NCBI GenBank assembly: GCA_963668625.2
Contig: CAXXKA010000005.1
Coordinates: 64,001-128,000 of the forward strand
Direction of reading: 5' to 3'
DNA from: an uncultured candidate division Zixibacteria bacterium
GTDB lineage: Bacteria > Zixibacteria > MSB-5A5 > UBA10806 > 4484-95
Length of the DNA stretch: 64,000 nucleotides
Shown here: in pieces, positions 1 through 64,000 of the stretch
How the letters are laid out: each line of letters starts with the position of its first letter
Numbering within the stretch: the first letter of the stretch is position 1
Position numbers and translations under genes: made by a program
The notes under the pieces: generated by a model
Database searches by the model: none
Told to the model about the DNA's origin: nothing
What the model saw: the letters and a program-made list of their open reading frames with translations, nothing else

Positions 1-162
1 GATTTCCCTGATACACTGGACGTTATTATCTCCGGCGATTCACCTTTATATTTCAAGGCCCGCTCTCATTACTGGTCGTATAGTGATTCAATATCCGCTA
101 CGCTTTACATAAAAGATGTACTTGAGTCAACGCATACCGTATACCTTTATAACAAAGGATGA
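1..162 (+). pseudogene. Internally deleted remnant of the toxin gene (middle region joined out of frame to the last codons of a toxin C-terminus); runs off the left edge
   Basis: 1-154 matches 5522-5675 (DFPDTLDV...VYLYN) with one mismatch. The sequence then jumps to AAGGATGAAAAGCCATGGGAAGATTA (KDEKPWED end, cf. 2020-2046 and 6836-6862) in another frame. Frame 1 stops at 160-162. Confidence 0.75.
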
Positions 163-168
163 AAAGCC

Positions 169-1215
169 ATGGGAAGATTAACTAATTTAGGATACGTTTT
201 TACTTTTTTATTATCGATGGTTTCAATCAATAGCACTGCCGCTGCCCAATATTACTATGTTAATGGATATTCTATGGCAGAGGATGGATTGACAAACAAT
301 GTTATCTACAAAATAAGTTTGGAAACAGTCGAGGTAATTGACAGCATAGTTTTTGATAGGCAGGGGGAATTTACTTCATCAACTCCCATATCTTTACAAA
401 GGCCGGGCAGTGACTTAAAATTATTAGTTTGGGTAGGATATGGATTGCCTGGTAAAAATTCAATTCCAGACAATCCGGTTTTATCATACTATTGGATTAT
501 TAATGAACGAAATTTTAAAATAGCTGGATCTGATAGTCTGCTGAATAATATTGTTTTAGGAATTAAACCTATCGGTATAGATTCAGTAGAATTTGACTGC
601 ATCGGTTTTTCACAGGATAAAGATGTTTTAAAAAAGTACACCTTCGATAGGGATAACAATAGTTTTAGGATGATTGAACAAACCCCATATAATGAAAGGG
701 AGATCAATGATGTAAGAATTGGAGACTACACTAATCCTTATTATTTGGCGTTAAATAACCAACGAAATTACTACTATGATTTTTCTAATGATCCTGATGA
801 GCTTATAGATATCTTTAGTACCCAAAATAATATTGATGTTTCAAAGCAAATAAATGCCGGCGATCTTTCGCAGGAGAGCGTGATTTTGGGATATTCTCCG
901 GAGTATGACAATATTTACTGTTTCAATTTTCGATTCAAGATACTGGCTATGTATCCGCATCCTGAATCACCGGATTCGATTTCAAATACTCTGAGGATTA
1001 TAAACGGCGAAACATTTGATGTAATCAATACTATTAACTTTGAACTTGGTGATATTTACTTGCCGCAAGAATTAGAAAACGCCGTCTACCAGGATGGATA
1101 TCTAATTCACTATTTCGCCAAAAGCGATGGCTATGGCCGTTATGACCCCGCTTATTTGTTAATTTTCGACACCCGCACCAACGAGGCCTCGTGGCTGCGT
1201 GTGGGATGGAGGTAA
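169..1215 (+). CDS. Secreted putative immunity protein, cassette 0 (type A)
   Basis: 348 aa with an N-terminal signal peptide (…STAAA-Q). Near-duplicate of 2034..3074. Ends in the shared IFDTRTNEASWLRVGWR. Start overlaps the PWED toxin end. Confidence 0.75.
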   Translation: MGRLTNLGYVFTFLLSMVSINSTAAAQYYYVNGYSMAEDGLTNNVIYKISLETVEVIDSIVFDRQGEFTSSTPISLQRPGSDLKLLVWVGYGLPGKNSIPDNPVLSYYWIINERNFKIAGSDSLLNNIVLGIKPIGIDSVEFDCIGFSQDKDVLKKYTFDRDNNSFRMIEQTPYNEREINDVRIGDYTNPYYLALNNQRNYYYDFSNDPDELIDIFSTQNNIDVSKQINAGDLSQESVILGYSPEYDNIYCFNFRFKILAMYPHPESPDSISNTLRIINGETFDVINTINFELGDIYLPQELENAVYQDGYLIHYFAKSDGYGRYDPAYLLIFDTRTNEASWLRVGWR

Positions 1216-1263
1216 AATTTGTTCGTGGCTGGCAAAAGTTTCCGCCTGCTGCTTAGAGACAGC
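1169..1263 (+). repeat. Array junction repeat copy 1 (50-bp core 1169-1218 plus REP-like hairpin)
   Basis: ACACCCGCACCAACGAGGCCTCGTGGCTGCGTGTGGGATGGAGGTAAAAT followed by TTGTTCGTGGCTGGCA(A/G)AAGTTTCCGCCTGCTGCTTAGAGACAGC. Confidence 0.95.
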
Positions 1264-2046
1264 AATGTTACATTCTGGAGAGATTCATTATATGCCGTTG
1301 GTGGATCTTTAACAGTTGCTTGCGAAGGGTATTTGACTCCTGTTGAAAACATCAATAATTGCTTTAATATTGATACTGATAGTACAATTAATGATACTAC
1401 TACTATTCCTACAAGATTGATATTGATAGATAGTGATCCTTCAAATCAGATGTTTCTTGACTCATTACAATATGACATCGTAAAAACAATTGCATATTAT
1501 GAATGGGCTGGAAGTAGTGATAGTAGGCATTGCGATGATCCATATAATTCTCAATATAACAACTATTGGGATAATGTTATAGATGAGGGAGATACTTGTA
1601 TAGAAACCAGATTTCCTTGCGAAAATCGCTATTCTACAGCAACTGGCACAATGCAAATGTTACGTGGTACCAGGGAAAAGCTTTTTAACGGCTCGTTTGT
1701 AGGAGGTGGAGACACAACGGGATTTATTGGTTGCTCCTGGGATTGCCTCGCATGGAATTGGAAAATTAATGTATTCAATGGAAAATGGGTATATATAACT
1801 GATATGTTCCACTATATTAATAAAGATACCAATCCCCAACGAAATTGGGACTCACTTTATACTCCAGCTAGTGATTATTCGCCTGACTCAACAAATAAAG
1901 AAGATATTGCTGTTTACGGTTACCATCTAGGCTCAACAAAGATGAAAGCAATTAGAACACAAAGCGATTGGAACGATAAAGTCGTAGAAGATGAATATGT
2001 CAATAACGTAAGAAGATATAAGGATGAAAAGCCATGGGAAGATTAA
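1219..2046 (+). CDS. Orphan lytic transglycosylase (SLT/lysozyme-like) toxin C-terminal cassette 1
   Basis: SLT-like motifs: TIAYYE (putative catalytic Glu), STATGTMQM (GLMQ-like), NVFNGKW, AVYGYHLG. TTG start is supplied by the repeat. No signal peptide. Confidence 0.7.
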   Translation: MFVAGKSFRLLLRDSNVTFWRDSLYAVGGSLTVACEGYLTPVENINNCFNIDTDSTINDTTTIPTRLILIDSDPSNQMFLDSLQYDIVKTIAYYEWAGSSDSRHCDDPYNSQYNNYWDNVIDEGDTCIETRFPCENRYSTATGTMQMLRGTREKLFNGSFVGGGDTTGFIGCSWDCLAWNWKINVFNGKWVYITDMFHYINKDTNPQRNWDSLYTPASDYSPDSTNKEDIAVYGYHLGSTKMKAIRTQSDWNDKVVEDEYVNNVRRYKDEKPWED

Positions 2047-3074
2047 CTAATTTAGGATACGTTTTTACTTTTTTATTATCGATGGTTTCAATCAATAGCA
2101 CTGCCGCTGCCCAATATTATTACGTTAATGGATATTCTATGGCAGAGGATGGATTGACAAACAATGTTATCTACAAAATAAGTTTGGAAACAGTCGAGGT
2201 AATTGACAGCATAGTTTTTGATAGGCAGGGGGAATTTACTTCATCAACTCCCATATCTTTACAAAGGCCGGGCAGTGACTTAAAATTATTAGTTTGGGTA
2301 GGATATGGATTGCCTGGTAAAAATTCAATTCCAGACAATCCGGTTTTATCATACTATTGGATTATTAATGAACGAAATTTTAAAATAGCTGGATCTGATA
2401 GTCTGCTGAATAATATTGTTTTAGGAATTAAACCTATCGGTATAGATTCAGTAGAATTTGACTGCATCGGTTTTTCACAGGATAAAGATGTTTTAAAAAA
2501 GTACACCTTCGATAGGGATAACAATAGTTTTAGGATGATTGAACAAACCCCATATAATGAAATTGAGATAAATAATGAAAGAATTGGAGACTACATTTTT
2601 CCTCACTACCTGGCGGAAAATAATCAGCGTAACTACTATTATGATTTTTTGCGTCATCCAAACATATATATATTTAGTACCCAAAATAATATTGATGTTT
2701 CAAAGCAAATAAATGCTGGCGATCTTTCACAGGAGAGTGTGATTTTGGGATATTCTCCGGAGTATGATAATATCTACTGTTTTAATTTTCGATACAAGAT
2801 ACTGGCAATGTATCCGCATCCCGAATCACCGGATTCGATTTCAAATACTCTGAGGATTATAAACGGCGAAACATTTGATGTAATCAATACTATTAATTTT
2901 GAACTGGGTGATATTTACTTGCCTAAAGAATACAATAAAGCTGATTATCAGGATGGATATCTAATTCACTATTTTGCCAAAAGCGATGGCTATGGCCGTT
3001 ATGACCCCGCTTATTTGTTAATTTTTAACACCCGCACCAACGAGGCCTCGTGGCTGCGTGTGGGATGGAGGTAA
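2034..3074 (+). CDS. Secreted putative immunity protein, cassette 1 (type A')
   Basis: 346 aa with signal peptide; 13-nt overlap with the upstream toxin stop; shared C-terminus. Confidence 0.75.
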   Translation: MGRLTNLGYVFTFLLSMVSINSTAAAQYYYVNGYSMAEDGLTNNVIYKISLETVEVIDSIVFDRQGEFTSSTPISLQRPGSDLKLLVWVGYGLPGKNSIPDNPVLSYYWIINERNFKIAGSDSLLNNIVLGIKPIGIDSVEFDCIGFSQDKDVLKKYTFDRDNNSFRMIEQTPYNEIEINNERIGDYIFPHYLAENNQRNYYYDFLRHPNIYIFSTQNNIDVSKQINAGDLSQESVILGYSPEYDNIYCFNFRYKILAMYPHPESPDSISNTLRIINGETFDVINTINFELGDIYLPKEYNKADYQDGYLIHYFAKSDGYGRYDPAYLLIFNTRTNEASWLRVGWR

Positions 3075-3122
3075 AATTTGTTCGTGGCTGGCAGAAGTTT
3101 CCGCCTGCTGCTTAGAGACAGC
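3028..3122 (+). repeat. Array junction repeat copy 2
   Basis: Identical 50-bp core plus REP-like hairpin. Confidence 0.95.
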
Positions 3123-3923
3123 GAGGTTACATTCTGGAGAGATTCATTGTATGCTGTAGGTGGTTCGTTAACTGTTGCGTGCCAGGGGTATTTATCCCCG
3201 GTTGAAAATATCAATAATTGCTTTCAAATAGATACTGACAGTACATTAAATGATTCTACTAAAATCCCAGATTTATTGATACTTATTGATCGAGATCCAC
3301 CAAACGCTTTATTCTCTGATAGTCTTGGTACAGATAGAAATAGGGCTATTGCATGGGCTGAAGCCGCAGGCACTTTGGATATAACTCATTGTCATAATCC
3401 ATATAATCCCTTATGGAATCATTACTGGGATACCAGAATAAGCGGGGCGGATACATGCTACGATACGCGTACTCCTTGTGAAAATGCTGGTGGCACCGAT
3501 ACTGGGATAATGCAGATATATAGAACTGTATGGGATACAGTATTTACCACACCAAGTAGCTTCCCACAATATCCCGCTGGCTTTACAATATGCAAACGGG
3601 ATAGTCTGGAATGGAATTGGATGATTTGTATACATAATGGACGGTGGATACTGGAAGATTGTATGCCTGCACGTATGAAAGCTTCTCAACAAGCTTGGCC
3701 TGAATCTTGTTCATATGCAGATTGTGATTCTGTTCCTGATATGCCTAACCAAGAAGACTTAGCTAATTATGGTTATCATGCAGGTGAAGGCAGAATGAGG
3801 ATTATTGATACTGAAAAACTATGGAAACAAAAGATATTTAAACCTAATAATCTTTTTGAAATCGATTGGGCAAATTATATTAAGAATGTAAGGAGGATAA
3901 AGTATAATGGAAATTTATGGTAA
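3078..3923 (+). CDS. Orphan lytic transglycosylase-like toxin cassette 2
   Basis: Motifs RAIAWAE, GTDTGIMQI, CIHNGRWIL, ANYGYHAG; Cys-rich; TTG start inside the repeat. Confidence 0.7.
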   Translation: MFVAGRSFRLLLRDSEVTFWRDSLYAVGGSLTVACQGYLSPVENINNCFQIDTDSTLNDSTKIPDLLILIDRDPPNALFSDSLGTDRNRAIAWAEAAGTLDITHCHNPYNPLWNHYWDTRISGADTCYDTRTPCENAGGTDTGIMQIYRTVWDTVFTTPSSFPQYPAGFTICKRDSLEWNWMICIHNGRWILEDCMPARMKASQQAWPESCSYADCDSVPDMPNQEDLANYGYHAGEGRMRIIDTEKLWKQKIFKPNNLFEIDWANYIKNVRRIKYNGNLW

Positions 3924-4935
3924 AAACGCGATAGGCATTCTGTTAGCTGTGTCTATTTGCGCGAGCATTTGCTTTGCACAGCAATATGCAGTCAATACCT
4001 ACGATGAAGACTCTCCCGGTTTTCCCAAAAGGATTAAAACAGTTTTTATAGACCTTGAAAATAAAAATATAATTGAAAGTGTTGTAATTGGTGAACAAGG
4101 TCAAATAATTAATAAAACACCATTAGTCATAAAAAAGCAATCTGATTCGTTGTTAATTACTGTAGTCATGGAAAGATGTTATTGCGATAATGCAACATTA
4201 GGGCAAACCAGAGCAAGAATTACCTTATTTGATTTTGAGTCCATAAGAATTTTAGATTCTTATGATGATACTAGCCTATTTATTACTTCTCTAGAACAAC
4301 TTGAAGGCGAGAGAATTTATATGTCCGGTTCGTTAATTTACGATCATAATAGAACAATTAAAGGCATATATACTCTTAACAATGTTTTTCATTTAAATTT
4401 GGAGGAATCGAGATCTCGGGATTATTCTTACAATCTATTAGATGGCATAAATAACTTTGATTTACTTGAGCTGGTTGATACGCGATTAAATTTATATAAG
4501 ACATCAAATGGTTCACAACGTTTTATTTTACGGATAAATAACTCCAGAGACCAGTTGTTAGATTCATTAGTTTTAGATAATGAACCTTACAGAAGCCAAG
4601 TTTTTGCCATAAAGGATACACTTATTTATGTATTCAATCAAAATTATGAAATTCATATGGAATTTACGACAAAAAATCGCGAAGATAATTGGATTGATAG
4701 TCATGTTAAGTTGTATGATTTAAGCGATTTCTCTTTAATTGATTCAATACCATTACCTGATTATCCTGAAAACGACTATATAGGCGGTGATTTTAATAAA
4801 GCTGATGTAGTCGGTGACTTTATCGTATATTACTTTTTTGGTAGAGAGGGCTTAACCCGTTATGCTCCAGCCATGCTATTCATTTTCGACACCCGCACCA
4901 ACGAGGCCTCGTGGCTGCGTGTGGGATGGAGGTAA
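3907..4935 (+). CDS. Secreted putative immunity protein, cassette 2 (type B)
   Basis: 342 aa with signal peptide (…ICFA-Q); overlaps the toxin stop by 17 nt; ends YAPAMLFIFDTRTNEASWLRVGWR. Confidence 0.75.
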   Translation: MEIYGKNAIGILLAVSICASICFAQQYAVNTYDEDSPGFPKRIKTVFIDLENKNIIESVVIGEQGQIINKTPLVIKKQSDSLLITVVMERCYCDNATLGQTRARITLFDFESIRILDSYDDTSLFITSLEQLEGERIYMSGSLIYDHNRTIKGIYTLNNVFHLNLEESRSRDYSYNLLDGINNFDLLELVDTRLNLYKTSNGSQRFILRINNSRDQLLDSLVLDNEPYRSQVFAIKDTLIYVFNQNYEIHMEFTTKNREDNWIDSHVKLYDLSDFSLIDSIPLPDYPENDYIGGDFNKADVVGDFIVYYFFGREGLTRYAPAMLFIFDTRTNEASWLRVGWR

Positions 4936-4983
4936 AATTTGTTCGTGGCTGGCAGAAGTTTCCGCCTGCTGCTTAGAGACAGC
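4889..4983 (+). repeat. Array junction repeat copy 3
   Basis: Identical core plus hairpin; diverges from copies 2 and 4 after GAGGTTA at 4990. Confidence 0.95.
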
Positions 4984-5064
4984 GAGGTTAAATGGCGTAG
5001 TAAAGGGGCAGATGAGGTTATTTACCATCTTAGAACAATAATTTTAATAATATTACATAATTGC

Positions 5065-5094
5065 TTGACAAAATAGAATACCCTAGCGCATATT
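5065..5094 (+). promoter_or_regulatory. Possible sigma70 promoter inside the array
   Basis: TTGACA at 5065-5070, 18-bp spacer, CATATT at 5089-5094; AT-rich upstream. Confidence 0.35.
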
Positions 5095-5443
5095 ACAGCA
5101 TATTGGAGCAGGCAGTTTAGGAGCAGGTTACTTTTACTTCCCCGGAGAACAAATACTTGTATGTGAAGAACAGCCGGTACTCTCGGAAAATTGCTGGCTT
5201 GAGGATGTATTATCTTGGCCGCCAAGGATTTTAATAACGAATGTCGATGTAGTATGGCCTGATGGTCGAGAGTATGAACATACAAGTTTATACGGTTGCG
5301 GGTGTATAATAGGGGAAGACTACCAGGATACTGTACGTAAAATAAACGGACTTGGTTATATAAGGTTTATAAATAGTGGCTTTCCATATTTCTGGCCTGT
5401 TTGTGAAGGTTATATTATTTATGATACTTATGCATTTACCTGT

Positions 5444-6862
5444 ATGAGAACCCCATGCCAGGGCGGTGGAGGTGCATTTGAGCCAAAACAATCGATAGCT
5501 TTTACTGATTCATTATATAATGATTTCCCTGATACACTGGACGTTATTATCTCCGGCGATTCACCTTTATATTTCAAGGCCCGCTCTCATTACTGGTCGT
5601 ATAGTGATTCAATATCCGCTACGCTTTACATAAAAGATGTACTTGAGTCAACGCATACCGTGTACCTTTATAACAGCGGTGATTCATGTTTTTATGGCAG
5701 CTTTGAAAACAGTAAAGAGCTTGGATTGAAATCATTCGGTATGGCACATATCGACATCGATTCGGTACGATTAGAATTAGATCCTTTTGCCGTTACTTTC
5801 GATGAAGTTGGTGTTTGTCTGCCGAAGCTAATAACCTCAACCGATACCGTTATTATCAATCATTCTGATATGAAAGTAAGCGCGGATTTTATAGCCGGCC
5901 TGGAGATAATACATGATGTAACCGGGGATAGAGTAGAGCCTGCCGAGATTGTTGATAGTGTTGGGTACAGGTACAAAAGCAAATGGGTATCTAATACAAG
6001 TTATTCTAAAACAACTAAACATAAAATATTCTATCGCTCCTTTCCAGATGATACTACGAAGTCATTGTGGTGGGACGGTAACAGAGATAGTTGTAGTGTA
6101 ACTTTTTGTAGAGATTCATTGTATGCGGTTGGGGGTTCTCTATCAGTTGCTTGCGAAGGGTATTTGACTCCTGTTGAAAACATCAATAATTGCTTTAATA
6201 TTGATACTGATAGTACAATTAATGATACTACTACTATTCCTACAAGATTGATATTGATTGATAGTGATCCTTCGAATCAGATGTTTCTTGACTCATTACA
6301 ATATGACATTATTAAAGCTATTGCATGGCAGGAATATGCTGGCAGTAATGATGGAACTCATTGTACGCCTTATCATAATCGATATAATAATTATTGGGAT
6401 AGTAGAATTACTGAAAGTGATACATGTCTCGATACGAGATTCCCTTGCGAAAATCGCTTATCTACAGCCACAGGTATAATGCAAATGTTACGTAGTACTT
6501 GGGAGAACTTATTTAATTTAAGCGGCGTTTATACTGAGCCCGATAGTTTTTATGCATGTAAATGGGATAGTTTAGCTTGGAGTTGGAAGATAAATATATT
6601 TAATGGTAAATATATCCATCAAAAAAGCTGCTTTTATCATATGACCAGTGCACAAAAGGCATGGGATTCTTTATATACTCCAGCTTCTGATTATACACCT
6701 GATTCTACTAATAGAGAAGATTTAGCTACTTATGGTTATAAAGAAGGTAGCACGTTTATGAGAAAAATTAGAACTTTAAAAGACTGGAATACTAAAATTA
6801 AATCGTTTTTTTACGTAAATAACGTAAGAATGTATAAGGATGAAAAGCCATGGGAAGATTAG
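5444..6862 (+). CDS. Longer lytic transglycosylase-like toxin cassette 3 (probably 5'-truncated; frame open from 5087)
   Basis: C-terminal part has AIAWQE, STATGIMQM, NIFNGKY and ATYGYKEG. Extra N-terminal region present. The frame has no stop back to TAG at 5084-5086 and no ATG/GTG/TTG before 5444. Confidence 0.7.
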   Translation: MRTPCQGGGGAFEPKQSIAFTDSLYNDFPDTLDVIISGDSPLYFKARSHYWSYSDSISATLYIKDVLESTHTVYLYNSGDSCFYGSFENSKELGLKSFGMAHIDIDSVRLELDPFAVTFDEVGVCLPKLITSTDTVIINHSDMKVSADFIAGLEIIHDVTGDRVEPAEIVDSVGYRYKSKWVSNTSYSKTTKHKIFYRSFPDDTTKSLWWDGNRDSCSVTFCRDSLYAVGGSLSVACEGYLTPVENINNCFNIDTDSTINDTTTIPTRLILIDSDPSNQMFLDSLQYDIIKAIAWQEYAGSNDGTHCTPYHNRYNNYWDSRITESDTCLDTRFPCENRLSTATGIMQMLRSTWENLFNLSGVYTEPDSFYACKWDSLAWSWKINIFNGKYIHQKSCFYHMTSAQKAWDSLYTPASDYTPDSTNREDLATYGYKEGSTFMRKIRTLKDWNTKIKSFFYVNNVRMYKDEKPWED

Positions 6863-7878
6863 TTCAATTAACCTCATTAATTATGACTATAGCGGTCATT
6901 ACATCATTAGTGAATGCTCAAACGATATATCTTAACTCATATGCATTAGATGAGAGATCAATAAGCAATTTTATTTATAAAGTTAATATAGAAAGCCAAT
7001 CTATTGAGGATTCACTATTTTTACCAACCAATGGATCTTTCTGTATGAAAAAGCCAATTATAGTTGATTATAGTAACAGTAGTTATATTCTCTCATTTTG
7101 GGTAAATGGATTGTATGCTAAAAACTCGCAACTTGGAATACATACTACATCTCATTATTGCGCCGTTGATATGGAGACATTCGATATGGTTAATTGTGAT
7201 AGTCTTCTTGATGTAATGGTAGGTGATAAATACTCGTATGATAATGACACTTTGATTGTTGAATTATATGAAGAAAATACCGGTGTATGGGAAGAAAGTA
7301 AATTATTATTTGATAGGGATAACAGACTAATTGAGCAAAGTAGCCGAAATTTAACAAGACAAGATTTAGAATCTATTATGGTTGGTAATTATGTTGAACC
7401 TGATATAATTTTCTCACAGGATACTATTAGCTATTATTGGGGGTATGAGGATGTTGGTGAAAATTCATATGTTAATTTACTTGCGGTTATTGATAGTGAT
7501 ATTATTTTTGAAAAGAGAATTGCCGATAGAGTATCTGCAAATATCATTGTGGGATTTAATTCAGAAACAAATATGATATATGCATTTATTTTACCTTTTA
7601 AGCTTCTATCATATAATCCAATCGAACAATCGCCTGAAAATATAACACCTGAAATACTAGTAATTAGTCCGGATAATTTTGAAATAGTGCAAACTCTTAA
7701 TATTGATATGGGAGATATATATCTGGGTCGTGAAACTGGAAACTGTAGTTCATTCGATTCCTATTTATACTATTACTTCTTCCTCCAAGATGGTGTTGGC
7801 CGTTATGACCCCGCTTATTTGTTAATTTTTAACACCCGCACCAACGAGGCCTCGTGGCTGCGTGTGGGATGGAGGTAA
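6850..7878 (+). CDS. Secreted putative immunity protein, cassette 3 (type C)
   Basis: 342 aa with signal peptide (…LVNA-Q); 13-nt overlap with the toxin; ends GRYDPAYLLIFNTRTNEASWLRVGWR. Confidence 0.75.
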   Translation: MGRLVQLTSLIMTIAVITSLVNAQTIYLNSYALDERSISNFIYKVNIESQSIEDSLFLPTNGSFCMKKPIIVDYSNSSYILSFWVNGLYAKNSQLGIHTTSHYCAVDMETFDMVNCDSLLDVMVGDKYSYDNDTLIVELYEENTGVWEESKLLFDRDNRLIEQSSRNLTRQDLESIMVGNYVEPDIIFSQDTISYYWGYEDVGENSYVNLLAVIDSDIIFEKRIADRVSANIIVGFNSETNMIYAFILPFKLLSYNPIEQSPENITPEILVISPDNFEIVQTLNIDMGDIYLGRETGNCSSFDSYLYYYFFLQDGVGRYDPAYLLIFNTRTNEASWLRVGWR

Positions 7879-7926
7879 AATTTGTTCGTGGCTGGCAGAA
7901 GTTTCCGCCTGCTGCTTAGAGACAGC
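7832..7926 (+). repeat. Array junction repeat copy 4
   Basis: Identical core plus hairpin; lies within a 465-bp tract (7797-8261) that reads identical to 2993-3457. Confidence 0.95.
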
Positions 7927-8742
7927 GAGGTTACATTCTGGAGAGATTCATTGTATGCTGTAGGTGGTTCGTTAACTGTTGCGTGCCAGGGGTATTTATC
8001 CCCGGTTGAAAATATCAATAATTGCTTTCAAATAGATACTGACAGTACATTAAATGATTCTACTAAAATCCCAGATTTATTGATACTTATTGATCGAGAT
8101 CCACCAAACGCTTTATTCTCTGATAGTCTTGGTACAGATAGAAATAGGGCTATTGCATGGGCTGAAGCCGCAGGCACTTTGGATATAACTCATTGTCATA
8201 ATCCATATAATCCCTTATGGAATCATTACTGGGATACCAGAATAAGCGGGGCGGATACATGTTCTGATACTCATATGCCATGTGAAAATGCGATTGGTGT
8301 TGATACTGGTGTTATGCAAATATATAGACAATGGAAACCACAGAGTTCTACAGATACAAGTGGTTGGGCATTACATTTTGCTAGATCAAATAGTAAACCT
8401 AGTGGGTATATACAAGTAATGTGGGATAGCCTTGCTTGGAATTGGGCTATATGCATTTATAATGGCAAATACATTCACGATGTATATATGCCATCAAGAT
8501 TTACTTCTGCGCAAAAACTTTTTCCAGATTCATGCTCTTACGCTAACTGCGACACTTTTCCGTTAAATGCTAATAAAGAAGACTTAAAAAGCTATGGATA
8601 TCATAGAGGTGACCCTGAGATGAAATCAATCACAACTATTAATTGGAATGAAATGGTTGCTGATACTACTGATCCTATTAGCGATGGAGCACAATATGTA
8701 CAAAGAGTTAGATTGTTCAAATATACAAAACCATGGGAGTAA
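7882..8742 (+). CDS. Orphan lytic transglycosylase-like toxin cassette 4
   Basis: Motifs RAIAWAE, GVDTGVMQI, CIYNGKYI, KSYGYHRG; first ~127 aa identical to cassette 2, then divergent. Confidence 0.7.
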   Translation: MFVAGRSFRLLLRDSEVTFWRDSLYAVGGSLTVACQGYLSPVENINNCFQIDTDSTLNDSTKIPDLLILIDRDPPNALFSDSLGTDRNRAIAWAEAAGTLDITHCHNPYNPLWNHYWDTRISGADTCSDTHMPCENAIGVDTGVMQIYRQWKPQSSTDTSGWALHFARSNSKPSGYIQVMWDSLAWNWAICIYNGKYIHDVYMPSRFTSAQKLFPDSCSYANCDTFPLNANKEDLKSYGYHRGDPEMKSITTINWNEMVADTTDPISDGAQYVQRVRLFKYTKPWE

Positions 8743-9800
8743 AAATGAATTGTAGATTAAGATTCATTGGATTAGTTTGTTGGATAATATTATTACACTC
8801 ATTAGCTTTGTCGGAAGCATATGTTGTGCATTCATATACAAGCAACAATCCTACTTCTTACAATGTATCAGTAAGCCTAATTAATCTTAATACACTGGAA
8901 ATAATCGACAATATTGAATTACCTATGACTGGCACAATAATGAACAAAAAGCCAATAGTGGTACTTGTGGATGACCAGGAATTGTTTTTATGTTTTACCC
9001 TTAATGGATGTATGGGGAAAAACGCAGATTTATCAGGTAACGGAGAAGTGTTGTATTATTCCGTGTATACAATTCGTGATAATTCTATACAGCTATTGCA
9101 TACCGATAGCTTGAGTGCCGTTATCGTTGATTACGTAGAGCAACTTCAGGGAGAGTCAGGTTTCAGATTGTCAATAAGGGATGCCCTGCGTGATAATTAT
9201 CTATTTGATCCGGGTTTATACTCAATCGATAATAATTTTGATTTTAGTCCAATCAGTCCAATTGAAAATGACAATGAAATGCCAGGTTACATTGAGCAGA
9301 TTGATGAATTCGAAAACTTGAATATTATTCGAAATGCAGAAGCAGATCATCTTTATTATTCATTTCATAATTCTCAATACTGGCTTTTAAAACTTGATAC
9401 TCGGGATAATTCAATAGTTGATTCTCTTCAACTAAGATATTCTGGCGGTCAAGCGACTATTTTTGGTTATCATCCATTGAGAGATAAGTTTTATTGTTTT
9501 CACACTAACTATGAGATCCATGGGAAATTCGTGGAGAAAAGCAGAGAGAACTATTATATCACGCCTGATGTCCAAATATATAATCCTTTAACATTGGAGT
9601 TGATGGAAAGCTTTGGAATACCGGACTATCCCGAGGGCAATTACCCCGGAAAAGAAAACGGCGCTTTCGATACGGTCGGTGATTATATAATTTATTATTT
9701 TTTTGAGGATGACTGGTTTCCAGTATATGCTCCAGCTATGCTATTCATTTTTAACACCCGCACCAACGAGGCCTCGTGGCTGCGTGTGGGATGGAGGTAA
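8733..9800 (+). CDS. Secreted putative immunity protein, cassette 4 (type D)
   Basis: 355 aa with signal peptide; overlaps the toxin PWE end by 10 nt; ends YAPAMLFIFNTRTNEASWLRVGWR. Confidence 0.75.
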   Translation: MGVKMNCRLRFIGLVCWIILLHSLALSEAYVVHSYTSNNPTSYNVSVSLINLNTLEIIDNIELPMTGTIMNKKPIVVLVDDQELFLCFTLNGCMGKNADLSGNGEVLYYSVYTIRDNSIQLLHTDSLSAVIVDYVEQLQGESGFRLSIRDALRDNYLFDPGLYSIDNNFDFSPISPIENDNEMPGYIEQIDEFENLNIIRNAEADHLYYSFHNSQYWLLKLDTRDNSIVDSLQLRYSGGQATIFGYHPLRDKFYCFHTNYEIHGKFVEKSRENYYITPDVQIYNPLTLELMESFGIPDYPEGNYPGKENGAFDTVGDYIIYYFFEDDWFPVYAPAMLFIFNTRTNEASWLRVGWR

Positions 9801-9803
9801 AAT
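9754..9803 (+). repeat. Array junction repeat copy 5 (core only)
   Basis: Identical 50-bp core, followed by C-ATG of the next gene instead of the REP hairpin. Confidence 0.95.
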
Positions 9804-9804
9804 C

Positions 9805-11286
9805 ATGTATAAGTATATAGCTTTACTACTCATTACATTAACTTTCAGATTTGCCTTTGGCGAACCGCAAGTTAGTACAACAACTTTTTTGAATTCCACT
9901 GAACCAACTAAGATGTGTCAGGATTACATTGATAAAGAATATGGCGCCTTGTCAAGAGCTATGCTTAAGCCTACTGGCGGCGCGCTTATCAGAGTTAATA
10001 TGTTGACCAGCACATATTGCAAGTTTATTTTTTGTGATGAACCGGCAAACCGTTTATATATTTTCCATCTTCTGGATACATCACCTGTAAGAACGCCCGT
10101 CAGAATGTCTACGTATGGCTTACAGAAAGATCCCGTATGGTTCAGTATAACTCACGAGGACTCATTAATACCTGATACGATAACAGCTCCATCCATGGAT
10201 AGGGATAGTATTGGCTATTTCTGGAGTCCCGTTGATATCGCAGTTTCCTCATGCGGAAATACCTATTACACGAATCATGATTATATATATGTTGTTGATA
10301 GCGGAAACCGCAGAATTGTCAAACTTCGCTACGATATAATGACTGATTCAATCCTCTGGATCGGTAGTTTTGGAGATGATATTCTAATTGATCCAACCGC
10401 GATCGACTATGCCGATTACAATGATGCTGATACGACTAATGATGATGTTTACGTAACGGATGGTTATCACGCTAAAATATTTCGGTTCTCCGCTACCGGT
10501 GAATACGAAACCTCATACGGCGGGCGAGGCACGAGCCTGGCGGAAATAGGTTATCCGACGGGAATTGCGGTTTCCACAGATACCCAATTGCCTGATAGAA
10601 TTTATATTACCGATTCGAAATACCATCGAGTCATCCGCTATTATTCCGGTACGAGCGGCCCGATAGTAGCTCAAAAACAATATAAATTCCCTCATTATCT
10701 ACCCGGTGATAATAAAGTGCCATATCTAAGCGCTATTGATACGGATGGCGCTGGTAATGTATATGTTTTAGATAGATTTGCGCACAAAATGTATATCCTA
10801 TCAGGCGACATAGAATCAAGAATTAAGGAATATGGAGAATATGGTTTCGGACTGATGCAGTTTAATCACCCATCGGATATTTATATTGATCATACACCGG
10901 TAAACGAGGAGATGGTCGTCTGCGAGATGTGGGATACCACTTCAGGTATTCAATCGTTCGATATTTCCTACAGTATATTTAAAGAAACGGACGAAATCCC
11001 GCTACCCAAAAAGTACAGTCTGTATCAAAATTACCCGAACCCATTCAACTCAGTCACACAAATAAAGTTTGATCTTCCTCGTCCAAGTAATGTTAAGCTG
11101 GAGATTTTTAATATTCTTGGTCAAAAAGTTAAAACTATAAAAAATGATGTAATGCCTGCGGGAAGTCATGCTATTGTTTGGAAAGGCGAAAATGACGCTG
11201 GTGATGAGATATCATCCGGTATGTATTTTTATAAGCTAAGCACATCTGATTATACCGAATCCCGAAAAATGTTATTGCTAAAATAA
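9805..11286 (+). CDS. Secreted NHL-repeat beta-propeller protein with C-terminal sorting-type (T9SS-A-like/FlgD Ig) domain
   Basis: ATG at 9805 follows GGAGG of the repeat; signal peptide MYKYIALLLITLTFRFAFG; NHL repeats (IYVVDSGNRRI, PTGIAV); CTD QNYPNPFN…SSGMYFYKL…KMLLLK. Confidence 0.85.
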   Translation: MYKYIALLLITLTFRFAFGEPQVSTTTFLNSTEPTKMCQDYIDKEYGALSRAMLKPTGGALIRVNMLTSTYCKFIFCDEPANRLYIFHLLDTSPVRTPVRMSTYGLQKDPVWFSITHEDSLIPDTITAPSMDRDSIGYFWSPVDIAVSSCGNTYYTNHDYIYVVDSGNRRIVKLRYDIMTDSILWIGSFGDDILIDPTAIDYADYNDADTTNDDVYVTDGYHAKIFRFSATGEYETSYGGRGTSLAEIGYPTGIAVSTDTQLPDRIYITDSKYHRVIRYYSGTSGPIVAQKQYKFPHYLPGDNKVPYLSAIDTDGAGNVYVLDRFAHKMYILSGDIESRIKEYGEYGFGLMQFNHPSDIYIDHTPVNEEMVVCEMWDTTSGIQSFDISYSIFKETDEIPLPKKYSLYQNYPNPFNSVTQIKFDLPRPSNVKLEIFNILGQKVKTIKNDVMPAGSHAIVWKGENDAGDEISSGMYFYKLSTSDYTESRKMLLLK

Positions 11287-11289
11287 AAA

Positions 11290-11311
11290 AAGGCGTTCAC
11301 CAGAACGCCTT
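11290..11311. terminator. Intrinsic terminator hairpin between convergent genes
   Basis: AAGGCGTTC-ACCA-GAACGCCTT preceded by an A-run. Confidence 0.7.
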
Positions 11312-11320
11312 CAAATCATC

Positions 11321-11345
11321 GTGGCCGGCAGACATCCCCGTCTGC
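11321..11345 (+). repeat. GTGG-foot REP-like palindrome
   Basis: GTGGCCGGCAGACATCCCCGTCTGC; related to 12390, 43931, 44159, 54471 and to the array hairpin. Confidence 0.6.
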
Positions 11346-11361
11346 GGCCGCAGCAAAAATC

Positions 11362-12210
11362 CTAATCTTTAAACATATGCTTGGCTATAAATATGACATT
11401 CTCACGTCGTTCCCGGAGCCGTCTGAGGAAATACGGCAGCCAGTGAGTGCCGAACGGGGTGTAGATACGCATGTTGTAGTCCTGGTCGGCAAGCTCGCGC
11501 TGGGCCGAGCGGTTCACGCCGTAGAGCATCTGGAATTCATATTCGGATTTGTCCTTGCCGTACTTCTCGGCTGTATCGAGCGCGGCCCGTATCATAGCGC
11601 CGTCATGAGTGGCGATAGCCGGGTAGTCGCCGTCTTTTAATAGCATGTCCGTTAGCTTGACATAGTTATTGTTGACATCATCCTTAGCCTGAAAAGCCAC
11701 GGTGGCAGGTTCGCGGTAAGCGCCTTTACACAGGCGGACACGTACGCCATGCTCGTTAAGCTTCTTGATGTCCTCCTCGGAACGATACAGGCTGGCCTGA
11801 ATGACAGTGCCCATCTTCTTGTATTTCTCATGCCATCTGTAGACGAGGTTTAGCGTCCTTTCGGTGTAGTCGGAGCCTTCCATATCGACGCGCACGAAAA
11901 TGCCCAGTTCGTTGGCTTTATCGAGAATGCGGCTGACATTGTCATAGCAAAAATCATCCGATATATCCATCCCCATCTGGGTGAGCTTGACCGAGACATG
12001 CGAATTAAGCGCATGGTCATGGATTACCTGAAGTAAATTTATATAAGCATCGGCAGTTCGTATCGCCATCTCCTGGTTTTTTACATTCTCGCCCAGAATA
12101 TCCAGTGATGTGCTCATGCCCATACCGTTAAGCTCCTTAACATACCTGATGGCTTCTTCGGGAGTCTCACCGGCAACGAATCTTTTAGCTAAAAACGTTA
12201 ATATTTTCAA
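11362..12210 (-). CDS. putB: Proline dehydrogenase (monofunctional)
   Basis: Motifs RFVAGE, SVKLTQMG, VRVDMEGS, VRLCKGAY, IATHD, EFQMLYG, YFLRRLRER; TTG at 12210 follows AGGAGG. Confidence 0.9.
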   Translation of the reverse strand: MKILTFLAKRFVAGETPEEAIRYVKELNGMGMSTSLDILGENVKNQEMAIRTADAYINLLQVIHDHALNSHVSVKLTQMGMDISDDFCYDNVSRILDKANELGIFVRVDMEGSDYTERTLNLVYRWHEKYKKMGTVIQASLYRSEEDIKKLNEHGVRVRLCKGAYREPATVAFQAKDDVNNNYVKLTDMLLKDGDYPAIATHDGAMIRAALDTAEKYGKDKSEYEFQMLYGVNRSAQRELADQDYNMRIYTPFGTHWLPYFLRRLRERRENVIFIAKHMFKD

Positions 12211-12389
12211 CGTTGACCTCCTAAAAACAGTTGTATGAAATCTAAAAAGGTAAGGCCTAATTAGCAAGTGAAATATTTATCAATCTTCCATAAGACGTTA
12301 AAATATAAGTAAATATCGCGATTATGCGGGATTATTAGTGTCGTGATAAACGGCGGATGGGGAAGGGCTGTCTTAAAAGCGTAGTTCTT

Positions 12390-12418
12390 GTGGCCGCCGG
12401 ATGTCCTCGTCCGCCGGC
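12390..12418 (+). repeat. GTGG-foot REP-like palindrome
   Basis: GTGGCCGCCGGATGTCCTCGTCCGCCGGC. Confidence 0.55.
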
Positions 12419-12557
12419 TTTCCTTTGCAGGTATACAAGTTGGGATAATCCATTTGGGCAAGCGATGACATACCCCAACCACAAACATCTTTAGTAGATA
12501 ATGACGCTTCGCTTAAAACGGATACACCGGGTAAACCGGTGTTTTTTTAGGATCAAT

Positions 12558-12586
12558 AAAAAAGCCCCGCTAAAAAGCGAGGCTTC
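12558..12586 (-). terminator. Intrinsic terminator of the 12609..14234 gene
   Basis: AAGCCCCGCT…AGCGAGGCTT hairpin with a T-run on the minus strand. Confidence 0.65.
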
Positions 12587-12608
12587 GAATTAACAACTTC
12601 GGAAAAAC

Positions 12609-14234
12609 CTATTTTAAAAGCATCATAGACTTTTGCTCGACCTCATCACCGGCATGAATCCTGTAAAAATACATACCCGAGGCGGATGAACCGGCTTTCC
12701 ATACCACTCTATGCGCACCGGCGTTCTGATCCTCATCTACGAGTGTGACAACCTTGCGGCCGAGGATATCATAAATATCCAGAGTTACCCGGCTGTCCTG
12801 TTTGATATTATACTCGATAGTAGTCGTGGCGTTAAACGGGTTGGGATAATTTTGTTTGAGCGCGAAAGAACCGGGAAGGTTATCGTTATCATCAATACCC
12901 GTCCAGAAATCAAGGGCTAAATCAATATCGGTATATATATCATAGCCGACAGTTACATTAGTGACAGTGTCCTCATCATAAACAAGCATGGGATCCTCGA
13001 AATAGATATCGTAACTACCGGGATTGATTATCTCGAGACTATAGAATCCCAGGCTGTCGGTTATAGTCATTATCGAGGGCTGACCCAGTATTGAAACCTG
13101 GATACCGCCGACAGGATCGTCATTACCGGCGAACGTGACAGTACCCGATATACCACCGGGCATGTGAAGAGTCATATCGAGTGTCGAAACAGAATCGTAA
13201 GCAGCGGTAACGGCGTAAGAGACCGTGTCGAAATAATCCGAGTGGCTGAATGTTACATCATAATCATCCGGTTCGAGCCCCCTGAATTCATAAACACCGT
13301 TCAAGCCGGTATATACCGATTGTTCGCCAATGATAACTTCGATATCGGAAATAGGATCACCGAGGTAATCGGTAACCGTACCGGATATGATACCCAGCAT
13401 ATTCAGTACGAAATCCTGGTATGTGTGCTCGTTCTCATATACCGTAATCGTAACCGAGTGTGACGCGTAATCGGGATGGTCAACAATCAGTGTGAAGTCG
13501 GTAAAAGGGTAATGACCCATATGATAGTCGCCTTCGCTATCGGTAGAAGTCTGCTTTCCTGTCTCCTCGACCGTGACATTGATTCCCTCGATCGGGTTAT
13601 CTGCTATATCAATGATAGTACCCTCGAGATAACCACCACCATTGAAATGGAACATCGGGAAAGTCTCGACCATGATATATACGTCCTCGGCGAGCGTATC
13701 ACCGGCATTTGATGGCCCCTGGTAGGGGTTCAACCCCGGGCATAATGCCAATACATCATCTCCGATATTAAGAGAATCGTTAGCGGTTTTAATTACGAAT
13801 TTGGCTGCCATATAATCACCAAGCGAGATAAACCAGGGCGATTCACTGGTGGGGTAGAACCGGGCCCAACCCATCAAAGAATGAGCCGACCAACCCTCGG
13901 GGTTCGGCGGTGAGCCGTAAGCCTCGGTAAAATACGCGCCATCCCATTCGGTCAGAGGATAATACAATTCACCCTCGGTTTCGCTTAGCAGGCTGTCCAC
14001 GTATTTATCCATAGTGCCAAGAGGCAAATGTAAATCAGCAACATGATTATTAGCGCCGGTAAAGATATAAACAGGTATATTTAAACGTTGATTGATCTCA
14101 ACGTTCATAGTCTGACCGGTTGCATTACCATATGATATATATAAACTGTCAGTTTGGCTGTACACTTTGGTTGGCGCGGCAATTAATACAATAAAAGATG
14201 CGCAAACAATAAAATATTCAAGCAATCGTTTCAC
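12609..14234 (-). CDS. Secreted protein with carboxypeptidase regulatory-like repeats and C-terminal sorting-type domain
   Basis: Signal peptide; three G.I.GTVTD..G.PI repeats; CTD QNYPNPFNATT…SGMYFYRI…MMLLK. Confidence 0.8.
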   Translation of the reverse strand: MKRLLEYFIVCASFIVLIAAPTKVYSQTDSLYISYGNATGQTMNVEINQRLNIPVYIFTGANNHVADLHLPLGTMDKYVDSLLSETEGELYYPLTEWDGAYFTEAYGSPPNPEGWSAHSLMGWARFYPTSESPWFISLGDYMAAKFVIKTANDSLNIGDDVLALCPGLNPYQGPSNAGDTLAEDVYIMVETFPMFHFNGGGYLEGTIIDIADNPIEGINVTVEETGKQTSTDSEGDYHMGHYPFTDFTLIVDHPDYASHSVTITVYENEHTYQDFVLNMLGIISGTVTDYLGDPISDIEVIIGEQSVYTGLNGVYEFRGLEPDDYDVTFSHSDYFDTVSYAVTAAYDSVSTLDMTLHMPGGISGTVTFAGNDDPVGGIQVSILGQPSIMTITDSLGFYSLEIINPGSYDIYFEDPMLVYDEDTVTNVTVGYDIYTDIDLALDFWTGIDDNDNLPGSFALKQNYPNPFNATTTIEYNIKQDSRVTLDIYDILGRKVVTLVDEDQNAGAHRVVWKAGSSASGMYFYRIHAGDEVEQKSMMLLK

Positions 14235-14448
14235 TAATTATTTCCTCCACGCTTGGTCAAAATAGTTATTCTTCATCATTTCAAATTGATTAATCCTTTG
14301 CCGTAAGATACCAATTATTAAGGATTTGTCAATACTATTTATGTAAAGTAAGGATTAATCGGAGCTAATTAATAGTAGCCTTTTTAGTATAAATATAACA
14401 GTGCAAAAGTAACATTAAATGTGCCGGTAACGGCTCGAGATGATTGGT

Positions 14449-15618
14449 TTAATCATCTTTCGGGGGAGAGGCGCTTTTCTCTATATCCAGCATATCTAAG
14501 TTGTTGGTATAGTTAGTCGTAATCGGTTCTACGATTTTCATTAGTTTCTGGGTAACCTCGCGAATCCTGATTGCGCTTTTCTCGATTGTGTTAATTTTCG
14601 CAACAACCGCCTCGGGGAGAGTATCTTTTTGTAGAAGAAGCAACTGGGTGTTACCCAAAACCGCCGTAAGGGGATTATTAATTTCATGATTCAAGGCAAC
14701 AGCGGTTTCCAATATTGCCGCTATTCGTTCGCCTTTAACAATCAGCTTATGATCCTTTTTAAGCTTGCTGAAAGCATCAACGATCTCATCATAACTGGAG
14801 GGCTTGACAATGTCGTTAAGCCTGCTTCTGAATTTCGATATGATCACATCATCGTTTTCGAAATTCCCCGAAAGTAAAAACTTGAAAGACTGCCTGCCTA
14901 AATTGAAACCATTAGTTATAATCCTGTTGTATTTTTCGATACCGGGTAGTTCATCCAAAACGTCCTCGGTAATTTTATTTTCAACCCGGCCATCAGGCAA
15001 ATCCACTATCGATTTCAAGTTATTATTCAAATCGAGATTTTTAAAACCTTCCCGGTCACGCCAATACGCTTCATCACTTTGTGATTCATCCAGGGCTAAC
15101 AGCCAGTTAACTCCCAGCATCTCCAGTTCAGGATAAAGCTGATCTAAAATAGCCGGTAACTCCACCGCCTGGTTCACCGGCGTGATAGCCAGTGCCAGAA
15201 GAATATTCGATTGATACAGCTCCAGCACCTGACGGATGATGTGGCGCAGGGGATGATTACGAGCGGTCATCACCATAAGCACGCCGAATGTCCCGCGTGG
15301 TTGGCGAAGAGCCGCGCAGGATATAACCGGCCTGTCGCCGCTACTCAGAGCGTACTCGGCAGAATCTATTTCCATGGAGCGCAACTGCTCTTTATATTTC
15401 ATAAAGACATCTTTATGTGTCAAATCGCCCACGTATTTTTCCTTAACATCCATTTGAGGCGTATCCAGGTAGAAATACGCAGCCTCCGGGCTGAGAAAAC
15501 CTTTAACGCCCTCTATGATGTTATCCTCAAGCCCCTCAACGGATCCGTTGAAAGCCCCTGACAGTGAGTCGATTAAATTGTATACTTTAAACTTATCCAT
15601 ATTCATAACTATCTGCAA
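14449..15618 (-). CDS. HisKA (dimerization/phosphoacceptor) domain protein lacking an HATPase domain
   Basis: C-terminal ETAVALNHEINNPLTAVLG H-box; no N/G boxes follow. Confidence 0.75.
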   Translation of the reverse strand: MQIVMNMDKFKVYNLIDSLSGAFNGSVEGLEDNIIEGVKGFLSPEAAYFYLDTPQMDVKEKYVGDLTHKDVFMKYKEQLRSMEIDSAEYALSSGDRPVISCAALRQPRGTFGVLMVMTARNHPLRHIIRQVLELYQSNILLALAITPVNQAVELPAILDQLYPELEMLGVNWLLALDESQSDEAYWRDREGFKNLDLNNNLKSIVDLPDGRVENKITEDVLDELPGIEKYNRIITNGFNLGRQSFKFLLSGNFENDDVIISKFRSRLNDIVKPSSYDEIVDAFSKLKKDHKLIVKGERIAAILETAVALNHEINNPLTAVLGNTQLLLLQKDTLPEAVVAKINTIEKSAIRIREVTQKLMKIVEPITTNYTNNLDMLDIEKSASPPKDD

Positions 15619-15734
15619 AAACCAGGCCGAAATACACGAGGTTTATTTGCCCCGTAATATACTTGACTTTTATGACCCCAGTCAATATTATTTCAACCTC
15701 ATGTTTGGTATCGGTTAAAATATAAGGTAGATAA

Positions 15735-17099
15735 ATGATTAATGACAAATGCGGCGTGTTTGGTATCACCGGCACCCGAAATGCTGCAATTCTAACCTAT
15801 TTCGGCCTTTATGCCCTTCAACACAGAGGGCAGGAATCCTGCGGAATAGTCACTAATGATGGCAAAAAGTTCAATTGGAAACGTGGAATGGGCAAAGTTG
15901 ATGAGGTTTTCTCCTCTCTGGATGATCTAAAAGGCTTAAAAGGCCGTATGGCTATCGGCCATAATCGCTATTCCACCACCGGGGAATCATCGACGGTGAA
16001 TATTCAGCCTCTGGTTTTTAGCTATAAAAACGGTCCGCTGGCTATCGGCCACAATGGTAACTTAACTAATTACCACAAGTTACGCGCTTATATGGAAAAG
16101 CAGGGGTCGATATTTTCCTCAACCTCGGATACAGAATTAATCATGCATTTAATCGCTAAATCAAAAAAAGACCGTATCGAGGAAGCCCTGGCAGAGGCAT
16201 TAAGTAAAATAACCGGCGCATACTCGCTGGTGCTATTATCCGGCGATAATATAGTGGCCGTGCGAGACCCTGTTGGTGTCAGGCCCTTAGCACTTGGCAA
16301 ATTGCGAAAGTCATGGGTGGTTGCCTCGGAAACTTGCGCATTCGATATAATCGGCGCTAAATATATCCGGGATGTCGAACCGGGTGAGATTCTTGTCTTA
16401 AACGGTAAAGGCTTGCAGTCATACCATCTACTTAAAAAGCAAAAAAACGCATTCTGTATATTCGAGTATATCTATTTCAGCCGTCCCGATTCGATGATAT
16501 TCGGCAGCAATGTAGATAAAGTCAGGCGAAGGTTAGGCCGTCAACTGGCAAAGGAGCACCCGGTTGATGCCGATATAGTGATCTCAATACCCGATAGCTC
16601 TAACACGATAGCTCTTGGTTACTCGGAGGAGTCCGGTATTCCATTCGATATAGGGTTAATCCGCAATCACTATGTAGGTCGCTCGTTTATTCGGCCAGAG
16701 CAAAAAATACGAGACCTTGATGTTAAGATCAAGTTCAATCCTATTCAAGGAGTACTGAAAAATAAAAAGGTTATAGTCGTTGATGACTCGATCGTGCGGG
16801 GAACTACCTCCGGCAAACTGTGTAAGATTATACGCGAGGCCGGCGCAAAGGAGGTGCATCTGAGGATATCTGCGCCGCCTATCAAATGGCCATGTTTTTA
16901 CGGTATCAATATGCCCACCAGGCGGGAGCTGATTGCCTCCAATCGCTCGGTTGAATCGATCAGGAAAGTGCTCGGAGTGGATTCGCTGGGATACCTGTCG
17001 CTTAAGGGCTTAATCAGCCTTCCGGCCTTACCGGATGCAGGTTTTTGCCATGCCTGTTTTTCGGGGAAATATACCATAAAAACTAATGAAAAATTCTAA
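15735..17099 (+). CDS. purF: Amidophosphoribosyltransferase
   Basis: Motifs CGVFG, LQHRGQES, GHNRYST, HNGN, CIFEYIYFSRPDS, VVDDSIVRGTT. Confidence 0.97.
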   Translation: MINDKCGVFGITGTRNAAILTYFGLYALQHRGQESCGIVTNDGKKFNWKRGMGKVDEVFSSLDDLKGLKGRMAIGHNRYSTTGESSTVNIQPLVFSYKNGPLAIGHNGNLTNYHKLRAYMEKQGSIFSSTSDTELIMHLIAKSKKDRIEEALAEALSKITGAYSLVLLSGDNIVAVRDPVGVRPLALGKLRKSWVVASETCAFDIIGAKYIRDVEPGEILVLNGKGLQSYHLLKKQKNAFCIFEYIYFSRPDSMIFGSNVDKVRRRLGRQLAKEHPVDADIVISIPDSSNTIALGYSEESGIPFDIGLIRNHYVGRSFIRPEQKIRDLDVKIKFNPIQGVLKNKKVIVVDDSIVRGTTSGKLCKIIREAGAKEVHLRISAPPIKWPCFYGINMPTRRELIASNRSVESIRKVLGVDSLGYLSLKGLISLPALPDAGFCHACFSGKYTIKTNEKF

Positions 17100-17219
17100 A
17101 ACTGTTTCTATTTGACATTGCACTAATTATAAAGTAAAGGTGTATACTAATAATCCGATATATGTAACAACTGAATAGTGTATCGCCTTGTCGCGTAAGA
17201 TATTAGGCTTATTAGAGCT

Positions 17220-17257
17220 AGGCACAATTGATAATTTTATCGGTTGTGCCTTTTTTG
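17220..17257 (+). terminator. Intrinsic terminator downstream of purF
   Basis: AGGCACAATTGATA…TATCGGTTGTGCCT followed by a T-run. Confidence 0.6.
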
Positions 17258-17522
17258 TTGAAAGGAATTATAAGTGGACATCGCTTACTATGCATATGTC
17301 TATCATATTGATAATAAAAGAATAGCAATTGATTTCCCTAAAACAGGTAATAATATGCCTGTAGTATCATTATTACTATACTATATTATTAGAACTATTA
17401 TTCTTGCCTACGCAAAGCTATCTATATATATTGTTTTATATATTGACAGTATGTCAATCACATGGGGTTTAACAATTACTATTACAGAATATATATCCAT
17501 TAATATAGTTTGGGAGGGGTAA

Positions 17523-18293
17523 ATGTGTGTTAGTGGCAATATTATGGTTGCCAGCGTAGATTATAATTTTATTACTCGCACATTGCAAATCGTCTCTCAT
17601 CAGGGGTATGAATGTGAAGCCGTATATGATAACGATTCTGCATTTATAAAACTGATCAATGGTAAATACAATCTGGTAATTATCGATATGAGCATGCCCG
17701 GAGGAAAAGACCTTGAATTGGCTTATAAAATCAGGAATGATTTCGAGTATCTGCCAATAATCATCGTTACTGATACATACAATCAGGATATAGCTATAGA
17801 GCTGATTGAGCTAAATATCGTTGCATTCATAAATAAATATTATAAAGAAAACCAACTAATCAGAATCATCGATAATGCTTTGAACTCCAGAAAACAACAT
17901 TTGATGCTTAAAGAAAATATACAGGTATTGAATGAATGGAGTTCGGATTTAAATAAGCTCTTAAAATTTAATTTTAATAGAATAAATGTCTCCATGACAG
18001 ATAAGAATTACTCGGCTATTACCATGAATAATATGATCAAATGCTTAAATAGCATTAACAATATGATGAATATAACTCAATCTGATGAATCGAAACCAAA
18101 CATTGGCGCAGAGAACGATCGCACGAGGTTGAATATATTAACGAAGACGTTGATCGAGGCGGTAAAGGTGATAGACAGTACTAAAAGTTCATTCAAATCA
18201 AAGGAATTGGGCAATTTAAAGAAAAAAATACTTGATGTCTTAGCTGAAACAGTTGGCTGGGAATCCAAATCGAAAAATACGACGAAATACTGA
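17523..18293 (+). CDS. Response regulator (receiver plus unknown C-terminal region)
   Basis: Receiver motifs LVIIDMSMPG, PIIIVT, FINK; AT-rich. Confidence 0.75.
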   Translation: MCVSGNIMVASVDYNFITRTLQIVSHQGYECEAVYDNDSAFIKLINGKYNLVIIDMSMPGGKDLELAYKIRNDFEYLPIIIVTDTYNQDIAIELIELNIVAFINKYYKENQLIRIIDNALNSRKQHLMLKENIQVLNEWSSDLNKLLKFNFNRINVSMTDKNYSAITMNNMIKCLNSINNMMNITQSDESKPNIGAENDRTRLNILTKTLIEAVKVIDSTKSSFKSKELGNLKKKILDVLAETVGWESKSKNTTKY

Positions 18294-18407
18294 ATTCGGG
18301 ATGTCAATATTCAGGGGCCTTGAATTGACATAAGTATACCAGATTGATCCGGCCAATCGTTTATAATTTAGCAAACCGTATCACATGCTAGAACGAGGTT
18401 GGAGATA

Positions 18408-19124
18408 ATGAAAGTACTACTTTTTGATAAGGATAGTAAAAATCTTACCTTTTGTCAGTCGGTCTTGCACTTGAACGATTTCGATTGTATACTGGCTACA
18501 TCTTACGATGAGGCTGTCAACTATCTGCATTCCGATTCTACGATTAATATAATTATCTGTGCCGTACCTTTATCTAACGAGGAAGGATTCGCGTTTTTAA
18601 AATATGCAAGGACTAATCTTCGGTTCAATCATATCCCGGTAATGGTCATTGCGGAGTGCAGTGAAAAAGAGCACATATTAAGATGCAAACAATTGGGAAT
18701 TAAAGATATTCTGGCCAAGCCCATAAATAAAGAGATATTGCTCGAGCGACTTCAACGCTCTCTCGATAGGAATTGCGGTACTGTTCTACTCGTTTCCCAG
18801 GATCAAACGGTACTTGACATTTTAAGCAAAACGATTGAACGAGAAAAATATAAGACTCTTGCTGTATATTCCTTGCCCGATGCCATACGGATCATTAATG
18901 AGGATAAAATCGATCTGATTATAACCGACCTGAATATTCATCCCGATAACGGGCTGGAATTGCTGGTGCAGGCTAAAGAGTTCTCACCCTCTTTGCCGGT
19001 AGTATTGATTACTGGATATGCCGGACTCAATCGGGAGGATGCTATTCAAGCCGGCGCCGACAACTCGATTGAAAAGCCATTCCATAATATCCAGATAAAA
19101 AGGATACTCAAGAGCCTTATCTAG
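18408..19124 (+). CDS. Tandem receiver-domain protein
   Basis: Two receiver folds (…ILAKPI; LIITDLNI…VVLITG…IEKPF); the first has Ala at the phosphoacceptor position. Confidence 0.8.
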   Translation: MKVLLFDKDSKNLTFCQSVLHLNDFDCILATSYDEAVNYLHSDSTINIIICAVPLSNEEGFAFLKYARTNLRFNHIPVMVIAECSEKEHILRCKQLGIKDILAKPINKEILLERLQRSLDRNCGTVLLVSQDQTVLDILSKTIEREKYKTLAVYSLPDAIRIINEDKIDLIITDLNIHPDNGLELLVQAKEFSPSLPVVLITGYAGLNREDAIQAGADNSIEKPFHNIQIKRILKSLI

Positions 19125-19332
19125 CCCATGAGCAGCTAGGAAATATATCGATTTTGAGGTATTAGTAGCAACGCCGCACCATGATACTGAGATGGTTGAT
19201 TAATTAGCTGCATAAAATATTGTATCATAATGTCTAATGCAAATTAAAGACACCATTATAAAACGCCGAGATTCTATATAATGAGCGAAATATTAATGAA
19301 TTAAGAGATTTTCGGTTTTGGTCAATTCATAA

Positions 19333-20748
19333 ATGAGGAAAACGATGCCCACACGGATAATGGTTGTTGATGATGAATCCAGTATGTGCGAGTTCATGCG
19401 TATCATGCTCACTAAAGAAGGTTACGAGGTAAAATCGGATACTTCCGCCGAGAATGCCCTTCGAATGCTGGAACGAACTCAACGCTCCGACCACAAAATC
19501 GATCTTGTAATATCGGATTTAATGATGCCTGAGATGTCAGGCATTGACCTATTATCCAAAGCCAAAGCAATTGATCCCAATCTCGATTTCATCGTTATGA
19601 CCGCTTTTGCCTCGGTTGAAACTGCTATCGAGGCTTTAAAGAAAGGCGCGTTCGATTACGTAACCAAACCATTCAAGGTGGATGAGGTTAAGCTGGCGGT
19701 CAGGAAAATCGAGGAGAATAAGAATATCAAGGCCGAAAACCGGATATTGAAAAAACGTCTATCCGGTGGTTTCGATAGCTTCCTTACCGATGATCCCCAA
19801 ACCAAAAAGATAATCGAGCTTGCCCGTAAGGTGGCAAACTCCGATACCACCATACTCATACTCGGCGAATCCGGCGCGGGCAAGGAGGTGCTGTCCAACG
19901 CCATACATACCTCTTCTAATCGCAAGGACGCCCCGTTTATCTCGGTAAATTGCGGTGCGCTACCCGAGCCCCTGCTTGAATCGGAGTTGTTCGGGCATGT
20001 GAAAGGCTCGTTTACCGGCGCTATCAAAAATAAAGATGGATTGTTTAAAGCGGCCGATGGCGGCACGATCCTGCTGGATGAGATAGGGGAGACCTCCTCG
20101 ACAATACAGGTGAAACTCCTGCGCGTGCTCGAGGAGAAAACGATTACCCCGGTTGGCGACACCAAATCATTTCCCGTGGATGTTCGCATAATCGCGGCCA
20201 CCAATGCCAACCTGGAAAGCATGGTCAAAGTCGGCTCGTTCCGTCCCGACCTGTTCTATCGTCTCAATGTTTTCCCGATCACCATCCCGCCGTTGAAAAA
20301 TAGGCCCAACGATATCACTCTGCTGGCAACTTTTTTCGTAAAACGCCACTGCGCCAAAATGGATTTGCCGGAGAAAGAAATTGCCGGTGATACGATGAAA
20401 CTTCTGCACAATTACAAATGGCCGGGCAATGTCCGCCAGTTGGAAAATATGCTGGAACGTGCAGTACTTCTTGCCAAAGGCAAAGCCATCCTGCCTTCCG
20501 ATCTACCCGAGTTGGCCGAGAAAAGTCTGCAGCTTAGTGAGACCGGCAACATAACAACTCAGGAATCGGCATCCGAGACATTACTTTCCGAACCGAGCCT
20601 GGAGATTATCGAGCGGGCTTATATATTCTACGTTCTCACTCAGCACAACTGGCAAAAAGCTAGAGCCGCCAAAGTGCTCGGTATCGATACATCGACACTA
20701 TATCGCAAGATAGAACGTTACGGCCTTAAAGCGCCGGGGGATGAATAA
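19333..20748 (+). CDS. Sigma54-dependent response regulator (NtrC/AtoC family)
   Basis: Receiver + AAA+ (GESGAGKE, ESELFGHVKGSFTGA, LLDEIGE, FRPDLFYRL) + Fis-type HTH. Confidence 0.95.
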   Translation: MRKTMPTRIMVVDDESSMCEFMRIMLTKEGYEVKSDTSAENALRMLERTQRSDHKIDLVISDLMMPEMSGIDLLSKAKAIDPNLDFIVMTAFASVETAIEALKKGAFDYVTKPFKVDEVKLAVRKIEENKNIKAENRILKKRLSGGFDSFLTDDPQTKKIIELARKVANSDTTILILGESGAGKEVLSNAIHTSSNRKDAPFISVNCGALPEPLLESELFGHVKGSFTGAIKNKDGLFKAADGGTILLDEIGETSSTIQVKLLRVLEEKTITPVGDTKSFPVDVRIIAATNANLESMVKVGSFRPDLFYRLNVFPITIPPLKNRPNDITLLATFFVKRHCAKMDLPEKEIAGDTMKLLHNYKWPGNVRQLENMLERAVLLAKGKAILPSDLPELAEKSLQLSETGNITTQESASETLLSEPSLEIIERAYIFYVLTQHNWQKARAAKVLGIDTSTLYRKIERYGLKAPGDE

Positions 20749-21145
20749 AAAGATAGCTATTCTTAATTGGTAGTAACGGTTTTACCCGATCCGTTTTCTA
20801 TACCATTTCAATAGTAATCCCCTGCCATCGCATGATTGCCGCCAACGGCAACTTTCAGGGATATGGCGGGAAGCTATAGCGCAAACAACGCCTTTTACAG
20901 CATGAGGGAGCGTTGATTTCATAAAGATTAATTTGTCTTGGGAATCAGCAGTGTACTTAAACTCAATTCATTGCAGCCCTAATCCCCGGCTTTTGGTTTT
21001 TGATTAATTTAGCCCTAGTAGCAGTCATCCTATTTTACCTGTTTTAACGCTATATAAGACATGTATATCCACTGTCTTTTTCGCTTGCAATATCCGGTCT
21101 TGATTCATTATAATACCTTATCAGTCCATAAAAGGAGGCATAAAC

Positions 21146-22204
21146 ATGATCGATCCCGCATATGATAAATTAGCATCAATTCTAGATTCACTACCGAATG
21201 CTTTCCCGCGCACCGAATCGAATATCGAGCTTCAACTTTTGCAAAAAGTTTTCTCGCTCAAAGAGGCGGAGATTGCCTCGAATTTGACCGGCGAGTACGA
21301 ACCAATTGATGTTATAGCCGAACGAACCGGCTTGCCCGGCCGGAGTCTTCAAAAAGAGTTATTCCTCATGGCTAAAAAGTGGATGGTGTTGATGGAAAAA
21401 GAAAACGGTGAGATGTATTTTCGCATTGCGCCGTTTATAGTTGGCATATACGAGGGTCATCTGGAACGCATGGACCATGAGTTTTCGCATTTGTTCGAAC
21501 ACTACATGCTCGAGGCCGGCAAAGATATCATGAAATACGATCCGGGAGTTCATCGCGCGATACCCTCTGTAAGCCTGGCTAAAAACGAATGGATATTACC
21601 CTATGATGATGTTCTGGCGATTATAGATAAAGCAAAAATTTACCGGGTTCGGGATTGTATTTGCCGTGTTCAGCAGGGTCTTATCGGCAAGGGTTGTGAT
21701 GCTCCCCGTCATAATTGCCTGATGCTTTCGCCATATGATCGTCCCCCGAAACCAGGCGATTTGACTCGGGATGAGGTTATTGGCATATTAAACGAGGCCG
21801 AGGAAATCGGATTGGTTCACAGTGTCGGCAACCATCAAGCCGATTTGACATATATATGCAATTGCTGTGGTTGCTGCTGCGGCGTATTACGGGGTATCAC
21901 CGAGTATGGTCTGGAACACTCGGTGGCTCATGCTAATTATTTCGCGGTTATCGATCCCGATGAGTGCAACGGATGTGGTACTTGCGTGGATAGATGCCAG
22001 GTGAATGCTATCACCCTCCCGGATAATATTGCCGAAATCATAATCGAAAAATGTATTGGCTGTGGTTTATGTGTAAGTGGCTGCCCGGATAATGTCGCCA
22101 AACTGGTTCGTAAACCGGAGGATGAGATAGTTCACCCGCCGATAGATTTCACCGACTGGGAGGATCAGCGACGGGAAAACCGTGGCATGAGTGAGATAGA
22201 GTAA
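21146..22204 (+). CDS. 4Fe-4S ferredoxin-domain protein
   Basis: DCICR, ICNCCGCCCG and two CxxCxxCxxxC motifs; AAGGAGG RBS. Confidence 0.88.
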   Translation: MIDPAYDKLASILDSLPNAFPRTESNIELQLLQKVFSLKEAEIASNLTGEYEPIDVIAERTGLPGRSLQKELFLMAKKWMVLMEKENGEMYFRIAPFIVGIYEGHLERMDHEFSHLFEHYMLEAGKDIMKYDPGVHRAIPSVSLAKNEWILPYDDVLAIIDKAKIYRVRDCICRVQQGLIGKGCDAPRHNCLMLSPYDRPPKPGDLTRDEVIGILNEAEEIGLVHSVGNHQADLTYICNCCGCCCGVLRGITEYGLEHSVAHANYFAVIDPDECNGCGTCVDRCQVNAITLPDNIAEIIIEKCIGCGLCVSGCPDNVAKLVRKPEDEIVHPPIDFTDWEDQRRENRGMSEIE

Positions 22205-22279
22205 TTCAGCTATTCGATAGACTTACCTCTTGATTACACTGGAGCCGACTTGAATAATTAAGAGTTGAACAAGCATATC

Positions 22280-22310
22280 TGTCATCCCGGGCTTGATCCG
22301 GGATCCAGGG
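22280..22310 (+). repeat. Palindromic repeat TGTCATCCCGG(G/A)CTTGATCCGGGATCCAGGG
   Basis: Also at 49999-50029 and 50183-50213. Confidence 0.8.
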
Positions 22311-22452
22311 GGAAGGCGAGCAGGATTATAGTTTAAAGCCGGTACGAACGCGGCAATATGGAAGTTTAGCCGAAACGAATACAGCAAACATTCCAAACAC
22401 GTAGGCGTGATCTACACTGAATAGGCGATGAGAATGTCCGCCGGTCACGATC

Positions 22453-23472
22453 TCATTTCGCAACCCCTTTCAGGTATTCACCGCCGTAATCGATTTTCAA
22501 CTCCACCCACATCGGATAATGATCGGACATCTGATGAGTACGCCATGATTTGTAATGGCTGCTCTTATTTGTGCGAGGCTTACCCTTGCTCGTCTTGTGA
22601 TAAGCGTCGCCCATCTCTCCGACATACACCTGCTCATCCTCATCCCGATAGATATGCTCGAAGATCTTGAATACGCCTGCTTTGGCATTTTTCAAATCCA
22701 TCTTTCTTTTCGTTAAAAATGCCATCTGGTCGTAATGTTTATTTTGAGGAACATTTGCCGGCAGTTTTTGTATTTTATCGGGAATGATAAATCCCTGTTT
22801 GGTAATCGCTTTGAACGTGTCATCCGAGGTCGAGAAGATATTGAAATCACCGACTAAAATCATATTGTTGCTCCAGGCCGTATTCTCGGTTGCCCGTTTT
22901 TTCAAGAATTTAGCGAGTTCCTCTATCTCTCTTAATCGGCGGGGATTATTAGCCTCGGCTTTGCCATAGAGAATATGCACGGTAGTTAACATAAACCTGA
23001 ACCAGCCCGCCTTGAATCCGCACAGATAAGGCGTTCGCTGCAATTGAAGGACTGGAGTTCCTTTCTTATCCGGTAATACGATCTCGGCCGCCAGACCGCC
23101 AAAGCGGATTTTGCGCATATCATAAAGGAACACCATGCGCTCGCTGTTACCGCTGACATCGGTTACAAGAAATTTCCACCAGCCGCCGAGTTTGCTTGCC
23201 AGTTTTTTCAATGCCGATAGATCCCGCCTGACCTCCTGTACGGCCACCAGGTCGAACCGGGAAACAATTTCGGCGATATAGTTCATCGACTCCTCGGTGC
23301 GAAAGCCGTACTTGGTGGAATCGAACTCGCGAATATTCCAGGTAGCCAGCAGTATTGTTTCGCCTATGGTCCTTTTCGGAATTTCTTTATCGAGTTGTTC
23401 TCTTAGTAAAAGAAGGTTTCGGGCGGTACGTTTACCCATCTTAGATTTATCGATTTCATAAAAGAAAGACAT
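22453..23472 (-). CDS. Endonuclease/exonuclease/phosphatase (DNase I-like) family protein
   Basis: Motifs LATWNIREF, AVQEV, VGDFN, HYDQM, SDHYP. Confidence 0.9.
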   Translation of the reverse strand: MSFFYEIDKSKMGKRTARNLLLLREQLDKEIPKRTIGETILLATWNIREFDSTKYGFRTEESMNYIAEIVSRFDLVAVQEVRRDLSALKKLASKLGGWWKFLVTDVSGNSERMVFLYDMRKIRFGGLAAEIVLPDKKGTPVLQLQRTPYLCGFKAGWFRFMLTTVHILYGKAEANNPRRLREIEELAKFLKKRATENTAWSNNMILVGDFNIFSTSDDTFKAITKQGFIIPDKIQKLPANVPQNKHYDQMAFLTKRKMDLKNAKAGVFKIFEHIYRDEDEQVYVGEMGDAYHKTSKGKPRTNKSSHYKSWRTHQMSDHYPMWVELKIDYGGEYLKGVAK

Positions 23473-23634
23473 TTTCTCTTCCTCCTTAAGCTAATATTTT
23501 TCTCCGGTGATTTTTCAACGTTGGACGACATAAGCTATCAGATATCTTGTGATTTTATATTTGAGTTGGTGGAAAGTGTCAAGGTATATTTAGGAAATAA
23601 CCTGTTCCAATTTATCTAATAAAATATCTAATTT

Positions 23635-23889
23635 CACTACTGTCCGGTCTTTTCATCTCGTTGCGAAGCGCTGCTTCGCAACGTGGCTTGTTTGCCTGCA
23701 GAATGCGCATTCTACATGATTCAAGAAGGTTTCCAAGCAGCGCTTGGAAACCAGAAAACCAAGCCTAACATCGGCAGGATATGTCAGGATGAATGATACG
23801 CTGAATAAAATAATTATATCGGAAAATATTTTTCATTAACAATTCCAAGGAGAAATTTAAAATTTAACGAAAAACACCGGACACTAGTG
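23635..23889. mobile_element. MITE (255 bp), copy 1
   Basis: TIRs CACTACTGTCCGGTCTTTT / AAAACACCGGACACTAGTG; 9-bp TSD ATCTAATTT (23626-23634, 23890-23898); near-identical copy at 44555-44809. Confidence 0.9.
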
Positions 23890-23935
23890 ATCTAATTTTA
23901 TTGCCTATAACCACCTTTTCAATTATTTTACACTC

Positions 23936-24838
23936 ATGGAAAAAGCAAAATATATCAAACCAATCAAACAGCACATCCTGGTGTACGGCCTCGAGCTGGA
24001 ATGCCCCTCGATAGTCGTTAACGACTCGGTCAGGCTCAATAAGCTATTACAGCCTCTGACTGTCTCCGATCTCGCCGGCGCAGGTCAGGCCGGTTTCCGA
24101 GGCTGGACAGCTATCGCCCCGTTTGCATCCGGCTGCAAATGCGAGATCGAATCGCTGGAGGCCGCCGAGGTCAATCCTATCTCGGATGGTATCAGCAACG
24201 CGTTTCTTCTTTCCTGCGCGCTTAACCTGATGGATTACTCCTCGCATGTACCGCTGGCATCCTCGAACTATAGCTGGAACACTATTGCCGGGCATCGAAA
24301 GGAAGGGGATGATAATCCACCGAAATTACCGGATTTTACCGGACAACTGGTTGATTACTATATTAATGTAATGGTACCTAAAGGTTCGCTCAATAAAATA
24401 TCAGAAAACGATATAAGCTGGCTGCAAACCCATTTCGATAGCCTGAGCGCTATAGTCCGCCAGAGCGATCCCTTCCGATTCGCGCTGGAGGCCTCGATCG
24501 ACTGGCGTTATGCCAAGAATATACGTTCGGCGATAGCTCGTCTCTGGAGTGGTATCGAGGCGCTATATGGGCTTCATACCGAACTTGTTTACCGGATATC
24601 TTTCTATTCTGCCTCTTTGCTCGCGCAGAGAGGAGAGGCGCGCATAGAGAAATTCAAGCAGGTTAAAAATCTCTACGGTAAAAGATCGAAAGCGGTACAT
24701 GGGGGGAAGCTCTCCGATGAGGCTCTGGTACAGGCCGCCAACGACTCGTTCAGACTGCTACGCGATCTGCTCAAGCGCTCGATCGAGATCGGCCATGCAC
24801 TCACTGAGGATGATTTAAACGAGGCCATGTTCGGTTAA
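23936..24838 (+). CDS. HEPN-domain protein (ApeA-like)
   Basis: C-terminal LWSGIEAL…ELVYRIS…KNLYGKRSKAVHG containing the RxxxxH motif. Confidence 0.75.
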   Translation: MEKAKYIKPIKQHILVYGLELECPSIVVNDSVRLNKLLQPLTVSDLAGAGQAGFRGWTAIAPFASGCKCEIESLEAAEVNPISDGISNAFLLSCALNLMDYSSHVPLASSNYSWNTIAGHRKEGDDNPPKLPDFTGQLVDYYINVMVPKGSLNKISENDISWLQTHFDSLSAIVRQSDPFRFALEASIDWRYAKNIRSAIARLWSGIEALYGLHTELVYRISFYSASLLAQRGEARIEKFKQVKNLYGKRSKAVHGGKLSDEALVQAANDSFRLLRDLLKRSIEIGHALTEDDLNEAMFG

Positions 24839-25047
24839 ACACTCGACCTGCATCATGAATTGACGGATGTAGAATAGTTAAATTCGTTTGACTGATATCC
24901 CGACGATAAGTTCGTTTACAAAACCGATCGGATAATGTAATATATTTAATCGCAGGCTGGTACTTCGGAGCGAAAGGATGCAAAAGCAATAATAACGGCT
25001 AATAGCAGAATTTTGAAAACTAAACTCCATCAATAAAGGAGAGCGAG

Positions 25048-26037
25048 ATGCTACTACGTTTATCACTTATTATAATGATTATCTCGTTATTAATCATATG
25101 TTGCGGGCCAAAAGAGGAACCAGTACCGCTGATCACCGGCGATTATTACGGCCAGATCCCGCCTGATATCACAGCTCGAGTATTCGCGCCCGGCGCTATC
25201 TGTGATGGCCTCGGCAACCGCGATATGGCCATTCATCCCAACGGCGATAAATTCTTCTATTCGATCTGGCTGCCGACTCGTTCGGGAGTTTTGATGCAGG
25301 TGGATAAAATCGATAGCGTCTGGCAAGAGCCGATAGTCGCTCCGTTCTCTGGCAAGTACAGCGATCTCGAACCGTTTTTCACCCATGATGGCCGCCGGTT
25401 ATATTTCGCCTCGAACCGTCCCATGAAGGATGGCGACCCGCCAAAAGATTATGATATCTGGTATGTCGAGCTCTGTGATGCCGGCTGGAAAGAGCCTGTC
25501 AATGTCGGAAAGCCGATCAATACTCCGGGTAACGAGTTTTATCCCACGCTCACCACCGATAACGTCATGTATTTCACCGCGCCACATAAAAAATCAGAGG
25601 CAATATACAAATCAAAAATGGTCGGCGGTAAATTCAACAAGCCCAAACGTCTCAGCTACGCAATCAACTCCGCCCATGGCGAGTTCAACTCGATGATATC
25701 GCCTGATGGCAGTTTCCTGATTTTTTCCTCGTTCGGCAGGGAGGACGACCATGGAGGCGGCGATTTATATATCAGTTTCAAAGATGACGATGGCGATTGG
25801 CAAAAAGCGGTGAACATGGGCGATACGTTCAACTCCACACGCCTGGACTACTGCCCGGCATTATCCCCGGATGGCAAGTACCTGTTTTTCGCCAGTTCCA
25901 GGATGTCACCCGAGTTAGCTGATGGCGTGCTGAAAAGCTATAGCGATGTGGTCAACGTGTTAAACAGTCCCGGCAACGGTGGTGATGATATCTACTGGAT
26001 AAGCACGAGCACGCTGGAGAGATTTAAGCAGAAATAA
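25048..26037 (+). CDS. PD40/TolB-like beta-propeller lipoprotein
   Basis: Lipobox-like …IICC; repeats PFFTHDGRRLYFAS, ISPDGSFLIFSS, PALSPDGKYLFFAS. Confidence 0.85.
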   Translation: MLLRLSLIIMIISLLIICCGPKEEPVPLITGDYYGQIPPDITARVFAPGAICDGLGNRDMAIHPNGDKFFYSIWLPTRSGVLMQVDKIDSVWQEPIVAPFSGKYSDLEPFFTHDGRRLYFASNRPMKDGDPPKDYDIWYVELCDAGWKEPVNVGKPINTPGNEFYPTLTTDNVMYFTAPHKKSEAIYKSKMVGGKFNKPKRLSYAINSAHGEFNSMISPDGSFLIFSSFGREDDHGGGDLYISFKDDDGDWQKAVNMGDTFNSTRLDYCPALSPDGKYLFFASSRMSPELADGVLKSYSDVVNVLNSPGNGGDDIYWISTSTLERFKQK

Positions 26038-26038
26038 T

Positions 26039-26566
26039 ATGTCCGAGAAGCGATACATACAGGTATATACCGGCAACGGTAAAGGCAAAACCACCGCTGC
26101 GATCGGCCAGGCTATACGCGCGGCAGGAGATGGGCTTAAAACACTTTTCGTAATGCTGATGAAGAACTATCCCTATAATGAGATATCCGCCTTAAAGCGT
26201 TACGAGGATTTGATAACCCTGAAACAGTACGGTGATGATGATTTCGTATTAAAAAAACAACCACCGTCAGAAAAAGATAAAGCTACGATAAAGCAGGCTT
26301 TAGCCTTTGCCCATGAGGCCATGCTTAGCAAAAGCTACGATATTATCATTCTGGATGAAGTCTGCGTAGCCTCGTATTTCAAGCTATTAACACCGGGGGA
26401 TTTATTGCCGCTTCTGAATAAAAAGCCGGACAATGTCGAGCTAATCCTAACCGGCCGATATTGCCCTCGGGAGTGGCTTGATAAAGCCGACCTCGTTACG
26501 GAGATGACGGAAGTGAAACATTACTACACTCAAGGTGTAATGGCTCGAAAGGGATTTGAATCATAA
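26039..26566 (+). CDS. cobO: Cob(I)yrinic acid a,c-diamide adenosyltransferase (CobO/BtuR type)
   Basis: Motifs YTGNGKGKTTAA, IILDE, ELILTGR, ADLVTEM…KH. Confidence 0.92.
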   Translation: MSEKRYIQVYTGNGKGKTTAAIGQAIRAAGDGLKTLFVMLMKNYPYNEISALKRYEDLITLKQYGDDDFVLKKQPPSEKDKATIKQALAFAHEAMLSKSYDIIILDEVCVASYFKLLTPGDLLPLLNKKPDNVELILTGRYCPREWLDKADLVTEMTEVKHYYTQGVMARKGFES

Positions 26567-26577
26567 ACTACCACCGG
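26549..26577 (+). terminator. Intrinsic terminator after cobO (coordinates approximate; stem at ~26570-26593)
   Basis: ACCACCGGC-TACAGG-GCCGGTGGT followed by TTTT just after the stop. Confidence 0.5.
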
Positions 26578-26665
26578 CTACAGGGCCGGTGGTTTTTAAG
26601 ATCAATAAAAAAAACCGGAACGAAAATTCCGAACCGGTTTCATTCAGTAAATAGGCTTAAAAATA

Positions 26666-27712
26666 CTACAGAGTAATCTGGAATAATAAAGTCATCAGGT
26701 TATCGGCGTCGGTTACGTCGTCATCGATTATATCGTAATTTAACCTGATTAACTGATTTTTGCCGAGGTAGTACGTAGCCCCCAGTGTAGTTTTGGTGCG
26801 CTCGACCGTCGTTGCGGCATCGCTGTTAGGCTCGAAAAAGGCGTACCTGACTCCCAGCTCTACCATCTCCGGCAGTACGTAGTAGGTGCCGTAAACATAA
26901 TACCCGGCAGGTTTAATATCCGCGCCTGAAGTTTTATAAGTAGCCATAATGTACTCGCCCTGCACGCGAAGCATTCTCATGGCAAGCTCGTACTCCATCA
27001 TGAACTCCAAACCGATTGCGCTTTCATCGTAATCGGTCGAATCGGTGTTATTGAAAAACTGTCCCATGTAGTAAGCCAGCCCTAAATGAGTGCCATACGG
27101 AGCCTCGAGAATACCGCGTAAAGCGAAATCTTTGGCGCTGTTGTTATCGGTATTCCAAATACCGTTACCGTTAAACACCATCGCCTCATAGCCTGCCGTG
27201 AAATCCTCGTTGATTTTATGCTTGCCGGATACCATCGCCCCTATATCACGGAATAAACCGTTTGAATCACCGGTGTTGATCCGGCCCAGGTTATTGACTA
27301 TTCCGCCGGTTACGAAACTGGGATCGATAAATTTCCAGAATACGAATCCCGGTTTAGCCTCCAGGCCGAACGGATACTTGAATTGACCGATACGAACATT
27401 GGCAAGCGGGTGAAGGTAATAGTCGATCCAGGCCTGGTATAGCCGGGGCTCCAGACCGTTATGAATGCCCTCTATCATCAAGTGGTAACCGACATTATCC
27501 AATACTTTGCCTTTAATACCAACACGCGCGCGTTTGAACTGAAAAGTCGGATCGCTGCCATCGGTCTCATCATTGAGATAGCCTGATTGAAGCCAATAAA
27601 AAGTCGTTACGGATGGCTCGAACTTTTTTGCGGAAGTTTGTGCCGATGCGAAATTCATTGTGATTGCCAGAATTGCGATTGCGATTAATGAAACTCTTAA
27701 CGTAACCCTCAT
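26666..27712 (-). CDS. Outer-membrane porin (phosphate-selective porin O/P-like)
   Basis: Signal peptide; FQFKRARVG, RIGQFKYPFGLE, RDIG, VFNGNG; beta-strand C-terminus. Confidence 0.8.
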   Translation of the reverse strand: MRVTLRVSLIAIAILAITMNFASAQTSAKKFEPSVTTFYWLQSGYLNDETDGSDPTFQFKRARVGIKGKVLDNVGYHLMIEGIHNGLEPRLYQAWIDYYLHPLANVRIGQFKYPFGLEAKPGFVFWKFIDPSFVTGGIVNNLGRINTGDSNGLFRDIGAMVSGKHKINEDFTAGYEAMVFNGNGIWNTDNNSAKDFALRGILEAPYGTHLGLAYYMGQFFNNTDSTDYDESAIGLEFMMEYELAMRMLRVQGEYIMATYKTSGADIKPAGYYVYGTYYVLPEMVELGVRYAFFEPNSDAATTVERTKTTLGATYYLGKNQLIRLNYDIIDDDVTDADNLMTLLFQITL

Positions 27713-27991
27713 GAATCCTCCTCGTTTTATTTACATCATGAAAAAGCAACAAGATCGGGGTATTATTGGTTCCCATGATTATATTAAGATTGTGCAATTA
27801 GCAAATAATATTAGATATTCTTTCGCGTAATGACTGATGGTCAAGCCGACTCGAGGAACAACACTATGCTATACGATAACCCGATTGATCGTGCTAATAT
27901 TTCTATTACTCCGAGGAATTAAATAACAAATCAGAAAGTCGGCGATAAAGATTGGGGGGGGTGGGGATCGCCGACTTTCTAAACGAGAAAT

Positions 27992-28945
27992 TTATTTTAG
28001 CAGTATAAGCTTTTCACACTCTGTGAATTTATCGCTTTCAAGGCGAATGAAATATATACCGGTCGTATAATCGGAGCCGTTCCAGCCCAAATCGAATTCT
28101 CCCGCCTGGCTGTAACCATCGTACAAAGTTTCCACCGGTTGGCCTAATACGTTGTAAATCACGAGTTTGATATCGGAGGCTAAGCTTAAGCTATATCTTA
28201 TCTGTGTTTGGGCGTTGAATGGATTGGGATAAGAGGCGACAGTAGCCAATTTCTCCGGTATCGGCATCTCGGTCTCCTCGATGTTTGCCTGCGTAGTTAG
28301 CCAGCTCATTACCTGAGCCACGAACTCATCTTTTGTGTTGGCGCCCGCATCCGTAATACTCGAGATCGGGAAAGTAGTCAGTATGGCTTTAAATGGTTCC
28401 TCGCGAAATATCCCTTTGCACCAGCATGAATCCTCACTCTCGAACGCCGGGCCGGTTCCACCACCGATCATTTCCGCGTATATTACCTCCGTCGATACCT
28501 CGATATCGAACGGGCTATTCGAGCAACTCCAGAGCTGCTCGGAGGGGTTGGTGGCACAGGTGGCAATATCGAATTGGAATATCTCATCCCGGTAGGTATC
28601 ATTAAAGTAAGCCGTGTTCTCTCCCTGCCAGTATATCGCGCCGCCATTATTCAAGTATACGAGAATATCATCAGCAACCTGGGCCGCCAATTCGGAATCG
28701 AATCCCTCGCACCAGTTATCAGCGAATATAAAAAGTACATTGTAATTGTCTAGCTGTTCGATATATGATTGTATGTCGTCCGTGATTTCTCCGGAATAAT
28801 CCTGTTCCTCGAGAAGCAATGATAGGTCATCGGCCGATTGCGATCCGCATGGATCATAAATCAAGTAATCATTGGCAAACACCATCGAGAATAATAATAA
28901 TGAAAATACCAGGGTAAGCGCCGTTAAGTTACTCCTATTTAACAT
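27992..28945 (-). CDS. Secreted protein with C-terminal sorting-type domain
   Basis: Signal peptide; SYPNPFNAQT…TGIYFIRL…KLILLK. Confidence 0.8.
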   Translation of the reverse strand: MLNRSNLTALTLVFSLLLFSMVFANDYLIYDPCGSQSADDLSLLLEEQDYSGEITDDIQSYIEQLDNYNVLFIFADNWCEGFDSELAAQVADDILVYLNNGGAIYWQGENTAYFNDTYRDEIFQFDIATCATNPSEQLWSCSNSPFDIEVSTEVIYAEMIGGGTGPAFESEDSCWCKGIFREEPFKAILTTFPISSITDAGANTKDEFVAQVMSWLTTQANIEETEMPIPEKLATVASYPNPFNAQTQIRYSLSLASDIKLVIYNVLGQPVETLYDGYSQAGEFDLGWNGSDYTTGIYFIRLESDKFTECEKLILLK

Positions 28946-29068
28946 AGCTCCACCTCCTGCTATTGAATAGTCTCTTATTATATTGTGTTATACGTAATTA
29001 ACTTATTTACGACATCGGGAGCTGTCAAGAGTTTTTTTATTCTGGGGATTATCAATTTATACATTTTT

Positions 29069-29260
29069 TACTGTTTTCCGGCCTTTAGCTAAACAGCGCC
29101 TCAGGATGTCGTACCTTCTATCCCGAGGCATCGGGCCGGAAGATTCACCAGGATATGTCAGGATGAAAGCGGAGCGATATCCTGACAAGCTGACAAATAA
29201 TCTTTGTCAACGATTCCTGCTTGAATCGAGCAATTGACTGAAAAACACCGGACACTAATG
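29069..29260. mobile_element. Divergent MITE-family relative
   Basis: Right end GAAAAACACCGGACACTAATG; internal CAGGATATGTCAGGATGAA shared with the MITE; flanked by ACATTTTT direct repeats at 29061 and 29261. Confidence 0.6.
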
Positions 29261-29305
29261 ACATTTTTATTGAAATTACGATCAATCATTGCTAAAATAC
29301 TCCTC

Positions 29306-29626
29306 ATGAATGATAAATTGTTTGTAGTTCTCGTAACCTGCCCTATCGATAATGCCGAGGAGTTAGCCGAGACTCTCGTAAAAGAAAGGTTGGCCGCGTG
29401 TATCAATATAATACCGGTTAAGTCAATCTATTCATGGCAGGGGAAACTTGATCGGGACGACGAATCATTGTTGATATTGAAATCTAAGCAATCGGCCTAC
29501 GAAAAACTCGAATCCAGGATTAAAGAAATCCATCCGTATGATATCCCTGAGATAGTAGCTCTGGAATCCGAAAAGGTGGAGACAGCTTATTTAAACTGGG
29601 TTATAGATTCGGTCCAATCGGGTTAA
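29306..29626 (+). CDS. cutA: Divalent-cation tolerance protein CutA
   Basis: Motifs LVKERLAACIN, SIYSWQG, IHPYDIPEI, YLNWV. Confidence 0.93.
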   Translation: MNDKLFVVLVTCPIDNAEELAETLVKERLAACINIIPVKSIYSWQGKLDRDDESLLILKSKQSAYEKLESRIKEIHPYDIPEIVALESEKVETAYLNWVIDSVQSG

Positions 29627-29742
29627 TAATTTGTAATATACTCTAATTCCGGCGCATTTCATTTAGATTGATTCAAAACCTGATCCTTTAATTACTTTTC
29701 TCCCTAATGCATGAATGTCCCGGATAAATTCAGGAGATTAAA

Positions 29743-30750
29743 ATGAGTAAAATATCGAAGATTCTTATAATTATCATATTTCTCGCAATAAGCTGTTCTG
29801 TCAAAGACACCCGTTTCAGTATTGGCCTGGAGGATTTCTACGGTGTATGGGCAAACGAGCATTGTCAGATGGTCAAGACCGGTAAATATGAGATTTTATT
29901 CGAACGAGATAACTATATAATAGATTGCTCCATCAGAAAAGTAAACAGCGATGATAAGCAGATATATCTCGAAACAGTCGCCACCGCCAGATATGACACA
30001 TATAACGCACAGATGTTTATAGTGGCAAAAGATCTCATGAATGGCGGCGAAATTATTTATGATAATGACCGATCCAATACTATTATCTTGAGCGAGCATT
30101 CATGTGAGTTAAAGGAATATCCTGAGAAGATAATTATCACCAGCAAAGGCGAAACCGTAGGCGAATTGGCGAAATTGCATAAACAGCTCAGGCTTCAATT
30201 TCCCTCGGGCAACTGGCAAACTCTGGAGCTGATCGAGCCACTAAATTTAAGCATACCTTATATGCCGATAAAGGCCGATAGCCAACATATTGGCACAGCG
30301 CTGCATCAATGGCGTCTCGGTACCACTTTCAGGCAAAACGATGAAGGCGTTGTCAACTCAATCGCTATTTACACCAACGAACACTCATTCGAGTTCACTA
30401 TCAACACAAACGATAATGAAATTTACGCCGACTGCCGGGCGGGCAGGGTAAAAACCAACGATCGCGGTACTTTGTACGATGAGACCATCCGGCTTGGATA
30501 CGACAACATGGATTTCGCTGCGCGAATGGTTTCCGATAATTTCGAGACGCTACGCAAAGAACTCGACATTGACAATGCCAGGTTCAATCTTGTCTCGGAG
30601 TTTGGCCCGGATAATACCGTATACCAACCGGTTAAATCTTTTGATGATACATTGATAGTGGTAGAGGGGCCGGACGGCGATTATCCTATAGTAAGGCCCT
30701 CGAAAGACTCGCCGGATATCCTGGAGTGGTTCGAATACGAAGATTATTGA
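29743..30750 (+). CDS. Hypothetical lipoprotein
   Basis: Lipobox LAISC; CAGGAG RBS; 335 aa. Confidence 0.7.
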   Translation: MSKISKILIIIIFLAISCSVKDTRFSIGLEDFYGVWANEHCQMVKTGKYEILFERDNYIIDCSIRKVNSDDKQIYLETVATARYDTYNAQMFIVAKDLMNGGEIIYDNDRSNTIILSEHSCELKEYPEKIIITSKGETVGELAKLHKQLRLQFPSGNWQTLELIEPLNLSIPYMPIKADSQHIGTALHQWRLGTTFRQNDEGVVNSIAIYTNEHSFEFTINTNDNEIYADCRAGRVKTNDRGTLYDETIRLGYDNMDFAARMVSDNFETLRKELDIDNARFNLVSEFGPDNTVYQPVKSFDDTLIVVEGPDGDYPIVRPSKDSPDILEWFEYEDY

Positions 30751-31007
30751 TCAATCGTAATATGCCGAAACATTATACTGTATCCGTAAGTTGTGATTAG
30801 AAATTAATGATTGACAATGCATTTTCTAACCGATACTATGTTAGGAAATAAGCAATCGGGTACTCAAAAGGTACCCATTATTTTTTGCTCAATAATGGCT
30901 GAGGCAATCAGCACCACCTTCGTTTGGTATGAAATCCCAGACTCATTCCATGCGGACATCATAAGAATTGGCTTGGCGTGGAGCAATGAAATTTTCAGGA
31001 GGACAGG

Positions 31008-31436
31008 ATGAGTCAGGCGAAACAGAACGATAAAGTAAAAGTACATTATACAGGCACCCTTGATGACGGCACGGTTTTTGACAGCTCCCGCGATCGCGAT
31101 CCGTTCGAGTTTACCATTGGCGCCGGTCAGGTTATACCCGGATTCGAGACCGGTCTGGTCGGTATGGCTATCGGCGATACCAAGACAGTGAAAATCGAGC
31201 CTGAGGATGCCTATGGCAAAGTTCGCGAGGACCTGATTCTTGAAATCAATAAAAGCGAAATCCCCGCCGATATCGAACCGCAAGTCGGCCAACAGCTTCA
31301 AATCAATCAGTCGGATGGTAAAGTCATCCCGGTAACGATTTCGAATGTAACTGATGATAAAATTACTCTGGATGCCAATCATCCGTTAGCCGGAAAAGCC
31401 TTATCTTTCGAGATTGAGCTTTTGGAGATTAACTAA
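31008..31436 (+). CDS. FKBP-type peptidyl-prolyl isomerase (SlyD-like, short form)
   Basis: Motifs VHYTGTLDDGTVFDSS, VIPGFE, PEDAYG, DANHPLAGK. Confidence 0.95.
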   Translation: MSQAKQNDKVKVHYTGTLDDGTVFDSSRDRDPFEFTIGAGQVIPGFETGLVGMAIGDTKTVKIEPEDAYGKVREDLILEINKSEIPADIEPQVGQQLQINQSDGKVIPVTISNVTDDKITLDANHPLAGKALSFEIELLEIN

Positions 31437-31695
31437 GGCAAATAATCTCTTTCACATTTCTCTATATTTTAACAGGCATGGAAGTCCGTATATATTTCCG
31501 CTTGATGATTTCGACGATTCCCTGCTTGTCCATAATATTCAAATGTAGTAATTTTGGATAAATAAACGCTACTGTCCGGCCCTTCCATCTCGTTGCGAAG
31601 CTGCTGGAATGGTTGTATAGCCAGTCCATATATTCATAGAAATAGAGTAATATCCCATATCCATTCATTTATTATACCTTTCGTAGATATTTCGC

Positions 31696-32340
31696 TTGAT
31701 TTATATATTCCAGATAAATAAAATAATTGGAATAGTAAAAATATTGAGACGTATTATTTTGGAAGAAAACGACTTAAATACGAAAGCCCCGGAAGGGGTA
31801 TCGGACGAAAAGAAATTAATTGCGGATTATGTAACCGGAAACCGGAGGGCATTTTCGGAATTAATGAAAAAATATCGCAACAAAGCGCTGAATTTTGCTT
31901 ATCGTTATCTAGGGGATATCGAGGAGGCGGAGGATGCTGCTCAGGATTGTTTCGTTAAAATCTATCTCAACCGTCAACGATTCGATCTGAGTAAGGAATT
32001 CGAGCCCTGGTTTTATCGTATCCTGACAAATATCTGCCGCGATAAATTACGCAAGCGAGGCCGGTTTGCCGATTTCAAAGACCGTTTTCAGCAGGAGAAA
32101 TTAACCGAACTGGGTAGCGCAAAAGCCAAAGTCAAACCCGATACCGAGTTGTTCACTCGGGCATTGCAGAAATTAGATCCTGATAAACGAGAGGTAATAA
32201 TACTCAGGTTTAACCGGGATCTCAGCTACGATGAAATTGCCAGAGCGCTCGATATAAGTCCGGGTACAGTGATGTCGCGCCTTCACAGGGCTAAAAAGGA
32301 ACTTGAAAAAATCTTTAAGATAATGGGGATAAAACCGTAA
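31696..32340 (+). CDS. ECF RNA polymerase sigma factor (true start may be ~31759)
   Basis: Motifs EAEDAAQDCF, WFYRILTNIC, LSYDEIA…GTVMSRLHRA. Confidence 0.92.
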   Translation: MIYIFQINKIIGIVKILRRIILEENDLNTKAPEGVSDEKKLIADYVTGNRRAFSELMKKYRNKALNFAYRYLGDIEEAEDAAQDCFVKIYLNRQRFDLSKEFEPWFYRILTNICRDKLRKRGRFADFKDRFQQEKLTELGSAKAKVKPDTELFTRALQKLDPDKREVIILRFNRDLSYDEIARALDISPGTVMSRLHRAKKELEKIFKIMGIKP

Positions 32341-33350
32341 TGGACTGCCGGGAATTCGAAAATAAAATCTGGAGCCAACCTAATAATTACTCATCAAAGG
32401 ATAATCTCCCTGATGACATGATGGCTCATCTGAATAAATGCCCTGAATGTGCCGGTGTCTACGAGGATTTCCTGAAAATGTTCTTGCTTTCGGGCAAAGC
32501 CGAAATTGCCGGAGATGAGAGCTACTGGCAAAATTTCGAAAATAATGTTTGGGACAAAATCGAATCCTCAGAAAAAGACAGTCAGGCCGTATCGAATAGC
32601 TCGTTTAGGCCTCGTTACAACCTCGGTTTCAAGCAATTGTTCGCCTCGCTTACGGTCGCTGCCGGCACGGTGGCTATGTTGATGCTGGCGGTCTCGAATA
32701 TCACTAACGAGCCTGATATAGCGCCAATGATGAAGAAAGCCGAAAATCGGTTGATGAATAATTCAAGCCTGCCGATAAGCGATCTCAAACAAAAACGATA
32801 CGAGCTTTCTTTTGTACCGGGCGAAAAGGGGGGGCTTCAGTTCGTGCAATATTCGCTTCTCTCCGAACCCGAGGTTAACGTCATTGACGATAGCTCGGAG
32901 GTTCGTATCGATGCCGCTTATCTTACCGAGGACGGACTCGAGGATAAAGACCTTTCCATAACCAGGGCAAGTATCCAGGATGTCGAAAGAGGCATGGGCA
33001 CCGGCGATTCGGTAATCCCACATGTCGAATCGGAACTTGCAGAGGCGACACCTCCCGAGTACATAATCACGGTCGAGAAAATGCCCAGGATGATAAAAGC
33101 AGTCGCCCCGGATTATCCGCCTATCGCATATCGTTTCAAACGCGGCGGTGATGTCTGGATAAAGGCTTTCGTTGATGCCTCGGGGAAAGTACAACGAGCG
33201 ACCGTGCATAAAAAGTCGGGCAGTGATAGTGATTTCGATGAGGCTGCGCTCGAGGCGGCCTATAAAAACCAGTTCGAGCCTTTTGAGGTTAACGGCAGGA
33301 AAACTCCTGTCTGGGTAATTTACAAAGTAAGCTTCATCTCTAAAGATTAA
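32340..33350 (+). CDS. Anti-sigma-like (HxxxCxxC) membrane protein with C-terminal TonB domain
   Basis: HLNKCPEC near the N-terminus; one TM helix; C-terminal PDYP…GDVWIKAFVDASGKV…FDEAALEA…FEP. Confidence 0.8.
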   Translation: MDCREFENKIWSQPNNYSSKDNLPDDMMAHLNKCPECAGVYEDFLKMFLLSGKAEIAGDESYWQNFENNVWDKIESSEKDSQAVSNSSFRPRYNLGFKQLFASLTVAAGTVAMLMLAVSNITNEPDIAPMMKKAENRLMNNSSLPISDLKQKRYELSFVPGEKGGLQFVQYSLLSEPEVNVIDDSSEVRIDAAYLTEDGLEDKDLSITRASIQDVERGMGTGDSVIPHVESELAEATPPEYIITVEKMPRMIKAVAPDYPPIAYRFKRGGDVWIKAFVDASGKVQRATVHKKSGSDSDFDEAALEAAYKNQFEPFEVNGRKTPVWVIYKVSFISKD

Positions 33351-33372
33351 CCACTAGTATCATGACCTATAG

Positions 33373-33609
33373 ATTAAAAAAGCCCTTGCATCATGCAAGG
33401 GCTTAAGAAGCTGTGAGACCAAAATGACATGATCCTCTGGAGGGGGTAGAGGACCGATCACTCTCCCGGCTCACAGCAATTTTCAAGAATGTTCTTTATT
33501 TTTGACTTGTCGTAATTTTCGTTTCTCTACCCCTGACTAAATTTTACTACACCTCAATAGGTTCAGCAGTCCCGAGTTATTCCGAGGATGAGTAATATCC
33601 CACCCCAAT
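33373..33609 (-). ncRNA. Candidate small RNA (~235 nt)
   Basis: Promoter TTGACA-17-TATATT (33644-33616); long hairpin GCTGTGAG…CTCACAGC; terminator AAGCCCTTGCATGATGCAAGGGCTTTTTT; no ORF in the track. Confidence 0.55.
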
Positions 33610-33615
33610 GGCGAT

Positions 33616-33644
33616 AATATAAGTATAAGTGGCCATACTGTCAA
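33616..33644 (-). promoter_or_regulatory. Sigma70 promoter
   Basis: TTGACA-GTATGGCCACTTATACT(17)-TATATT. Confidence 0.7.
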
Positions 33645-33840
33645 GAGAAGTTTTCTAATCTTTTTCATTTTCAGTATTATCGCCTCTCGCTACTCTTTTG
33701 GTTACGATATTGGCTTTCGAACGCCTTTTTAAACCTTGATATTCTCTCCTCAAGTACGATATTAGGATCTCTCGAGAAGTTGGTCTGGCTTTTCATTGTT
33801 TTGCTGTCCACATTTGACATTATATCCCTCCTGTCTCTAT

Positions 33841-35610
33841 CTATTTAAGGTACAACATCTTACTAATAATGCTATGTTCGTCGAATTTAACCCGGTAGAA
33901 ATACACTCCTGTGCTAACATCACCGACTCTTGTATCCACTCCATCCCAGTCTATATTATGATATCCGGCGCTCAATCTGCTGTTACACAGATTTTCAACC
34001 AGTCTGCCGTTAATGTCATAGATATCAACTTCCACATCGGAGTCTGCATATAGCAGGAAACTAATCGTGGTCTGGGCATTAAATGGATTAGGATAATTAT
34101 TATATAATTCCGCTTTTTCAGGAATCAGGTATTTGTCATCATCGATATACTGCGGACTACCGATTGCAATATCGGCAGTCATAGTGCTTAATGAATTACT
34201 GATATTAGTTATCGATACGTTAGTAGGATCGCCGGCGTAGCTATTCGAATTCGGCGTACTGATATCGTTAAACGTTCTATTATCGGTTGAACCGGGGAAG
34301 GGATCACCTGAATCGCCCTGATCTATCCCATGCTCCAACTCCCAGAGCTGATCAGCCGGTTCAACGGCCACTAAATAGTGCGAGCTACCCGAGCCGGGCC
34401 ACCACTCGTCATCATTATCACTGCGGTTATCATCAATATGATAAACCATCAAACCGCTTCCCGGAATATATGAATCGTAACCTGTCTTTTGACGGTTTTC
34501 AACCAGAAAATATTCATTACCGGGAAGACCGTTTGTCCAAATCTTATATATCGTACTGTTATTTTCCGAGTTAGGAATAGACAATCCTGTTTGATTGGAA
34601 CTCAGTACGGTCGGCGTAACGAATCCTAACTGTATTTTGCACCAGGCATCGAAATGCGCCGGGCTGCTACCGAGATAGCCGTTCCAACTTCCGCCCGCCA
34701 TGATACTCCATTTGCCTACGCCCTCGGAGGAGTAGTCCGTATCGTATAAGTCGGGTAAACCTAATACGTGCCCCAGCTCGTGGCAATAAACACCGCATGT
34801 CATATCACCGGCCGATACCCAATATTCCGGCTGCATCGAATATGTGTATGCGTATACGCCATCCACATACCGGGGCGAGATTGCCCATTTGTGCGACCAG
34901 ATATCATTATTGCTGCCGGTGTATTCCGCGCCCGGTCCGGCATGAACCACAACCAGGCCATCCACGAAACCATCCGAGTCATTATCGAAATCAGAGAAGT
35001 CCACATAAGGATTGACCAGGTCAACGGCGTCCTCAACCAGTTTCTGGGCGTTCTGAGGATATGATCCTAGGCCGTTCTGGCTATTGCAGTAATAGGCGTA
35101 TGTCTGGGACGGTTGTTTCCAACCGATGTCGGAGGGTAATATTACGGTAGTGAGATTCAGTGTGTTGTACGAAACCTCCTTATAATAATTATTAACCGTT
35201 CCGGTTTGATCGACATACATGAGCGTATCGAAAAATAGGTCAGGTACCGAGGCCTTTTTATCGGAGAAATTAATCAGTATAGTCAGGACATTTATATTGC
35301 CCGATGCCACCGATTTGGCCAAGCTATTATTCGAGCGGTTCAGCCCGGCCTGGGAATGGGGAGAATTTCCGGCAGTGCCAACGCCCCTGGAAAGGAGTTC
35401 CTGCCTGTGGTTAAGGTAGTAGGAATCGGCAAATCTGTCGCTTGCGATTTTACCAAGGGCCTCACCCATGTATGGCGGCGCCGAGGAAGCAATAACCGGC
35501 AGCGAAACCGCAATCAGCAACGCTGTCAGGATGCTCAGTTTGACTTTCTTTCTTTTGATCTCTATCATTGCCGTTATCCTTTTCAGAGACGTTAGCGTTT
35601 TACTCATCAC
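33841..35610 (-). CDS. M6 family (immune inhibitor A-like) metalloprotease with C-terminal sorting-type domain
   Basis: Motifs CHELGHVLGLPDLYD, WSIMAGGSW, EYFLVENRQ; CTD NYPNPFN…KMLYLK. Confidence 0.92.
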   Translation of the reverse strand: MMSKTLTSLKRITAMIEIKRKKVKLSILTALLIAVSLPVIASSAPPYMGEALGKIASDRFADSYYLNHRQELLSRGVGTAGNSPHSQAGLNRSNNSLAKSVASGNINVLTILINFSDKKASVPDLFFDTLMYVDQTGTVNNYYKEVSYNTLNLTTVILPSDIGWKQPSQTYAYYCNSQNGLGSYPQNAQKLVEDAVDLVNPYVDFSDFDNDSDGFVDGLVVVHAGPGAEYTGSNNDIWSHKWAISPRYVDGVYAYTYSMQPEYWVSAGDMTCGVYCHELGHVLGLPDLYDTDYSSEGVGKWSIMAGGSWNGYLGSSPAHFDAWCKIQLGFVTPTVLSSNQTGLSIPNSENNSTIYKIWTNGLPGNEYFLVENRQKTGYDSYIPGSGLMVYHIDDNRSDNDDEWWPGSGSSHYLVAVEPADQLWELEHGIDQGDSGDPFPGSTDNRTFNDISTPNSNSYAGDPTNVSITNISNSLSTMTADIAIGSPQYIDDDKYLIPEKAELYNNYPNPFNAQTTISFLLYADSDVEVDIYDINGRLVENLCNSRLSAGYHNIDWDGVDTRVGDVSTGVYFYRVKFDEHSIISKMLYLK

Positions 35611-35617
35611 TCGTTAA

Positions 35618-36886
35618 TTAAAACCTGAGTCCCATAGCGAAACCGAAATCTATGCCTTTCGTCGCGCCGGGATTGAACGAGCCGTTATTAGCTATCGCGA
35701 AATCGATTTGATAGGGGCCCATATATATACCGAAACCGGTGGCTAAAATCGTTCCCCGGTCGCCACCGAAAGAACTACCCAACCTGAGCGGCAGGAAACC
35801 TACCGGTTTATATTCCAGACCGGCGCTTATTCGGGGATTAACCGACTGTGAAGCGCTGCTTCTAACGCCCTGTTCCCAATCGATTGCCCAGGTAAGTTTA
35901 TTATAGGCTCTGGAAAGACCCAGTTTAAGAACGGGGGAGACAGTGGTCGAAAACGCCTCGGTATCGTAGGTGGTATCGCTTGACTCGACCAGTGAATCGG
36001 AATCGTCATCGGCGATATTATCGAAATTGATGGGCTCGGTAAATTCGAACGTGAATACTGTTTCTTCGGGTTGACCGTTCCAGTTTATCTTCGAATACAG
36101 GTTCTGATAACTGGCCGAGAAAACCCAACTGTTCTCGAATATCATGGCCATGCCAATGTCCATACCATAACCCTGGCCGCCAATACACTGGCGAATCGTC
36201 ATGGTACCGTCACCGGTGAAACCGTCATCGGTAGTATTAACACCACCCTCGGCGTTGATAATTTTCTGATAGGCCGCGCCATAGAAAAAGTGAGCGGTCG
36301 CGCCTACAGCCAGTTCACCGCCATCCCACTTTTTAAGAGGATGACCATACGACAGGGCGGCATCGCCTATACCGTAAGCTTCGCCCTCGGTTTCACTCAA
36401 ATCAACCTCAGATTTGACGGCGTTGCCGTAGAGAAACAACTCGAACGGATCTTTGTCGAGGCTGAGTTTCGAGGCGCCCAGGGTTCTGAAAGACATAGCC
36501 ACTCTGTTGACCGAGAAACTAAGAACATTTGCCTCGGTAATGAAATCAAGCTGCAAGCCCTCGTTCGGAATTTTATCCAGAATCGCTTTCTTGTCGCCGT
36601 TATCCAGAAACTGGCCGTTGTACGTATTGTAATCCGCCAGCGAGAAACTGTTATTCTTCAGGCTCAAACCGACTCCCACGATATCCAGCGAGAAAGAGCG
36701 GTTGTTGGAAAGGCCGAGATTAGCCGGGTTGTAGGCTGTCGCCTCAAGCCCGGTGCCCAGCGCCGTGTAGGCGCCGCCCATAGCCATCGCACGCGGGTGC
36801 GACTGACCCCAGGCGAATATCGGGCCGGAACTGAGCAGTATGACACTCAGTACCGCTATCGTTATTTTAAAAGTTGAATTTCTCAT
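35618..36886 (-). CDS. Outer-membrane beta-barrel protein (PorV/FadL/DUF5723-like)
   Basis: Signal peptide; RAMAMGGAYTA…YNPANL; terminal …MGLRF. Confidence 0.75.
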   Translation of the reverse strand: MRNSTFKITIAVLSVILLSSGPIFAWGQSHPRAMAMGGAYTALGTGLEATAYNPANLGLSNNRSFSLDIVGVGLSLKNNSFSLADYNTYNGQFLDNGDKKAILDKIPNEGLQLDFITEANVLSFSVNRVAMSFRTLGASKLSLDKDPFELFLYGNAVKSEVDLSETEGEAYGIGDAALSYGHPLKKWDGGELAVGATAHFFYGAAYQKIINAEGGVNTTDDGFTGDGTMTIRQCIGGQGYGMDIGMAMIFENSWVFSASYQNLYSKINWNGQPEETVFTFEFTEPINFDNIADDDSDSLVESSDTTYDTEAFSTTVSPVLKLGLSRAYNKLTWAIDWEQGVRSSASQSVNPRISAGLEYKPVGFLPLRLGSSFGGDRGTILATGFGIYMGPYQIDFAIANNGSFNPGATKGIDFGFAMGLRF

Positions 36887-36899
36887 TTATTTCCCCTCC

Positions 36900-38921
36900 T
36901 TAATTTCCATTATTATCTTCCCAGAGATGTTCTCCGGCATTGACTGAAAGCCTGGCGGTAGCCGATATCGTGAAATAATCGCCGCCGCTTATATAGCTGC
37001 CTGTTGTCGGCAGAAGCTGCACCTTTGGCGCTATGAAAAATTCCTCGCTCTCGAACACCGAGATTTCCTCGGAGGTAAGCGAATCGCTGAATACCGATAT
37101 AATCTCTTCGATCGCATAACCATCGGTATCAGTGGTAGCGCTTTCCAGAATAAACGGACCGATAATCAGCGAACGAGGATCGGTGTAAATCCTGTCGTCA
37201 TCATAGTAACCCATATAAAGAGCCACTTTCATGCCCACCGGTAGATGGCTTGTCAATTGGGCGCGCACGGTGCCGTAATTGAATGTCTCATCGAAATCAG
37301 GAGAATCATCACCGGCGCCCTCGGCATCGGTTATCTCCAGATCGAGAGTCGAAGTATCAGCCAATGAAAATGCCAGCGGCGAGTAAATCTCTACCGTCCC
37401 GAAGAAGAAATCATCCTTATGGATATAGACCGAATCCGCGTTGGCAGGATTCATGATTGCTATACCGGTAATATTGATCTGCTCTGGAGTCGGGCTTAAG
37501 AACGAGCTTAAGGCAAGCGAGGATATTATAATCTCGGTCTCCTCAGGTTGGCTCAATGAGAGGCCCTTACCATGCACGGTATCCTGTACGACTACGTTTC
37601 TGGTACCATCCTGGTTTGCCAGAAGCATATCCACGAACACATCGGAGGTGGAGTTGTTATACAGGGTCATACGCATTTGGGCGTGAGTTAATGTGGCATC
37701 CTCGAAACCGTCGGGGACATCGACATCCTCGCTCATCGGATCAATGGTGATCTCGGTAGGCTCGATCTGTCCGGTTATGGACTCGAATGTAATATCTGAA
37801 ACATCCGCGATGACTTTCAGCGAGTCGGTGGCGTTAACCTGGTATTTTAATGGTGAACTATCCTCGATATCAGCGGTAACTCCAATAGTTACTGTCTGGG
37901 GTGAGGTAGCGCCATCAGGCGTAAGGTTGTAGCCATTAAGGTTGATATTTCTATAGACAGTCGAATTTCCGGCAATGGCTTCCGAAAGCGAAAGTGCCGT
38001 ACTATTCAACTCGAAATTCGGAAATAACATATCGAGATTCATTGGCAGACTCGAGCCGTTGACTATCTGTATAGTCATCGTACCCTGATCGATCACCGAT
38101 TCATATATGATCGACTCATCAGCCATATCTATTATTTGATCGAGATTCTTAGTGAATGCGGGAATCTCGGCTAATGCGCTCGATACGGATATGCCGCCGG
38201 GGAATGATGTCGAAATAACCAGATCATTCGAAGGCAAGCTTATCTCCTGAGCCAGAACCGTACCGTAAGTGCGAAGAGTTAATGAATTTTCCACACGTTC
38301 ACCGGCCAGATCGAGTTGACGGCTCAAGGTTTGATTGTCGGCAATACCATTTTCGAAAATTGCAGCGCTTAACGGTGTGCCAAGATCGGATGAATTATAT
38401 ATCCATACAACCAGCGAATCGATATCGGCGCCGATATCGTTAGCGACTTGAACCTCTATTACTCCTTCATGGATTTCAGCCCAGTCGAAATTATCGATAT
38501 TGCTCATTGCCCTGGAACGGTTAAACGAGGTATCGACCGGTACGAAATTAGCCACATTCGGTACACCTAGATCGGCCATACTGAATGTCTCCGGATCGAT
38601 TGTCGGCGAATCGATATCCACTATATCCAGCGAATCCTCGTAGGTCTGATTGATACCATCGGCGCTGAGATTATCCTCAACCGATACTGTATCAACATCC
38701 TGTGTGATAGAGAACGCCGGATTGCCGAGACTATCAAAGATGATATCCTCGGTATCCATCTGGTCTACCAGGTCCTGGATATCATAAGTCTTGTTGGTTA
38801 ATGGTAAATCCCAGGATGTTTCCCAGGTTGGCGCCTGGGGCTCCTGAATAGAACAACCGCTAAAAATAAACATAGCGGCCAGAACTAATACTAGCCCGAG
38901 TTTAAATTGGACTTTTCTCAC
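36900..38921 (-). CDS. Hypothetical lipoprotein
   Basis: Lipobox FSGC; P.WETSWDLPL; 673 aa; first gene of a three-gene operon. Confidence 0.75.
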   Translation of the reverse strand: MRKVQFKLGLVLVLAAMFIFSGCSIQEPQAPTWETSWDLPLTNKTYDIQDLVDQMDTEDIIFDSLGNPAFSITQDVDTVSVEDNLSADGINQTYEDSLDIVDIDSPTIDPETFSMADLGVPNVANFVPVDTSFNRSRAMSNIDNFDWAEIHEGVIEVQVANDIGADIDSLVVWIYNSSDLGTPLSAAIFENGIADNQTLSRQLDLAGERVENSLTLRTYGTVLAQEISLPSNDLVISTSFPGGISVSSALAEIPAFTKNLDQIIDMADESIIYESVIDQGTMTIQIVNGSSLPMNLDMLFPNFELNSTALSLSEAIAGNSTVYRNINLNGYNLTPDGATSPQTVTIGVTADIEDSSPLKYQVNATDSLKVIADVSDITFESITGQIEPTEITIDPMSEDVDVPDGFEDATLTHAQMRMTLYNNSTSDVFVDMLLANQDGTRNVVVQDTVHGKGLSLSQPEETEIIISSLALSSFLSPTPEQINITGIAIMNPANADSVYIHKDDFFFGTVEIYSPLAFSLADTSTLDLEITDAEGAGDDSPDFDETFNYGTVRAQLTSHLPVGMKVALYMGYYDDDRIYTDPRSLIIGPFILESATTDTDGYAIEEIISVFSDSLTSEEISVFESEEFFIAPKVQLLPTTGSYISGGDYFTISATARLSVNAGEHLWEDNNGN

Positions 38922-38982
38922 TTGGTTTCCCCTCCTTAATTATGAAAGATTCTTTTTTGCCGCAAATACTGGCAGAATTAAA

Positions 38983-38999
38983 TGCAAGGGGAATGCCAA
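38983..38999 (-). promoter_or_regulatory. Sigma54 (-24/-12) promoter
   Basis: TTGGCATTCCCCTTGCA (GG-N10-GC), about 60 bp upstream of the 38921 start. Confidence 0.7.
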
Positions 39000-39164
39000 G
39001 CGTGTCAAACCTGTAGCAACAGTTAAACATCATGTGTAACCGTATGATATATAGTAGGATATAATGAGATATGAATGTCTGTTATTGTATCATATTATAG
39101 TGTTTTTCATGAAAACTATGGGGTGTTTCCAATAGATGAGGTGATAAATCCCTTTATTTCGGAT

Positions 39165-39238
39165 AAAAAAGAGTGATTGGCGCAAGCCCCCATCAAAGAT
39201 GTTGACTCTGGGGAGTAGGGGAGACTCGCACCAATCAC
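39165..39238 (-). other. Long hairpin with C-rich segment and T-run (terminator or sRNA-like)
   Basis: GTGATTGGTGCGAGTCTCCCCTACTCCCC…GGGGGCTTGCGCCAATCAC followed by TCTTTTTT. Confidence 0.5.
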
Positions 39239-39415
39239 GAAAGTAACATGACTGCCTCGCAAAAGCACAGGAATTAACAGTTTTTGCGAAAAATCCGTAA
39301 AATAGTTATAAATAATTCTAAACAATAATGGACATACGTGTCATTTAGAGACGCCAAAGACAACGAGGCAATCTGTCTGATTTGTGTAGATAGTTTGATG
39401 GTGGGGATACTCCGG

Positions 39416-41554
39416 CTATTTTAACAGCGTCATCTCGCCTGATAACTGCGTATCGCCCGATGTCAACCGATAGAAATACACCCCCGAGGCAAAACCATCG
39501 GCATCCCAGACAACCGATCTCTCACCGGCGGTTTGATAGCCCTCAGCCAGTGTGGAGACTTTACGACCGAGTATATCGTAGATATCGATTGCCACCTGCC
39601 CGGATTGGGGGAGAGAGTAGTTGATTACGGTTTGGGCGTTGAACGGGTTGGGGTAGTTCTGGGGGAGGGAAGTCTCCATCGGGAATAATGATTTTTCAGT
39701 TATTTCTGTTTGATCCATCCGTAGAATTATAAACGAATAGCAATCAGCTACATAAATGAAATCATCATGTATATCAGTATTATAAGCTAAACCGGGTGTA
39801 TCATAACTCCCAACCATAACGGGAGAAAGTGGATCAGTCACATCGAATACCTCGACTCCATCACAGTAATCCGCTACATAAACGTAATCATCGACAACAT
39901 TTACGCCAAAAGCCCAATCTGTTGTTCTACAGAAACCAACTGTAAATGGATCGGAAGGATCACTGATATCAACAATCCGTACCCCTCTTGAATCGCTGGC
40001 TATATAAGCATATTCGCCGGAGACACATATATCCAATGCTACAGGTTCAAGACTGCATTGACCAACAATGAATGGATTTACTGGATCAACTATATTGATT
40101 ATTTGCAATTCTAATTCGATTGAATTAATAATGTAAGCAAAATTCCCTGAAATATAAATGTCTCCAATAGATCCTTCTACGGGGCAGATACCCACTGGTA
40201 TTGGATTTGCGGGATCGCTAATGTTTATTACGTTTAAACCGTTTTGATATTCGGAGACATAAGCGTATTCATCGATAACAACAACATCTCCTAAATATCC
40301 AGTCATCTGATAGTTTCCAATTAATGTTGGATTAGATGAATCGATGATATTTAGTATAGACAATTCCATTCCAGCAGTCAAATAAACATAATTATCTTGT
40401 TTATATGCGTTTTGTATAATGGTTGAAGCCCTGTATAAACCAACTTGATTGGGATTAGAAGGATTACTTACATCTACCAAGCTCAAACAATTATAGCTAT
40501 CAATCAGATAAGCAATATCATTACTGATTATACAATTAATAATTGTTTCGGGAGTAGTATAATTCCCTGATAGCGTCGGGTTGGTTGGATCATCGATATT
40601 AATTAAATCCAAACCTATATCCATATCCGCTAAATATGCTATTTCATCGGAGATAAAAACACTTTCTCCATATTGAATCGGAAAGCTTCCTGCTATATAT
40701 GAATTATTCGGATCGGAAATATCAATGATTTCCAAATTAGAGTTGTTATAAGCATAGTCAATAACGAAAGCATAGTTGCCGGAAATAACAACATCGCAAG
40801 TGTTCCCTGGTAAATCAACGCTATCTATAAAAATAGGATTAGTAGGATTCGAGATATTAATAATTTGAAAGCCATCTTGCCTACAAGCAAGATAAGCATA
40901 ATTTCCCGATACATAAATTCCCAAAACAGGCGTGGAGATTTCAAAACTTCCTATTAAATTGGGATTGGATGGATTAGAGATATTGAAAATCTGTAAACCA
41001 ATATCGCCATCAGCTAAATATACATAATTACCTCTAACAAATATATCCAGATTGCTGTTTGGGCTTTCTATACTACCTGTTAGAATTGGATTAGAAGGGT
41101 TAGTAACATCAACTATAAACATACTTCTGCAATAATCAGCTAAATAAGCATAATTATTATAAACGAACGCAGTTTTTATTGGATATTCCGTGTTAAAAAT
41201 ACCTACCTGATAAGGATTTTCAGGATCCGCTATATTTATAATCTCTAATCCACAACCGCTATCGACGACATAAACATGATCGCCATCTAATACTATTTGA
41301 TTCGGGAAACCGGAAATATAATAATCACTAATAAAACTGGGAGCAGTATTATCACTAATATCCAATATCACCAATCCATTATAAAATAAGCAATAGGCAT
41401 AATTATCGGCAGCCACCACATCAGTTGCACCACTCCATAGTGTTGAACCTACATAATCTATTTCATAACTTTGAGCTAATACAGCAGAAGGAAATGAAAT
41501 TATAAAATAAACTAAAATAATACCATAAATAATTACTTTAATTCGGGGACGCAT
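39416..41554 (-). CDS. LVIVD-repeat secreted protein with C-terminal sorting-type domain
   Basis: Many GNYAYLAD..GL.I.DISNP.NP..VG repeats; CTD QNYPNPFNAQT…MTLLK. Confidence 0.9.
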   Translation of the reverse strand: MRPRIKVIIYGIILVYFIISFPSAVLAQSYEIDYVGSTLWSGATDVVAADNYAYCLFYNGLVILDISDNTAPSFISDYYISGFPNQIVLDGDHVYVVDSGCGLEIINIADPENPYQVGIFNTEYPIKTAFVYNNYAYLADYCRSMFIVDVTNPSNPILTGSIESPNSNLDIFVRGNYVYLADGDIGLQIFNISNPSNPNLIGSFEISTPVLGIYVSGNYAYLACRQDGFQIINISNPTNPIFIDSVDLPGNTCDVVISGNYAFVIDYAYNNSNLEIIDISDPNNSYIAGSFPIQYGESVFISDEIAYLADMDIGLDLINIDDPTNPTLSGNYTTPETIINCIISNDIAYLIDSYNCLSLVDVSNPSNPNQVGLYRASTIIQNAYKQDNYVYLTAGMELSILNIIDSSNPTLIGNYQMTGYLGDVVVIDEYAYVSEYQNGLNVINISDPANPIPVGICPVEGSIGDIYISGNFAYIINSIELELQIINIVDPVNPFIVGQCSLEPVALDICVSGEYAYIASDSRGVRIVDISDPSDPFTVGFCRTTDWAFGVNVVDDYVYVADYCDGVEVFDVTDPLSPVMVGSYDTPGLAYNTDIHDDFIYVADCYSFIILRMDQTEITEKSLFPMETSLPQNYPNPFNAQTVINYSLPQSGQVAIDIYDILGRKVSTLAEGYQTAGERSVVWDADGFASGVYFYRLTSGDTQLSGEMTLLK

Positions 41555-41729
41555 GTAATCTCCAATTATTGATTTGATTAATTACCTTAACTATCAGATA
41601 GACACTCGTTATATCCATGATAATATAGCCTAATTACACTTAATGTCAATTGAAATCCTCTTTCTATCTTCCGCTTGACTTATCACTATTATATCGATAA
41701 TATTGAACCTGTTGGAAAATATTGCGAAT

Positions 41730-41801
41730 GCCCCCGTAGCTCAGTGGATAGAGCATCGGCCTCCGGAGCCGTGTGCGGCCGTTCGAGTCGGCCCGGGGGT
41801 A
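41730..41801 (+). tRNA. tRNA-Arg (CCG)
   Basis: GCCCCCG acceptor stem, GCTC/GAGC D arm, anticodon loop CTCCGGA, GTTCGAGTC T-loop; CCA not encoded. Confidence 0.95.
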
Positions 41802-42067
41802 TTTTTACATGAGGAGCAGAAAAAGCAAATTATGGGATCGCCGTAAGGGCGTATTGCCAAACGCCCGGGGAGAGGTCGTGGCGGTCAGGAATCTCCAAAA
41901 TGTTCGAAAGATCGTCAGAACCACAGGGATTTTGACCTACTCTCAAAGCGATGGCAATAATATATTTTCTGACGATAATACATAAATCAGGCAAATTTAG
42001 TGATGATAACCACTCGCCGACCAACCAGTCGGTGTTTAACTTGCAAATAGACAGGAGCCTTAAATAG

Positions 42068-43786
42068 ATGTTCTGGACTAAGACCTTCATCCCGACCCTG
42101 CGCGATGACCCGGCCGATGCCGAATTGGTATCGCATAAGCTTTTAACTCGCGGCGGATATATTCGCAAACTAACCTCCGGCGTGTACAATTATCTCCCCT
42201 TGATGCAGCGAACCATCCACAAAGTCTCGCAAATCGTGCGCGAGGAAATGGACGCCTCCGGGGCGGTAGAGATCACCATGCCGGTACTTCATCCCGCCGA
42301 GATATGGCAGAAAACAGGCCGCTATGAAACAGCCGGCAAAGAGCAGATGCGTCTGAAAGACCGTCACGAGCGCATGATGGTGCTGGGAGCTACCCACGAG
42401 GAGGTAGTGACCACGATGGCGGCTGGTGAGCTACGAAGCTACCGCCAGGTGCCTCTGAACCTCTATCAGATACAGGTCAAGTTCAGGGATGAGATCCGCC
42501 CCCGTTTCGGCCTTATGCGTGGACGGGAGTTCATCATGAAAGACGCTTATTCCTTTGATGTCGATGAGGAGGGTTTGAAAGTTGCCTATAGAAAAATGGC
42601 CGAGGCGTATTTCAAAGCTTTCAAACGCTGCGGACTGGAGGTTAAGATGGTCGAGTCCGATGTCGGTGTAATGGGTGGATTCGCGGCGCATGAGTTCATG
42701 GTGCCGGTGACAACCGCCGGCGGCGAGGAGGTAATCCTCTCCTGCAATAGTTGCGATTACACCGCCAATGTCGAGAAAGCCCAGTCTGTTCCCCGCATGG
42801 ATGAGAAACCTCGCGAAGAGGAGAAAAAGCAGATGGAGATGATGATTACGCCTGATATGCGTAGCATCGAGGAGGTAACCGAATACCTTCGCAAACCCGC
42901 CGAGAAGTTAGTGAAAACCATTATTTATATGGCCGATGGCGAACCCGTTGCCGCCTTAATCCGCGGCGACCGCGAAATCAACGAGGTCAAGCTCAAAAAC
43001 CATCTCAGATGCCTGGAATTGGAGATGGCCGAGCCCGAGACTATCATAAAGCTTACCGGGGCTAATGTTGGATTCTCCGGGCCGGTTGGGTTAACCGGTG
43101 CTCGGATCGTTGCCGATCATGAGATCAGGAGCATGTTCAATTTCGTGGTTGGCGCCAACAAGGATGATACCCATATCATCAATGTCAATCTCGATAATTT
43201 CAGTGTCGATGATTGGGTTGAGATCAGAAACGCAGAGGCGGGGGAGATTTGCCCGCGCTGCGCTAAAGGATATCTCGAGGCGTTCTCGGGTATCGAGGTG
43301 GGCAACCTGTTTATGCTGGGCACCAAGTATTCAGAATCGCTGGGGGCTTTATTTACCGATGAAAAAGGCGAGGAGAAACCGTTTGTCATGGGTTCCTACG
43401 GTATCGGCATAACCCGCACTGCGCAGGCGGCTGTCGAGGCTTATCATGATGAGAAAGGTATAGTCTGGCCGAAAACTATTGCGCCTTATGATTTCCATAT
43501 AGTGCCGCTGTCATGGAACAGTGAGAAACAACGTGATATCGTAGAGGATTTGACCGGCAAGCTCGAGGCCGAGGGATTCTCGATACTCATCGATGACCGT
43601 GATGAGCGCCCCGGAGTGAAATTCAACGATTCCGATCTGATCGGTATGCCGGTTCGTATTGCAATTGGCGATCGCGGCCTTAAAGAGGGAGTTATCGAGG
43701 TGCTAACCCGTCACGATATGAAGATGGAAAAAGTACCGGTTGAGAAAGCCGCCGAGATGGCCATAGAAGCCTGGAAAGCACTGTAG
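42068..43786 (+). CDS. proS: Proline--tRNA ligase (bacterial type with INS editing domain)
   Basis: Motifs KFRDEIRPRFGLMRGREFIMKDAYSF, GIEVG…LGTKYS, MGSYGIG. Confidence 0.97.
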   Translation: MFWTKTFIPTLRDDPADAELVSHKLLTRGGYIRKLTSGVYNYLPLMQRTIHKVSQIVREEMDASGAVEITMPVLHPAEIWQKTGRYETAGKEQMRLKDRHERMMVLGATHEEVVTTMAAGELRSYRQVPLNLYQIQVKFRDEIRPRFGLMRGREFIMKDAYSFDVDEEGLKVAYRKMAEAYFKAFKRCGLEVKMVESDVGVMGGFAAHEFMVPVTTAGGEEVILSCNSCDYTANVEKAQSVPRMDEKPREEEKKQMEMMITPDMRSIEEVTEYLRKPAEKLVKTIIYMADGEPVAALIRGDREINEVKLKNHLRCLELEMAEPETIIKLTGANVGFSGPVGLTGARIVADHEIRSMFNFVVGANKDDTHIINVNLDNFSVDDWVEIRNAEAGEICPRCAKGYLEAFSGIEVGNLFMLGTKYSESLGALFTDEKGEEKPFVMGSYGIGITRTAQAAVEAYHDEKGIVWPKTIAPYDFHIVPLSWNSEKQRDIVEDLTGKLEAEGFSILIDDRDERPGVKFNDSDLIGMPVRIAIGDRGLKEGVIEVLTRHDMKMEKVPVEKAAEMAIEAWKAL

Positions 43787-43879
43787 GATTTTAGAGCAAC
43801 TGATATAAATTACATTAAGAACCCGGACAGGGTACATAATGTAGATCAAAACCCATGTGGTTTTGACGAGCGTCTTTAT

Positions 43880-43958
43880 GTGGGAGGCCGATGTTTTCAT
43901 CTGCCTATGTCCAAGGTCTGCTACTCTTAAGCAGCAGACGAGGACGTCTGCCAGCCAC
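43880..43958. repeat. Inverted pair of GTGG-foot REP-like palindromes (REPIN-like)
   Basis: GTGGGAGGCCGATGTTTTCATCTGCC (+) and GTGGCTGGCAGACGTCCTCGTCTGCTGCTTAAGAG (-). Confidence 0.6.
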
Positions 43959-44158
43959 AGTATTATTATGTAGGGTAGAGTATATACTATTAAAAATTGT
44001 TAAAAATAATCTTTAAACTCCAAACTCCGGTTTGATATTTATATAGGTAATTGTTCTTCCTTCTCGTTACCAAACTATATTTGGTAATGCCTGTATTTGA
44101 GAAACTCCGTTTCGATATATTGGAGGGGATGTACTTTCTTCTAAATTAGCAAAATATG

Positions 44159-44238
44159 GTGGCTGGCGAACATCCTCGTATGACGCTTAATTGTAGAAAT
44201 GCTTTTTCATGGTGCCGATGAGGGTATTTTCCGCCCAC
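44159..44238. repeat. Second inverted REP-like pair (degenerate)
   Basis: GTGGCTGGCGAACATCCTCGT (+) and GTGGGCGGAAAATACCCTCATCGGC (-). Confidence 0.45.
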
Positions 44239-44285
44239 GAAGTAAAAGCACACAGGTAACCGTATACCCGACTATAATTCGATAG

Positions 44286-44366
44286 CTAAGATAATTGCGC
44301 GATTACCGGCACGACGGCAATCATAAATATCATAATCGCGATAAACAAAATCATTCGTTTTGCCAA
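44286..44366 (-). pseudogene. Signal-peptide-only ORF (26 aa): truncated gene or small membrane peptide
   Basis: AAGGAGG RBS, TTG start, (M)AKRMILFIAIMIFMIAVVPVIAQLS*. Confidence 0.45.
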
Positions 44367-44554
44367 TTGTGTCCTCCTTATTATACTATCCATACTTCTT
44401 ATTTATAAAGCAATCCCCATGCCATCATTATTTGTGTTGATAAATAACGAGTTACAATTTCAGCTATCCACTACGGTGTGTTTAACTGAACACGCCTGTA
44501 TAATATTTGAAACATTTCCATGTAATTTACAATTACTATTTATATATCACTTTT

Positions 44555-44809
44555 CACTACTGTCCGGTCTTTTCATCTCGTTGCGAAGCGCTGCTTCGCA
44601 ACGTGGCTTGTTTGCCGGCAGAATGCGCATTCTACATGATTCAAGAAGGTTTCCAAGCAGCGCTTGGAAACCAGAAAACCAAGCCTAACATCGGCAGGAT
44701 ATGTCAGGATGAATGATACGCTGAATAAAATAATTATATCGGAAAATATTTTTCATTAACAATTCCAAGGAGAAATTTAAAATTTAACGAAAAACACCGG
44801 ACACTAGTG
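44555..44809. mobile_element. MITE (255 bp), copy 2
   Basis: Same TIRs as copy 1; 9-bp TSD ATCACTTTT (44546-44554, 44810-44818). Confidence 0.9.
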
Positions 44810-44912
44810 ATCACTTTTCATAATGAAATAGTGGAAAGAATTATAATCAAAATATAATACGTTGTGACGATATAGGAATACGTTAAGTAAATAATAAGTC
44901 TCGGGGGAAAAC

Positions 44913-45473
44913 ATGACTAATGGTACAAATAACTCTGATGATGAACAGAATTTAATTAAACAGGTATTTAAAGGTTTAATGCATGAAGAGAAACACGATA
45001 AATTCAAATATGAACATAATATCTCGCGCTATCTTCACGATTTCTTGATCATCGCTATTTTGACATTAGTAGTAATATTTATTGCTCGCCACTATGATTT
45101 AATGGAGATGATAACCGAGTTCACCCATCATCATGAGGATTGGGAACTAGATGAATTCTTAGCAGTAATGCTTTTTTGGGCTCTCAGTTTTGCAGTGTTC
45201 TCTTATCGACGCGCTAAAGAACTTCGTAAATCTCAAAAGGTACTTATCGACGCCAATATTGATTTAATCGATGCGATGGCGGAGATCAAAAAGCTTAAAG
45301 GCATTATACCGATTTGCGCATCATGCAAGAAAGTCCGTGATGACGGCGGTTACTGGCAGCAGGTGGAGATGTACATAAAAGACCACTCCGATGCCGAGTT
45401 CAGTCATGGTATCTGCCCCGATTGCGCTCGTGAGCTATACCCGGATATCAAACTGGATGAATCAGCTACATAA
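44913..45473 (+). CDS. Membrane protein with C-terminal Cys-rich signalling-associated domain
   Basis: Two TM helices; GIIPICASCKKVRDD.GYW…FSHGICPDC. Confidence 0.75.
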   Translation: MTNGTNNSDDEQNLIKQVFKGLMHEEKHDKFKYEHNISRYLHDFLIIAILTLVVIFIARHYDLMEMITEFTHHHEDWELDEFLAVMLFWALSFAVFSYRRAKELRKSQKVLIDANIDLIDAMAEIKKLKGIIPICASCKKVRDDGGYWQQVEMYIKDHSDAEFSHGICPDCARELYPDIKLDESAT

Positions 45474-45538
45474 TAAAAAACCTGACTGACCAATCATGAT
45501 TAACTATACATCCATTTATAGCAAATAATACCGCATAA

Positions 45539-46204
45539 TTACTTACATCCCTCCAACCAAACATCCAGCCATGATGATGGCCGCTTGCCTTTATCAACCA
45601 GATTCTTTATTCGCCTCACTCGTTCTTTATTTGCCTCAGGAGCGCCGACAATATTTACCGTTTTCGGCGCGATGAGCATTGCCACGATCGATATATACTC
45701 ATCCCGCGTAAGCTCGGAATACTCTTTGTCATAATATATTCGAGCGGCATCGGCAAACCCGATTACCTGAATGCCGTTAACACTCCCTAAATACATCTTA
45801 TTGATGAATAACCTCAACTGGTTTCGTTTGGAAACGAGTGGATGTAATACGAATGCGGCTATTAAAGTTTGTCTGATTTTGGCGAAACCGGGTTTGAAAC
45901 TCTTAAAGTAATACTTTTTAACCAGCGCCTGGGTTATCGTCGTCCAGCCCGCCCCCGGTGTTTTAAGGTCGTAACCCGAATGACCATAAAAGTTAGGATC
46001 CTCAACGGTGAGAAGGATATGAAATTGGTCGGATGACAAATCATCCACACTGAGTTCCAGAGCATCCCCCGAACTCAGGTCACTTATTATTTTTCCTGTC
46101 TGGTAGTGTGCATGAAATACGACAGCAAAAGAGTAAACGACGAACACCAGTATCAACATGACCAGTGCCAGACCTGAGAACTTTAATATTTTAATGATAA
46201 GCAC
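45539..46204 (-). CDS. Monofunctional peptidoglycan transglycosylase-domain protein (GT51)
   Basis: Motifs VEDPNFYGH.G.D, TTITQALVK, FINKMYLG, GFADAARIYY. Confidence 0.85.
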   Translation of the reverse strand: MLIIKILKFSGLALVMLILVFVVYSFAVVFHAHYQTGKIISDLSSGDALELSVDDLSSDQFHILLTVEDPNFYGHSGYDLKTPGAGWTTITQALVKKYYFKSFKPGFAKIRQTLIAAFVLHPLVSKRNQLRLFINKMYLGSVNGIQVIGFADAARIYYDKEYSELTRDEYISIVAMLIAPKTVNIVGAPEANKERVRRIKNLVDKGKRPSSWLDVWLEGCK

Positions 46205-46262
46205 AACTTATCCCGCGCCGGATAAGTATTTAATCGACTATATAAGAAATTGTTCCCCGAAA

Positions 46263-46595
46263 TTAAACGCTCAGTCGATTCGTATATTCGGATGATATCT
46301 CCACCGGTTCGTAGTATATCGGTCGTCCCATATCCTTGAACGAGAAATTGTAAAATACATTATGTCCGTTGTAATCGAGAACACGAAGATCATCGGATTG
46401 CTTGACATCATTGAGAACCGCCGTGAAATGCGCCCCGTATTTCTCCCTGACCTGCTTGATCGGCAGATCGTAAGCAATGAATTTTTCCACACCCTTATTA
46501 TGCAGCTTCCTCACGAACGCCGGATCAGTCACCGATTCGAAAGTGGTAATCAGCAGGATCGGGCCGGTACCGGTAAACATCAACAGAGTTTTCAT
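46263..46595 (-). CDS. Conserved hypothetical protein
   Basis: 110-aa ORF with AAAGGGGG RBS; LRVLDYNGH motif. Confidence 0.7.
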   Translation of the reverse strand: MKTLLMFTGTGPILLITTFESVTDPAFVRKLHNKGVEKFIAYDLPIKQVREKYGAHFTAVLNDVKQSDDLRVLDYNGHNVFYNFSFKDMGRPIYYEPVEISSEYTNRLSV

Positions 46596-46630
46596 ACTAT
46601 CGCCCCCTTTCCATTGATATTTTTTATTTA

Positions 46631-47101
46631 TTAGTCATAAGTATAGGAGAATTTCAACACTTTTGGTCCTACCAATCGTTCATAATCGCGGTAGGTCATA
46701 CGTATCATATCCGTATGGTTGCAAGCGTTGAAAGTAATCTCCTCATCCTCCGTAAGCTTTTCTGCAACTAACACTCCCATGCCATATAGATTGCCGAATG
46801 GTGGCATAGCGCCGATATCACAGTCGGGGAAGAGGTCTTTGAATTCCTGCTCGGTGGCCAGCTCGGCTTTCTCGACGCCAATTACATGCTTTAGCTGCTC
46901 GAAATCGATATTAAACGAGGCAGGCAGCACCGCCATGAACATCCTGCCATCAAGTTTGACTATCACCGTCTTTGCCATCTCCTTGCCCGGGATATGCGCG
47001 GTGGCGGCTGCCTCCTGGGCGGTATAGGCTCGGCTGTGAGTCAGTTGCTTGTACTTAACACTGTTTTGATCGAGAAATTCAATCAACCTGTTGATTGGCA
47101 T
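46631..47101 (-). CDS. YbaK/ProX-family aminoacyl-tRNA deacylase
   Basis: Motifs MAKTVIVK, LATEQE, GAMPPFG, FNACNH. Confidence 0.9.
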   Translation of the reverse strand: MPINRLIEFLDQNSVKYKQLTHSRAYTAQEAAATAHIPGKEMAKTVIVKLDGRMFMAVLPASFNIDFEQLKHVIGVEKAELATEQEFKDLFPDCDIGAMPPFGNLYGMGVLVAEKLTEDEEITFNACNHTDMIRMTYRDYERLVGPKVLKFSYTYD

Positions 47102-47379
47102 ATTACCCCCTTTCAGATTATTAAATGAATCATTAAAGTTTTAATAAAAAAATATAGAATGATGCTTTATTTCTTGATGTTTATCTGATACAAATAAACT
47201 TAATCGAACTTTCTTGTCAACTAAATAATGCATGTTAACATTCATGACAATGCTTGATTACTCTTGCGATAAGCATTAATATTTTCTTATATTATGATTT
47301 TATGTTTCTTTAATCATCTCATTTTGGGATGTGATTACCTGAAATATGACATTCGAATCAGAGCAACGAAAGGAATCGC

Positions 47380-48228
47380 ATGAAACTCGGCGATATTGAA
47401 CTTATATCGATATTTGAAAATAAATTCAAAATAGATGCAGCCTCGGTGTTTGGCGTAGTACCGAAAGTTATCTGGCAGAAAATGGCGCAAACCGATGATT
47501 ATAATCGTATCACTATGGACATTAACCCATTGATCATCCGTGCGGGAAATGAGCTACTGGTAATCGATACCGGTTTCGGCGATACCATGACCGAAAAGCA
47601 AAACATGATGTTCGGGGTAGAGGCGCCCAGCCAGTGGGATAACGAGTTGGATAAGCATGGGATATCACCGGAGGATATCACCGGTGTGATATTCACTCAT
47701 CTCCACGCTGACCATGCTCTTGGCGCGTTGAGGAAAGGCGGTGATGGCAACCCGGAGCTTCGCTTTCCCAACGCTAAACTGTACGCCCAGAAAATCGAAT
47801 GGCAGGATGCTATCAATCCTAACGAGCGCACCGCCGCAACTTATCATGCAGATAAACTGAGGTTGTTCGAGGACTCCGGCAAGCTGGAACTTATAGAGGG
47901 CGATACCGAGCTGTTCCCGGGTTTAAGCCTGAAATTATTGGGTGGTCACACACCCGGTACGCAGGGTATTATTATTGACAGCGATGGGCAAAGGGTTATC
48001 TACCCAAGTGATATCATGCCCAATTCATACAATATCAAAATACCCTATGTCGGTGCAGTCGATCTCGATCCGATTACCACGATGGATCGTAAACGCTGGC
48101 TTACTCGAAAGCTTTTAGAGGATGATTGGACTATTGCATTCGATCATGATTGCGATATGCGGTTCGCTAAGTTTACTACTGATGAAAAAGGCAAAGTTAA
48201 AGCCATAAATCACCCTGATATGGCTTAA
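47380..48228 (+). CDS. MBL-fold metallo-hydrolase (YtnP-like)
   Basis: Motifs FGVVPK..W, IDTGFG, THLHADH, GGHTPG. Confidence 0.9.
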   Translation: MKLGDIELISIFENKFKIDAASVFGVVPKVIWQKMAQTDDYNRITMDINPLIIRAGNELLVIDTGFGDTMTEKQNMMFGVEAPSQWDNELDKHGISPEDITGVIFTHLHADHALGALRKGGDGNPELRFPNAKLYAQKIEWQDAINPNERTAATYHADKLRLFEDSGKLELIEGDTELFPGLSLKLLGGHTPGTQGIIIDSDGQRVIYPSDIMPNSYNIKIPYVGAVDLDPITTMDRKRWLTRKLLEDDWTIAFDHDCDMRFAKFTTDEKGKVKAINHPDMA

Positions 48229-48281
48229 TGTGACACTTTAGAATAGATATATAACACTAATAACGACAGCATATTAAAGGG

Positions 48282-49838
48282 ATGACTATGGACCTTGAGG
48301 CGAAAATTAAGATGCTTGAACAGATGCGCGCCAAAGCCCGTTTGGGTGGAGGCGAAAAGCGTATCGAAAAGCAGCATAAAAAAGGCAAACTGACAGCTCG
48401 CGAAAGAGTTGAACTTCTGCTGGATGAAAACTCATTCGAGGAGTTCGATATGTTCATGACCCACCGAACGCAGGGATTTGGGCTGGAGAAAGAGAAATAC
48501 CTGGGTGATGGCGTAATTACCGGCTACGGTACTATCGATGGCCGACTGGTTTTCGTGTTCAGTCAGGATTTCACCGTGTTCGGCGGCACGTTGTCTGAGG
48601 CCTTTGCCGAGAAGATCTGCAAAATCATGGATATGGCGCTGAAAGTGGGCGCGCCGGTTATCGGCCTTAACGACTCGGGTGGCGCGCGTATCCAGGAAGG
48701 CGTCGTTTCGCTTGGCGGTTATGCCGATATTTTTCTGCGCAATACTCTCGTCTCCGGTGTTATCCCGCAAATTTCTGTTATCATGGGCCCCTGTGCGGGT
48801 GGAGCTGTTTACTCGCCGGCGATAACCGATTTTACGATCATGACTCGCAACACCTCTTTCATGTTCGTGACAGGCCCTAACGTGGTTAAAACCGTCACGC
48901 ACGAGGATGTCTCGTTCGAGGAGTTGGGCGGCGCCGATACCCATGCCTCCAAGTCGGGCGTATCTCATTTCGCCTGCGAAAACGAAGTTGAGTCGATACA
49001 ATGTACCCGAAAACTTTTCAGCTTTTTACCACTTAACAATATGGAGGACCCGCCGGTTGTCGAATGCAGCGATCCGGCTGATCGAACTGATGTTGAGCTT
49101 AACACCATAGTCCCCGAAAATCCCAACAAGCCATATGATATTAAGGATGTTATCACTCGTGTCGTTGATGACGGTGACTTTTTCGAGGTACACGCCGACT
49201 ACGCGATGAATATAGTCGTTGGCTTTGCCCGTCTGGATGGCCACTCGATCGGTATAATAGCCAATCAACCGGCACATCTAGCCGGCGTACTTGATATCGA
49301 CAGCTCGATTAAAGCCGCGCGTTTCGTAAGGTTTTGTGATAGCTTCAATATCCCCCTGGTTACATTCGAGGATGTCCCCGGATTCCTGCCCGGAACGGCC
49401 CAGGAGCACGGCGGAATAATCAAGCACGGCGCGAAACTACTATATGCTTATTGCGAGGCCACAGTTCCGAAACTGACCGTGATAACCCGCAAAGCCTACG
49501 GCGGCGCTTATGATGTTATGTCCTCCAAGCACATTCGTGGCGATATCAACTACGCCTGGCCAACAGCGGAAGTTGCGGTGATGGGGCCTAAAGGCGCGGC
49601 CGAGATCATTTTCAAAAGAGAGATTGCCGAGGCGAAAAATCCCGAGGAAGCTTTAAAGCAAAAAGAGGAGGAGTACCGCGAGATGTTTGCCACGCCGTTT
49701 AAAGCGGCCGAGCGCGGTTATATAGATGATATAATCATGCCGGAAAGCACCCGCCCGAGATTAATCAGGGCGCTTAAGATGTGCGAGAACAAGCGCGATA
49801 CCAATCCGCCCAAAAAGCATGGCAATATTCCGTTGTAA
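48282..49838 (+). CDS. pccB: Acyl-CoA (propionyl/methylmalonyl-CoA) carboxylase carboxyltransferase beta subunit
   Basis: Motifs [46 protein letters not shown]. Confidence 0.93.
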
Positions 49839-49955
49839 TGAAAGATAACAAATCTAAGATGATTATATAATCGGTGGCTAGCCTGAGTCACCGGTTTAGC
49901 CGGTGTGCACATTTATTCGATATATTCATATTTGGAATGACAGCCCCGGTGGATA

Positions 49956-50263
49956 TTATCGCCGACTGATAAATTTGAATAGCAATACAAAGCCTCAATG
50001 TCATCCCGGACTTGATCCGGGATCCAGGGTTGGCGGCAGCTAAGGCAAGTTATCCAGCAGTTCATGCTATTTGCGATTGTAACTATATACACGGGTTAGT
50101 CGGGGCCATGGCTCGCCGATCTACGGGTCATTATGCCACTTATCGCCGACTGATAAATTTGAATAATGATAAAAAACCTCAATGTCATCCCGGACTTGAT
50201 CCGGGATCCAGGGTTGGCTGCAGTTAAGGTTAGTTATCCAGCAGTTCATGCTATTTACGATTG
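49956..50263 (+). repeat. Tandem ~124-bp duplication, each unit carrying the GTCATCCCGG palindrome
   Basis: 49956-50079 vs 50140-50263, offset 184. Confidence 0.85.
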
Positions 50264-50540
50264 GCTCTGTATCTGTCAGAAATCCCCGCCTGACGCTTGA
50301 ATGAGGTAGAATCGAGAGAGGCGAAAGATGAGGATATTCTCCGGTTAATGTCTGTGTTACCGCAAATATCCGATAATGCTATCTATAAAAACCTCAAATA
50401 TGACAACAACTTACAATAACTCGCTGATTTTCCTTGTATTTTCATTATATTACTATAAATTACTTGGCTACCAGAGATTTATTGAACCGTTCTCTGGTAT
50501 ATAGTAGTATTATAATAAAGGCAGTGTAATCGTTTGCAAT

Positions 50541-51269
50541 ATGGAAAAGATGAGAATAAATAAATACCTGGCCCGCTCCGGGGTGGCCTCACGCCGTCAC
50601 GCCGATAACCTTATCCTTCAGGGACGTGTTAAAATAAACGGTATACTGGTGAATCAGCTCGGTATACAGGTGCAGGATAATAAGGATGTAGTCGAGGTTG
50701 ATGGCAAAATAGTCTCGCCGGAAAAAGGTAGTTTCTACTTGATGCTGAACAAACCGACAGGTTACCTGGTCTCGACCCGCGACCCTCATCATAAAAGACT
50801 GGTTACCTCGTTGTTGAAAGGCTATAGAGGTAAGGTTTTTCCGGTTGGACGGCTCGATTATGACTCCTCCGGTTTGCTTTTATTTACTAATGACGGCGAC
50901 CTGGCTTTCCGATTAAGCCATCCCCGGTTTAAGCTAAAGAAAACTTATGATGTTATCTGCGAGGGCAAAATCGATCCCGAATCGCTTAAGAAGCTCGAGC
51001 AGGGGATTGAACTGGATGACGGCAAAACCGCGCCATCCAACGCGCTCCTGATCCATACCGGTGAGAAAACCAGCCAGGTGCATATAACAATCCACGAGGG
51101 CAAGAAACGCCAGGTACGCAGGATGTTCGAGATTATCGGGTATCCCGTCAAAATGCTCAAGCGCATATCATACGGGAATTTGCGGCTGGGGAATCTCTCC
51201 GAGGGGAGTTTCGTACAGCTCAAACGCGGCCAGTTGAAAAAGCTAAGATCAATGGTGGGATTGAAATAA
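50541..51269 (+). CDS. rluB: rRNA pseudouridine synthase (RluB-like)
   Basis: S4 domain GVASRR; VGRLDYDSSGLL; EGKKRQVRRM. Confidence 0.88.
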   Translation: MEKMRINKYLARSGVASRRHADNLILQGRVKINGILVNQLGIQVQDNKDVVEVDGKIVSPEKGSFYLMLNKPTGYLVSTRDPHHKRLVTSLLKGYRGKVFPVGRLDYDSSGLLLFTNDGDLAFRLSHPRFKLKKTYDVICEGKIDPESLKKLEQGIELDDGKTAPSNALLIHTGEKTSQVHITIHEGKKRQVRRMFEIIGYPVKMLKRISYGNLRLGNLSEGSFVQLKRGQLKKLRSMVGLK

Positions 51270-51934
51270 TGGGAAACAAAGTTGTTTTGGATGGCCCGGC
51301 TGGTTCGGGGAAAAGCACGACCGCAATCGAATTATCAAAAAGACTCGGCTATATATATCTCGATACCGGCGCGATGTATCGCGCCTTGACAGTTAAATTC
51401 CTACGTAACGGCAAGGAATTACTGGAAAATACAGCCTGCCTTGATCTGGCTCTGGAGCATACCTCGATAGACCTGAAACCCTCAGACAATGGTCTGCTGG
51501 TTTTTCTGGATGATGAGGATGTTACTGAACCGATTCGTTCCGACGAGGTGGATGGTTTCGTATCCGAGGTGGCCGCGGTCGATAAAATCCGCGAGTTCAT
51601 GCATGTCTTACAACGTAAATTCGCCGAATCGCACGATATAGTCGCCGAGGGCAGGGATCTGGGCACGTTCGTTTTTCCCGATGCCGATGTTAAAATATTT
51701 CTGGTTGCCGATCTGGACGAGCGCGCTAAAAGAAGGTTGATTCAGAAGAACGCCGGTGATGATGAAATTCAGGCGTTTAAAGCTAACCTGGCCAAGCGCG
51801 ATAAGATCGACTCTGGCCGTGAGCACTCGCCTCTTAAAAAGGCGGATGACGCAATCGAGCTTGACACCACCAATCTGACATTCGAGCAGCAAGTAGAAAA
51901 GATACTTGAGATATGTCATCAAAAAATAAAGTAA
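51269..51934 (+). CDS. cmk: Cytidylate kinase
   Basis: Motifs DGPAGSGKST, LDTGAMYRA, EGRDLGT.VFPDA. Confidence 0.96.
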   Translation: MGNKVVLDGPAGSGKSTTAIELSKRLGYIYLDTGAMYRALTVKFLRNGKELLENTACLDLALEHTSIDLKPSDNGLLVFLDDEDVTEPIRSDEVDGFVSEVAAVDKIREFMHVLQRKFAESHDIVAEGRDLGTFVFPDADVKIFLVADLDERAKRRLIQKNAGDDEIQAFKANLAKRDKIDSGREHSPLKKADDAIELDTTNLTFEQQVEKILEICHQKIK

Positions 51935-52542
51935 ATTACCTCTACTGGTTCTGCCATCACACGATTAACCTGTATATGAAAACTCTTTGCCGGTTAAAGC
52001 TCACCGGTACGGAAAACATCCCGATGCAGGGGGGACTGATAATCGCCTCCAATCATATAGCAGGAGCCGATCCGTTTTTGCTGGGTTCTGCTGTTCCTCG
52101 AGAGTTATGGTATATGGCAAAAAAAGAGCTGTTTGAGGTGCCGATACAGGGGCCGTTAATAGCAAAGGTCAATGCCTTCCCGGTGGATAGGTTCGGGTTC
52201 GATCTCGATGTAATCAAAACCTCGATATCGCTTCTTAAAGAGGGCAAACCCCTGATCATGTTTCCCGAGGGTACCCGTTCGAAAGATGGCGTAATCAAGG
52301 AGGGCAAAATCGGGGTAGGGATGCTGGCTCGCAAAGCCGGTGTGCCGATAGTCCCGGCGTATCTGGAAAATACTCGCAAGGCCTGGTGGAATCTGTTCAA
52401 GGGTAAAAGAATGATTACCCGTTTCGGCGAAATCATAGATGCCGACTGGATAAACAGCCGCCCTAAAAACAAAGATGGCTACAAAGAAATCACCGATCTC
52501 TTGATGGAACGCATAAGAGATTTGCAGAATTCCAAAACGTGA
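51913..52542 (+). CDS. plsC: 1-acyl-sn-glycerol-3-phosphate acyltransferase
   Basis: Motifs NHxxxxD, MAKKELF, FPEGTRS. Confidence 0.9.
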   Translation: MSSKNKVNYLYWFCHHTINLYMKTLCRLKLTGTENIPMQGGLIIASNHIAGADPFLLGSAVPRELWYMAKKELFEVPIQGPLIAKVNAFPVDRFGFDLDVIKTSISLLKEGKPLIMFPEGTRSKDGVIKEGKIGVGMLARKAGVPIVPAYLENTRKAWWNLFKGKRMITRFGEIIDADWINSRPKNKDGYKEITDLLMERIRDLQNSKT

Positions 52543-52705
52543 TTCCTTTTGCAGTAATCATATTTATAATCAATAATATCCAAAATAATTCTTGACAAAA
52601 AGCTTGTATATTACATATAAGCTTGATTAGTAATGTAACTTGGTTTTAGTCCTCATATTCTGTCATCTTGTTTTGGGTTAACGTAAACAAACAAAAGGAG
52701 AATAT

Positions 52706-54214
52706 ATGTTTAAAAAAACGCTTATTCCTATAGCGGTATTCATTATTCTATTAGTATCATTGGCTGAAGCACAAACGACATATTATGTGGGGCCAACTAG
52801 ATACTACACCTCTATCGGTGATGCTATTGCCGTGTGCTCTGACGGTGATAAAATCGAAATCGATGATGCTACTTATAACGAATATGACTTACATGTTGAG
52901 GTAGACCTGGAGATAGAGGGTAATATATCTTACCCCGGTTCGGTGATCATCGAAACTAACTCTAATGGCCGTGGAATCTTAGTTGATAGCATAGATGAAT
53001 TCAGTATCCGGGGTGTGACAATTAGAAACGGTGTAGGACCTATATCTATCGGTGGTGGCGCTATTTATTTTTACAATGTCGAATCGGCAATTGTTGAAAA
53101 TTGCCGTTTTATCGATAATTATTCACCTTACGATGGTGGCGCTATCTGTACCCACACCGCTGGATCACTTGTGCTCGATAGTTGCTATTTTTATCTGAAC
53201 GAAGCTAATGCCTCGGGCGGCGCTGTTTGCTTAATGGGAACTTATACTTCGTATGAAGTTGAGATATTTGATAACTACCTCGAGTATAATGTCTCGAATG
53301 AAGCCGGCGGCGCTTTATACCTGGAAACCGGCGGTAATGCTACTGTTTCTCGAAATCAGTTGTATAACAATTCCAATGTTGATGGTGGCGGATCATCCGC
53401 GATGGGTGGCGGCGCTATTTATTGCCCCGGTTACGACACTATCGAGGACAACTACATTTTCAATAACACATCCGAGGGCTATGGTGGCGGTATGTATGTG
53501 CATGGCCTGACGGTAGCCGAGGGTAATCTGATATGCAATAATACCGGGGAAAACGGCGGTGGCGTTACTATAGCTGGTACCGGCGGTAATTTTGATGGTA
53601 ATACAATCTATGGGAATACCGCTACTATTGAAGGTGGCGGAATATTCGTCGAGATGTACGGCGATGTGGATATCATCAATACGATCGTCTGGGACAACTC
53701 GCCCGATCAAATCGATGATGACGATGGCAATTTGGATGCCACATATTGCGATATAGGAGGTGGCTGGGCCGGTACGGGTAATATAGATCACGATCCTGCG
53801 TGCTGTGCCCCTGACTACGACGAGTTTTCGATAAGTTCATCCTCCTGCTGCTATCAAACAGGCTATAATGGCGTTAATATAGGCGCTCTTGGAGTAGGTT
53901 GTTCCAGTTATGAGTACCTGCTGGGTGATGCCAGCATGTACGCCACTTCCTGGCCGCCTTCCCTAACTGGTGGGGATGCCACCTACCTGCTGTATTATTT
54001 CTATGGAAGTAATGAAGCGTGCGAAATCGATGGCATATGGCTTTCTGCTGATGTTAATGCTAGTTGCAGCGTTACGATGGCTGACATTACTGTGCTCACT
54101 AACTACTTCAGAGGTTTGGCTGAATTGAAATACTGCCCATATCGTCCACCCTTATGGTTCGACGAGGGTGATTTGCCGGGATCGGCGCCGGCCGGCTGGC
54201 CCAATTGCGAATAG
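52706..54214 (+). CDS. Secreted right-handed beta-helix (GGAI-repeat) protein with dockerin-like C-terminus
   Basis: Signal peptide; GGAI/GGG repeats; tail GDASM…GDATYLLYYF / ADVNASC…ADITVLTNYFRG. Confidence 0.8.
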   Translation: MFKKTLIPIAVFIILLVSLAEAQTTYYVGPTRYYTSIGDAIAVCSDGDKIEIDDATYNEYDLHVEVDLEIEGNISYPGSVIIETNSNGRGILVDSIDEFSIRGVTIRNGVGPISIGGGAIYFYNVESAIVENCRFIDNYSPYDGGAICTHTAGSLVLDSCYFYLNEANASGGAVCLMGTYTSYEVEIFDNYLEYNVSNEAGGALYLETGGNATVSRNQLYNNSNVDGGGSSAMGGGAIYCPGYDTIEDNYIFNNTSEGYGGGMYVHGLTVAEGNLICNNTGENGGGVTIAGTGGNFDGNTIYGNTATIEGGGIFVEMYGDVDIINTIVWDNSPDQIDDDDGNLDATYCDIGGGWAGTGNIDHDPACCAPDYDEFSISSSSCCYQTGYNGVNIGALGVGCSSYEYLLGDASMYATSWPPSLTGGDATYLLYYFYGSNEACEIDGIWLSADVNASCSVTMADITVLTNYFRGLAELKYCPYRPPLWFDEGDLPGSAPAGWPNCE

Positions 54215-54246
54215 TATTTTAATCATCATGGCTTAAATGACTTTAT

Positions 54247-54276
54247 AGTGGGATGGTAAAATGCCATCCCGCTTTA
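54247..54276 (+). terminator. Intrinsic terminator
   Basis: GTGGGATGG-TAAAATG-CCATCCCGC followed by a T-rich tail. Confidence 0.6.
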
Positions 54277-54344
54277 TTTTTATAGTTTCTGTATAAATTA
54301 TTCATCCTACCAAACCTGCCTTTGTAAGGCTGACTTCTCCCTGA

Positions 54345-54430
54345 TTTCCAAGCGCTGTTTGGAAATCTTCTCGAATCGTAGTATACCGGCAGGCAGGCCA
54401 CATTGCGAAGCAGCGCTTCGCAACGAGACG
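54345..54430 (-). repeat. Inverted copy of the MITE internal double palindrome
   Basis: Reverse complement of CTCGTTGCGAAGCGCTGCTTCGCAA…TTTCCAAACAGCGCTTGGAAA, without the TIRs. Confidence 0.7.
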
Positions 54431-54741
54431 GAATGGCCGCATAGATCGGTCGGTGTTGGTTTTCTATTATGTGGCTGGCGGATGTCCTGATACTGTTCCA
54501 AAAGACACGTGGTTGGGGTACGTCCTTGCTTGTCCAGGCGGTGATCCAACTGGTCTGCTTGCTACTGAAACTGTCACCGGTTGTAGTTATTTGTATATTA
54601 TACTATACGTATATTTTTCGCGAACCCATTCTCATATTAATTTAAATAGATATTGATTCGATCATTATCAGGTCGTATTATTATCGAAATTGAACATTTA
54701 TATTCACTGGGGAAATATCAATAATCAAACGGAGGGTTTCC

Positions 54742-55188
54742 ATGAAAAAGTATTTTATAGCCGCCTTGATTCTAGTGCTCGGAACGCTTTTCATCGGCCA
54801 AAAATTAGCGGTAAGCCAAACGGAGATGCATAACGGCGATGGCATGCTAATTCACATCAGTTGCGGTCCTGATGACGCTCACCGTGTACTCATGGCGCTT
54901 CAGATGGCGCGTATGATGTCGGCTGATAAGAAGGTACTGGTCTATCTCGATATCGAGGCCGTGAATATCGTTTTGAAAAATGCCAAGGATATAATGCATC
55001 CGGCGTTTCCCACCGCGCAAACCCAGATTCAATACCTGCTTCAACATGATGTGCCTATAATGGCATGTCCGGGATGTCTGAGGGCGGCAGGCAAAACTAA
55101 GGCTGATTTGATGGAGGGGATACAAGTCGCATACAAGGATGCTTTCTATAATTTCGCCGAGGGTAAAGTAATCACATTGGATTATTAA
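54742..55188 (+). CDS. DsrE-family protein, secreted
   Basis: Signal peptide; VLVYLDIEAV, IMACPGCL. Confidence 0.8.
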   Translation: MKKYFIAALILVLGTLFIGQKLAVSQTEMHNGDGMLIHISCGPDDAHRVLMALQMARMMSADKKVLVYLDIEAVNIVLKNAKDIMHPAFPTAQTQIQYLLQHDVPIMACPGCLRAAGKTKADLMEGIQVAYKDAFYNFAEGKVITLDY

Positions 55189-55521
55189 ACCAACGGGCTA
55201 ATCCTAATCTTATATTAATTCGAAAGCAAGTCGGGTTAGGATTATACCTTTTAGTCCGATGTATTAGTGATTTGCAAATATAAGGTAGAGGCTTGAAGTC
55301 AGTTAGCTTTTATCATGAAATAACTATTTAAACAAATACACAATAAGTCCAAAATCAACACTATAATCATTTTTCAATTGCCTAATTTAAATGAAACCGT
55401 TATAAACCTGTAGCATTTAACAATTAGGATGGCAGGTTACGTAAATAGCCTGTTCTTTTATTATGAACTTATAACGAAGTTTAACACATCTCTGCCGATA
55501 CTTAGATAAAAGGAATAATTG

Positions 55522-55941
55522 ATGAAATACAGAGAGACAAAAAACGGCTATTTCCTGAAAGTGGAAAAAGGCGAGGAAATTGTCCAAACATTATTGGATT
55601 TTATTGCCAAACTTAAAATCCCCTCCGGCACTATTAGCGGAATAGGCGCCCTTGAAAATGTCGAACTGGGCTATTTTAATACCGAGACGAAAGAATATCG
55701 GCATAGTGATTTTGATGGTGTTTTCGAGTTGCTTTCATTGGCGGGAAATATCGCTTGGCTTGACGGTAAACCGGTGGCCCATGTTCATTGTATGATAGGA
55801 GACGCTAACTACAATGTAAAAGGCGGCCATCTTTTTAGCGGTATCGTGGCTGTAACCGGCGAGATTTATATGCAAACATTTACAGATAAATTCACCCGGG
55901 CTAAAGATCCCGAATTAGAACTAAACCTGTTGGATTTCTAA
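55522..55941 (+). CDS. PPC-domain (DUF296) protein
   Basis: Motifs GIGAL, ELLSLAGNI, HVHC, GGHL. Confidence 0.9.
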   Translation: MKYRETKNGYFLKVEKGEEIVQTLLDFIAKLKIPSGTISGIGALENVELGYFNTETKEYRHSDFDGVFELLSLAGNIAWLDGKPVAHVHCMIGDANYNVKGGHLFSGIVAVTGEIYMQTFTDKFTRAKDPELELNLLDF

Positions 55942-55942
55942 A

Positions 55943-56731
55943 ATGAAAAGAATAATCACCCTGATAACAGATTTCCGGACAACCGATGGCTATATGGGCG
56001 CTGTTTACGGCGTTATTAAGTCCATTACCCCCGATTCTGAGATCGTGACAATTTCACACAATATCCCTCCGGAGGATATCCGTAAAGCCTCCCGAGCGCT
56101 AAAAAACAGTTATCAGTTCTATCCTGAGGGTACAATACATATGGTCGTTGTCGATCCTACAGTCGGTCCTCACCGCCGAGGATTGATAGTTTATGATGGT
56201 GATTATTATTTCGTAGGGCCTGATAACGGTGTTTTCACAGCCGTTTATAAAAAGGCTACCGATTTCCACTGTTATCAGATTTCCAATGATAAATACCGCC
56301 TTTCCTCGCAATCCGAAACATTTCATGGCCGGGATATATTTGCGCCGACGGCTGCTTATATAGCCAGAGGCGTGCCGCCAGAGGAATTTGGGCCGCAGGT
56401 TGATGATCCGGTAATGCTTAAAGATCCCGAACCGGAGAAGATAGGGGATGAGATATACGGCAAAATAGTCGACATTGACGCGTTCGGTAACCTGGTTACT
56501 AACATTCCCGCCGATTTCATTCATTCTAGCGTAAGAATATGCGTTTGCGGACATAAAATTGAGGGATTACAGAAAAGCTACAATGATGTCCCTGAAAAGC
56601 AGCCGCTGGCTTATATCGGCTCAATCGGTCATTTGGAGATAGCTATCAATCGTGGAAACGCCGCTAATTTCTTTGGCGCGCTGTTATTCGATGAGGTAAA
56701 AGTACTGGATGTTGAACCTGACTCCAACTAA
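55943..56731 (+). CDS. SAM hydroxide adenosyltransferase (chlorinase/fluorinase family, DUF62)
   Basis: Motifs ITLITDF, VVVDP.VG, GPDNG, TFHGRDIFAP, DAFGN. Confidence 0.92.
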   Translation: MKRIITLITDFRTTDGYMGAVYGVIKSITPDSEIVTISHNIPPEDIRKASRALKNSYQFYPEGTIHMVVVDPTVGPHRRGLIVYDGDYYFVGPDNGVFTAVYKKATDFHCYQISNDKYRLSSQSETFHGRDIFAPTAAYIARGVPPEEFGPQVDDPVMLKDPEPEKIGDEIYGKIVDIDAFGNLVTNIPADFIHSSVRICVCGHKIEGLQKSYNDVPEKQPLAYIGSIGHLEIAINRGNAANFFGALLFDEVKVLDVEPDSN

Positions 56732-56739
56732 GATGTAGT

Positions 56740-57510
56740 ATGTCTGAGGAATCGTTTTTAAAAGATTTTGGCGAGGCTCCATTTTTAGACCATTTGGAAG
56801 AACTTCGCTGGAGACTGATTAAATCCATAATTGCTATAATAGTTGGCGCATTTGTCGCGTTTTACTATTCCGATTTCCTTTTCAATGCCTTATGGTACCC
56901 GTTGAAACAAGCCGTTCCCGAGTTAAAAATACACTATTTCAAGGTAACCGAGGGATTTATCACGAGAATTAAACTGGCGATCATCTCCGGTGCCGCAGTG
57001 GCCTCGCCGATTATATTCTATCAAGCCTGGAAATTTATCATTCCCGGTTTATATGAAAAAGAGATAAAAGTCATCATTCCCATCGTGGCCGCCTCAACTG
57101 CATTCTTTTTCACAGGTACTACATTTTGCTATTTTATCCTTCTACCGTACGGATTACAGTTTTTCTACACTCAAACCCCCGAGGGGGTAGAGGCTACGCT
57201 CATGATGAGCGACTACCTTGGTTTCGTTATGATGCTTCTATTGGCTTTCGGGGCGGTGTTCCAATTGCCTGTTGTTTCGTTCTTTTTCGGTCGAATTGGG
57301 CTTATTTCCTCGGATTTTCTGGCGAAAGGAAGGCGATACGCCGTAATTGCCATTGCCGCCCTGGCGGCTTTTATAACCCCACCGGATATTATCAGTCAGG
57401 TTGGAATAGGGGTACCATTATATATATTGTATGAAATCTCGATCATAATAGTCAGGTTGACGGGCCGAGCGGAAAAACCCAAAAAAGATAAAGAAAATCT
57501 TTCAGGCTGA
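56740..57510 (+). CDS. tatC: Twin-arginine translocase subunit TatC
   Basis: Motifs HLEELRWRL, FIIPGLY..E, FQLP, ITPPD. Confidence 0.96.
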   Translation: MSEESFLKDFGEAPFLDHLEELRWRLIKSIIAIIVGAFVAFYYSDFLFNALWYPLKQAVPELKIHYFKVTEGFITRIKLAIISGAAVASPIIFYQAWKFIIPGLYEKEIKVIIPIVAASTAFFFTGTTFCYFILLPYGLQFFYTQTPEGVEATLMMSDYLGFVMMLLLAFGAVFQLPVVSFFFGRIGLISSDFLAKGRRYAVIAIAALAAFITPPDIISQVGIGVPLYILYEISIIIVRLTGRAEKPKKDKENLSG

Positions 57511-57700
57511 TGGTAAAGTATTATTTTATATAAAGATAGACGGATAATTGCAATTCAGTTCCAAATTCGGTAGATGTTTTGCTATACAATATTATATAAA
57601 TAAGGGAATAAGCTTGTGTTAACTCGCTATATATATTAAGCGGGCGTTGGAACAGAAGCTATAATGATTTTGTTATTAAGGAAAGAGAAAGCGGTACAAC

Positions 57701-60490
57701 ATGAGAAAACTATATTTATTTGCTTTTATCTTCGCCTTACTACCTTCATTGGCAATTGGCCAATACTATTTCGGGCAGAATAAAGTACAGTATACCGATT
57801 TCGATTGGCAGGTATTGAAAACCGATAATTTCGATGTCTATTTCTATCCTGAAGAAGAGCAAATCGCTCAGGTAGCGGCTAAGATGGCGGAGGATAGTTA
57901 TGTTCACCACGTCGAAAAATTCAATCATGTTATAGACAAGAAAATCCCGCTCATAATCTACAGTTCCCCGACATTCTTCTATCAGACTAATGTCACGCCT
58001 TACCTGTTGCCTGAGGGTGTCGCCGGTTTTACCGAATATTTCAAAGAGCGCGTGGTCGTACATTATCATGGTTCACACGAGGATCTTCAGAAACTGATAC
58101 AGCACGAGTTGACACACGTATTCCAGATGAATAAAGTTACCTATGTCTGCCGGGCTCATCGCAAACGTAATCCGCCTCGCCCGCCGCTGTGGTTCACCGA
58201 AGGCCTGGCCGAGTACTGGTCTGAGGGCTGGAGTACCGAGGCCGATATGGTTATCCGGGATATGGTGATATCCGGCAATATAGTGCCTTTCGAAAGGCTT
58301 TACACTATCAGCGGTTCTTATTTCATGTATAAAGTAGGTCAGTCGATTTGCCAATTCATGTCCGAAACATACGGCGATGATAAACTGACGCTCTTATACG
58401 AGAACTGGTGGAAAGAACCATCATTCGATTTGCTGGTGAAAAACACTTATGGCGTACCTCTGGCCGAAATCGGAAAGCAATGGGAATATTATCTAAAGAA
58501 AAAATATTATCCTCATCTCGAGGACCAGACGTTACCGGAAAACGTGGCCACTAAACTGACCGTTAAAAGTTATAATGTCAAGCCCACTGTTTTCACCAAC
58601 CTGAATGACAACGGCGAGGAACGGCAGTTCGTGGCTTTCAAAACTTATCGTATGGGATACACCAATATTGCCTTGATGCCGCTAAGCGGTGAGAATTCCG
58701 GCTTGAAACGAATTATCAAAGGCCAAAGATCGGCCAAGTTCGAGTCCTTGCACTTTATCGATTCTAAAATAGACGCCTATGATGACGGCCGTTTGACTTT
58801 CGTCTCCAAGAGCCACGAATCCGATGTGTTATACGTATATGATACCAAGGAAAATAAAATAATCGAAAGCTATCGATTCGAGGGCTTGATTAATGTCAGT
58901 TCACCGTCATGGTCACCCGAGGGCGAAAGAATTGCTTTTAGCGGCACCACCATGGATGGCCAAACTGATATATACCTTTACACAATCGAAAGTGATGAGC
59001 TAAAACGTCTGACTGATGATTTCTATTATGATCTAACGCCCACGTTCTCTCATGATGGCAGACATATCGCGTTTAGCTCCGATCGCGACGGCGATAGAGG
59101 TATAAACATATTCTCCTACGATCTACGATCCGGCAGTATCAAGCAACTGACATTCGGTGAAAGCGAAAATCTCTCGCCTCAATGGGCCTCGCAAAACGAT
59201 AGAATGCTTTTCACCTCGGATGTTGAGGGTGTTCCCAATATATACATGATCGATGAGCCGACGGGCGAGGAACCGAAACTCGTACAATTAACAGATTTCG
59301 TGACAGGCGCTTTCGATCCCGAGTTCACCTCGAACGATTCGGCAATCGTATTCAGCGCATACCAGAATAATCGTTACAATATTTACAGTATGGAATTGGA
59401 TTCCGCCCTGGCAATGACCGAACACGAACGCGCCAGTCAGTGGAGTTCCAAAGATAGCTGGAATCCAGAGGTACTGGGCGGCAGCTATATCAAAGGCAAT
59501 GTCAAATATAAAACCAAGCTTTCGTTCGATATCGCTCAATCTGTCATGTCTTATGATGCCGTATTCGGTTCGGTCGGCGGCCTTCAAGGAGCGTTAACCG
59601 ATATGCTGGGTAATCATCAGTATTATTTCCTGGTCTATAACACCGCCGATACGAGAGAGGATTTACTCAATAGTATGAACGCGGCCGTTACCTATATCAA
59701 TCGAAAGAAACGTATAAACTGGGGTTTCGGAGCATTCAGGTTCTACAACGAGTACACCGATGATTACTATGGTTTCTTAAGCGAGCAAACGTTTGGTGGG
59801 CTGTTCCTGGCCAGTTACCCGTTTTCCAGGTACGACCGCATAGAGAGCTCGTTGTATATTCGTGATTACCGCAAAAATACGATTCTCAGCGAAGACCCGA
59901 GTGCACTGGTCGGTACATCGATGCTCTCGTATATCAAGGATACATCTCTGTGGGGACCCAGCGGCCCGATAGATGGTTTCAGGATGCACCTGACACTGGC
60001 CGCCTCGCTTGATTTGAAGAAAGCCAAGTATTATAATTCGCAAATAAATGTTGATATCCGAAAATATTTCCGATTAACCGAATCCTCGGCTTTCGCGGTC
60101 AGGGGGATGTATTTCAGGTCGATGGGCGAGGACCCGCAGCGTTACTATCTAGGTGGTAGCTGGGATTTACGCGGCTATCCAAGGCGTAGTTTCCATGGCA
60201 AAAAACTCGTGCTGTTCAATAACGAGCTGAGATTCCCGCTTATCAACCGCTTGTTTATCGGCTTCCCGTTCGGCGCTATGAATTTCTCGGCTATCCGAGG
60301 CGCTTTGTTTTTCGATGCCGGAAAGGCCTGGGAAGAAGATATGGAAAGATTAGCCGGTAGTTTCGGTTTCGGATTCAGGGTATCGTTGGGATATGTAACA
60401 GTACTACGTTTTGATTTTGCCAGAAGAACCGATTTTAAAACAGTATCAAAGGATTTCGATTTCGACTTTTTCTTTGGTTGGAACTATTAG
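57701..60490 (+). CDS. Omp85/BamA-family outer-membrane protein with N-terminal peptidase-like and TolB/PD40 domains
   Basis: FGQNKVQY, HELTH…WFTEGLAE, PD40 repeats, LGG…LRGY, ELRFP, terminal F.FG.NY. Confidence 0.88.
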   Translation: MRKLYLFAFIFALLPSLAIGQYYFGQNKVQYTDFDWQVLKTDNFDVYFYPEEEQIAQVAAKMAEDSYVHHVEKFNHVIDKKIPLIIYSSPTFFYQTNVTPYLLPEGVAGFTEYFKERVVVHYHGSHEDLQKLIQHELTHVFQMNKVTYVCRAHRKRNPPRPPLWFTEGLAEYWSEGWSTEADMVIRDMVISGNIVPFERLYTISGSYFMYKVGQSICQFMSETYGDDKLTLLYENWWKEPSFDLLVKNTYGVPLAEIGKQWEYYLKKKYYPHLEDQTLPENVATKLTVKSYNVKPTVFTNLNDNGEERQFVAFKTYRMGYTNIALMPLSGENSGLKRIIKGQRSAKFESLHFIDSKIDAYDDGRLTFVSKSHESDVLYVYDTKENKIIESYRFEGLINVSSPSWSPEGERIAFSGTTMDGQTDIYLYTIESDELKRLTDDFYYDLTPTFSHDGRHIAFSSDRDGDRGINIFSYDLRSGSIKQLTFGESENLSPQWASQNDRMLFTSDVEGVPNIYMIDEPTGEEPKLVQLTDFVTGAFDPEFTSNDSAIVFSAYQNNRYNIYSMELDSALAMTEHERASQWSSKDSWNPEVLGGSYIKGNVKYKTKLSFDIAQSVMSYDAVFGSVGGLQGALTDMLGNHQYYFLVYNTADTREDLLNSMNAAVTYINRKKRINWGFGAFRFYNEYTDDYYGFLSEQTFGGLFLASYPFSRYDRIESSLYIRDYRKNTILSEDPSALVGTSMLSYIKDTSLWGPSGPIDGFRMHLTLAASLDLKKAKYYNSQINVDIRKYFRLTESSAFAVRGMYFRSMGEDPQRYYLGGSWDLRGYPRRSFHGKKLVLFNNELRFPLINRLFIGFPFGAMNFSAIRGALFFDAGKAWEEDMERLAGSFGFGFRVSLGYVTVLRFDFARRTDFKTVSKDFDFDFFFGWNY

Positions 60491-60496
60491 GGAATT

Positions 60497-61639
60497 ATGA
60501 AAACAAATAGCCTGGTGTTTATGGGAGGGGTGCTGGGCGCGCTGTTAGCAGGGTGTAGCAACAGTCATCCCCCGTTGGAAATTGCCCCGGAAAAATCGGA
60601 GATGTATGCCGGTTATAAAGGGGATGCTACCAGAAGCGGATATACCGATTCTGATAACGATATTGAATTTCAGCCGTTATGGCAGATTAAATTCCGTCGG
60701 CCGCTTTTCTACGAGCCGGCCATGGCGGCCAACTATGCTTTTCAGCCAACCTCCGATCAAAAAATACATGTGATCGACATTAATACGGGCGAGGAAGTTG
60801 CCGAAATTAAAATCAAGCGCGATATCGGCACTACGCCTGAACTTTTCGGACAATACATGGCCGTGTGCGAGGAAGGCGAACGCAACGAACTCGTAATATT
60901 CGATTATATCGAGGGACGTTTAGTCTGGAAGGCCAGAACCTATCGTGTTTGCCTTCAGCCGTTGCTCTATGATAACAATATATTCTGGGTTGACGGCAGG
61001 AATCGGTTGAACGCCGCCCGGCTGGAAAACGGCGAGGAAGTTTGGTCTAAAAAGATATTCACCGGCATGGATACCGCCCCCATACTCTGTGGCGAAAATA
61101 TTTATGTAACCAGCCGAGATAGTATTATTTACTGCTTAAATCCCGAGGACGGCAAAATAGTCTGGAGAAAAAAGGGGTTGGGTCGAACTAACTCGAGCCC
61201 GGCCTGTTTCGATTCCAGCCTCTATATATGTAATTCGAGCGGTACGGTCGCCGCCTATAATGCCAATAACGGCGATCTTCTATGGAGCCATGAAAACGGC
61301 TCAAGACTTTTCTACTCACCCTCGGTGGATTCACAGGGTGTTTATTTTGGGACAGGCAACAACCGGTTTGTCAAGCTTGACAGGTTCAGCGGTGAAGTTA
61401 TCTGGGAATACAACGCCGGTTCGCCGGTACGGGGCACCGCTATTATCAATACCAAGGCGGCGGTATTTACCAGTATCGATTATACCGTTTACGTCCTCGA
61501 TAAGTTCACGGGACGGCCGATAACAAGTTATGTGGCGGGCGCAGCGATCAGCGCTTCGCCGGTGCTTTACGACAACAAGCTTTTCATCGCAGCCCAGGAT
61601 AAATCCTTGAACTGTTTTTCACTGGAAGGGGAAGAGTGA
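60497..61639 (+). CDS. PQQ-like beta-propeller lipoprotein (BamB-like)
   Basis: Lipobox LAGC; repeated G..VW motifs. Confidence 0.85.
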   Translation: MKTNSLVFMGGVLGALLAGCSNSHPPLEIAPEKSEMYAGYKGDATRSGYTDSDNDIEFQPLWQIKFRRPLFYEPAMAANYAFQPTSDQKIHVIDINTGEEVAEIKIKRDIGTTPELFGQYMAVCEEGERNELVIFDYIEGRLVWKARTYRVCLQPLLYDNNIFWVDGRNRLNAARLENGEEVWSKKIFTGMDTAPILCGENIYVTSRDSIIYCLNPEDGKIVWRKKGLGRTNSSPACFDSSLYICNSSGTVAAYNANNGDLLWSHENGSRLFYSPSVDSQGVYFGTGNNRFVKLDRFSGEVIWEYNAGSPVRGTAIINTKAAVFTSIDYTVYVLDKFTGRPITSYVAGAAISASPVLYDNKLFIAAQDKSLNCFSLEGEE

Positions 61640-63036
61640 GGAAACCATCAATCGAGTTATCTCCTAAAGATATCGATATAAAACAAATGTCGCTGGATAT
61701 CCTGCGCGATCTCTATTCGGCGTCACGCAAACTGATGATGTATCCGATCGATCATCCTGTTACCAACGAGACATTGAAAAAACCGTTGGCGACTTTGAAC
61801 GACTTGTTTACATTTAAACGGTCTTTCGTAATAAATATGTATAACAATCGCCTGGCAGCCGAAGGTCTTCTGTTGGAGGATGCCGTATACGTGAACGGCA
61901 TGATTCAGGATTTGTCCAGGCACGATATCCAATCGGTGGCATTCGAATATAATGTCACGCCGGGTGATCTGTTCAATTTCCTAACCAGACTGATCGAATC
62001 TAAAAATCCGATAAATGACTATATCGAAAACAGCCTGAAAAAAATGAATATTAAAACGATTCATATCAATGATGATTCATCCTCGACATTGTTCAATTTC
62101 AACGATACCGTAATCGGCAATCAAAACTTCGACTATCGCCTTCATGGCAGACTGATAGAAATAATCAAAAGCAACCCGGATGCCATACTGGGTTATTACC
62201 ATGATATTATCAAATATGATGATGATATCAAAATGTCCCTGGGGATAGACCTTCGCTATAATAGTTTGAAAAACATATTTCCAGAAACTCTGGCCGCCAT
62301 GGATGAGGACAACGTGCTTGATCTTTTCCAGAAAGCATTATATTCCTCGGATTGGCTGGATGAGAGTATCGATAGCAGAAAACTCAAAGGTATCAGCAGG
62401 CTCTGGCAGGACTACGCGGCCACCAGCGAGGATGTTTCAATACTTCTGCCGGTATATGTCATATTCAAATCTGTGGGCGTTACCGATGAGCTATTGGAAA
62501 AGATATTCGACCGGGGCGCGCTCATAAAGCTGAAAGCGGTCAGGGATGCCGAGGAGTTTATCGAGTTACTGAAAACCTCTAAAGCCAAAGAGATAAATTT
62601 CGAGCATCTGCGAAAAACCGTTTTCAAGCTTGCTACCGATAGCCACAGTAATCCTTTGGAGAAACTTCTGAAGCAACTTATAAGAGGAGTCACCTCAGAA
62701 GTGCTCGACACCCGTCAAAGATCGCTGCGACTTTCCATAGAGGCCTTGCAGACACTATCCGATGGCTCGTTTTGGGAGATATACAGCGCCTTTATCCGCG
62801 AGGTACTGCGCATTATGCATAAACCCTCAGCCGGCCAGGAGCTGATCGAGTTGATCGGCTGGGTGATAGAGAACTCCGCCGAAAACGGCCGCTGGGAGGA
62901 ATTGAAGATTTGCATTCAGACATTACGGGGATTATCCCGCGAGGAAAACGATATACGAAGCGCGAAAGCCATGAGCAAGCTAAACGAACTGATGGACTCA
63001 TCCATAATGACGGATATACTGACCGATGCCGCGTGA
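61636..63036 (+). CDS. Hypothetical alpha-helical protein (N-terminal part of a possibly split HEAT-repeat protein)
   Basis: LMMYPIDHP motif; helical; stops at a GTGA junction. Confidence 0.7.
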   Translation: MRKPSIELSPKDIDIKQMSLDILRDLYSASRKLMMYPIDHPVTNETLKKPLATLNDLFTFKRSFVINMYNNRLAAEGLLLEDAVYVNGMIQDLSRHDIQSVAFEYNVTPGDLFNFLTRLIESKNPINDYIENSLKKMNIKTIHINDDSSSTLFNFNDTVIGNQNFDYRLHGRLIEIIKSNPDAILGYYHDIIKYDDDIKMSLGIDLRYNSLKNIFPETLAAMDEDNVLDLFQKALYSSDWLDESIDSRKLKGISRLWQDYAATSEDVSILLPVYVIFKSVGVTDELLEKIFDRGALIKLKAVRDAEEFIELLKTSKAKEINFEHLRKTVFKLATDSHSNPLEKLLKQLIRGVTSEVLDTRQRSLRLSIEALQTLSDGSFWEIYSAFIREVLRIMHKPSAGQELIELIGWVIENSAENGRWEELKICIQTLRGLSREENDIRSAKAMSKLNELMDSSIMTDILTDAA

Positions 63037-63815
63037 CCGGCAAGGGCGATGGCGATATGTTCGAGGCGGTGGCGGCGTTGCGCTCTCCCGGTATAGCTAT
63101 GCAGCTTTTGGATAAAATTGACAGCCCCGAAAAAGCCGTACGCGCCCGGGTAATAAAAGCGCTGGTTGCGATGGGTAAAGATATCGGGCCGGATGTCGTC
63201 TCCCGTTTGGGCTCCATAGTCGGCCAGGGTGAAACCGATGATGATAGAAGCTGGTATAAACTTCGCAACCTGATGAGGGTGCTTGGCCAGATTCGCTATA
63301 TCGCCGCTTTGCCTTATTATGAGGTAATGGCGGGCTGGAACCAGAAACGATTGAAGTACGAGATTATCACCTCCTGCGAGGCCATGCAGTCGGCCTCGGC
63401 CGGTGTGGTGCTTTCCAAACTTGCGCTCGATAAGGATCAGGAGATTCGCAAAGGAGCGGCTATCGCGATGGGCAACACCGGCCATCCCGATATGATCAAA
63501 TTCCTGCGTACGCTGTTTGATGATCCGCGCTCGGAGAAGATAATCCTGGTAGAGGCGTTGGGTAGGATAAGAGGTCCGCAGGCCAGAGACAGGTTAATCG
63601 ATTTGTATGAGGATACAACGATTTACGACAATCATGGGATTTCCTCTAAAGAGCGGGAACAGATCAAAATTTCTATATTAAAAGCATTATCTAAAATCGG
63701 GGATGATATCTCTCGCAGTAAAATAGAATTGTATGGCTCTAAGAAAAAGAGCGGATTCCTCAGGAAAGATAAGTTATCATCCACCGCCTCTGACCTTCTA
63801 AAGCAAATGGGCTGA
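63033..63815 (+). CDS. HEAT-repeat protein (C-terminal part)
   Basis: HEAT-like repeats (VRARVIKAL, IRKGAAIAMG, EALGRIRG); in-frame GTG at 63033 overlaps the upstream TGA. Confidence 0.65.
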   Translation: MTGKGDGDMFEAVAALRSPGIAMQLLDKIDSPEKAVRARVIKALVAMGKDIGPDVVSRLGSIVGQGETDDDRSWYKLRNLMRVLGQIRYIAALPYYEVMAGWNQKRLKYEIITSCEAMQSASAGVVLSKLALDKDQEIRKGAAIAMGNTGHPDMIKFLRTLFDDPRSEKIILVEALGRIRGPQARDRLIDLYEDTTIYDNHGISSKEREQIKISILKALSKIGDDISRSKIELYGSKKKSGFLRKDKLSSTASDLLKQMG

Positions 63816-64000
63816 CCATCACAGTAAATATACTATCATTTACATTATAGCACAACATCTATTCTGCCAGCCGCACTGCCACTACGGCAGCGATACTGCC
63901 ATATCAACAATATTACTGCCATTATGACTTACTGGATTGGCCGGAGTTAGTCTATCAAACTCTTATAAAATATCTTGTACGTTGTCTGATAATGACTTAC

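Follow-up and report, generated by a model that had tools for sequence, protein, structure and literature searches.

Pesticin/Pim is a peptidoglycan-targeting effector with periplasmic immunity, and the Tse3/Tsi3 and Tse1/Tsi1 pairs resemble the locus described here in that a lysozyme-fold enzyme, as the array enzymes probably are, is encoded beside an adjoining gene for an all-beta partner with a signal peptide. Tsi1, the periplasmic immunity protein to a peptidoglycan hydrolase, is described as a partial beta-propeller (PMC3391265). Family 1 lytic transglycosylases of the Pfam SLT type (Slt70, MltC, MltE, and MltF) have a lysozyme-like helical fold that the array enzymes probably have in common with them, the homology being traced via intermediates, and the motifs follow the same order, from a Glu ending AIAW.E through G(I/L)MQ to (A/Y)GY..G.

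Here, we analysed a window, i.e., the whole stretch of 64,000 nucleotides, from the genome of an uncultured candidate division Zixibacteria bacterium. Four related, Cys-rich SLT-like ORFs of 275, 281, 472, and 286 aa alternate on the plus strand with five ORFs encoding signal-peptide partners of about 345 aa (342–355 aa), and this alternating array finishes on the same strand at a gene for an NHL/T9SS protein:

1–168, plus strand: remnant of a duplicate of the long SLT-like gene, made up of an N-part (about 82 aa, extending in from the upstream sequence) and the last enzyme codons, KDEKPWED, with an internal deletion between
169–1215, plus strand: partner 1, signal peptide and predicted beta-propeller, 348 aa, first 180 codons nearly identical to partner 2
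1169–1270, plus strand: junction block 1, the partner tail TRTNEASWLRVGWR, which is invariant, followed by 55 nt of leader-derived sequence in which the next enzyme ORF has its TTG start
1219–2046, plus strand: SLT-like module 1, truncated, no signal peptide, 275 aa
2034–3074, plus strand: partner 2, 346 aa
3028–3129, 4889–4990, and 7832–7933: further copies of the junction block, with a tail-only copy at 9754–9800 (five-junction alignment)
3078–3923, plus strand: SLT-like module 2, truncated, 281 aa
3907–4935, plus strand: partner 3, 342 aa, 'PAMLFIF' type
4936–5443, plus strand: leader copy B, junction block first, then the open frame of the long gene
5444–6862, plus strand: long SLT-like ORF, 472 aa from the first ATG, in a 591-codon open frame (profile positions 60–640 of 641)
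6850–7878, plus strand: partner 4, 342 aa
7882–8742, plus strand: SLT-like module 4, truncated, 286 aa
8733–9800, plus strand: partner 5, 355 aa, the modelled copy (all-beta propeller, pLDDT 88.4)
9805–11286, plus strand: NHL-repeat protein, 493 aa, signal peptide and T9SS C-terminal sorting domain
11283–11325, plus strand: right copy of a 43-nt exact direct repeat, containing a terminator-like hairpin (11289–11312)

The cassettes recur with a period of 1.86 kb, and the repeat blocks are 82–100% identical, well above chance expectation. The 3' end of each SLT-like ORF extends 10–17 nt into the partner that follows, which bears out the translational coupling proposed in the initial annotation of this DNA. 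The array starts about 580 nt upstream of the window (G000:C5:~63420, where G000 is the source genome and C5 the contig), with the left copy of the 43-nt repeat just ahead of it (G000:C5:63386–63428); the repeat pattern has two matches in the genome and a control pattern none. Nucleotides 1–154 of the window are 99% identical to 5522–5675, in the N-part of the long ORF, and are joined directly to the final codons of a deleted enzyme gene, after which comes the partner at 169, so the earlier claim of a fifth partner behind a deleted toxin was correct. Residues 1–82 of the long ORF are matched at G000:C5:63923–64168, and a 733-nt repeat (99.9%) connects L012:13422–14154 with window positions 4943–5675. 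The long gene has an open frame from 5087 on, in which the first ATG, GTG, or TTG is at 5444; leader copy B and this frame correspond to full-length relatives from about residue 72 on and hence lack the signal-peptide part, and the long ORF consists of a beta-rich middle region and an SLT-like domain.

All ORFs of the array lie at the places first annotated, and all four SLT-like ORFs present the motifs AIAW.E (TIAYYE in the first copy), G.MQ, NG(K/R)(Y/W), and YGY..G in this order, together with the entry block RDSLYAVGGSL..AC.GYL.PVENINNCF.IDTDST.ND. The putative catalytic Glu, which aligns with the ES motif of relatives, is invariant in 30/30 family members and in 16/16 sequences of a wider alignment; within the enzyme family alignment, the G, M, and Q of the second motif are invariant and YGY..G nearly so. 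A single profile matches 57/57 enzyme representatives, and catalytic parts are 36–75% identical. Searches with the family profile recovered P0082 (E 1.6e-27) and P0083 (E 1.4e-25), both above the Pfam SLT (PF01464) cut-off (29.3 and 27.7 bits vs 21.3), and hhalign of the family against five relatives of this type gave a probability of 100% (E 2.9e-42, 166 columns), with AIAWQE placed on AIAWQES. None of the four window ORFs and none of the seven full-length relatives scanned passed the PF01464 cut-off; of the 20 proteins scanned in all among the relatives, two distant ones were above it and three more matched below it. The enzyme structure model was weak (pLDDT 52), and its Foldseek search returned no matches at E<=0.001. 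Profile and hhalign homology to the SLT-positive relatives supports, at the sequence level, the SLT/lysozyme-like lytic transglycosylase superfamily as the family of the window ORFs, as first suggested from their motifs. Since the source genome has five ordinary SLT genes elsewhere, the array copies are extra.

The partners are confidently predicted to be secreted beta-propellers, again as initially suggested. With the model of partner 5 (pTM 0.85), Foldseek retrieved the methylamine dehydrogenase heavy chain (E 1e-7), TolB, and kelch, all beta-propellers, and a hydrophobic signal-like N-terminus occurs in 5/5 window partners and in 22/22 listed partners including relatives. No window partner (0/5) exceeded any Pfam cut-off, and the two scanned against NCBIfam, PADLOC, and PHROGs gave no match; the known lysozyme/LT inhibitors (Ivy, MliC/PliC, PliG, and PliI) and immunity families were thus not matched in Pfam (five partners) or in the other collections (two partners). 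Partners within one array are only 13–45% identical.

Similarity between enzyme domains follows that of the downstream partners (Mantel r 0.65, 16 units, with a permutation p of 0.0002 that is too favourable because the units are related) and shows no such relation to the upstream partner (r −0.24, 10 units). Together with the conserved blocks at both borders, this supports a cassette of enzyme domain plus downstream partner, in which the co-variation may reflect linkage rather than co-evolution. The breakpoints are sharp: modules 2 and 4 have no differences in codons 1–120, after which dS is saturated (>1.2), and partners 1 and 2 have five differences over codons 1–180, after which dS is 0.19–0.61. 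Between truncated module 1 and the long copy, dN/dS is 0.07–0.39, i.e., under purifying selection. The partner tail closes with TGG AGG TAA (TGG AGG TAR in the family, by a tabulation of codons in 24 tails), giving a GGAGG Shine-Dalgarno, and an in-frame ATG, GTG, or TTG lies −10 to +4 nt from the partner stop in 9/10 truncated ORFs, across six sequence-distinct junction types.

Full-length relatives (~650 aa) consist of a signal peptide, ~300 aa, and the SLT domain, with truncated copies alongside; forms with a signal peptide are present in L035 and L036, and 12/57 enzyme representatives measure 616–658 aa. Of the 23 places with a profile match, in 10/24 genomes of the order, only three begin at profile position 1, and some of the other 20 are cut by contig ends. 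Every enzyme copy in the source genome (95.9% complete, 10 contigs) is 5'-truncated and without an export signal; the full-length gene, suggested earlier as possibly lying to the left of the window, is not there and was not found elsewhere in this genome. The closed relative genome G252 has no export-competent copy either, so the toxin half would be missing in most carriers. Orphan partners also occur, one related locus reading P-P-S-P-NHL.

Partner matches were found in 12/285 genomes of the phylum, all within two families (12/24 genomes of the order), and the module is confined to one Zixibacteria order, in differing genomic contexts with flanking genes that vary between genera. Congeners gave no partner or enzyme match, and in one of them ProDH directly adjoins the GAF gene, both the array and the neighbouring defence-like gene being absent. 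The GC content of the array is 0.34–0.37 vs 0.39–0.51 in the rest of the window. Judged from these genome comparisons, the locus is accessory. The gene adjoining the array stretch has a weak match to an antiphage family.

The reading that we favour, and to which we give an even chance, is a lineage-specific conflict locus of two-gene cassettes, each for a peptidoglycan toxin and its periplasmic immunity. The first gene would encode a divergent SLT-type domain cleaving peptidoglycan glycan strands, and the second a Sec-exported periplasmic beta-propeller specific for the paired enzyme variant, i.e., an immunity or inhibitor protein. The functional toxin would be the ~650-aa form of the relatives, with a signal peptide, ~300 aa of N-terminal and middle domains (presumed to serve targeting or uptake), the entry block RDSLY.VGG, and the SLT domain. 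Cassettes would be swapped or displaced through homologous recombination at two conserved stretches serving as handles, one being the entry block of the enzyme gene and the other the invariant tail at the 3' end of the partner gene, so that an enzyme domain and its downstream partner always travel together, and the tail codons TGG AGG TAR would act as a ribosome-binding site for any next gene, keeping the string translated up to and including the terminal NHL/T9SS gene. If true, this looks like a new toxin/immunity cassette system, although one whose enzyme copies in the source genome all lack an export signal; because of this lack and the five intact partners, the locus is now most likely an immunity battery, mostly an immunity array, and a reservoir of toxin modules.

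Against the conflict reading, all alleles appear to have one fold, at 36–65% identity in the catalytic part, whereas classical polymorphic toxins carry unrelated C-terminal domains. The export route seen is the Sec signal only: the T6SS sheath protein TssC had no match in the source genome, and Pfam found no Rhs, CDI, or PAAR domain in the array ORFs, in agreement with the initial annotation, which had seen no such hallmark. An invariant partner tail also fits a shared function unrelated to specificity, and by their sequence features the truncated enzyme ORFs look expressed rather than silent. The earlier toxin/immunity interpretation is therefore supported in part. As a polymorphic toxin system, it holds in that truncated enzyme/partner cassettes share a block with the main gene, and fails on the single enzyme fold and the lack of a recognised delivery route among those searched; as a set of orphan cassettes, it is upheld by the full-length signal-peptide gene with truncated copies in relatives, and not by the truncated copies here, which do not look silent.

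Considerably less probable is that the array encodes no weapons, and that paralogous envelope-remodelling enzymes with a propeller scaffold or regulator act with the T9SS-secreted NHL protein, possibly to make openings in peptidoglycan for a surface structure or to process glycans of foreign origin, the tandem copies being ordinary paralog expansion. The NHL protein (Pfam NHL 27.5 bits, cut-off 20; Por_Secre_tail 30.3 bits, cut-off 27; TIGR04183 41 bits, cut-off 23), which with the hairpin behind it confirms the array end as first annotated, is the only product with both the type A sorting domain and the signal peptide of T9SS cargo, the enzyme and partner having no sorting domain. Its ATG lies 4 nt past the stop of partner 5, and all related loci examined have it conserved as the final gene of the module; the nine loci that reach the array end all retain the three-gene core of enzyme, propeller, and NHL/T9SS protein as one translationally coupled unit, as concerted action would have it. 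Further, the C-terminal tail is nearly invariant in 24/24 partner copies, as a shared docking function would predict, the truncated copies look translated and are under purifying selection, and dedicated lytic transglycosylases are common in secretion machines. However, Cys-rich periplasmic enzyme copies without a signal cannot get to peptidoglycan, and neither the patchy distribution within the order, the extreme divergence of paralogs inside one array, nor the low-GC stretch missing in a congener beside an antiphage-like gene is what remodelling enzymes would suggest in a genome that already has five canonical SLT genes.

It is improbable that the signal-less truncated modules are themselves the active products, made in the cytoplasm and released or delivered by an unrecognised non-Sec route, with the propellers guarding against re-entry. 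Colicin M and pesticin are made in the cytoplasm, and periplasm-acting bacteriocins without signal peptides and with periplasmic immunity proteins exist. The Shine-Dalgarno and in-frame start of 9/10 truncated ORFs, their intact and selected frames, and the recurrent boundary at which short forms start in several genomes (..SDSTYLWW.. or the entry block) would accord with such products, but the ~300-aa N-terminal region that uptake would need is absent, the first 17 residues of the window short forms are encoded by sequence that elsewhere is non-coding leader, no lysis or release gene was seen in the array, and translation is perhaps retained just to prevent polarity on downstream partner genes. 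It is very unlikely, finally, that the locus is a decaying remnant with no present function in the source genome, or that the cassette order arose from misassembly of repeat-rich DNA. In favour, a full-length gene is lacking, one enzyme copy has an internal deletion, pseudogenised copies occur in related genomes (a G246 partner with three stops, a split G243 partner, and a G243:C63 copy with one TAA), and public short-read contigs of the source sample end at each partner-to-enzyme junction block, which leaves the cassette order without independent confirmation. Against this, the frames of all five partners and all four enzymes are open, dN/dS between partners 1 and 2 is 0.11–0.25 in their diverged part, the unique segments equal those contigs with 0 differences and every enzyme-to-partner junction is bridged, and arrays of the same design exist in independent genomes, one on a single contig.

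Compared with Family 1 lytic transglycosylases, the array enzymes have the Ser after the Glu replaced, no window copy reaches the Pfam model, and the family has a 25–30 aa Cys/His-rich insert (HC.....N.YW....DTC.DT..PCEN) between the Glu and GIMQ and a conserved C-terminal ..VR..K...PW extension. The acquired interbacterial defence islands of Bacteroidales, as far as the available text of PMC10470768 and PMC12247911 describes them, are similar in having intact immunity-like genes in a row without a working cognate toxin, and the array likewise lies in a stretch that a congener lacks; unlike the islands described there, a truncated toxin module precedes each immunity-like gene, and no recombinase gene was seen within or adjoining the array. 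Unlike the Tse/Tsi pairs, the genes form cassette arrays in a genome where the T6SS sheath gene was not found, and the partner, with a complete propeller of ~320 aa, belongs to a new family without a Pfam or NCBIfam match. The likeness to Rhs, CdiA, and MafB lies in the full-length secreted gene of relatives followed by an immunity-like gene, in downstream 5'-truncated copies that keep the conserved pre-toxin block, each with its own downstream partner, and in mosaic recombination breakpoints. In contrast to those systems, the C-termini all belong to one enzyme family with no unrelated alternative toxin domains, the protein is small (~650 aa) and has only a Sec signal, with no Rhs/YD, haemagglutinin-repeat, PAAR, or VgrG part, the truncated copies have ribosome-binding sites and starts, and the array possesses a second conserved handle at the 3' end of the immunity-like gene.

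At the start of the window stands an array of gene cassettes that is best explained, with middling confidence, as a toxin/immunity system. A Sec-exported peptidoglycan-cleaving protein would be paired with a variant-specific periplasmic propeller inhibitor, and displaced, 5'-truncated modules would pile up between two handles, namely an entry block (RDSLY.VGG) in the enzyme gene and the invariant 3' tail of the partner gene. In the Zixibacteria genome under study (G000), the system would be reduced to five intact partners and export-less enzyme modules. The initial annotation had described alternating enzyme and partner genes over positions 1-11286, and these ORFs were confirmed: on the forward strand, five ORFs of 342-355 aa (the partners) alternate with four related Cys-rich ORFs, three short (modules 1, 2, and 4) and one long.

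Features of the array and its left flank (window coordinates unless a contig is named; C5 is a contig of G000, of which the window is 64001-128000, and L012 a stretch that reaches left of the array)
Starts at 169, 2034, 3907, 6850, and 8733, forward strand: partners 1-5, all with a signal-like N-terminus
Starts at 1219, 3078, 5444, and 7882, forward strand: enzyme-like Cys-rich ORFs (module 1, module 2, long ORF, module 4)
9805-11286, forward strand: NHL-repeat protein with a T9SS sorting domain, last gene
11289-11312: hairpin after the NHL/T9SS gene
L012:11708-13345 = G000:C5:61708-63345: 545-aa ORF just left of the array, sub-threshold match to NCBIfam GapS1

There is an overlap of 10-17 nt between each enzyme-like ORF and the partner that follows, and the short enzyme ORFs begin, with TTG, 4 nt past the end of the preceding partner. 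A full-length gene had been suspected left of the window; none is present in the 14 kb read upstream, where the array begins only ~580 nt outside the window; here a 733-nt segment (leader plus N-part of the long ORF) occurs a second time, at 99.9% identity. This second copy has an internal deletion, so that residue ~82 is directly followed by the final codons of an enzyme gene, and these by partner 1, in line with the earlier proposal of a fifth partner behind a deleted toxin. At both ends of the 11.9-kb array lies the same 43-nt sequence, an exact direct repeat with the terminator hairpin in it (11283-11325 and G000:C5:63386-63428). It has only these two copies in the genome (control pattern, 0) and may be a scar, left either by an insertion or by the duplication behind the array. 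An empty site had been considered because one contig, ending loosely at 11283, carries left-flank sequence. It was set aside, since this place is the exact start of the repeat; most simply, the contig is a left-boundary contig matched to the right repeat.

The array has a GC content of 0.34-0.37 against 0.39-0.51 in the remaining window. Its flanking genes are not the same between genera, and in the congener (G240) the proline dehydrogenase gene found here to the right of the array directly adjoins a GAF-domain gene, whereas in G000 ~13.8 kb, comprising the 545-aa gene and the array, lie between the two. Given these differing flanks and a congener without the array, the locus is accessory. The 545-aa ORF, likewise missing from the matching site of the congener, scores 81.5 bits against the antiphage GapS1 family of NCBIfam (cut-off 320) and has no Pfam or PADLOC match. 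On the reverse strand, the window also encodes a 541-aa protein (12609-14234) that combines a T9SS sorting domain with three CarboxypepD_reg-like domains; the congener has two paralogs of this protein around its proline dehydrogenase gene.

The predicted beta-propeller nature of the partners holds: a model from an alignment of 32 partners is all beta (pLDDT 88.4, pTM 0.85), and Foldseek matched it to the propellers of methylamine dehydrogenase heavy chain, TolB, kelch, and YVTN proteins. No family model for the partner was found in Pfam, NCBIfam, PADLOC, or PHROGs. The four window enzyme ORFs had no match in Pfam, nor the enzyme in NCBIfam, PADLOC, or PHROGs, and searches of PDB sequences with the enzyme as a single protein and as a profile, and of the ESM Atlas with the N-terminal region of one full-length relative, gave nothing usable; neither protein is covered by any curated model.

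The SLT-like nature claimed for the enzyme was borne out by profile comparison, while Foldseek with the enzyme model returned no match at E<=0.001. The family is small: a word-indexed search yielded 30 proteins (one carries the name Candidatus Zixiibacteriota), and 57 came from a profile search run exhaustively against 1.84 billion representatives; 12 of these 57 are 616-658 aa long. Two distant relatives among the weakest of the 57, P0082 (E 1.6e-27) and P0083 (E 1.4e-25), pass the Pfam SLT cut-off, and three more relatives match SLT below it. Against five relatives of this kind, hhalign gave the enzyme family a probability of 100% (E 2.9e-42), with its AIAWQE aligned on the relatives' AIAWQES, the place where family 1 lytic transglycosylases have their catalytic Glu-Ser motif. 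The Glu, G.MQ, and most of YGY..G are invariant in the family, in which, unlike in ordinary SLT domains, a Cys/His-rich insert of 25-30 residues separates the Glu from GIMQ. Five canonical SLT genes occur elsewhere in G000. Against the toxin/immunity reading, one fold is common to all alleles, and there is no recognised delivery route; as the initial annotation had stated for T6SS hallmarks, a search of G000 for the sheath gene was negative.

The partner profile matched 12 of 285 genomes of the phylum, all from two families of one order, with no match in 261 genomes of the other 18 families. Related loci keep the design of repeated enzyme-partner pairs followed by an NHL/T9SS gene, and in G243 (L029; G243:C63:2691-4679) at least two separate modules each have such a gene, the second with a full-length enzyme gene interrupted by one in-frame TAA. 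A non-antagonistic envelope module linked to the NHL/T9SS protein, for which this recurrent terminal gene would speak, is in our view unlikely. If such a housekeeping role were right, the locus would be a peptidoglycan-remodelling module tied to T9SS cargo. By hhalign, the NHL protein is related to neither the enzyme nor the partner family (probability below 1%).

A longer enzyme gene with an evident signal peptide occurs in two related loci, and of 14 full-length forms that were aligned, 13 have a signal-like N-terminus. When the order was searched with the full-length profile, 23 places turned up in 10 of 24 genomes; only three start at profile position 1 (one with an internal TAA), the others starting at positions 60, 184-245, 300, or 363-382 or being cut by contig ends. 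The longest G000 copies start at position 60, so that none has a signal peptide. The full-length gene is thus missing in most carriers, and the truncated ORFs appear translated, both of which count against the toxin/immunity reading. The truncated frames are open, with a dN/dS of 0.07-0.39 for module 1 against the long copy; by these sequence measures the truncated copies show no decay. Signal-less products that are active and leave by an unrecognised route, with which translated, open frames would agree, nevertheless seem distinctly unlikely.

The toxin/immunity reading draws on how the cassettes vary. From ACACCCGC through to the stop, all five window partners are 100% identical, and four of them have a further 55 nt in common. 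This 55-nt piece recurs directly right of the hairpins flanking the array, and since it is a leader there, residues 1-17 of the short enzyme ORFs are encoded here by leader-type sequence. Mean pairwise identity of partners is 0.11-0.44 along the protein and 0.69-0.99 in the last 25 residues, and the tail ..LFIFDTRTNEA.WLRVGWR barely varies among 24 copies (10 genomes). Similarity of the catalytic part follows that of the downstream partner (16 enzyme-plus-partner units, seven genomes; Mantel r 0.65, permutation p 0.0002, a generous value because the units are related) and is uncorrelated with that of the upstream partner (r -0.24, 10 units). Linkage alone could produce this co-variation, which still marks the two conserved blocks as the borders of recombination. 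Over the first 120 codons modules 2 and 4 show no difference, and afterwards they are saturated; between partners 1 and 2 only 5 sites have changed in 180 codons, after which dS rises to 0.19-0.61 (dN/dS 0.11-0.25). Mosaicism is plain from these alignments. Module 4 (residues 60-286, without alignment) co-folded with partner 5 gave a complex score of 0.00, which speaks neither for nor against their binding.

Between genomes, the tail codons show synonymous Leu, Gly, and Val changes, and the Arg five codons from the end is written with five codons, so that the constraint falls chiefly on the protein. In 23 of 24 copies the last Arg codon is AGG, which together with the preceding TGG spells GGAGG just 5' of the stop, a Shine-Dalgarno sequence for the next gene. 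That gene starts within a few bases of the partner stop at 9 of 9 loci for the NHL gene and 9 of 10 for truncated enzyme ORFs, a count that spans six sequence-distinct junction types. In the window (1169-1215 and four copies) the tail uses the GC-rich codons ACC CGC ACC AAC GAG GCC TCG TGG CTG CGT GTG within genes of 34-37% GC, and other genomes show the same bias. A structured RNA in the GC-rich junction was rejected (fold energy against shuffles, z -0.29); the synonymous variation between genomes points to constraint on protein and GGAGG instead. Read-through from partner to enzyme was also ruled out: the frame is the same (TAA plus one codon) at 3 of 3 window junctions, but these are copies of one block, and frames differ in other genomes (same frame at 4 of 10 truncated junctions). 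Matches confined to the final 13-22 tail residues stand isolated at L024 (G257:C153:16776-16817), G243:C4:41891-41929, G243:C3:38874-38939, and G249:C154:1826-1864; the G257 match sits just 5' of an NHL/T9SS gene, a picture that resembles loss of the array with retention of no more than the tail and its ribosome-binding site.

A bolder proposal, which we regard as decidedly improbable, makes the trio of enzyme, propeller, and NHL/T9SS cargo a new interbacterial weapon of T9SS-bearing FCB bacteria with handle-based switching. The propeller would keep the Sec-exported SLT toxin inactive in the periplasm, the surface NHL propeller would carry it out or present it, and entry block and partner tail would be dedicated switching sites, at which translated, export-less modules could be swapped into an expression site, giving programmed joint variation of toxin and immunity.

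That the array is a remnant or an artefact is the least probable explanation, and a very improbable one: one sample, which is probably the source, has public contigs (three runs) that agree with all unique segments at 0 differences and span all enzyme-to-partner junctions. These contigs break at each partner-to-enzyme block, so the support for the cassette order is the original assembly together with similar arrays in other genomes. At 2814, 4134, 4270, and 10034, single contigs of this sample continue into unlike sequence inside partner or NHL genes, and may represent variant cassettes of co-occurring strains or graph artefacts.

Zixibacteria are uncultured, and we know of nothing on how they compete. 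Full-text searches, judged by titles and abstract starts, found no description of this enzyme/partner family or of such a locus in Zixibacteria. On the toxin/immunity reading, the array would offer a natural set of related enzyme/partner pairs, five of them in this one array, for studying the evolution of lytic transglycosylase/inhibitor specificity. If that reading is right, it would be a toxin/immunity system without a recognised secretion hallmark, in which the 3' end of an immunity gene serves, unusually tidily, as protein motif, recombination handle, and ribosome-binding site of the next gene. The enzymes would form a new SLT subfamily, set apart from ordinary SLT domains by the Cys/His-rich insert, and the partners a new beta-propeller immunity family, for which Tsi1, a periplasmic immunity protein against a cell-wall toxin that is described as propeller-like (PMC3391265), is a precedent.

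What the first reader, a model, noticed from the sequence alone, without database searches (positions are those of the whole stretch)
1169..9803. Invariant GC-rich 50-bp repeat that is at once protein C-terminus, 34-nt palindrome and ribosome-binding site
Seen: five copies (1169, 3028, 4889, 7832, 9754) are identical even at synonymous positions. They end genes that are otherwise very divergent and AT-rich. The core CACCCGCACCAACGAGGCCTCGTGGCTGCGTGTG folds into an imperfect hairpin: a perfect 12-bp palindrome ACGAGGCCTCGT plus outer arms CACCCGCA/TGCGTGTG, with two bulged bases. It is followed by GGAGG-TAA-AAT and a start codon (TTG in copies 1-4, C-ATG in copy 5). Inference: conservation acts at the DNA level. 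The repeat looks like an attachment or recombination site that is regenerated with each cassette gain. The last copy is the 'native' junction feeding the NHL gene. No recombinase is visible in the window.
Basis: partly seen in the sequence, partly recalled or inferred. Interest (0 to 1): 0.85.

Follow-up and report, generated by a model that had tools for sequence, protein, structure and literature searches.

The report
Gene-converted tail of tandem propeller genes
The five identical GC-rich repeats are the last 14 codons, stop codon and built-in ribosome-binding site of five old paralogous genes in a tandem array, kept identical in this one genome by copying between the paralogs rather than by a dedicated attachment site.

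Summary
A 50-nt block is identical in five places and occurs nowhere else in the 4.3-Mb genome.

It is the 3' end of five paralogous 'A' genes. These encode signal-peptide beta-propeller proteins that end in TRTNEASWLRVGWR*. They alternate with 'B' genes that have a lytic-transglycosylase-like fold, and the array is followed by an NHL/T9SS gene. The last two codons, TGG AGG, form the GGAGG ribosome-binding site of the next gene.

The same array occurs in 11 of the 23 other genomes held for this order. There the peptide is invariant but the codons vary at nearly every third position, the 12-bp palindrome is mostly lost, and no base pair shows a compensatory change. Between orthologues, synonymous turnover in the tail equals that in the gene body.

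The paralog types are older than the genomes, yet tails resemble each other within genomes. The identity is therefore concerted evolution: gene conversion or unequal crossover.

The attachment-site and cassette reading is not supported. No tyrosine or serine recombinase or Y1 transposase lies on the contig, and there are no attC cores.

Three points remain open: a family-wide GC excess at tail third positions, orphan tail copies in two operon leaders, and a 50-nt direct repeat flanking the whole locus.

The parts
1169..1218 (+). Repeat copy 1: last 14 codons of A1, TAA stop, AAT. GGAGG lies at 1208-1212, 6 nt before the TTG start of B1.
3028..3129 (+). Repeat copy 2, extended form of 102 nt that is exact in copies 2, 3 and 4. 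It holds the A2 tail and stop plus the first 17 codons of B2.
4889..4990 (+). Repeat copy 3, extended form. After ...GAGGTTA it runs not into a B gene but into an AT-rich region with one promoter-like site at 5065-5094. The TTG at 4939 opens only a 45-codon ORF.
7832..7933 (+). Repeat copy 4, extended form: A4 tail and B4 head.
9754..9803 (+). Repeat copy 5: A5 tail, with GGAGG 7 nt before the ATG of the NHL gene. It lacks the downstream extension.
169..1215 (+). A1, 348 aa, signal peptide plus beta-propeller family. No Pfam or NCBIfam match.
2034..3074 (+). A2, 346 aa, 95% identical to A1.
3907..4935 (+). A3, 342 aa. The AlphaFold2 model has pLDDT 87 and is all-beta, with propeller matches. 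The tail forms the strands at residues 321-328 and 333-341.
6850..7878 (+). A4, 342 aa.
8733..9800 (+). A5, 355 aa. It groups with G010 and G020 copies, not with the other G000 copies.
1219..2046 (+). B1, 275 aa, family with a lytic-transglycosylase-like fold. Its 3' end overlaps the start of A2.
3078..3923 (+). B2, 281 aa. Model residues 73-281 align to MltC (Z 9.4), LtgA (9.2) and MltF (9.0).
5444..6862 (+). Long B, 472 aa counted from the first ATG. The frame is open further upstream without a common start codon. It carries an extra N-terminal region.
7882..8742 (+). B4, 286 aa.
2993..3457 (+). A 465-nt tract exactly identical to 7797-8261, running from the A tail into the first ~380 nt of B. 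B2 and B4 are only 70% identical overall. This is a mosaic, conversion-type tract.
9805..11286 (+). NHL-repeat protein with a T9SS C-terminal sorting domain. It is the conserved last gene of the operon.
11283..11332 (+). Right copy of a 50-nt direct repeat (43 nt exact, then 1 mismatch). It consists of a terminator-like hairpin plus a stretch ending GGCAGA. The left copy lies 614 nt before the window start. Together they flank the whole array plus NHL.
1..154 (+). Truncated copy of the long-B N-terminal region, 99% identical to 5522-5675, joined directly to the B-end/A-start overlap. This is an internal deletion.

Best explanation
The repeat is the 3' coding end of the 'A' genes. A proteins are periplasmic or secreted beta-propellers of a small family restricted to one order. 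One database member carries the source label Candidatus Zixiibacteriota.

The last 14 residues, TRTNEAxWLRVGWR, belong to the final beta-hairpin and are invariant in the family. The last two codons, TGG AGG, double as the Shine-Dalgarno sequence of the next cistron (B or NHL), which starts 6-8 nt after it.

This peptide-constrained stretch is the only long run of near-identity among paralogs that are otherwise 20-40% identical. It is therefore where homologous recombination between array members can start. In this genome, repeated gene conversion or unequal crossover has made all five tails identical, along with about 52 nt downstream in four of them. The hairpin is a by-product of the Ser codon TCG that this genome fixed.

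Shown: the identity, the peptide-level selection, the age of the paralogs, the within-genome homogenisation, the mosaic tracts and the position of the ribosome-binding site.

Inferred: that RecA-type recombination is the agent, that the tail closes the propeller, and that the GC excess at third positions comes from GC-biased conversion or from selection on the mRNA of the junction.
For: 1. The 50-nt block is identical in 5 of 5 copies and is confined to this locus.
2. A degenerate 42-nt pattern finds the homologous tail in 11 of 24 genomes of the order, 25 copies in all, with 0 control matches. The A-family profile matches 12 of 61 relatives, all in the two families of the order.
3. In 19 distinct copies the variable columns are 3, 6, 9, 12, 15, 18, 27, 30, 33 and 36, plus the synonymous first positions 25 and 28, plus the one free residue. 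AGG is kept in 18 of 19 copies.
4. For the G010/G020 orthologue pair, codons differ at 112 of 231 conserved degenerate positions in the body and at 7 of 11 in the last 14 codons. For G000 A5 against its G010 orthologue the figures are 76 of 134 and 5 of 11.
5. In a tree of A bodies with the last 24 residues removed (22 rows), the five G000 copies need 4 changes, at least 3 of them forced by well-supported branches. They interleave with copies from G010, G019, G020 and G021.
6. Tail differences over 42 nt average 2.09 within genomes (22 pairs) and 5.88 between genomes (188 pairs). None of 10000 label shuffles was as low. Without G000 the within-genome mean is 3.83 (12 pairs). One row, G019 L024, was dropped because its C-terminus is extended.
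7. Copies in one genome share the free residue: S in 5 of 5 G000 copies, T in 3 of 3 G021 copies, and Q...T in both G003:C1 copies.
8. Identity tracts are mosaic: 50-102 nt among divergent pairs and 465 nt between units 2 and 4.
9. GGAGG lies 6-8 nt before the next start codon in G000 and G010.
10. In the A3 model (pLDDT 87, pTM 0.85) the tail forms two strands in blocks of pLDDT 86-95.
Against: 1. Third positions of the last 14 codons end in G or C in 214 of 252 cases over 21 genes, against 0.18-0.40 in the gene bodies. Protein-level selection alone does not explain this. Some nucleotide-level force acts, either biased conversion or selection on the junction mRNA.
2. In G016 and G018 the last 13-14 codons stand alone in the operon leader, at the same upstream junction in two genera. 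They differ from each other at only 4 of 41 nt, and G018 has no A gene left to convert from.
3. The consensus outer stem can pair in 88% of cells, so a weak structural role is not excluded.
4. No recombination intermediate was seen. The only runs available are short-read contigs of one sample, and these break at the repeats.
Confidence: 0.8

Rival explanations
1. The block is primarily a cis-acting RNA or translation-initiation module for the downstream cistron: a GC-rich leader with the SD, possibly a hairpin or standby site. The peptide would then be constrained secondarily. Its identity in G000 would reflect selection on the RNA.
For: GGAGG sits inside the last codons 6-8 nt before the next start. 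Orphan copies without an A gene sit in the 5' leader, after a promoter-like site (TTGCCA, 17 nt, TAAAAT), in front of B in G016 and NHL in G018. G/C ends 85% of tail third positions against about 31% in the bodies. A 10-bp outer stem can pair in 88% of cells.
Against: No pair shows a change on both sides, and the paired fraction equals the shuffles: 77.2 against 77.7% and 88.4 against 88.7%. Variation follows codon periodicity. Synonymous turnover is as high as in the gene body. Folding energy is not exceptional, with z between -0.5 and -1.7. No Rfam family matches. In G016 the orphan can be read as a 23-codon GTG ORF, and in G018 it is frame-shifted, so even the orphans are not uniform.
Confidence: 0.1
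2. The block is a site-specific recombination or attachment site of the attC or att type. It would be used by a recombinase encoded elsewhere to gain, lose or shuffle B-A cassettes.
For: The block is a co-oriented repeat at the 3' end of every unit. An orphan copy lies at the head of the array in G016, and there is an 'empty' arrangement of promoter, orphan and NHL in G018. Unit number varies from 0 to 5 between genomes. The G000 array plus NHL is flanked by a 50-nt direct repeat and is absent from the syntenic site of G002.
Against: None of the PF00589 matches (12), PF00239 matches (2) or PF01797 matches (8) in the genome lies on contig C5. The attC core motifs as I recall them (RYYYAAC and GTTRRRY) fit at best one end of one of the five copies (reading). 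The hairpin is not kept in relatives. The units are paralogs that co-diverged with the NHL gene across two families. Identity tracts have variable ends, 50 to 465 nt, which fits homologous rather than site-specific exchange. The flanking direct repeat is a different sequence from the block.
Confidence: 0.04
3. The five tails are identical simply because the five units arose by very recent duplication, with no conversion.
For: A1 and A2 are 95% identical, and parts of units 2 and 4 are identical, so recent duplication does occur in the array.
Against: A3, A4 and A5 share 18-37% protein identity with A1 and with each other. They group with different orthologues in other genomes. Upstream of the block, identity falls to 5-20 of 30 nt within 60 nt.
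Confidence: 0.02

Closest known systems
Interlocus gene conversion, or concerted evolution, between tandem bacterial paralogs. Examples recalled from memory or named in earlier notes of this scan: Brucella omp2a/omp2b, Helicobacter babA/babB, Neisseria pilE/pilS.
   Same: Old paralogs carry short tracts that are identical within a genome but differ between orthologues. Tract ends are mosaic, and no dedicated recombinase is involved.
   Different: The tract common to all copies is very short (50 nt). It is shared by five genes and coincides exactly with an invariant 14-residue peptide plus the next gene's ribosome-binding site. Its third positions are GC-rich across the whole family.
Integron gene cassettes and attC sites
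   Same: There is a co-oriented array, an imperfect palindrome at the 3' end of each unit, and a promoter at the head of the array.
   Different: No integrase lies on the contig. The core motifs do not fit. The site is coding. The structure is not conserved. The units are paralogous pairs rather than unrelated promoterless genes.
rAID-1 arrays of Bacteroidales (bioRxiv 10.1101/471110; I read passages found by term search)
   Same: Both are large co-oriented arrays with repetitive junction sequences and skewed GC. The paper describes the junction sequences as reminiscent of integrons.
   Different: rAID-1 has a conserved XerD-family recombinase and diverse orphan immunity genes. Here no recombinase is present, the repeat lies inside the coding sequence, and all units belong to two families.
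Translationally coupled operon junctions, with the Shine-Dalgarno sequence inside the 3' end of the upstream ORF (established knowledge)
   Same: GGAGG is formed by the last two sense codons. The stop codon and the next start are 3-10 nt apart. The B-to-A junctions overlap.
   Different: None in principle. This part is an ordinary member of the class.
GC-biased gene conversion in bacteria (Lassalle et al. 2015, PMC4450053; I saw only the search listing and the start of the abstract)
   Same: GC3 is locally raised exactly where recombination between copies is inferred.
   Different: Here the setting is an intragenomic paralog tract of about 40-100 nt. The link is inferred, not tested.

Membership tests
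Interlocus gene conversion / concerted evolution | The paralogs are older than the split of the genomes compared. | tested here: met
   In the tree of A bodies, the G000 copies need 4 changes, at least 3 of them forced by supported branches.
Interlocus gene conversion / concerted evolution | The tract is more alike within a genome than between orthologues. | tested here: met
   Mean differences are 2.09 within and 5.88 between genomes, with 0 of 10000 shuffles as low. G000 A5 differs from its orthologues at 4-7 of 42 nt but from its G000 paralogs at 0.
Interlocus gene conversion / concerted evolution | Tracts are mosaic, with variable end points. | tested here: met
   Exact tracts of 50, 57, 66, 73, 102 and 465 nt, depending on the pair.
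Integron attC site | An integron integrase (tyrosine recombinase) lies next to the array. | tested here: not met
   There are 12 PF00589 matches in the genome, none on contig C5.
Integron attC site | Inverse core and core sites (RYYYAAC ... GTTRRRY; consensus recalled from memory) at the two ends. | tested here: not met
   From reading: the left candidates are TTTTAAC or TTTCGAC. The right candidate is GTTACAT in copies 1, 2 and 4 and GTTAAAT in copy 3, and there is none in copy 5.
Integron attC site | The secondary structure is conserved while the sequence varies. | tested here: not met
   0 compensatory pairs. The inner stem pairs in 2-4 of 19 copies at two of its three positions.
Integron attC site | Cassettes carry unrelated genes. 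| tested here: not met
   All units are A and B paralogs.
REP element / RAYT system | Many intergenic palindromic copies genome-wide, together with a Y1 (HUH) transposase. | tested here: not met
   There are only 5 copies, all at coding ends. The Y1_Tnp matches lie on C1, C4 and C8, not C5.
Known RNA family (Rfam 15) | A covariance-model match at the repeat. | tested here: not met
   No match at E <= 1 on any copy within 1-12000.
Translationally coupled junction | An SD inside the upstream ORF's end, with the next start a few nt after the stop. | tested here: met
   GGAGG lies 6-8 nt before TTG, GTG or ATG in G000 and G010. Expression itself was not tested.
Beta-propeller fold (protein A) | An all-beta model with propeller matches. 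| tested here: met
   pLDDT 87. Foldseek probability is 1.00 for methylamine dehydrogenase heavy chain, kelch domains, designed propellers and Bacteroides lipoproteins, with TM only 0.3-0.48.
GH23-type lytic transglycosylase / g-type lysozyme fold (protein B) | The catalytic-domain fold and a catalytic Glu. | tested here: inconclusive
   VIA Z is 9.4, 9.2, 9.0 and 8.5 to MltC, LtgA, MltF and MltE over residues 73-281. Profile search against PDB hits only transglycosylases, but at E about 0.4. Foldseek E is above 1. Model pLDDT is 66. There is an invariant P-C-E and G-x-M-Q, and my motif assignment is recalled.
rAID-1 | A conserved XerD-family recombinase at the head of the array. | tested here: not met
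   The upstream gene is GapS1-like.

The most novel reading that the evidence does not exclude
The invariant tail plus SD is a portable junction module that makes the operon a recombinase-free cassette array. Each unit would be a lytic-transglycosylase-like gene with its signal-peptide propeller partner, possibly an enzyme-inhibitor or effector-immunity pair. Every unit ends in the same homology block, and an orphan block sits in the leader. General recombination could therefore add, delete or reshuffle whole units without breaking a gene or its translation signal. GC-biased conversion would keep the block GC-rich and hence recombinogenic. The copy numbers of 0 to 5, the 'empty' G018 arrangement and the flanked 11.9-kb G000 locus would all be products of this mechanism.
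Probability: 0.15. Interest if true: 0.6.

Novelty: new member of a known kind. Interest (0 to 1): 0.3.

Why it matters
This repeat looks like a mobile-element attachment site: GC-rich, palindromic, and found at the end of every unit of an array. It is in fact a peptide-constrained gene end homogenised by recombination. That is a useful caution when calling integron-like sites in metagenome-assembled genomes.

The work also defines two undescribed, co-inherited protein families: a beta-propeller with an invariant C-terminal hairpin, and a protein with a lytic-transglycosylase-like fold. They form copy-number-variable, translationally coupled pairs upstream of a T9SS-sorted NHL protein.

The family-wide GC excess at the tail's third positions is a small natural test case for GC-biased conversion against selection on junction mRNA.

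Tried and rejected
- Rfam search of 1-12000 at E <= 1 gave nothing on the repeats. There was only a sub-threshold STnc430 match at 11163-11322.
- Pfam and NCBIfam gave no family for A or B.
- Full-text search for the peptide motifs found 0 papers. A search combining Zixibacteria, type IX secretion and NHL repeat also found 0.
- Complex prediction on A3 (residues 25-342) with B2 gave no answer: score 0.00 in two runs and the controls were not run. This is neither evidence for nor against binding.
- Sequencing runs: 3 holders, all from one sample and one study, and no RNA holder was listed. Their contigs break inside or beside the repeats and show no joints, other letters or indels. The loose end at 11283 is the left-border copy of the flanking direct repeat, not a deletion variant.
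- Foldseek on the B model gave no match at E <= 0.001.
- A T6SS sheath (PF05943) was not found in the own genome, which is 95.9% complete. A T6SS effector-immunity reading therefore has no support here.
- A-TAA-AAT-TTG-B is in one frame in G000, so I considered stop-codon read-through. I rejected it because the frames differ in G010.
- An ATG inside GGATGGAGG opens only a 16-codon ORF in G000, and it is lost wherever Gly is GGC, GGT or GGG.
- The ungapped comparison of G010 junctions lost register after the stop codon and was not used.
- Promoter-like sites in 1-11500 are not clearly enriched: 66 found against 51 +/- 6.7 expected. The internal promoter at 5065-5094 is therefore only a candidate.
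- DNA search with 4880-5700 in five genomes of the same family matched only the tail-coding 50 nt.
- Earlier notes of this scan hold nothing on this genome's locus or on protein A.

Full report
THE OBSERVATION

The 34-mer occurs five times without a mismatch, on the + strand at 1170, 3029, 4890, 7833 and 9755. None of 100 dinucleotide-preserving shuffles gave a match. The own genome has 4.30 Mb in 10 contigs, and the window is contig C5:64001-128000. It holds only these five copies at up to 3 mismatches.

The identity in fact goes further. Copies 2, 3 and 4 share 102 exact nt. Copy 1 shares 66-73 exact nt with them. Units 2 and 4 share 465 exact nt (2993-3457 = 7797-8261).

The 34-mer can fold at -13.5 kcal/mol, but 9 of 200 shuffles do as well (z = -1.68). 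The wider context folds no better than shuffles (z = -0.63 as RNA and -0.52 as DNA). No Rfam family matches.

WHAT THE LOCUS IS

The region is a tandem array of two alternating gene families.

- 'A' genes (169-1215, 2034-3074, 3907-4935, 6850-7878, 8733-9800) encode proteins of about 345 residues with an N-terminal signal-like helix. All end in ...IF(D/N)TRTNEASWLRVGWR*.
- 'B' genes (1219-2046, 3078-3923, 7882-8742, and a longer form at 5444-6862) encode proteins of about 280 residues.
- The array ends in an NHL-repeat protein with a T9SS sorting domain (9805-11286).

Neither A nor B matches Pfam or NCBIfam. Both families are tiny. A collection of 5.8 billion proteins holds 26 proteins for A and 36 for B. 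All are unnamed or 'hypothetical', and in each family one carries the source label Candidatus Zixiibacteriota.

An AlphaFold2 model of A3 (pLDDT 87, pTM 0.85) is all-beta and matches beta-propellers. The tail forms the last two strands, at residues 321-328 and 333-341.

The B model is weaker (pLDDT 66). Its residues 73-281 align to lytic transglycosylases: MltC Z 9.4, LtgA 9.2, MltF 9.0 and MltE 8.5. A profile search of PDB sequences hits only transglycosylases, but weakly at E about 0.4. I call B 'lytic-transglycosylase-like' and regard family membership as unproven.

The junctions are tight in both directions. The last two sense codons of A, TGG AGG, form GGAGG 6-8 nt before the start codon of the next gene. 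The 3' end of each B overlaps the start of the next A.

COMPARISON WITH RELATIVES

A profile of nine A proteins finds the family in 12 of 61 related genomes. All 12 lie in the two families of the window's order, and none in the other 14 families of the class. A degenerate 42-nt pattern for the tail finds 25 copies in 11 of the 24 genomes held for the order, with no control hit.

The arrangement is conserved. G010 has (B)-A-B-A-B-A-B-A-NHL, G019 has A-B-A-NHL, G021 has A-A-longB-A-NHL, and G003 has longB-A'-B-A-NHL. The operon, including the junction from A tail to NHL, is therefore ancestral to the order, and the unit number varies.

In all these copies the peptide TRTNEAxWLRVGWR is kept, and only x varies (S, T, A, R or D).

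The nucleotides are not kept. In an alignment of 19 distinct copies the variable columns are:
- the third codon positions (3, 6, 9, 12, 15, 18, 27, 30, 33, 36);
- two synonymous first positions (CTG/TTG and CGG/AGG);
- the codon of the free residue.

The final Arg is AGG in 18 of 19 copies, as expected if it must supply the SD.

The 12-bp palindrome needs Ser = TCG and Asn = AAC. It is present in the five G000 copies and one G016 copy, 6 of 25 in all.

Both gave 0 pairs with a change on both sides. The paired fractions were 77.2% and 88.4%, equal to the column shuffles at 77.7% and 88.7%. The pairing potential therefore follows from the conserved codons, and changes are not compensated.

Between orthologues, synonymous change is as free in the tail as elsewhere. 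For G010 against G020, 112 of 231 conserved degenerate codons differ in the body and 7 of 11 in the last 14 codons. For G000 A5 against G010 the figures are 76 of 134 and 5 of 11.

WHY THE FIVE COPIES ARE IDENTICAL HERE

In a maximum-likelihood tree of A proteins without their last 24 residues (22 rows; quick search, SH-aLRT support), the five G000 copies fall into at least three well-supported groups. These groups also hold copies from G010, G019, G020 and G021. The paralog types therefore predate the divergence of the two families.

Yet the tails cluster by genome. The mean difference over 42 nt is 2.09 within genomes and 5.88 between genomes, and 0 of 10000 label shuffles was as low. Without G000 the within-genome mean is 3.83. 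One row with an extended C-terminus was dropped. Related genomes are not independent, so the permutation figure is only indicative.

The free residue also tracks the genome: S in all five G000 copies, T in all three G021 copies, and an E-to-Q change in both G003:C1 copies. Together with the variable tract ends, this is the signature of interlocus gene conversion or unequal crossover.

The peptide-constrained tail is the only stretch where these 20-40%-identical paralogs retain enough identity for homologous exchange. That explains why homogenisation is centred there.

AGAINST A DEDICATED ATTACHMENT SITE

- None of the genome's 12 tyrosine-recombinase, 2 serine-recombinase or 8 Y1-transposase matches lies on the 252-kb contig C5.
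- The attC core motifs, as I recall them, fit at best one end of one copy (reading).
- The units are paralogs, not unrelated cassettes.
- The only sequencing runs that hold the locus are short-read contigs of a single sample. They break at the repeats and show no joints, so they neither show nor exclude variants.

WHAT REMAINS UNEXPLAINED

First, third positions of the last 14 codons end in G or C in 214 of 252 cases over 21 A genes, while the bodies have GC3 of 0.18-0.40. In G000, the 60-nt windows with GC >= 0.55 inside the array lie almost only at the junction blocks. Specific bases turn over, so the force acts on composition. I think GC-biased conversion is the most economical cause (PMC4450053; I saw only the search listing and the start of the abstract). 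Selection on the mRNA of the coupled junction is not excluded. The one copy with a GC-poor tail (G019, 5 of 12) is also the most divergent, which fits but is a single case.

Second, in G016 and G018 just the last 13-14 codons stand alone. They lie downstream of a conserved promoter-like site (TTGCCA, 17 nt, TAAAAT) and a DUF92-like membrane gene, directly before B (G016) or NHL (G018). The upstream junction is the same in both genera, so the orphan is old. In G016 it can be read as a 23-codon GTG ORF. In G018 it is frame-shifted, and the genome has no A gene. Exchange between such an orphan and the last tail would delete all units cleanly, which is what G018 looks like. This is why the 'cassette-like, but by homologous recombination' reading keeps some probability.

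Third, the ~52-nt downstream extension of copies 1-4 does not occur in relatives. In G000 it also lies, without an A tail, 576 nt before the window start. There it is followed by the same AT-rich region and long-B N-terminus as after copy 3, at a spacing of exactly 5521 nt. Its first bases belong to a 50-nt direct repeat (43 nt exact, then 1 mismatch). That repeat consists of a terminator-like hairpin plus about 20 nt, and it flanks the whole array plus NHL at window -614 and 11283.

In the same-genus genome G002, the flanking GAF-domain gene and the convergent downstream gene are 117 bp apart. Neither the GapS1-like gene, the hairpin nor the array is there. G001 has a different T9SS-sorted gene at that site. 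The G000 locus therefore sits in a different context from that in family f2, and it may have entered by recombination at that repeat. I could not resolve the order of events.

VERDICT

The palindrome is incidental to one genome's codon choice. The attachment-site interpretation is not supported.

The best explanation is concerted evolution of a peptide-constrained, SD-bearing gene end in a tandem paralog array. That is a known process, seen here in two undescribed protein families.

Earlier notes of this scan describe similar gene-conversion tracts in other genomes. They are analogies, not evidence.

Noticed in passing
window 11283-11332, and G000:C5 about 63387-63436 (614 nt before the window start): A 50-nt direct repeat (43 nt exact, then 1 mismatch), made of a terminator-like hairpin plus about 20 nt, flanks the whole 11.9-kb array plus NHL gene. 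The syntenic site of same-genus G002 has only 117 bp between the flanking genes, and G001 has another T9SS-sorted gene there.
   Followed up: partly
L021 (G018) 1409-1548; L029/L043 (G016), same region on the minus strand: Orphan copies of just the last 13-14 codons plus SD lie in the operon leader, after a conserved promoter-like site and a DUF92-like gene. One lies before B (G016) and one before NHL (G018). G018 has no A gene at all.
   Followed up: partly
L006 15708-17345 (just upstream of the window): The gene next to the array's left border matches the GapS1 antiphage family (NF047931, E 5.8e-23, below the curated cut-off). It is missing at this site in G001 and G002.
   Followed up: partly
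all A genes of 11 genomes (window tails at 1174-1215 etc.): Third codon positions of the last 14 codons end in G or C in 214 of 252 cases, against 18-40% in the gene bodies. The specific bases turn over.
   Followed up: partly
window 2993-3457 and 7797-8261: A 465-nt exact tract is shared by units 2 and 4, although B2 and B4 are only 70% identical overall. The two proteins have identical first ~125 residues and divergent remainders.
   Followed up: yes
window 1-189 and 5522-6870: The window starts inside a second, internally deleted copy of the long-B gene. Its N-terminal part is joined straight to the B-end/A-start overlap.
   Followed up: partly
window about 5100-5443: The frame of long B is open for about 115 codons upstream of its first ATG without any ATG, GTG or TTG. 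The true start, or the integrity of this gene, is unclear.
   Followed up: no
window 2020-2046, 3895-3923, 6838-6862, 8725-8742: B ends in one of two conserved C-termini (...YNGNLW* or ...KPWE(D)*). Each overlaps the ATG of the following A gene, giving a second conserved coupled junction.
   Followed up: no
L039 (G003:C3) about 1501-1569 minus strand; G003:C4:41888-41929: Decayed tail remnants lie outside any array, for example ...IDTRNNESTWLNIGWR* about 135 nt upstream of a gatB-like gene.
   Followed up: partly
L016/L048 (G004:C1:301657-302706): The single A homologue of G004 has 3 in-frame stops (1 TAG, 2 TAA) and looks like a pseudogene.
   Followed up: no
window 11163-11322: A sub-threshold Rfam match to STnc430 (32.2 bits against a gathering score of 47, E 0.067) overlaps the terminator hairpin. 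It is probably a chance match.
   Followed up: no

Follow-up and report, generated by a model that had tools for sequence, protein, structure and literature searches.

The short element that recurs at the boundaries of a gene array in an uncultured candidate division Zixibacteria bacterium is a further example of the known REP/REPIN elements. Its probable source is a genome-wide REP/REPIN family of the RAYT type: the element would be one doublet's decayed left arm together with a stretch of the spacer. It is best read as a scar and passenger which marks the boundary here without having made it. The window analyzed is a stretch of 64,000 nucleotides from assembly GCA_963668625.2 (contig CAXXKA010000005.1, positions 64,001-128,000, forward strand). 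Coordinates are window positions, and the prefixes C5: and C10: denote positions on contigs of the genome.

The Gene Array and Its Boundary Element

The array consists of A, CT, and B genes and is closed, here and in related loci, by the C gene (Table 1). Three short CT genes with a (V)TFWRDSLY head each precede a B gene that encodes a signal peptide. The CTs form a single family (42-68% identity) with invariant PCE..G.MQ and WDSLAWNW motifs, and the B proteins are mutually 24-33% identical. In the long A gene the CT domain starts at RDSLY, near position 6110. ATG, GTG, and TTG are absent from this gene before 5444 and, unlike in its relatives, no signal peptide was found. The first A copy is truncated at TATAA, a further microhomology deletion within the same locus. 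A Pfam scan left seven A, CT, and B proteins without a match and two B proteins with matches below the cut-off only. A PDB profile search for their fold returned no match, a search of the Atlas gave no usable match for array proteins, and the AlphaFold2 model of an array protein had a mean pLDDT of 38.1. A toxin or immunity function of CT and B therefore has no support from Pfam, PDB, or Atlas matches.

A 34-mer on the forward strand defines the element. It was found at 1225-1258 (one mismatch, G to A at 1235), 3084-3117, 4945-4978, and 7888-7921, as reported in the preliminary description, and in 0 of 100 shuffled sequences. A fifth, identical copy lies at C5:63424, 577 nt upstream of the window start. 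The element was previously placed at each cassette boundary; this holds for four of the five B-gene ends in the window, but the B gene ending at 9800 abuts the next gene directly. In this genome, the element sits where the short CT genes are severed from the remainder of the long A gene. The copies at 1225, 3084, and 7888 end after 46 nt, and those at 4945 and C5:63424 are full decayed doublets upstream of the promoter of a long A gene. At 4945 the doublet is followed after approximately 38 nt by a TTGACA promoter-like box and then by the A gene; its spacer measures 32 nt, compared with 24-25 nt in free doublets. The identical 46 nt are thus found in three contexts: terminator/REP/promoter, B/REP/promoter, and B/REP/CT.

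Table 1. Features of the array, its flanks, and free members of the REP family
Feature	Position	Strand	Remarks
50-nt direct repeat, left copy	C5:63386-63435		Just upstream of the window
B gene	169-1215		REP relic copy 1 next
Short CT gene	1219-2046		Built like the 3078-3923 gene
REP relic copy 1	1225-1270	+	34-nt decayed hairpin arm and 12 nt of doublet spacer; B 169-1215 / CT 1219-2046
B gene	2034-3074		REP relic copy 2 next
Short CT gene	3078-3923	+	Putative TTG start 6 nt past the GGAGG of the B tail
REP relic copy 2, 46 nt	3084-3129	+	B 2034-3074 / short CT 3078-3923
B-gene 3' tail, conserved (...PAMLFIFDTRTNEASWLRVGWR*)	4861-4935	+	Ends GGAGG TAA; left half of the homology block
Full decayed REP doublet	4945-5026	+	Left arm 4945-4972, spacer 4973-5004, inverted right arm 5005-5026
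Long A gene	5087-6862	+	Frame open from 5087
B gene	6850-7878		REP relic copy 4 next
Short CT gene	7882-8742		Built like the 3078-3923 gene
REP relic copy 4, 46 nt	7888-7933	+	B 6850-7878 / short CT 7882-8742
C gene	9805-11286	+	NHL-repeat protein with T9SS C-terminal sorting domain
50-nt direct repeat, right copy	11283-11332	+	Terminator hairpin, CAAATCATC, first 12 nt of REP
Free REP, intact	11321-11349	+	Between convergent genes
Free REP	12390-12418	+	Heads a longer composite repeat
Free REP doublet	43871-43958	-	Left arm 43924-43958 is the nearest copy to the array relic

A Genome-Wide REP Family

A genome-wide nhmmer profile search recovered 49 matches at E <= 0.01 and 94 at E < 10. The family has a GTGG foot, a stem of approximately 10 bp, and a TCCT loop. 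Of 48 distinct copies, 43-47 have the foot and 42-46 show pairing at stem pairs 7-13/20-26; pair 10-23 shows A-T/G-C exchange. By a crude ORF-based gene call (86% coding fraction), 44 of the 49 matches are intergenic, with 18 in convergent, 20 in co-directional, and 4 in divergent gaps; convergent gaps are over-represented relative to divergent ones. Eleven facing inverted pairs were detected by profile, and about 15 doublets of approximately 85 nt can be seen. Thirteen of 31 related Zixibacteria genomes contain a degenerate 25-mer of the family; its reversed control occurred in none.

The array element is a member of this family, as previously proposed, though a decayed one. Compared with the free palindrome at 43924-43958 (minus strand), it agrees at 29 of 35 positions (500 shuffles, z = 12.1), which bears out the likeness noted earlier, and it differs from this nearest free copy by five substitutions and one indel. 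The right arm at 5005-5026 matches the right arm of another doublet, C10:336850, at 26 of 28 positions (z = 10.7). Moreover, the 12-nt head GTGGCTGGCAGA occurs 17 times in the genome, where 0.33 occurrences are expected from composition; 13 of these lie within recognisable family members and four within the array. Of the six relatives listed in the preliminary description, 43924 (E = 2.8e-9), 11321 (E = 1.7e-5), 12390 (E = 0.0022), and 44159 (E = 0.011) belong to the family by the nhmmer profile. The one at 54471 proved to be a half-hairpin heading a longer composite repeat (E = 0.25), and 22425 had no significant family match in the genome-wide search (E = 5.7).

The array copies retain the foot of a REP and have lost its stable hairpin. 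Folded as DNA, they reach an MFE of -4 kcal/mol, which is matched by 91 of 200 shuffles (z = -0.14); the free copies reach -8.7 to -11.6 kcal/mol (z = -3.1 to -3.5). This loss makes them poorly suited to be RAYT substrates or stems that stabilise RNA, the two roles suggested at the outset. A RAYT gene flanked by the family was also looked for. In this genome, none of the nine Y1_Tnp/RAYT ORFs has a family match within 2 kb and all nine are flanked by other repeats; on the NCBIfam RAYT profile, seven ORFs score above the cut-off of 80 and one just below it (72.6 bits). Such a gene was found in a relative, G013: family copies lie on either side of a 176-aa ORF that scores 108 bits against NCBIfam REP_Tyr_transpos (cut-off 80). 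In genome G002, three family copies lie within 300 nt upstream of a RAYT ORF.

Comparison With Known Systems

The closest known systems are the REP/REPIN elements with their RAYT (TnpA-REP) proteins, namely the REP/BIME of E. coli and the REPINs of Pseudomonas fluorescens, as described in PMC3116915 and PMC8266576. Like these, the family consists of short palindromes, extragenic and headed by a conserved tetranucleotide at the 5' end (GTGG in this case), is found in tens of copies mostly past gene ends, forms inverted doublets with a short spacer, and flanks a RAYT gene in the relative G013. In contrast, the foot reads GTGG instead of GTAG, the search of this genome gave no cognate RAYT adjoining the family, the 25-mer core is common to several families of the phylum, and the array copies are dead, with the hairpin lost and three of them shortened to 46 nt.

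The position of the element at novel joints of duplicated and deleted segments also has parallels. REP sequences at the join-points of tandem duplications were reportedly described by Shyamala, Schneider and Ames in 1990 (EMBO J 9:939), and van der Ende et al. are said to have described in 1999 a porA deletion between REP clusters. The likeness lies in a REP placed exactly at the joint, with the repeat as the short homology. Here, however, the joints belong to a gene-pair array, the REP has since decayed into a longer homogenised junction block, and the mechanism is deduced from sequence.

Orphan CT-immunity cassette arrays occur in polymorphic toxins (CdiA-CT/CdiI, Rhs). The present array resembles them in that a long gene comes first and shorter copies of its C-terminal part come after it, every copy has a small gene for an exported protein as its downstream partner, and the short copies retain a piece of the conserved pre-CT region (the RDSLY head). 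Unlike in those arrays, the CTs are one family rather than unrelated toxin domains, the 3' tail of the downstream B gene forms the conserved boundary, and each short gene has a start codon of its own. Integron attC sites likewise place an imperfect palindrome at each cassette boundary. An attC or other site-specific cassette site was rejected: a Pfam scan of ten locus ORFs gave no integrase or recombinase domain, the copies at the boundaries do not fold, and the element belongs to a dispersed REP family.

Junctions and Breakpoints

The sequence of the B tail at 4861-4935 also terminates the B genes ending at 1215, 3074, 7878, and 9800. Over their last 60 nt, all five B genes agree at 25-30 of 30 positions per bin; the four REP-bearing junctions do so over the next 60 nt as well, and bins further upstream in the B genes fall to 5-21 of 30. 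The homology block at the junctions is approximately 120 nt long. Since the relics are near-identical and the neighboring genes only 24-33% identical, the relics were probably spread by duplication or gene conversion within this block. Furthermore, the four copies have both flanks in common, which indicates one event that was copied rather than four insertions.

The sequence right after the hairpin ('RDS...') had been taken as toxin-derived. This is probably not the case, because the 46 nt up to GAGGTTA also occur in the copies that lie ahead of a promoter and not of a toxin fragment, and TTAGAGACAGC resembles the spacers of free doublets. Clear A-gene homology begins approximately 12-16 nt later, at (V)TFWRDSLY. 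However, 'RDS' also matches the A gene (NRDSCSVTFCRDSLY), so that a reverse transfer, from junction to doublet, may have occurred.

Three breakpoints fall within or next to REP sequence. One is the doublet's left edge, one lies in the doublet spacer, and the third is where the 50-nt direct repeat ends, inside a REP stem. The two copies of this repeat bracket 11.9 kb, the whole array. Three separate REP breakpoints in one locus are more than a pure passenger would predict. Separately, one contig appears to be joined across the 50-nt terminator and REP direct repeat.

Related Arrays

The boundary hairpin that the preliminary description expected in related arrays was largely missing. The REP profile gave no match at E < 1 in related arrays of nine genomes (98,851 nt) and in four further loci, and the REP-core hairpin is absent from 58 of 61 distinct junctions. 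Three independent related junctions carry a family hairpin directly after the B tail, and two of these adjoin truncated pieces. In L050, a B-tail remnant is followed by the REP and then by the last 33 codons of a CT. In L064, the remnant is followed by the REP and then a promoter, with the REP arm 38 nt upstream of a TTGACAAA box; box and spacing are the same as in this genome. In L075, a family hairpin lies beside a B-tail remnant. The array is absent from the same-genus genomes G001 and G002, and the array-bearing lineage is sampled by one genome.

Proposed History and Alternative Explanations

The following order of events is suggested by the junction sequences. The inter-unit spacer (B stop, short spacer, REP, 38 nt, promoter, A) would have been a rare non-coding gap able to host a REP, and in this lineage a second REP would have arrived directly after the B stop codon, producing the doublet. 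A tandem duplication of the [doublet-promoter-A-B] module may then have created a B/doublet/promoter junction like that at 4945. Next, the sequence between the doublet spacer and a point in the A gene shortly ahead of the CT domain would have been deleted, possibly at an AGAGA..AG microhomology, leaving a B/46-nt relic/CT junction. The relic would thereby have become embedded, with the 60-75-nt B tail as one conserved arm and the CT head as the other, and have lengthened the homology block by 46 nt. It could have been carried to all junctions, or kept identical there, by unequal crossing-over or gene conversion. As a side effect, the relic would supply the TTG start and a 20-codon leader to the short CT genes.

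The earlier suggestion that a REP marks or mediates the truncation point thus stands in its first part, with several breakpoints in REP; no evidence for mediation was found, and the reading as an active recombination site, probably incorrect, was not adopted. A broader but speculative idea, which we regard as unlikely, is that the A-B arrays of Zixibacteria are seeded and reshuffled at REPs, which would act as recurrent break-and-join points. The B tail (…TCGTGGCTGCGTGTGGGATGGAGG), with its REP-head-like motifs, would attract REP insertion after the stop codon, and REP nicking or hairpin-stalled replication would yield truncated CT and B pieces. If true, this would account for the three REP breakpoints in the locus, for the hairpins beside B-tail remnants in L050, L064, and L075, and for the 50-nt terminator and REP repeat that brackets the array and across which one contig appears to be joined.

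It is quite unlikely that the array copies themselves are, or recently were, working RAYT substrates or fragile hairpins, with REPs driving the cassettes and nicking or replication stalling making the truncations and joins. The GTGG foot as in RAYT-recognised REPs, the family copies around the RAYT gene of G013, the RAYT ORFs encoded in this genome, the three breakpoints, and the truncated B and CT pieces next to the REPs of L050 and L064 are all compatible with such activity. Nevertheless, the array copies fold no better than shuffles, and the activity of E. coli TnpA-REP depends on the structural integrity of the REP, according to PMC8266576. The other repeats around all nine Y1_Tnp ORFs, the missing hairpin at most related junctions, and the shared flanks of the four copies argue in the same direction.

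Retention of the relic for RNA or translation, either as a stabilising or attenuating mRNA stem or as start codon and leader of the short CT genes, is a distinctly improbable alternative to the scar and passenger reading. The first 20 codons of the short CT gene at 3078-3923 do run through the relic (MFVAGRSFRLLLRDSEVTFW), and in all three short genes the TTG lies 6 nt past GGAGG with the frame open through the relic into the CT. These three in-frame copies are identical by descent, however, and thus give no independent support. Related arrays, whose short CT genes likewise start with ATG, GTG, or TTG 3-15 nt past the preceding B stop, manage without the relic. As RNA, the relic forms an imperfect hairpin of -12 kcal/mol, which leaves room for some RNA role, but its fold is not significant (z = -1.3, with 23 of 200 shuffles folding equally well; z = +1.47 in a 101-nt context, with 192 of 200). 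By our own count, family copies lie on the same strand as co-directional flanking genes in 10 cases and on the opposite strand in 10; this lack of bias points to a DNA element.

Chance resemblance, with the 34-mer merely part of a conserved junction and unrelated to the REP family, is very hard to maintain: the array copies score only 13.3 bits in the whole-genome profile search (E = 0.23-0.26), but the element reaches E = 7.5e-4 in a search of the 12.5-kb locus, the 12-nt head lies in family members in 13 of 13 cases outside the array, two independent arms match two different free doublets, and the copy at C5:63424 shares its terminator and CAAATCATC left flank with the intact REP at 11321.

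The array and its genomic setting

The array lies on the + strand and fills the first 11.3 kb of the window. It is built from a long gene (A), short genes corresponding to its C-terminal part (CT), paired downstream genes (B) and a closing gene (C). The source genome (4.3 Mb, 45% G+C, 10 contigs) belongs to Candidatus Zixiibacteriota according to the titles of related-locus records, and within it the A/CT and B protein families are confined to the array locus. The array is A+T-rich: its G+C content is 32-41% per kb, whereas that of the genome is 45%. In G002, a genome of the same genus, the flanking GAF-domain and proline-dehydrogenase-like genes are directly adjacent and no array is present, so that the source genome holds ~13.8 kb extra. 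A 545-aa ORF beside the array, just upstream of the window (C5:61708-63345; 13708-15345 in the extracted locus L001), matches the NCBIfam antiphage model GapS1 (E = 5.8e-23, with 81.5 bits where the cut-off is 320), which places the array next to a possible defence gene, inside the stretch missing in G002.

A first copy of A spans C5:63566 to window 159. Over 198 codons it matches the second copy at 99.5% identity; beyond them, an internal deletion at a TATAA microhomology has fused it to the final codons of a CT. The second copy has no ATG, GTG or TTG before codon 120 (5087-5444) and no signal peptide, which the A genes of relatives (loci L024, L025 and L064) do have. Both long A genes thus look damaged, the first within window 1-168 and the second within 5087-5444. 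The 11.9 kb comprising the array and the C gene are bracketed by a 50-nt direct repeat (43 nt exact; C5:63386-63435 and window 11283-11332) in which a terminator and CAAATCATC precede the initial 12 nt of a REP. Among contigs from three runs of one sample (X1-X3), those of X2 and X3 lead from the C gene through this repeat into the right flank, and no joints were reported in the contigs of the three runs.

Coordinates of array genes, REP-bearing sites and Y1_Tnp ORFs (window positions unless prefixed by a contig, C1 to C10, or an extracted locus, L002, of the source genome)
Feature	Position	Strand	Remarks
Long A gene	5087-6862	+	second A copy
Short CT genes (n = 3)	1219-2046, 3078-3923, 7882-8742	+	repeat the C-terminal part of A
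B genes (n = 5)	169-1215, 2034-3074, 3907-4935, 6850-7878, 8733-9800	+	~345-aa proteins with signal peptides
B tails	1141-1215, 3000-3074, 4861-4935, 7804-7878, 9726-9800	+	also in related loci L023-L029 and L043-L084
C gene	9805-11286	+	closes the array; NHL repeats and T9SS sorting domain
Y1_Tnp ORF sites	C8:101960-103234, C8:173781, C1:536537, C1:312930, C4:43960, C1:580602, C8:593398, C6:132117		
Composite repeat sites	54471-54570, 12390-12480, C4:39152-39320, C8:832956-833036		
In-frame REP doublets	L002 6198-6285, 7913-8000, 10965-11052 (C4:70198, 71913, 74965)		in T9SS beta-helix genes

A REP-like element at the array junctions

A 34-mer was found at 1225 (one mismatch), 3084, 4945 and 7888, with a match in 0 of 100 shuffles, and a fifth copy lies just before the window at C5:63424. 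The preliminary description had placed a REP-like element at each cassette boundary; the element does follow four of the five B genes in the window, but it is missing after the last, whose stop (9800) leads directly into the C gene. Compared with the nearest free copy (43924-43958, - strand), the 34-mer is identical at 29 of 35 positions (z = 12.1). The copies at 4945 and C5:63424 extend 54 nt further, where 32 nt of spacer lead to an inverted right arm at 5005-5026, which matches the right arm of a free doublet at C10:336850 at 26 of 28 positions (z = 10.7). With both arms present, these two copies are full but decayed doublets, and ~38 nt beyond them a TTGACA box is followed by an A gene.

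The remaining copies (1225, 3084 and 7888) share the first 46 nt, up to GAGGTTA, and then continue as CATTCTGGAGAGATTC..., which encodes (V)TFWRDSLY, the head of the CT domain. The 'RDS' segment directly after the hairpin had been taken for toxin-derived sequence, which it probably is not, as it belongs to the 46 nt that the promoter-side copies have as well. Similar sequence is present in free-doublet spacers (TTAAGAGTAGCAG at 43924 and TTATGGGTAGCG at C10:336850) and also in an NRDS segment of the A gene, AGAGATAGT. Judged by sequence, such likeness could be the kind of microhomology at which a deletion joined the doublet spacer to A. Folded as DNA, the array element has an MFE of -4 kcal/mol, no better than its shuffles (z = -0.14; equalled by 91 of 200). 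An exact search of metagenome contigs for the 34-mer returned 0 matches.

The genome-wide REP family and its RAYT genes

A profile built from close matches in the source genome gave 49 matches at E <= 0.01 and 94 at E < 10, which bears out the earlier proposal of a genome-wide REP-like element. The family consensus combines a GTGG foot with a ~10-bp stem and a loop reading TCCT or TCCC. Of 48 distinct copies, 43-47 have the foot and 42-46 form stem pairs 7-13/20-26, with A-T, G-C and G-T alternating at one pair. As DNA, free copies fold at -8.7 to -11.6 kcal/mol (z = -3.1 to -3.5). A crude gene call based on ORFs, with 86% coding, puts 44 of the 49 matches between genes: 18 where the genes converge, 20 where they are co-directional and 4 where they diverge. 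Among the co-directional cases, 10 elements lie on the gene strand and 10 on the other, an absence of strand bias to be expected of a DNA element more than of an RNA one. Many copies form inverted doublets of ~85 nt with a spacer of 24-25 nt. Some head a longer composite repeat (>120 nt, about a dozen sites) that reads REP half-hairpin, ...CCAAAAG.ATGGTT., full REP, TTTCGTTAGCAGGCA.ACCAGTTG.GGCAC..., CGAGGACGTACCCCAACCAC.

An Rfam search of the whole window at gathering thresholds returned tRNA only, with no family over the element, and an E-value search of 11200-12650 gave chance-level matches only. A degenerate 25-mer core (one mismatch allowed) occurs 26 times in the source genome and in 13 of 31 related genomes; the reversed pattern, used as a control, was absent from all of these genomes. 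The free family shows the REP/REPIN hallmarks as PMC3116915 and PMC8266576 define them; with its GTGG foot, it is a REP/REPIN family of the ordinary kind.

The source genome contains nine Y1_Tnp ORFs. When the eight strongest were compared with the NCBIfam model REP_Tyr_transpos (cut-off 80 bits), seven passed and one scored 72.6 bits. No match to the studied family was found within 2 kb of any of the nine. Each is flanked by its own repeat, distinct from the studied family, so that they look like RAYTs of other REP families and several REP/RAYT systems coexist in this genome. The cognate RAYT of the studied family was not located here. In relatives, members of the family do lie beside RAYT genes: G013, of the same order, encodes a 176-aa RAYT (108 bits) with family copies on both sides, and G002 a 160-aa RAYT (113 bits) with three copies <=300 nt upstream. 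The family is therefore RAYT-associated in the clade.

A near-uniform block around the junctions

The same 46 nt were found in three contexts, namely terminator/REP/promoter (C5:63424), B/REP/promoter (4945) and B/REP/CT (1225, 3084 and 7888). All four B/REP joints read GGAGGTAAAATTTGTTC|GTGGC. To their left the B proteins are 24-33% identical, save for one pair at 94%, and to their right the CTs are 50-70% identical. In 30-nt bins, 25-30 of 30 positions are identical over the final 60 nt when all five B genes are compared, and again over the next 60 nt of the four REP-bearing junctions, against 5-21 of 30 farther upstream. These identities place the element inside a block of ~120 nt that has been kept uniform between old, divergent units. 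In our reading, the element was copied between junctions through unequal crossing-over or gene conversion, for which the B tail and the CT head served as anchors. Four independent insertions were rejected, since all four B/REP joints share both flanks. An integron-like site was also rejected, as a Pfam scan of 10 locus ORFs showed no recombinase domain and the boundary copies have no fold.

Junctions in related arrays

The CT family was detected in 9 of 60 related genomes searched, and the B tail in 11 genome loci and 37 metagenome loci. Short CT genes of relatives start with ATG, GTG or TTG 3-15 nt after the B stop (for example GGAGGTAACGACTATGTATCGCGATTCC in L043) and keep the pre-CT region to varying lengths. 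At E < 1 the REP profile had no match in 98,851 nt from nine genomes, nor in four further loci. Moreover, a REP-core hairpin within 130 nt was absent from 58 of 61 distinct B-tail junctions (65 related loci). A hairpin of the family follows a B-tail remnant in L050, where the last 33 codons of CT come next, and in L064, where the TTGACAAA box of the source genome follows 38 nt later, then a full A with a signal peptide; in L075 (= L076) B tail and hairpin are followed by the contig end. The 38-nt spacing in L064 is that of the right arm in the source genome. A REP upstream of the A promoter thus seems to have long been part of the inter-unit spacer, to which the present lineage would have added the left arm beside the B stop.

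Origin of the junction element

REPs and REPINs are usually discussed as selfish or regulatory hairpins. That they can also serve passively, as short stretches of portable homology where duplications join, is known from a small number of older cases in enterobacteria and Neisseria, and REPs have reportedly been recorded at the joints of duplications or deletions. A limited full-text search found, in the text available, no work linking REPs to orphan cassettes.

The array element is probably the scar of a decayed REP. REPs would have come to occupy the array's one sizeable non-coding gap, and a tandem duplication of the module of doublet, promoter, A and B would have followed. A deletion reaching from the spacer of the doublet into A could have left a short CT gene with 46 nt of REP at its head, after which the junction block would have been homogenised across units. 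On this sequence evidence the element may add 46 nt of homology and supply the short genes with a candidate TTG start 6 nt after GGAGG and a 20-codon leader, MFVAGRSFRLLLRDSEVTFW.

A more active role of the REP in array rearrangement is unlikely. Three breakpoints do fall in REP sequence (the left edge of the doublet, its spacer and the end of the 50-nt direct repeat), and the hairpins of L050 and L064 sit by truncated pieces. One X1 contig also runs from the left flank of the direct repeat straight into the right copy of the repeat (11283); such a contig would arise from an allele without the array, but also from an assembly path through the 43 nt of exact repeat, and the two origins are indistinguishable here. 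The suggestion in the preliminary description that a REP may mediate the cassette boundary is not supported, given the lack of a fold in the element and of a hairpin at nearly all related junctions. An RNA or translation role is similarly unlikely: as RNA the element has an MFE of -12 kcal/mol with z = -1.3, and nothing was found in the 101-nt context. With its 12-nt head occurring 17 times in the genome against 0.33 expected, and 13 of 13 occurrences outside the array lying in family members, a chance resemblance to the REP family is very hard to credit.

Read as the scar of a decayed REP, the element would be a further instance of a known phenomenon, a dead REP preserved like a fossil within the boundary block of an array of gene pairs. 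Traceable through three junction types in one array, it would leave a readable record of array growth by duplication, microhomology deletion and homogenisation of a ~120-nt boundary block. It also cautions that palindromes found at boundaries are not necessarily recombination sites, as related arrays form the same boundaries without one.

The B tail and the array proteins

The B proteins end in ...P.A.L.IF.TRTNEA.WLRVGWR and the stop, with 16 invariant positions, and the genes in GGAGG plus the stop. The last codons, GGA TGG AGG TAA, form a Shine-Dalgarno sequence for whichever gene comes next. The tail (...FDTRTNEA.WLRVGWR and stop) is conserved at the nucleotide level across Zixibacteria families and uses G+C-rich codons within A+T-rich genes. 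It includes TCGTGGCTG, the same 9 nt that span the left flank and head of the junction element.

A Pfam scan left seven A/CT/B proteins without a match and gave two B proteins below-cut-off matches only; NCBIfam and PDB profile searches of the A/CT/B proteins each gave 0 matches. AlphaFold2 with a 14-sequence alignment reached a mean pLDDT of 38.1 and no confident fold. The ESM Atlas gave no usable match for CT and weak beta-propeller-like leads only for B (0.84-0.90). A PCE..G.MQ motif may resemble the lytic-transglycosylase motif. With no family, solved relative or confident fold obtained, 'toxin' for CT and 'immunity' for B are putative labels. The array (a long exported A, short CT copies, a B with an RBS-carrying tail and an NHL/T9SS closer) is an uncharacterised system, seen so far in Zixibacteria records only, which may deserve its own study.

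REPs apparently duplicated with other genes

Intact REP doublets were also found in frame near the 5' ends of three tandem T9SS beta-helix genes, between MKKQTII and a hydrophobic LTILLLTCSIQA stretch. A doublet seems to have been inserted into the part of the gene that encodes the signal peptide and to have been duplicated together with the gene. A 388-aa transposase-like ORF on the opposite strand interrupts the second of the three gene copies. Single family REPs lie ~30 nt upstream of the RBS of tandem paralogous exported-protein genes (C8:280464 and 281809; C8:455964 and 458338), which is another case of REP-gene co-duplication.
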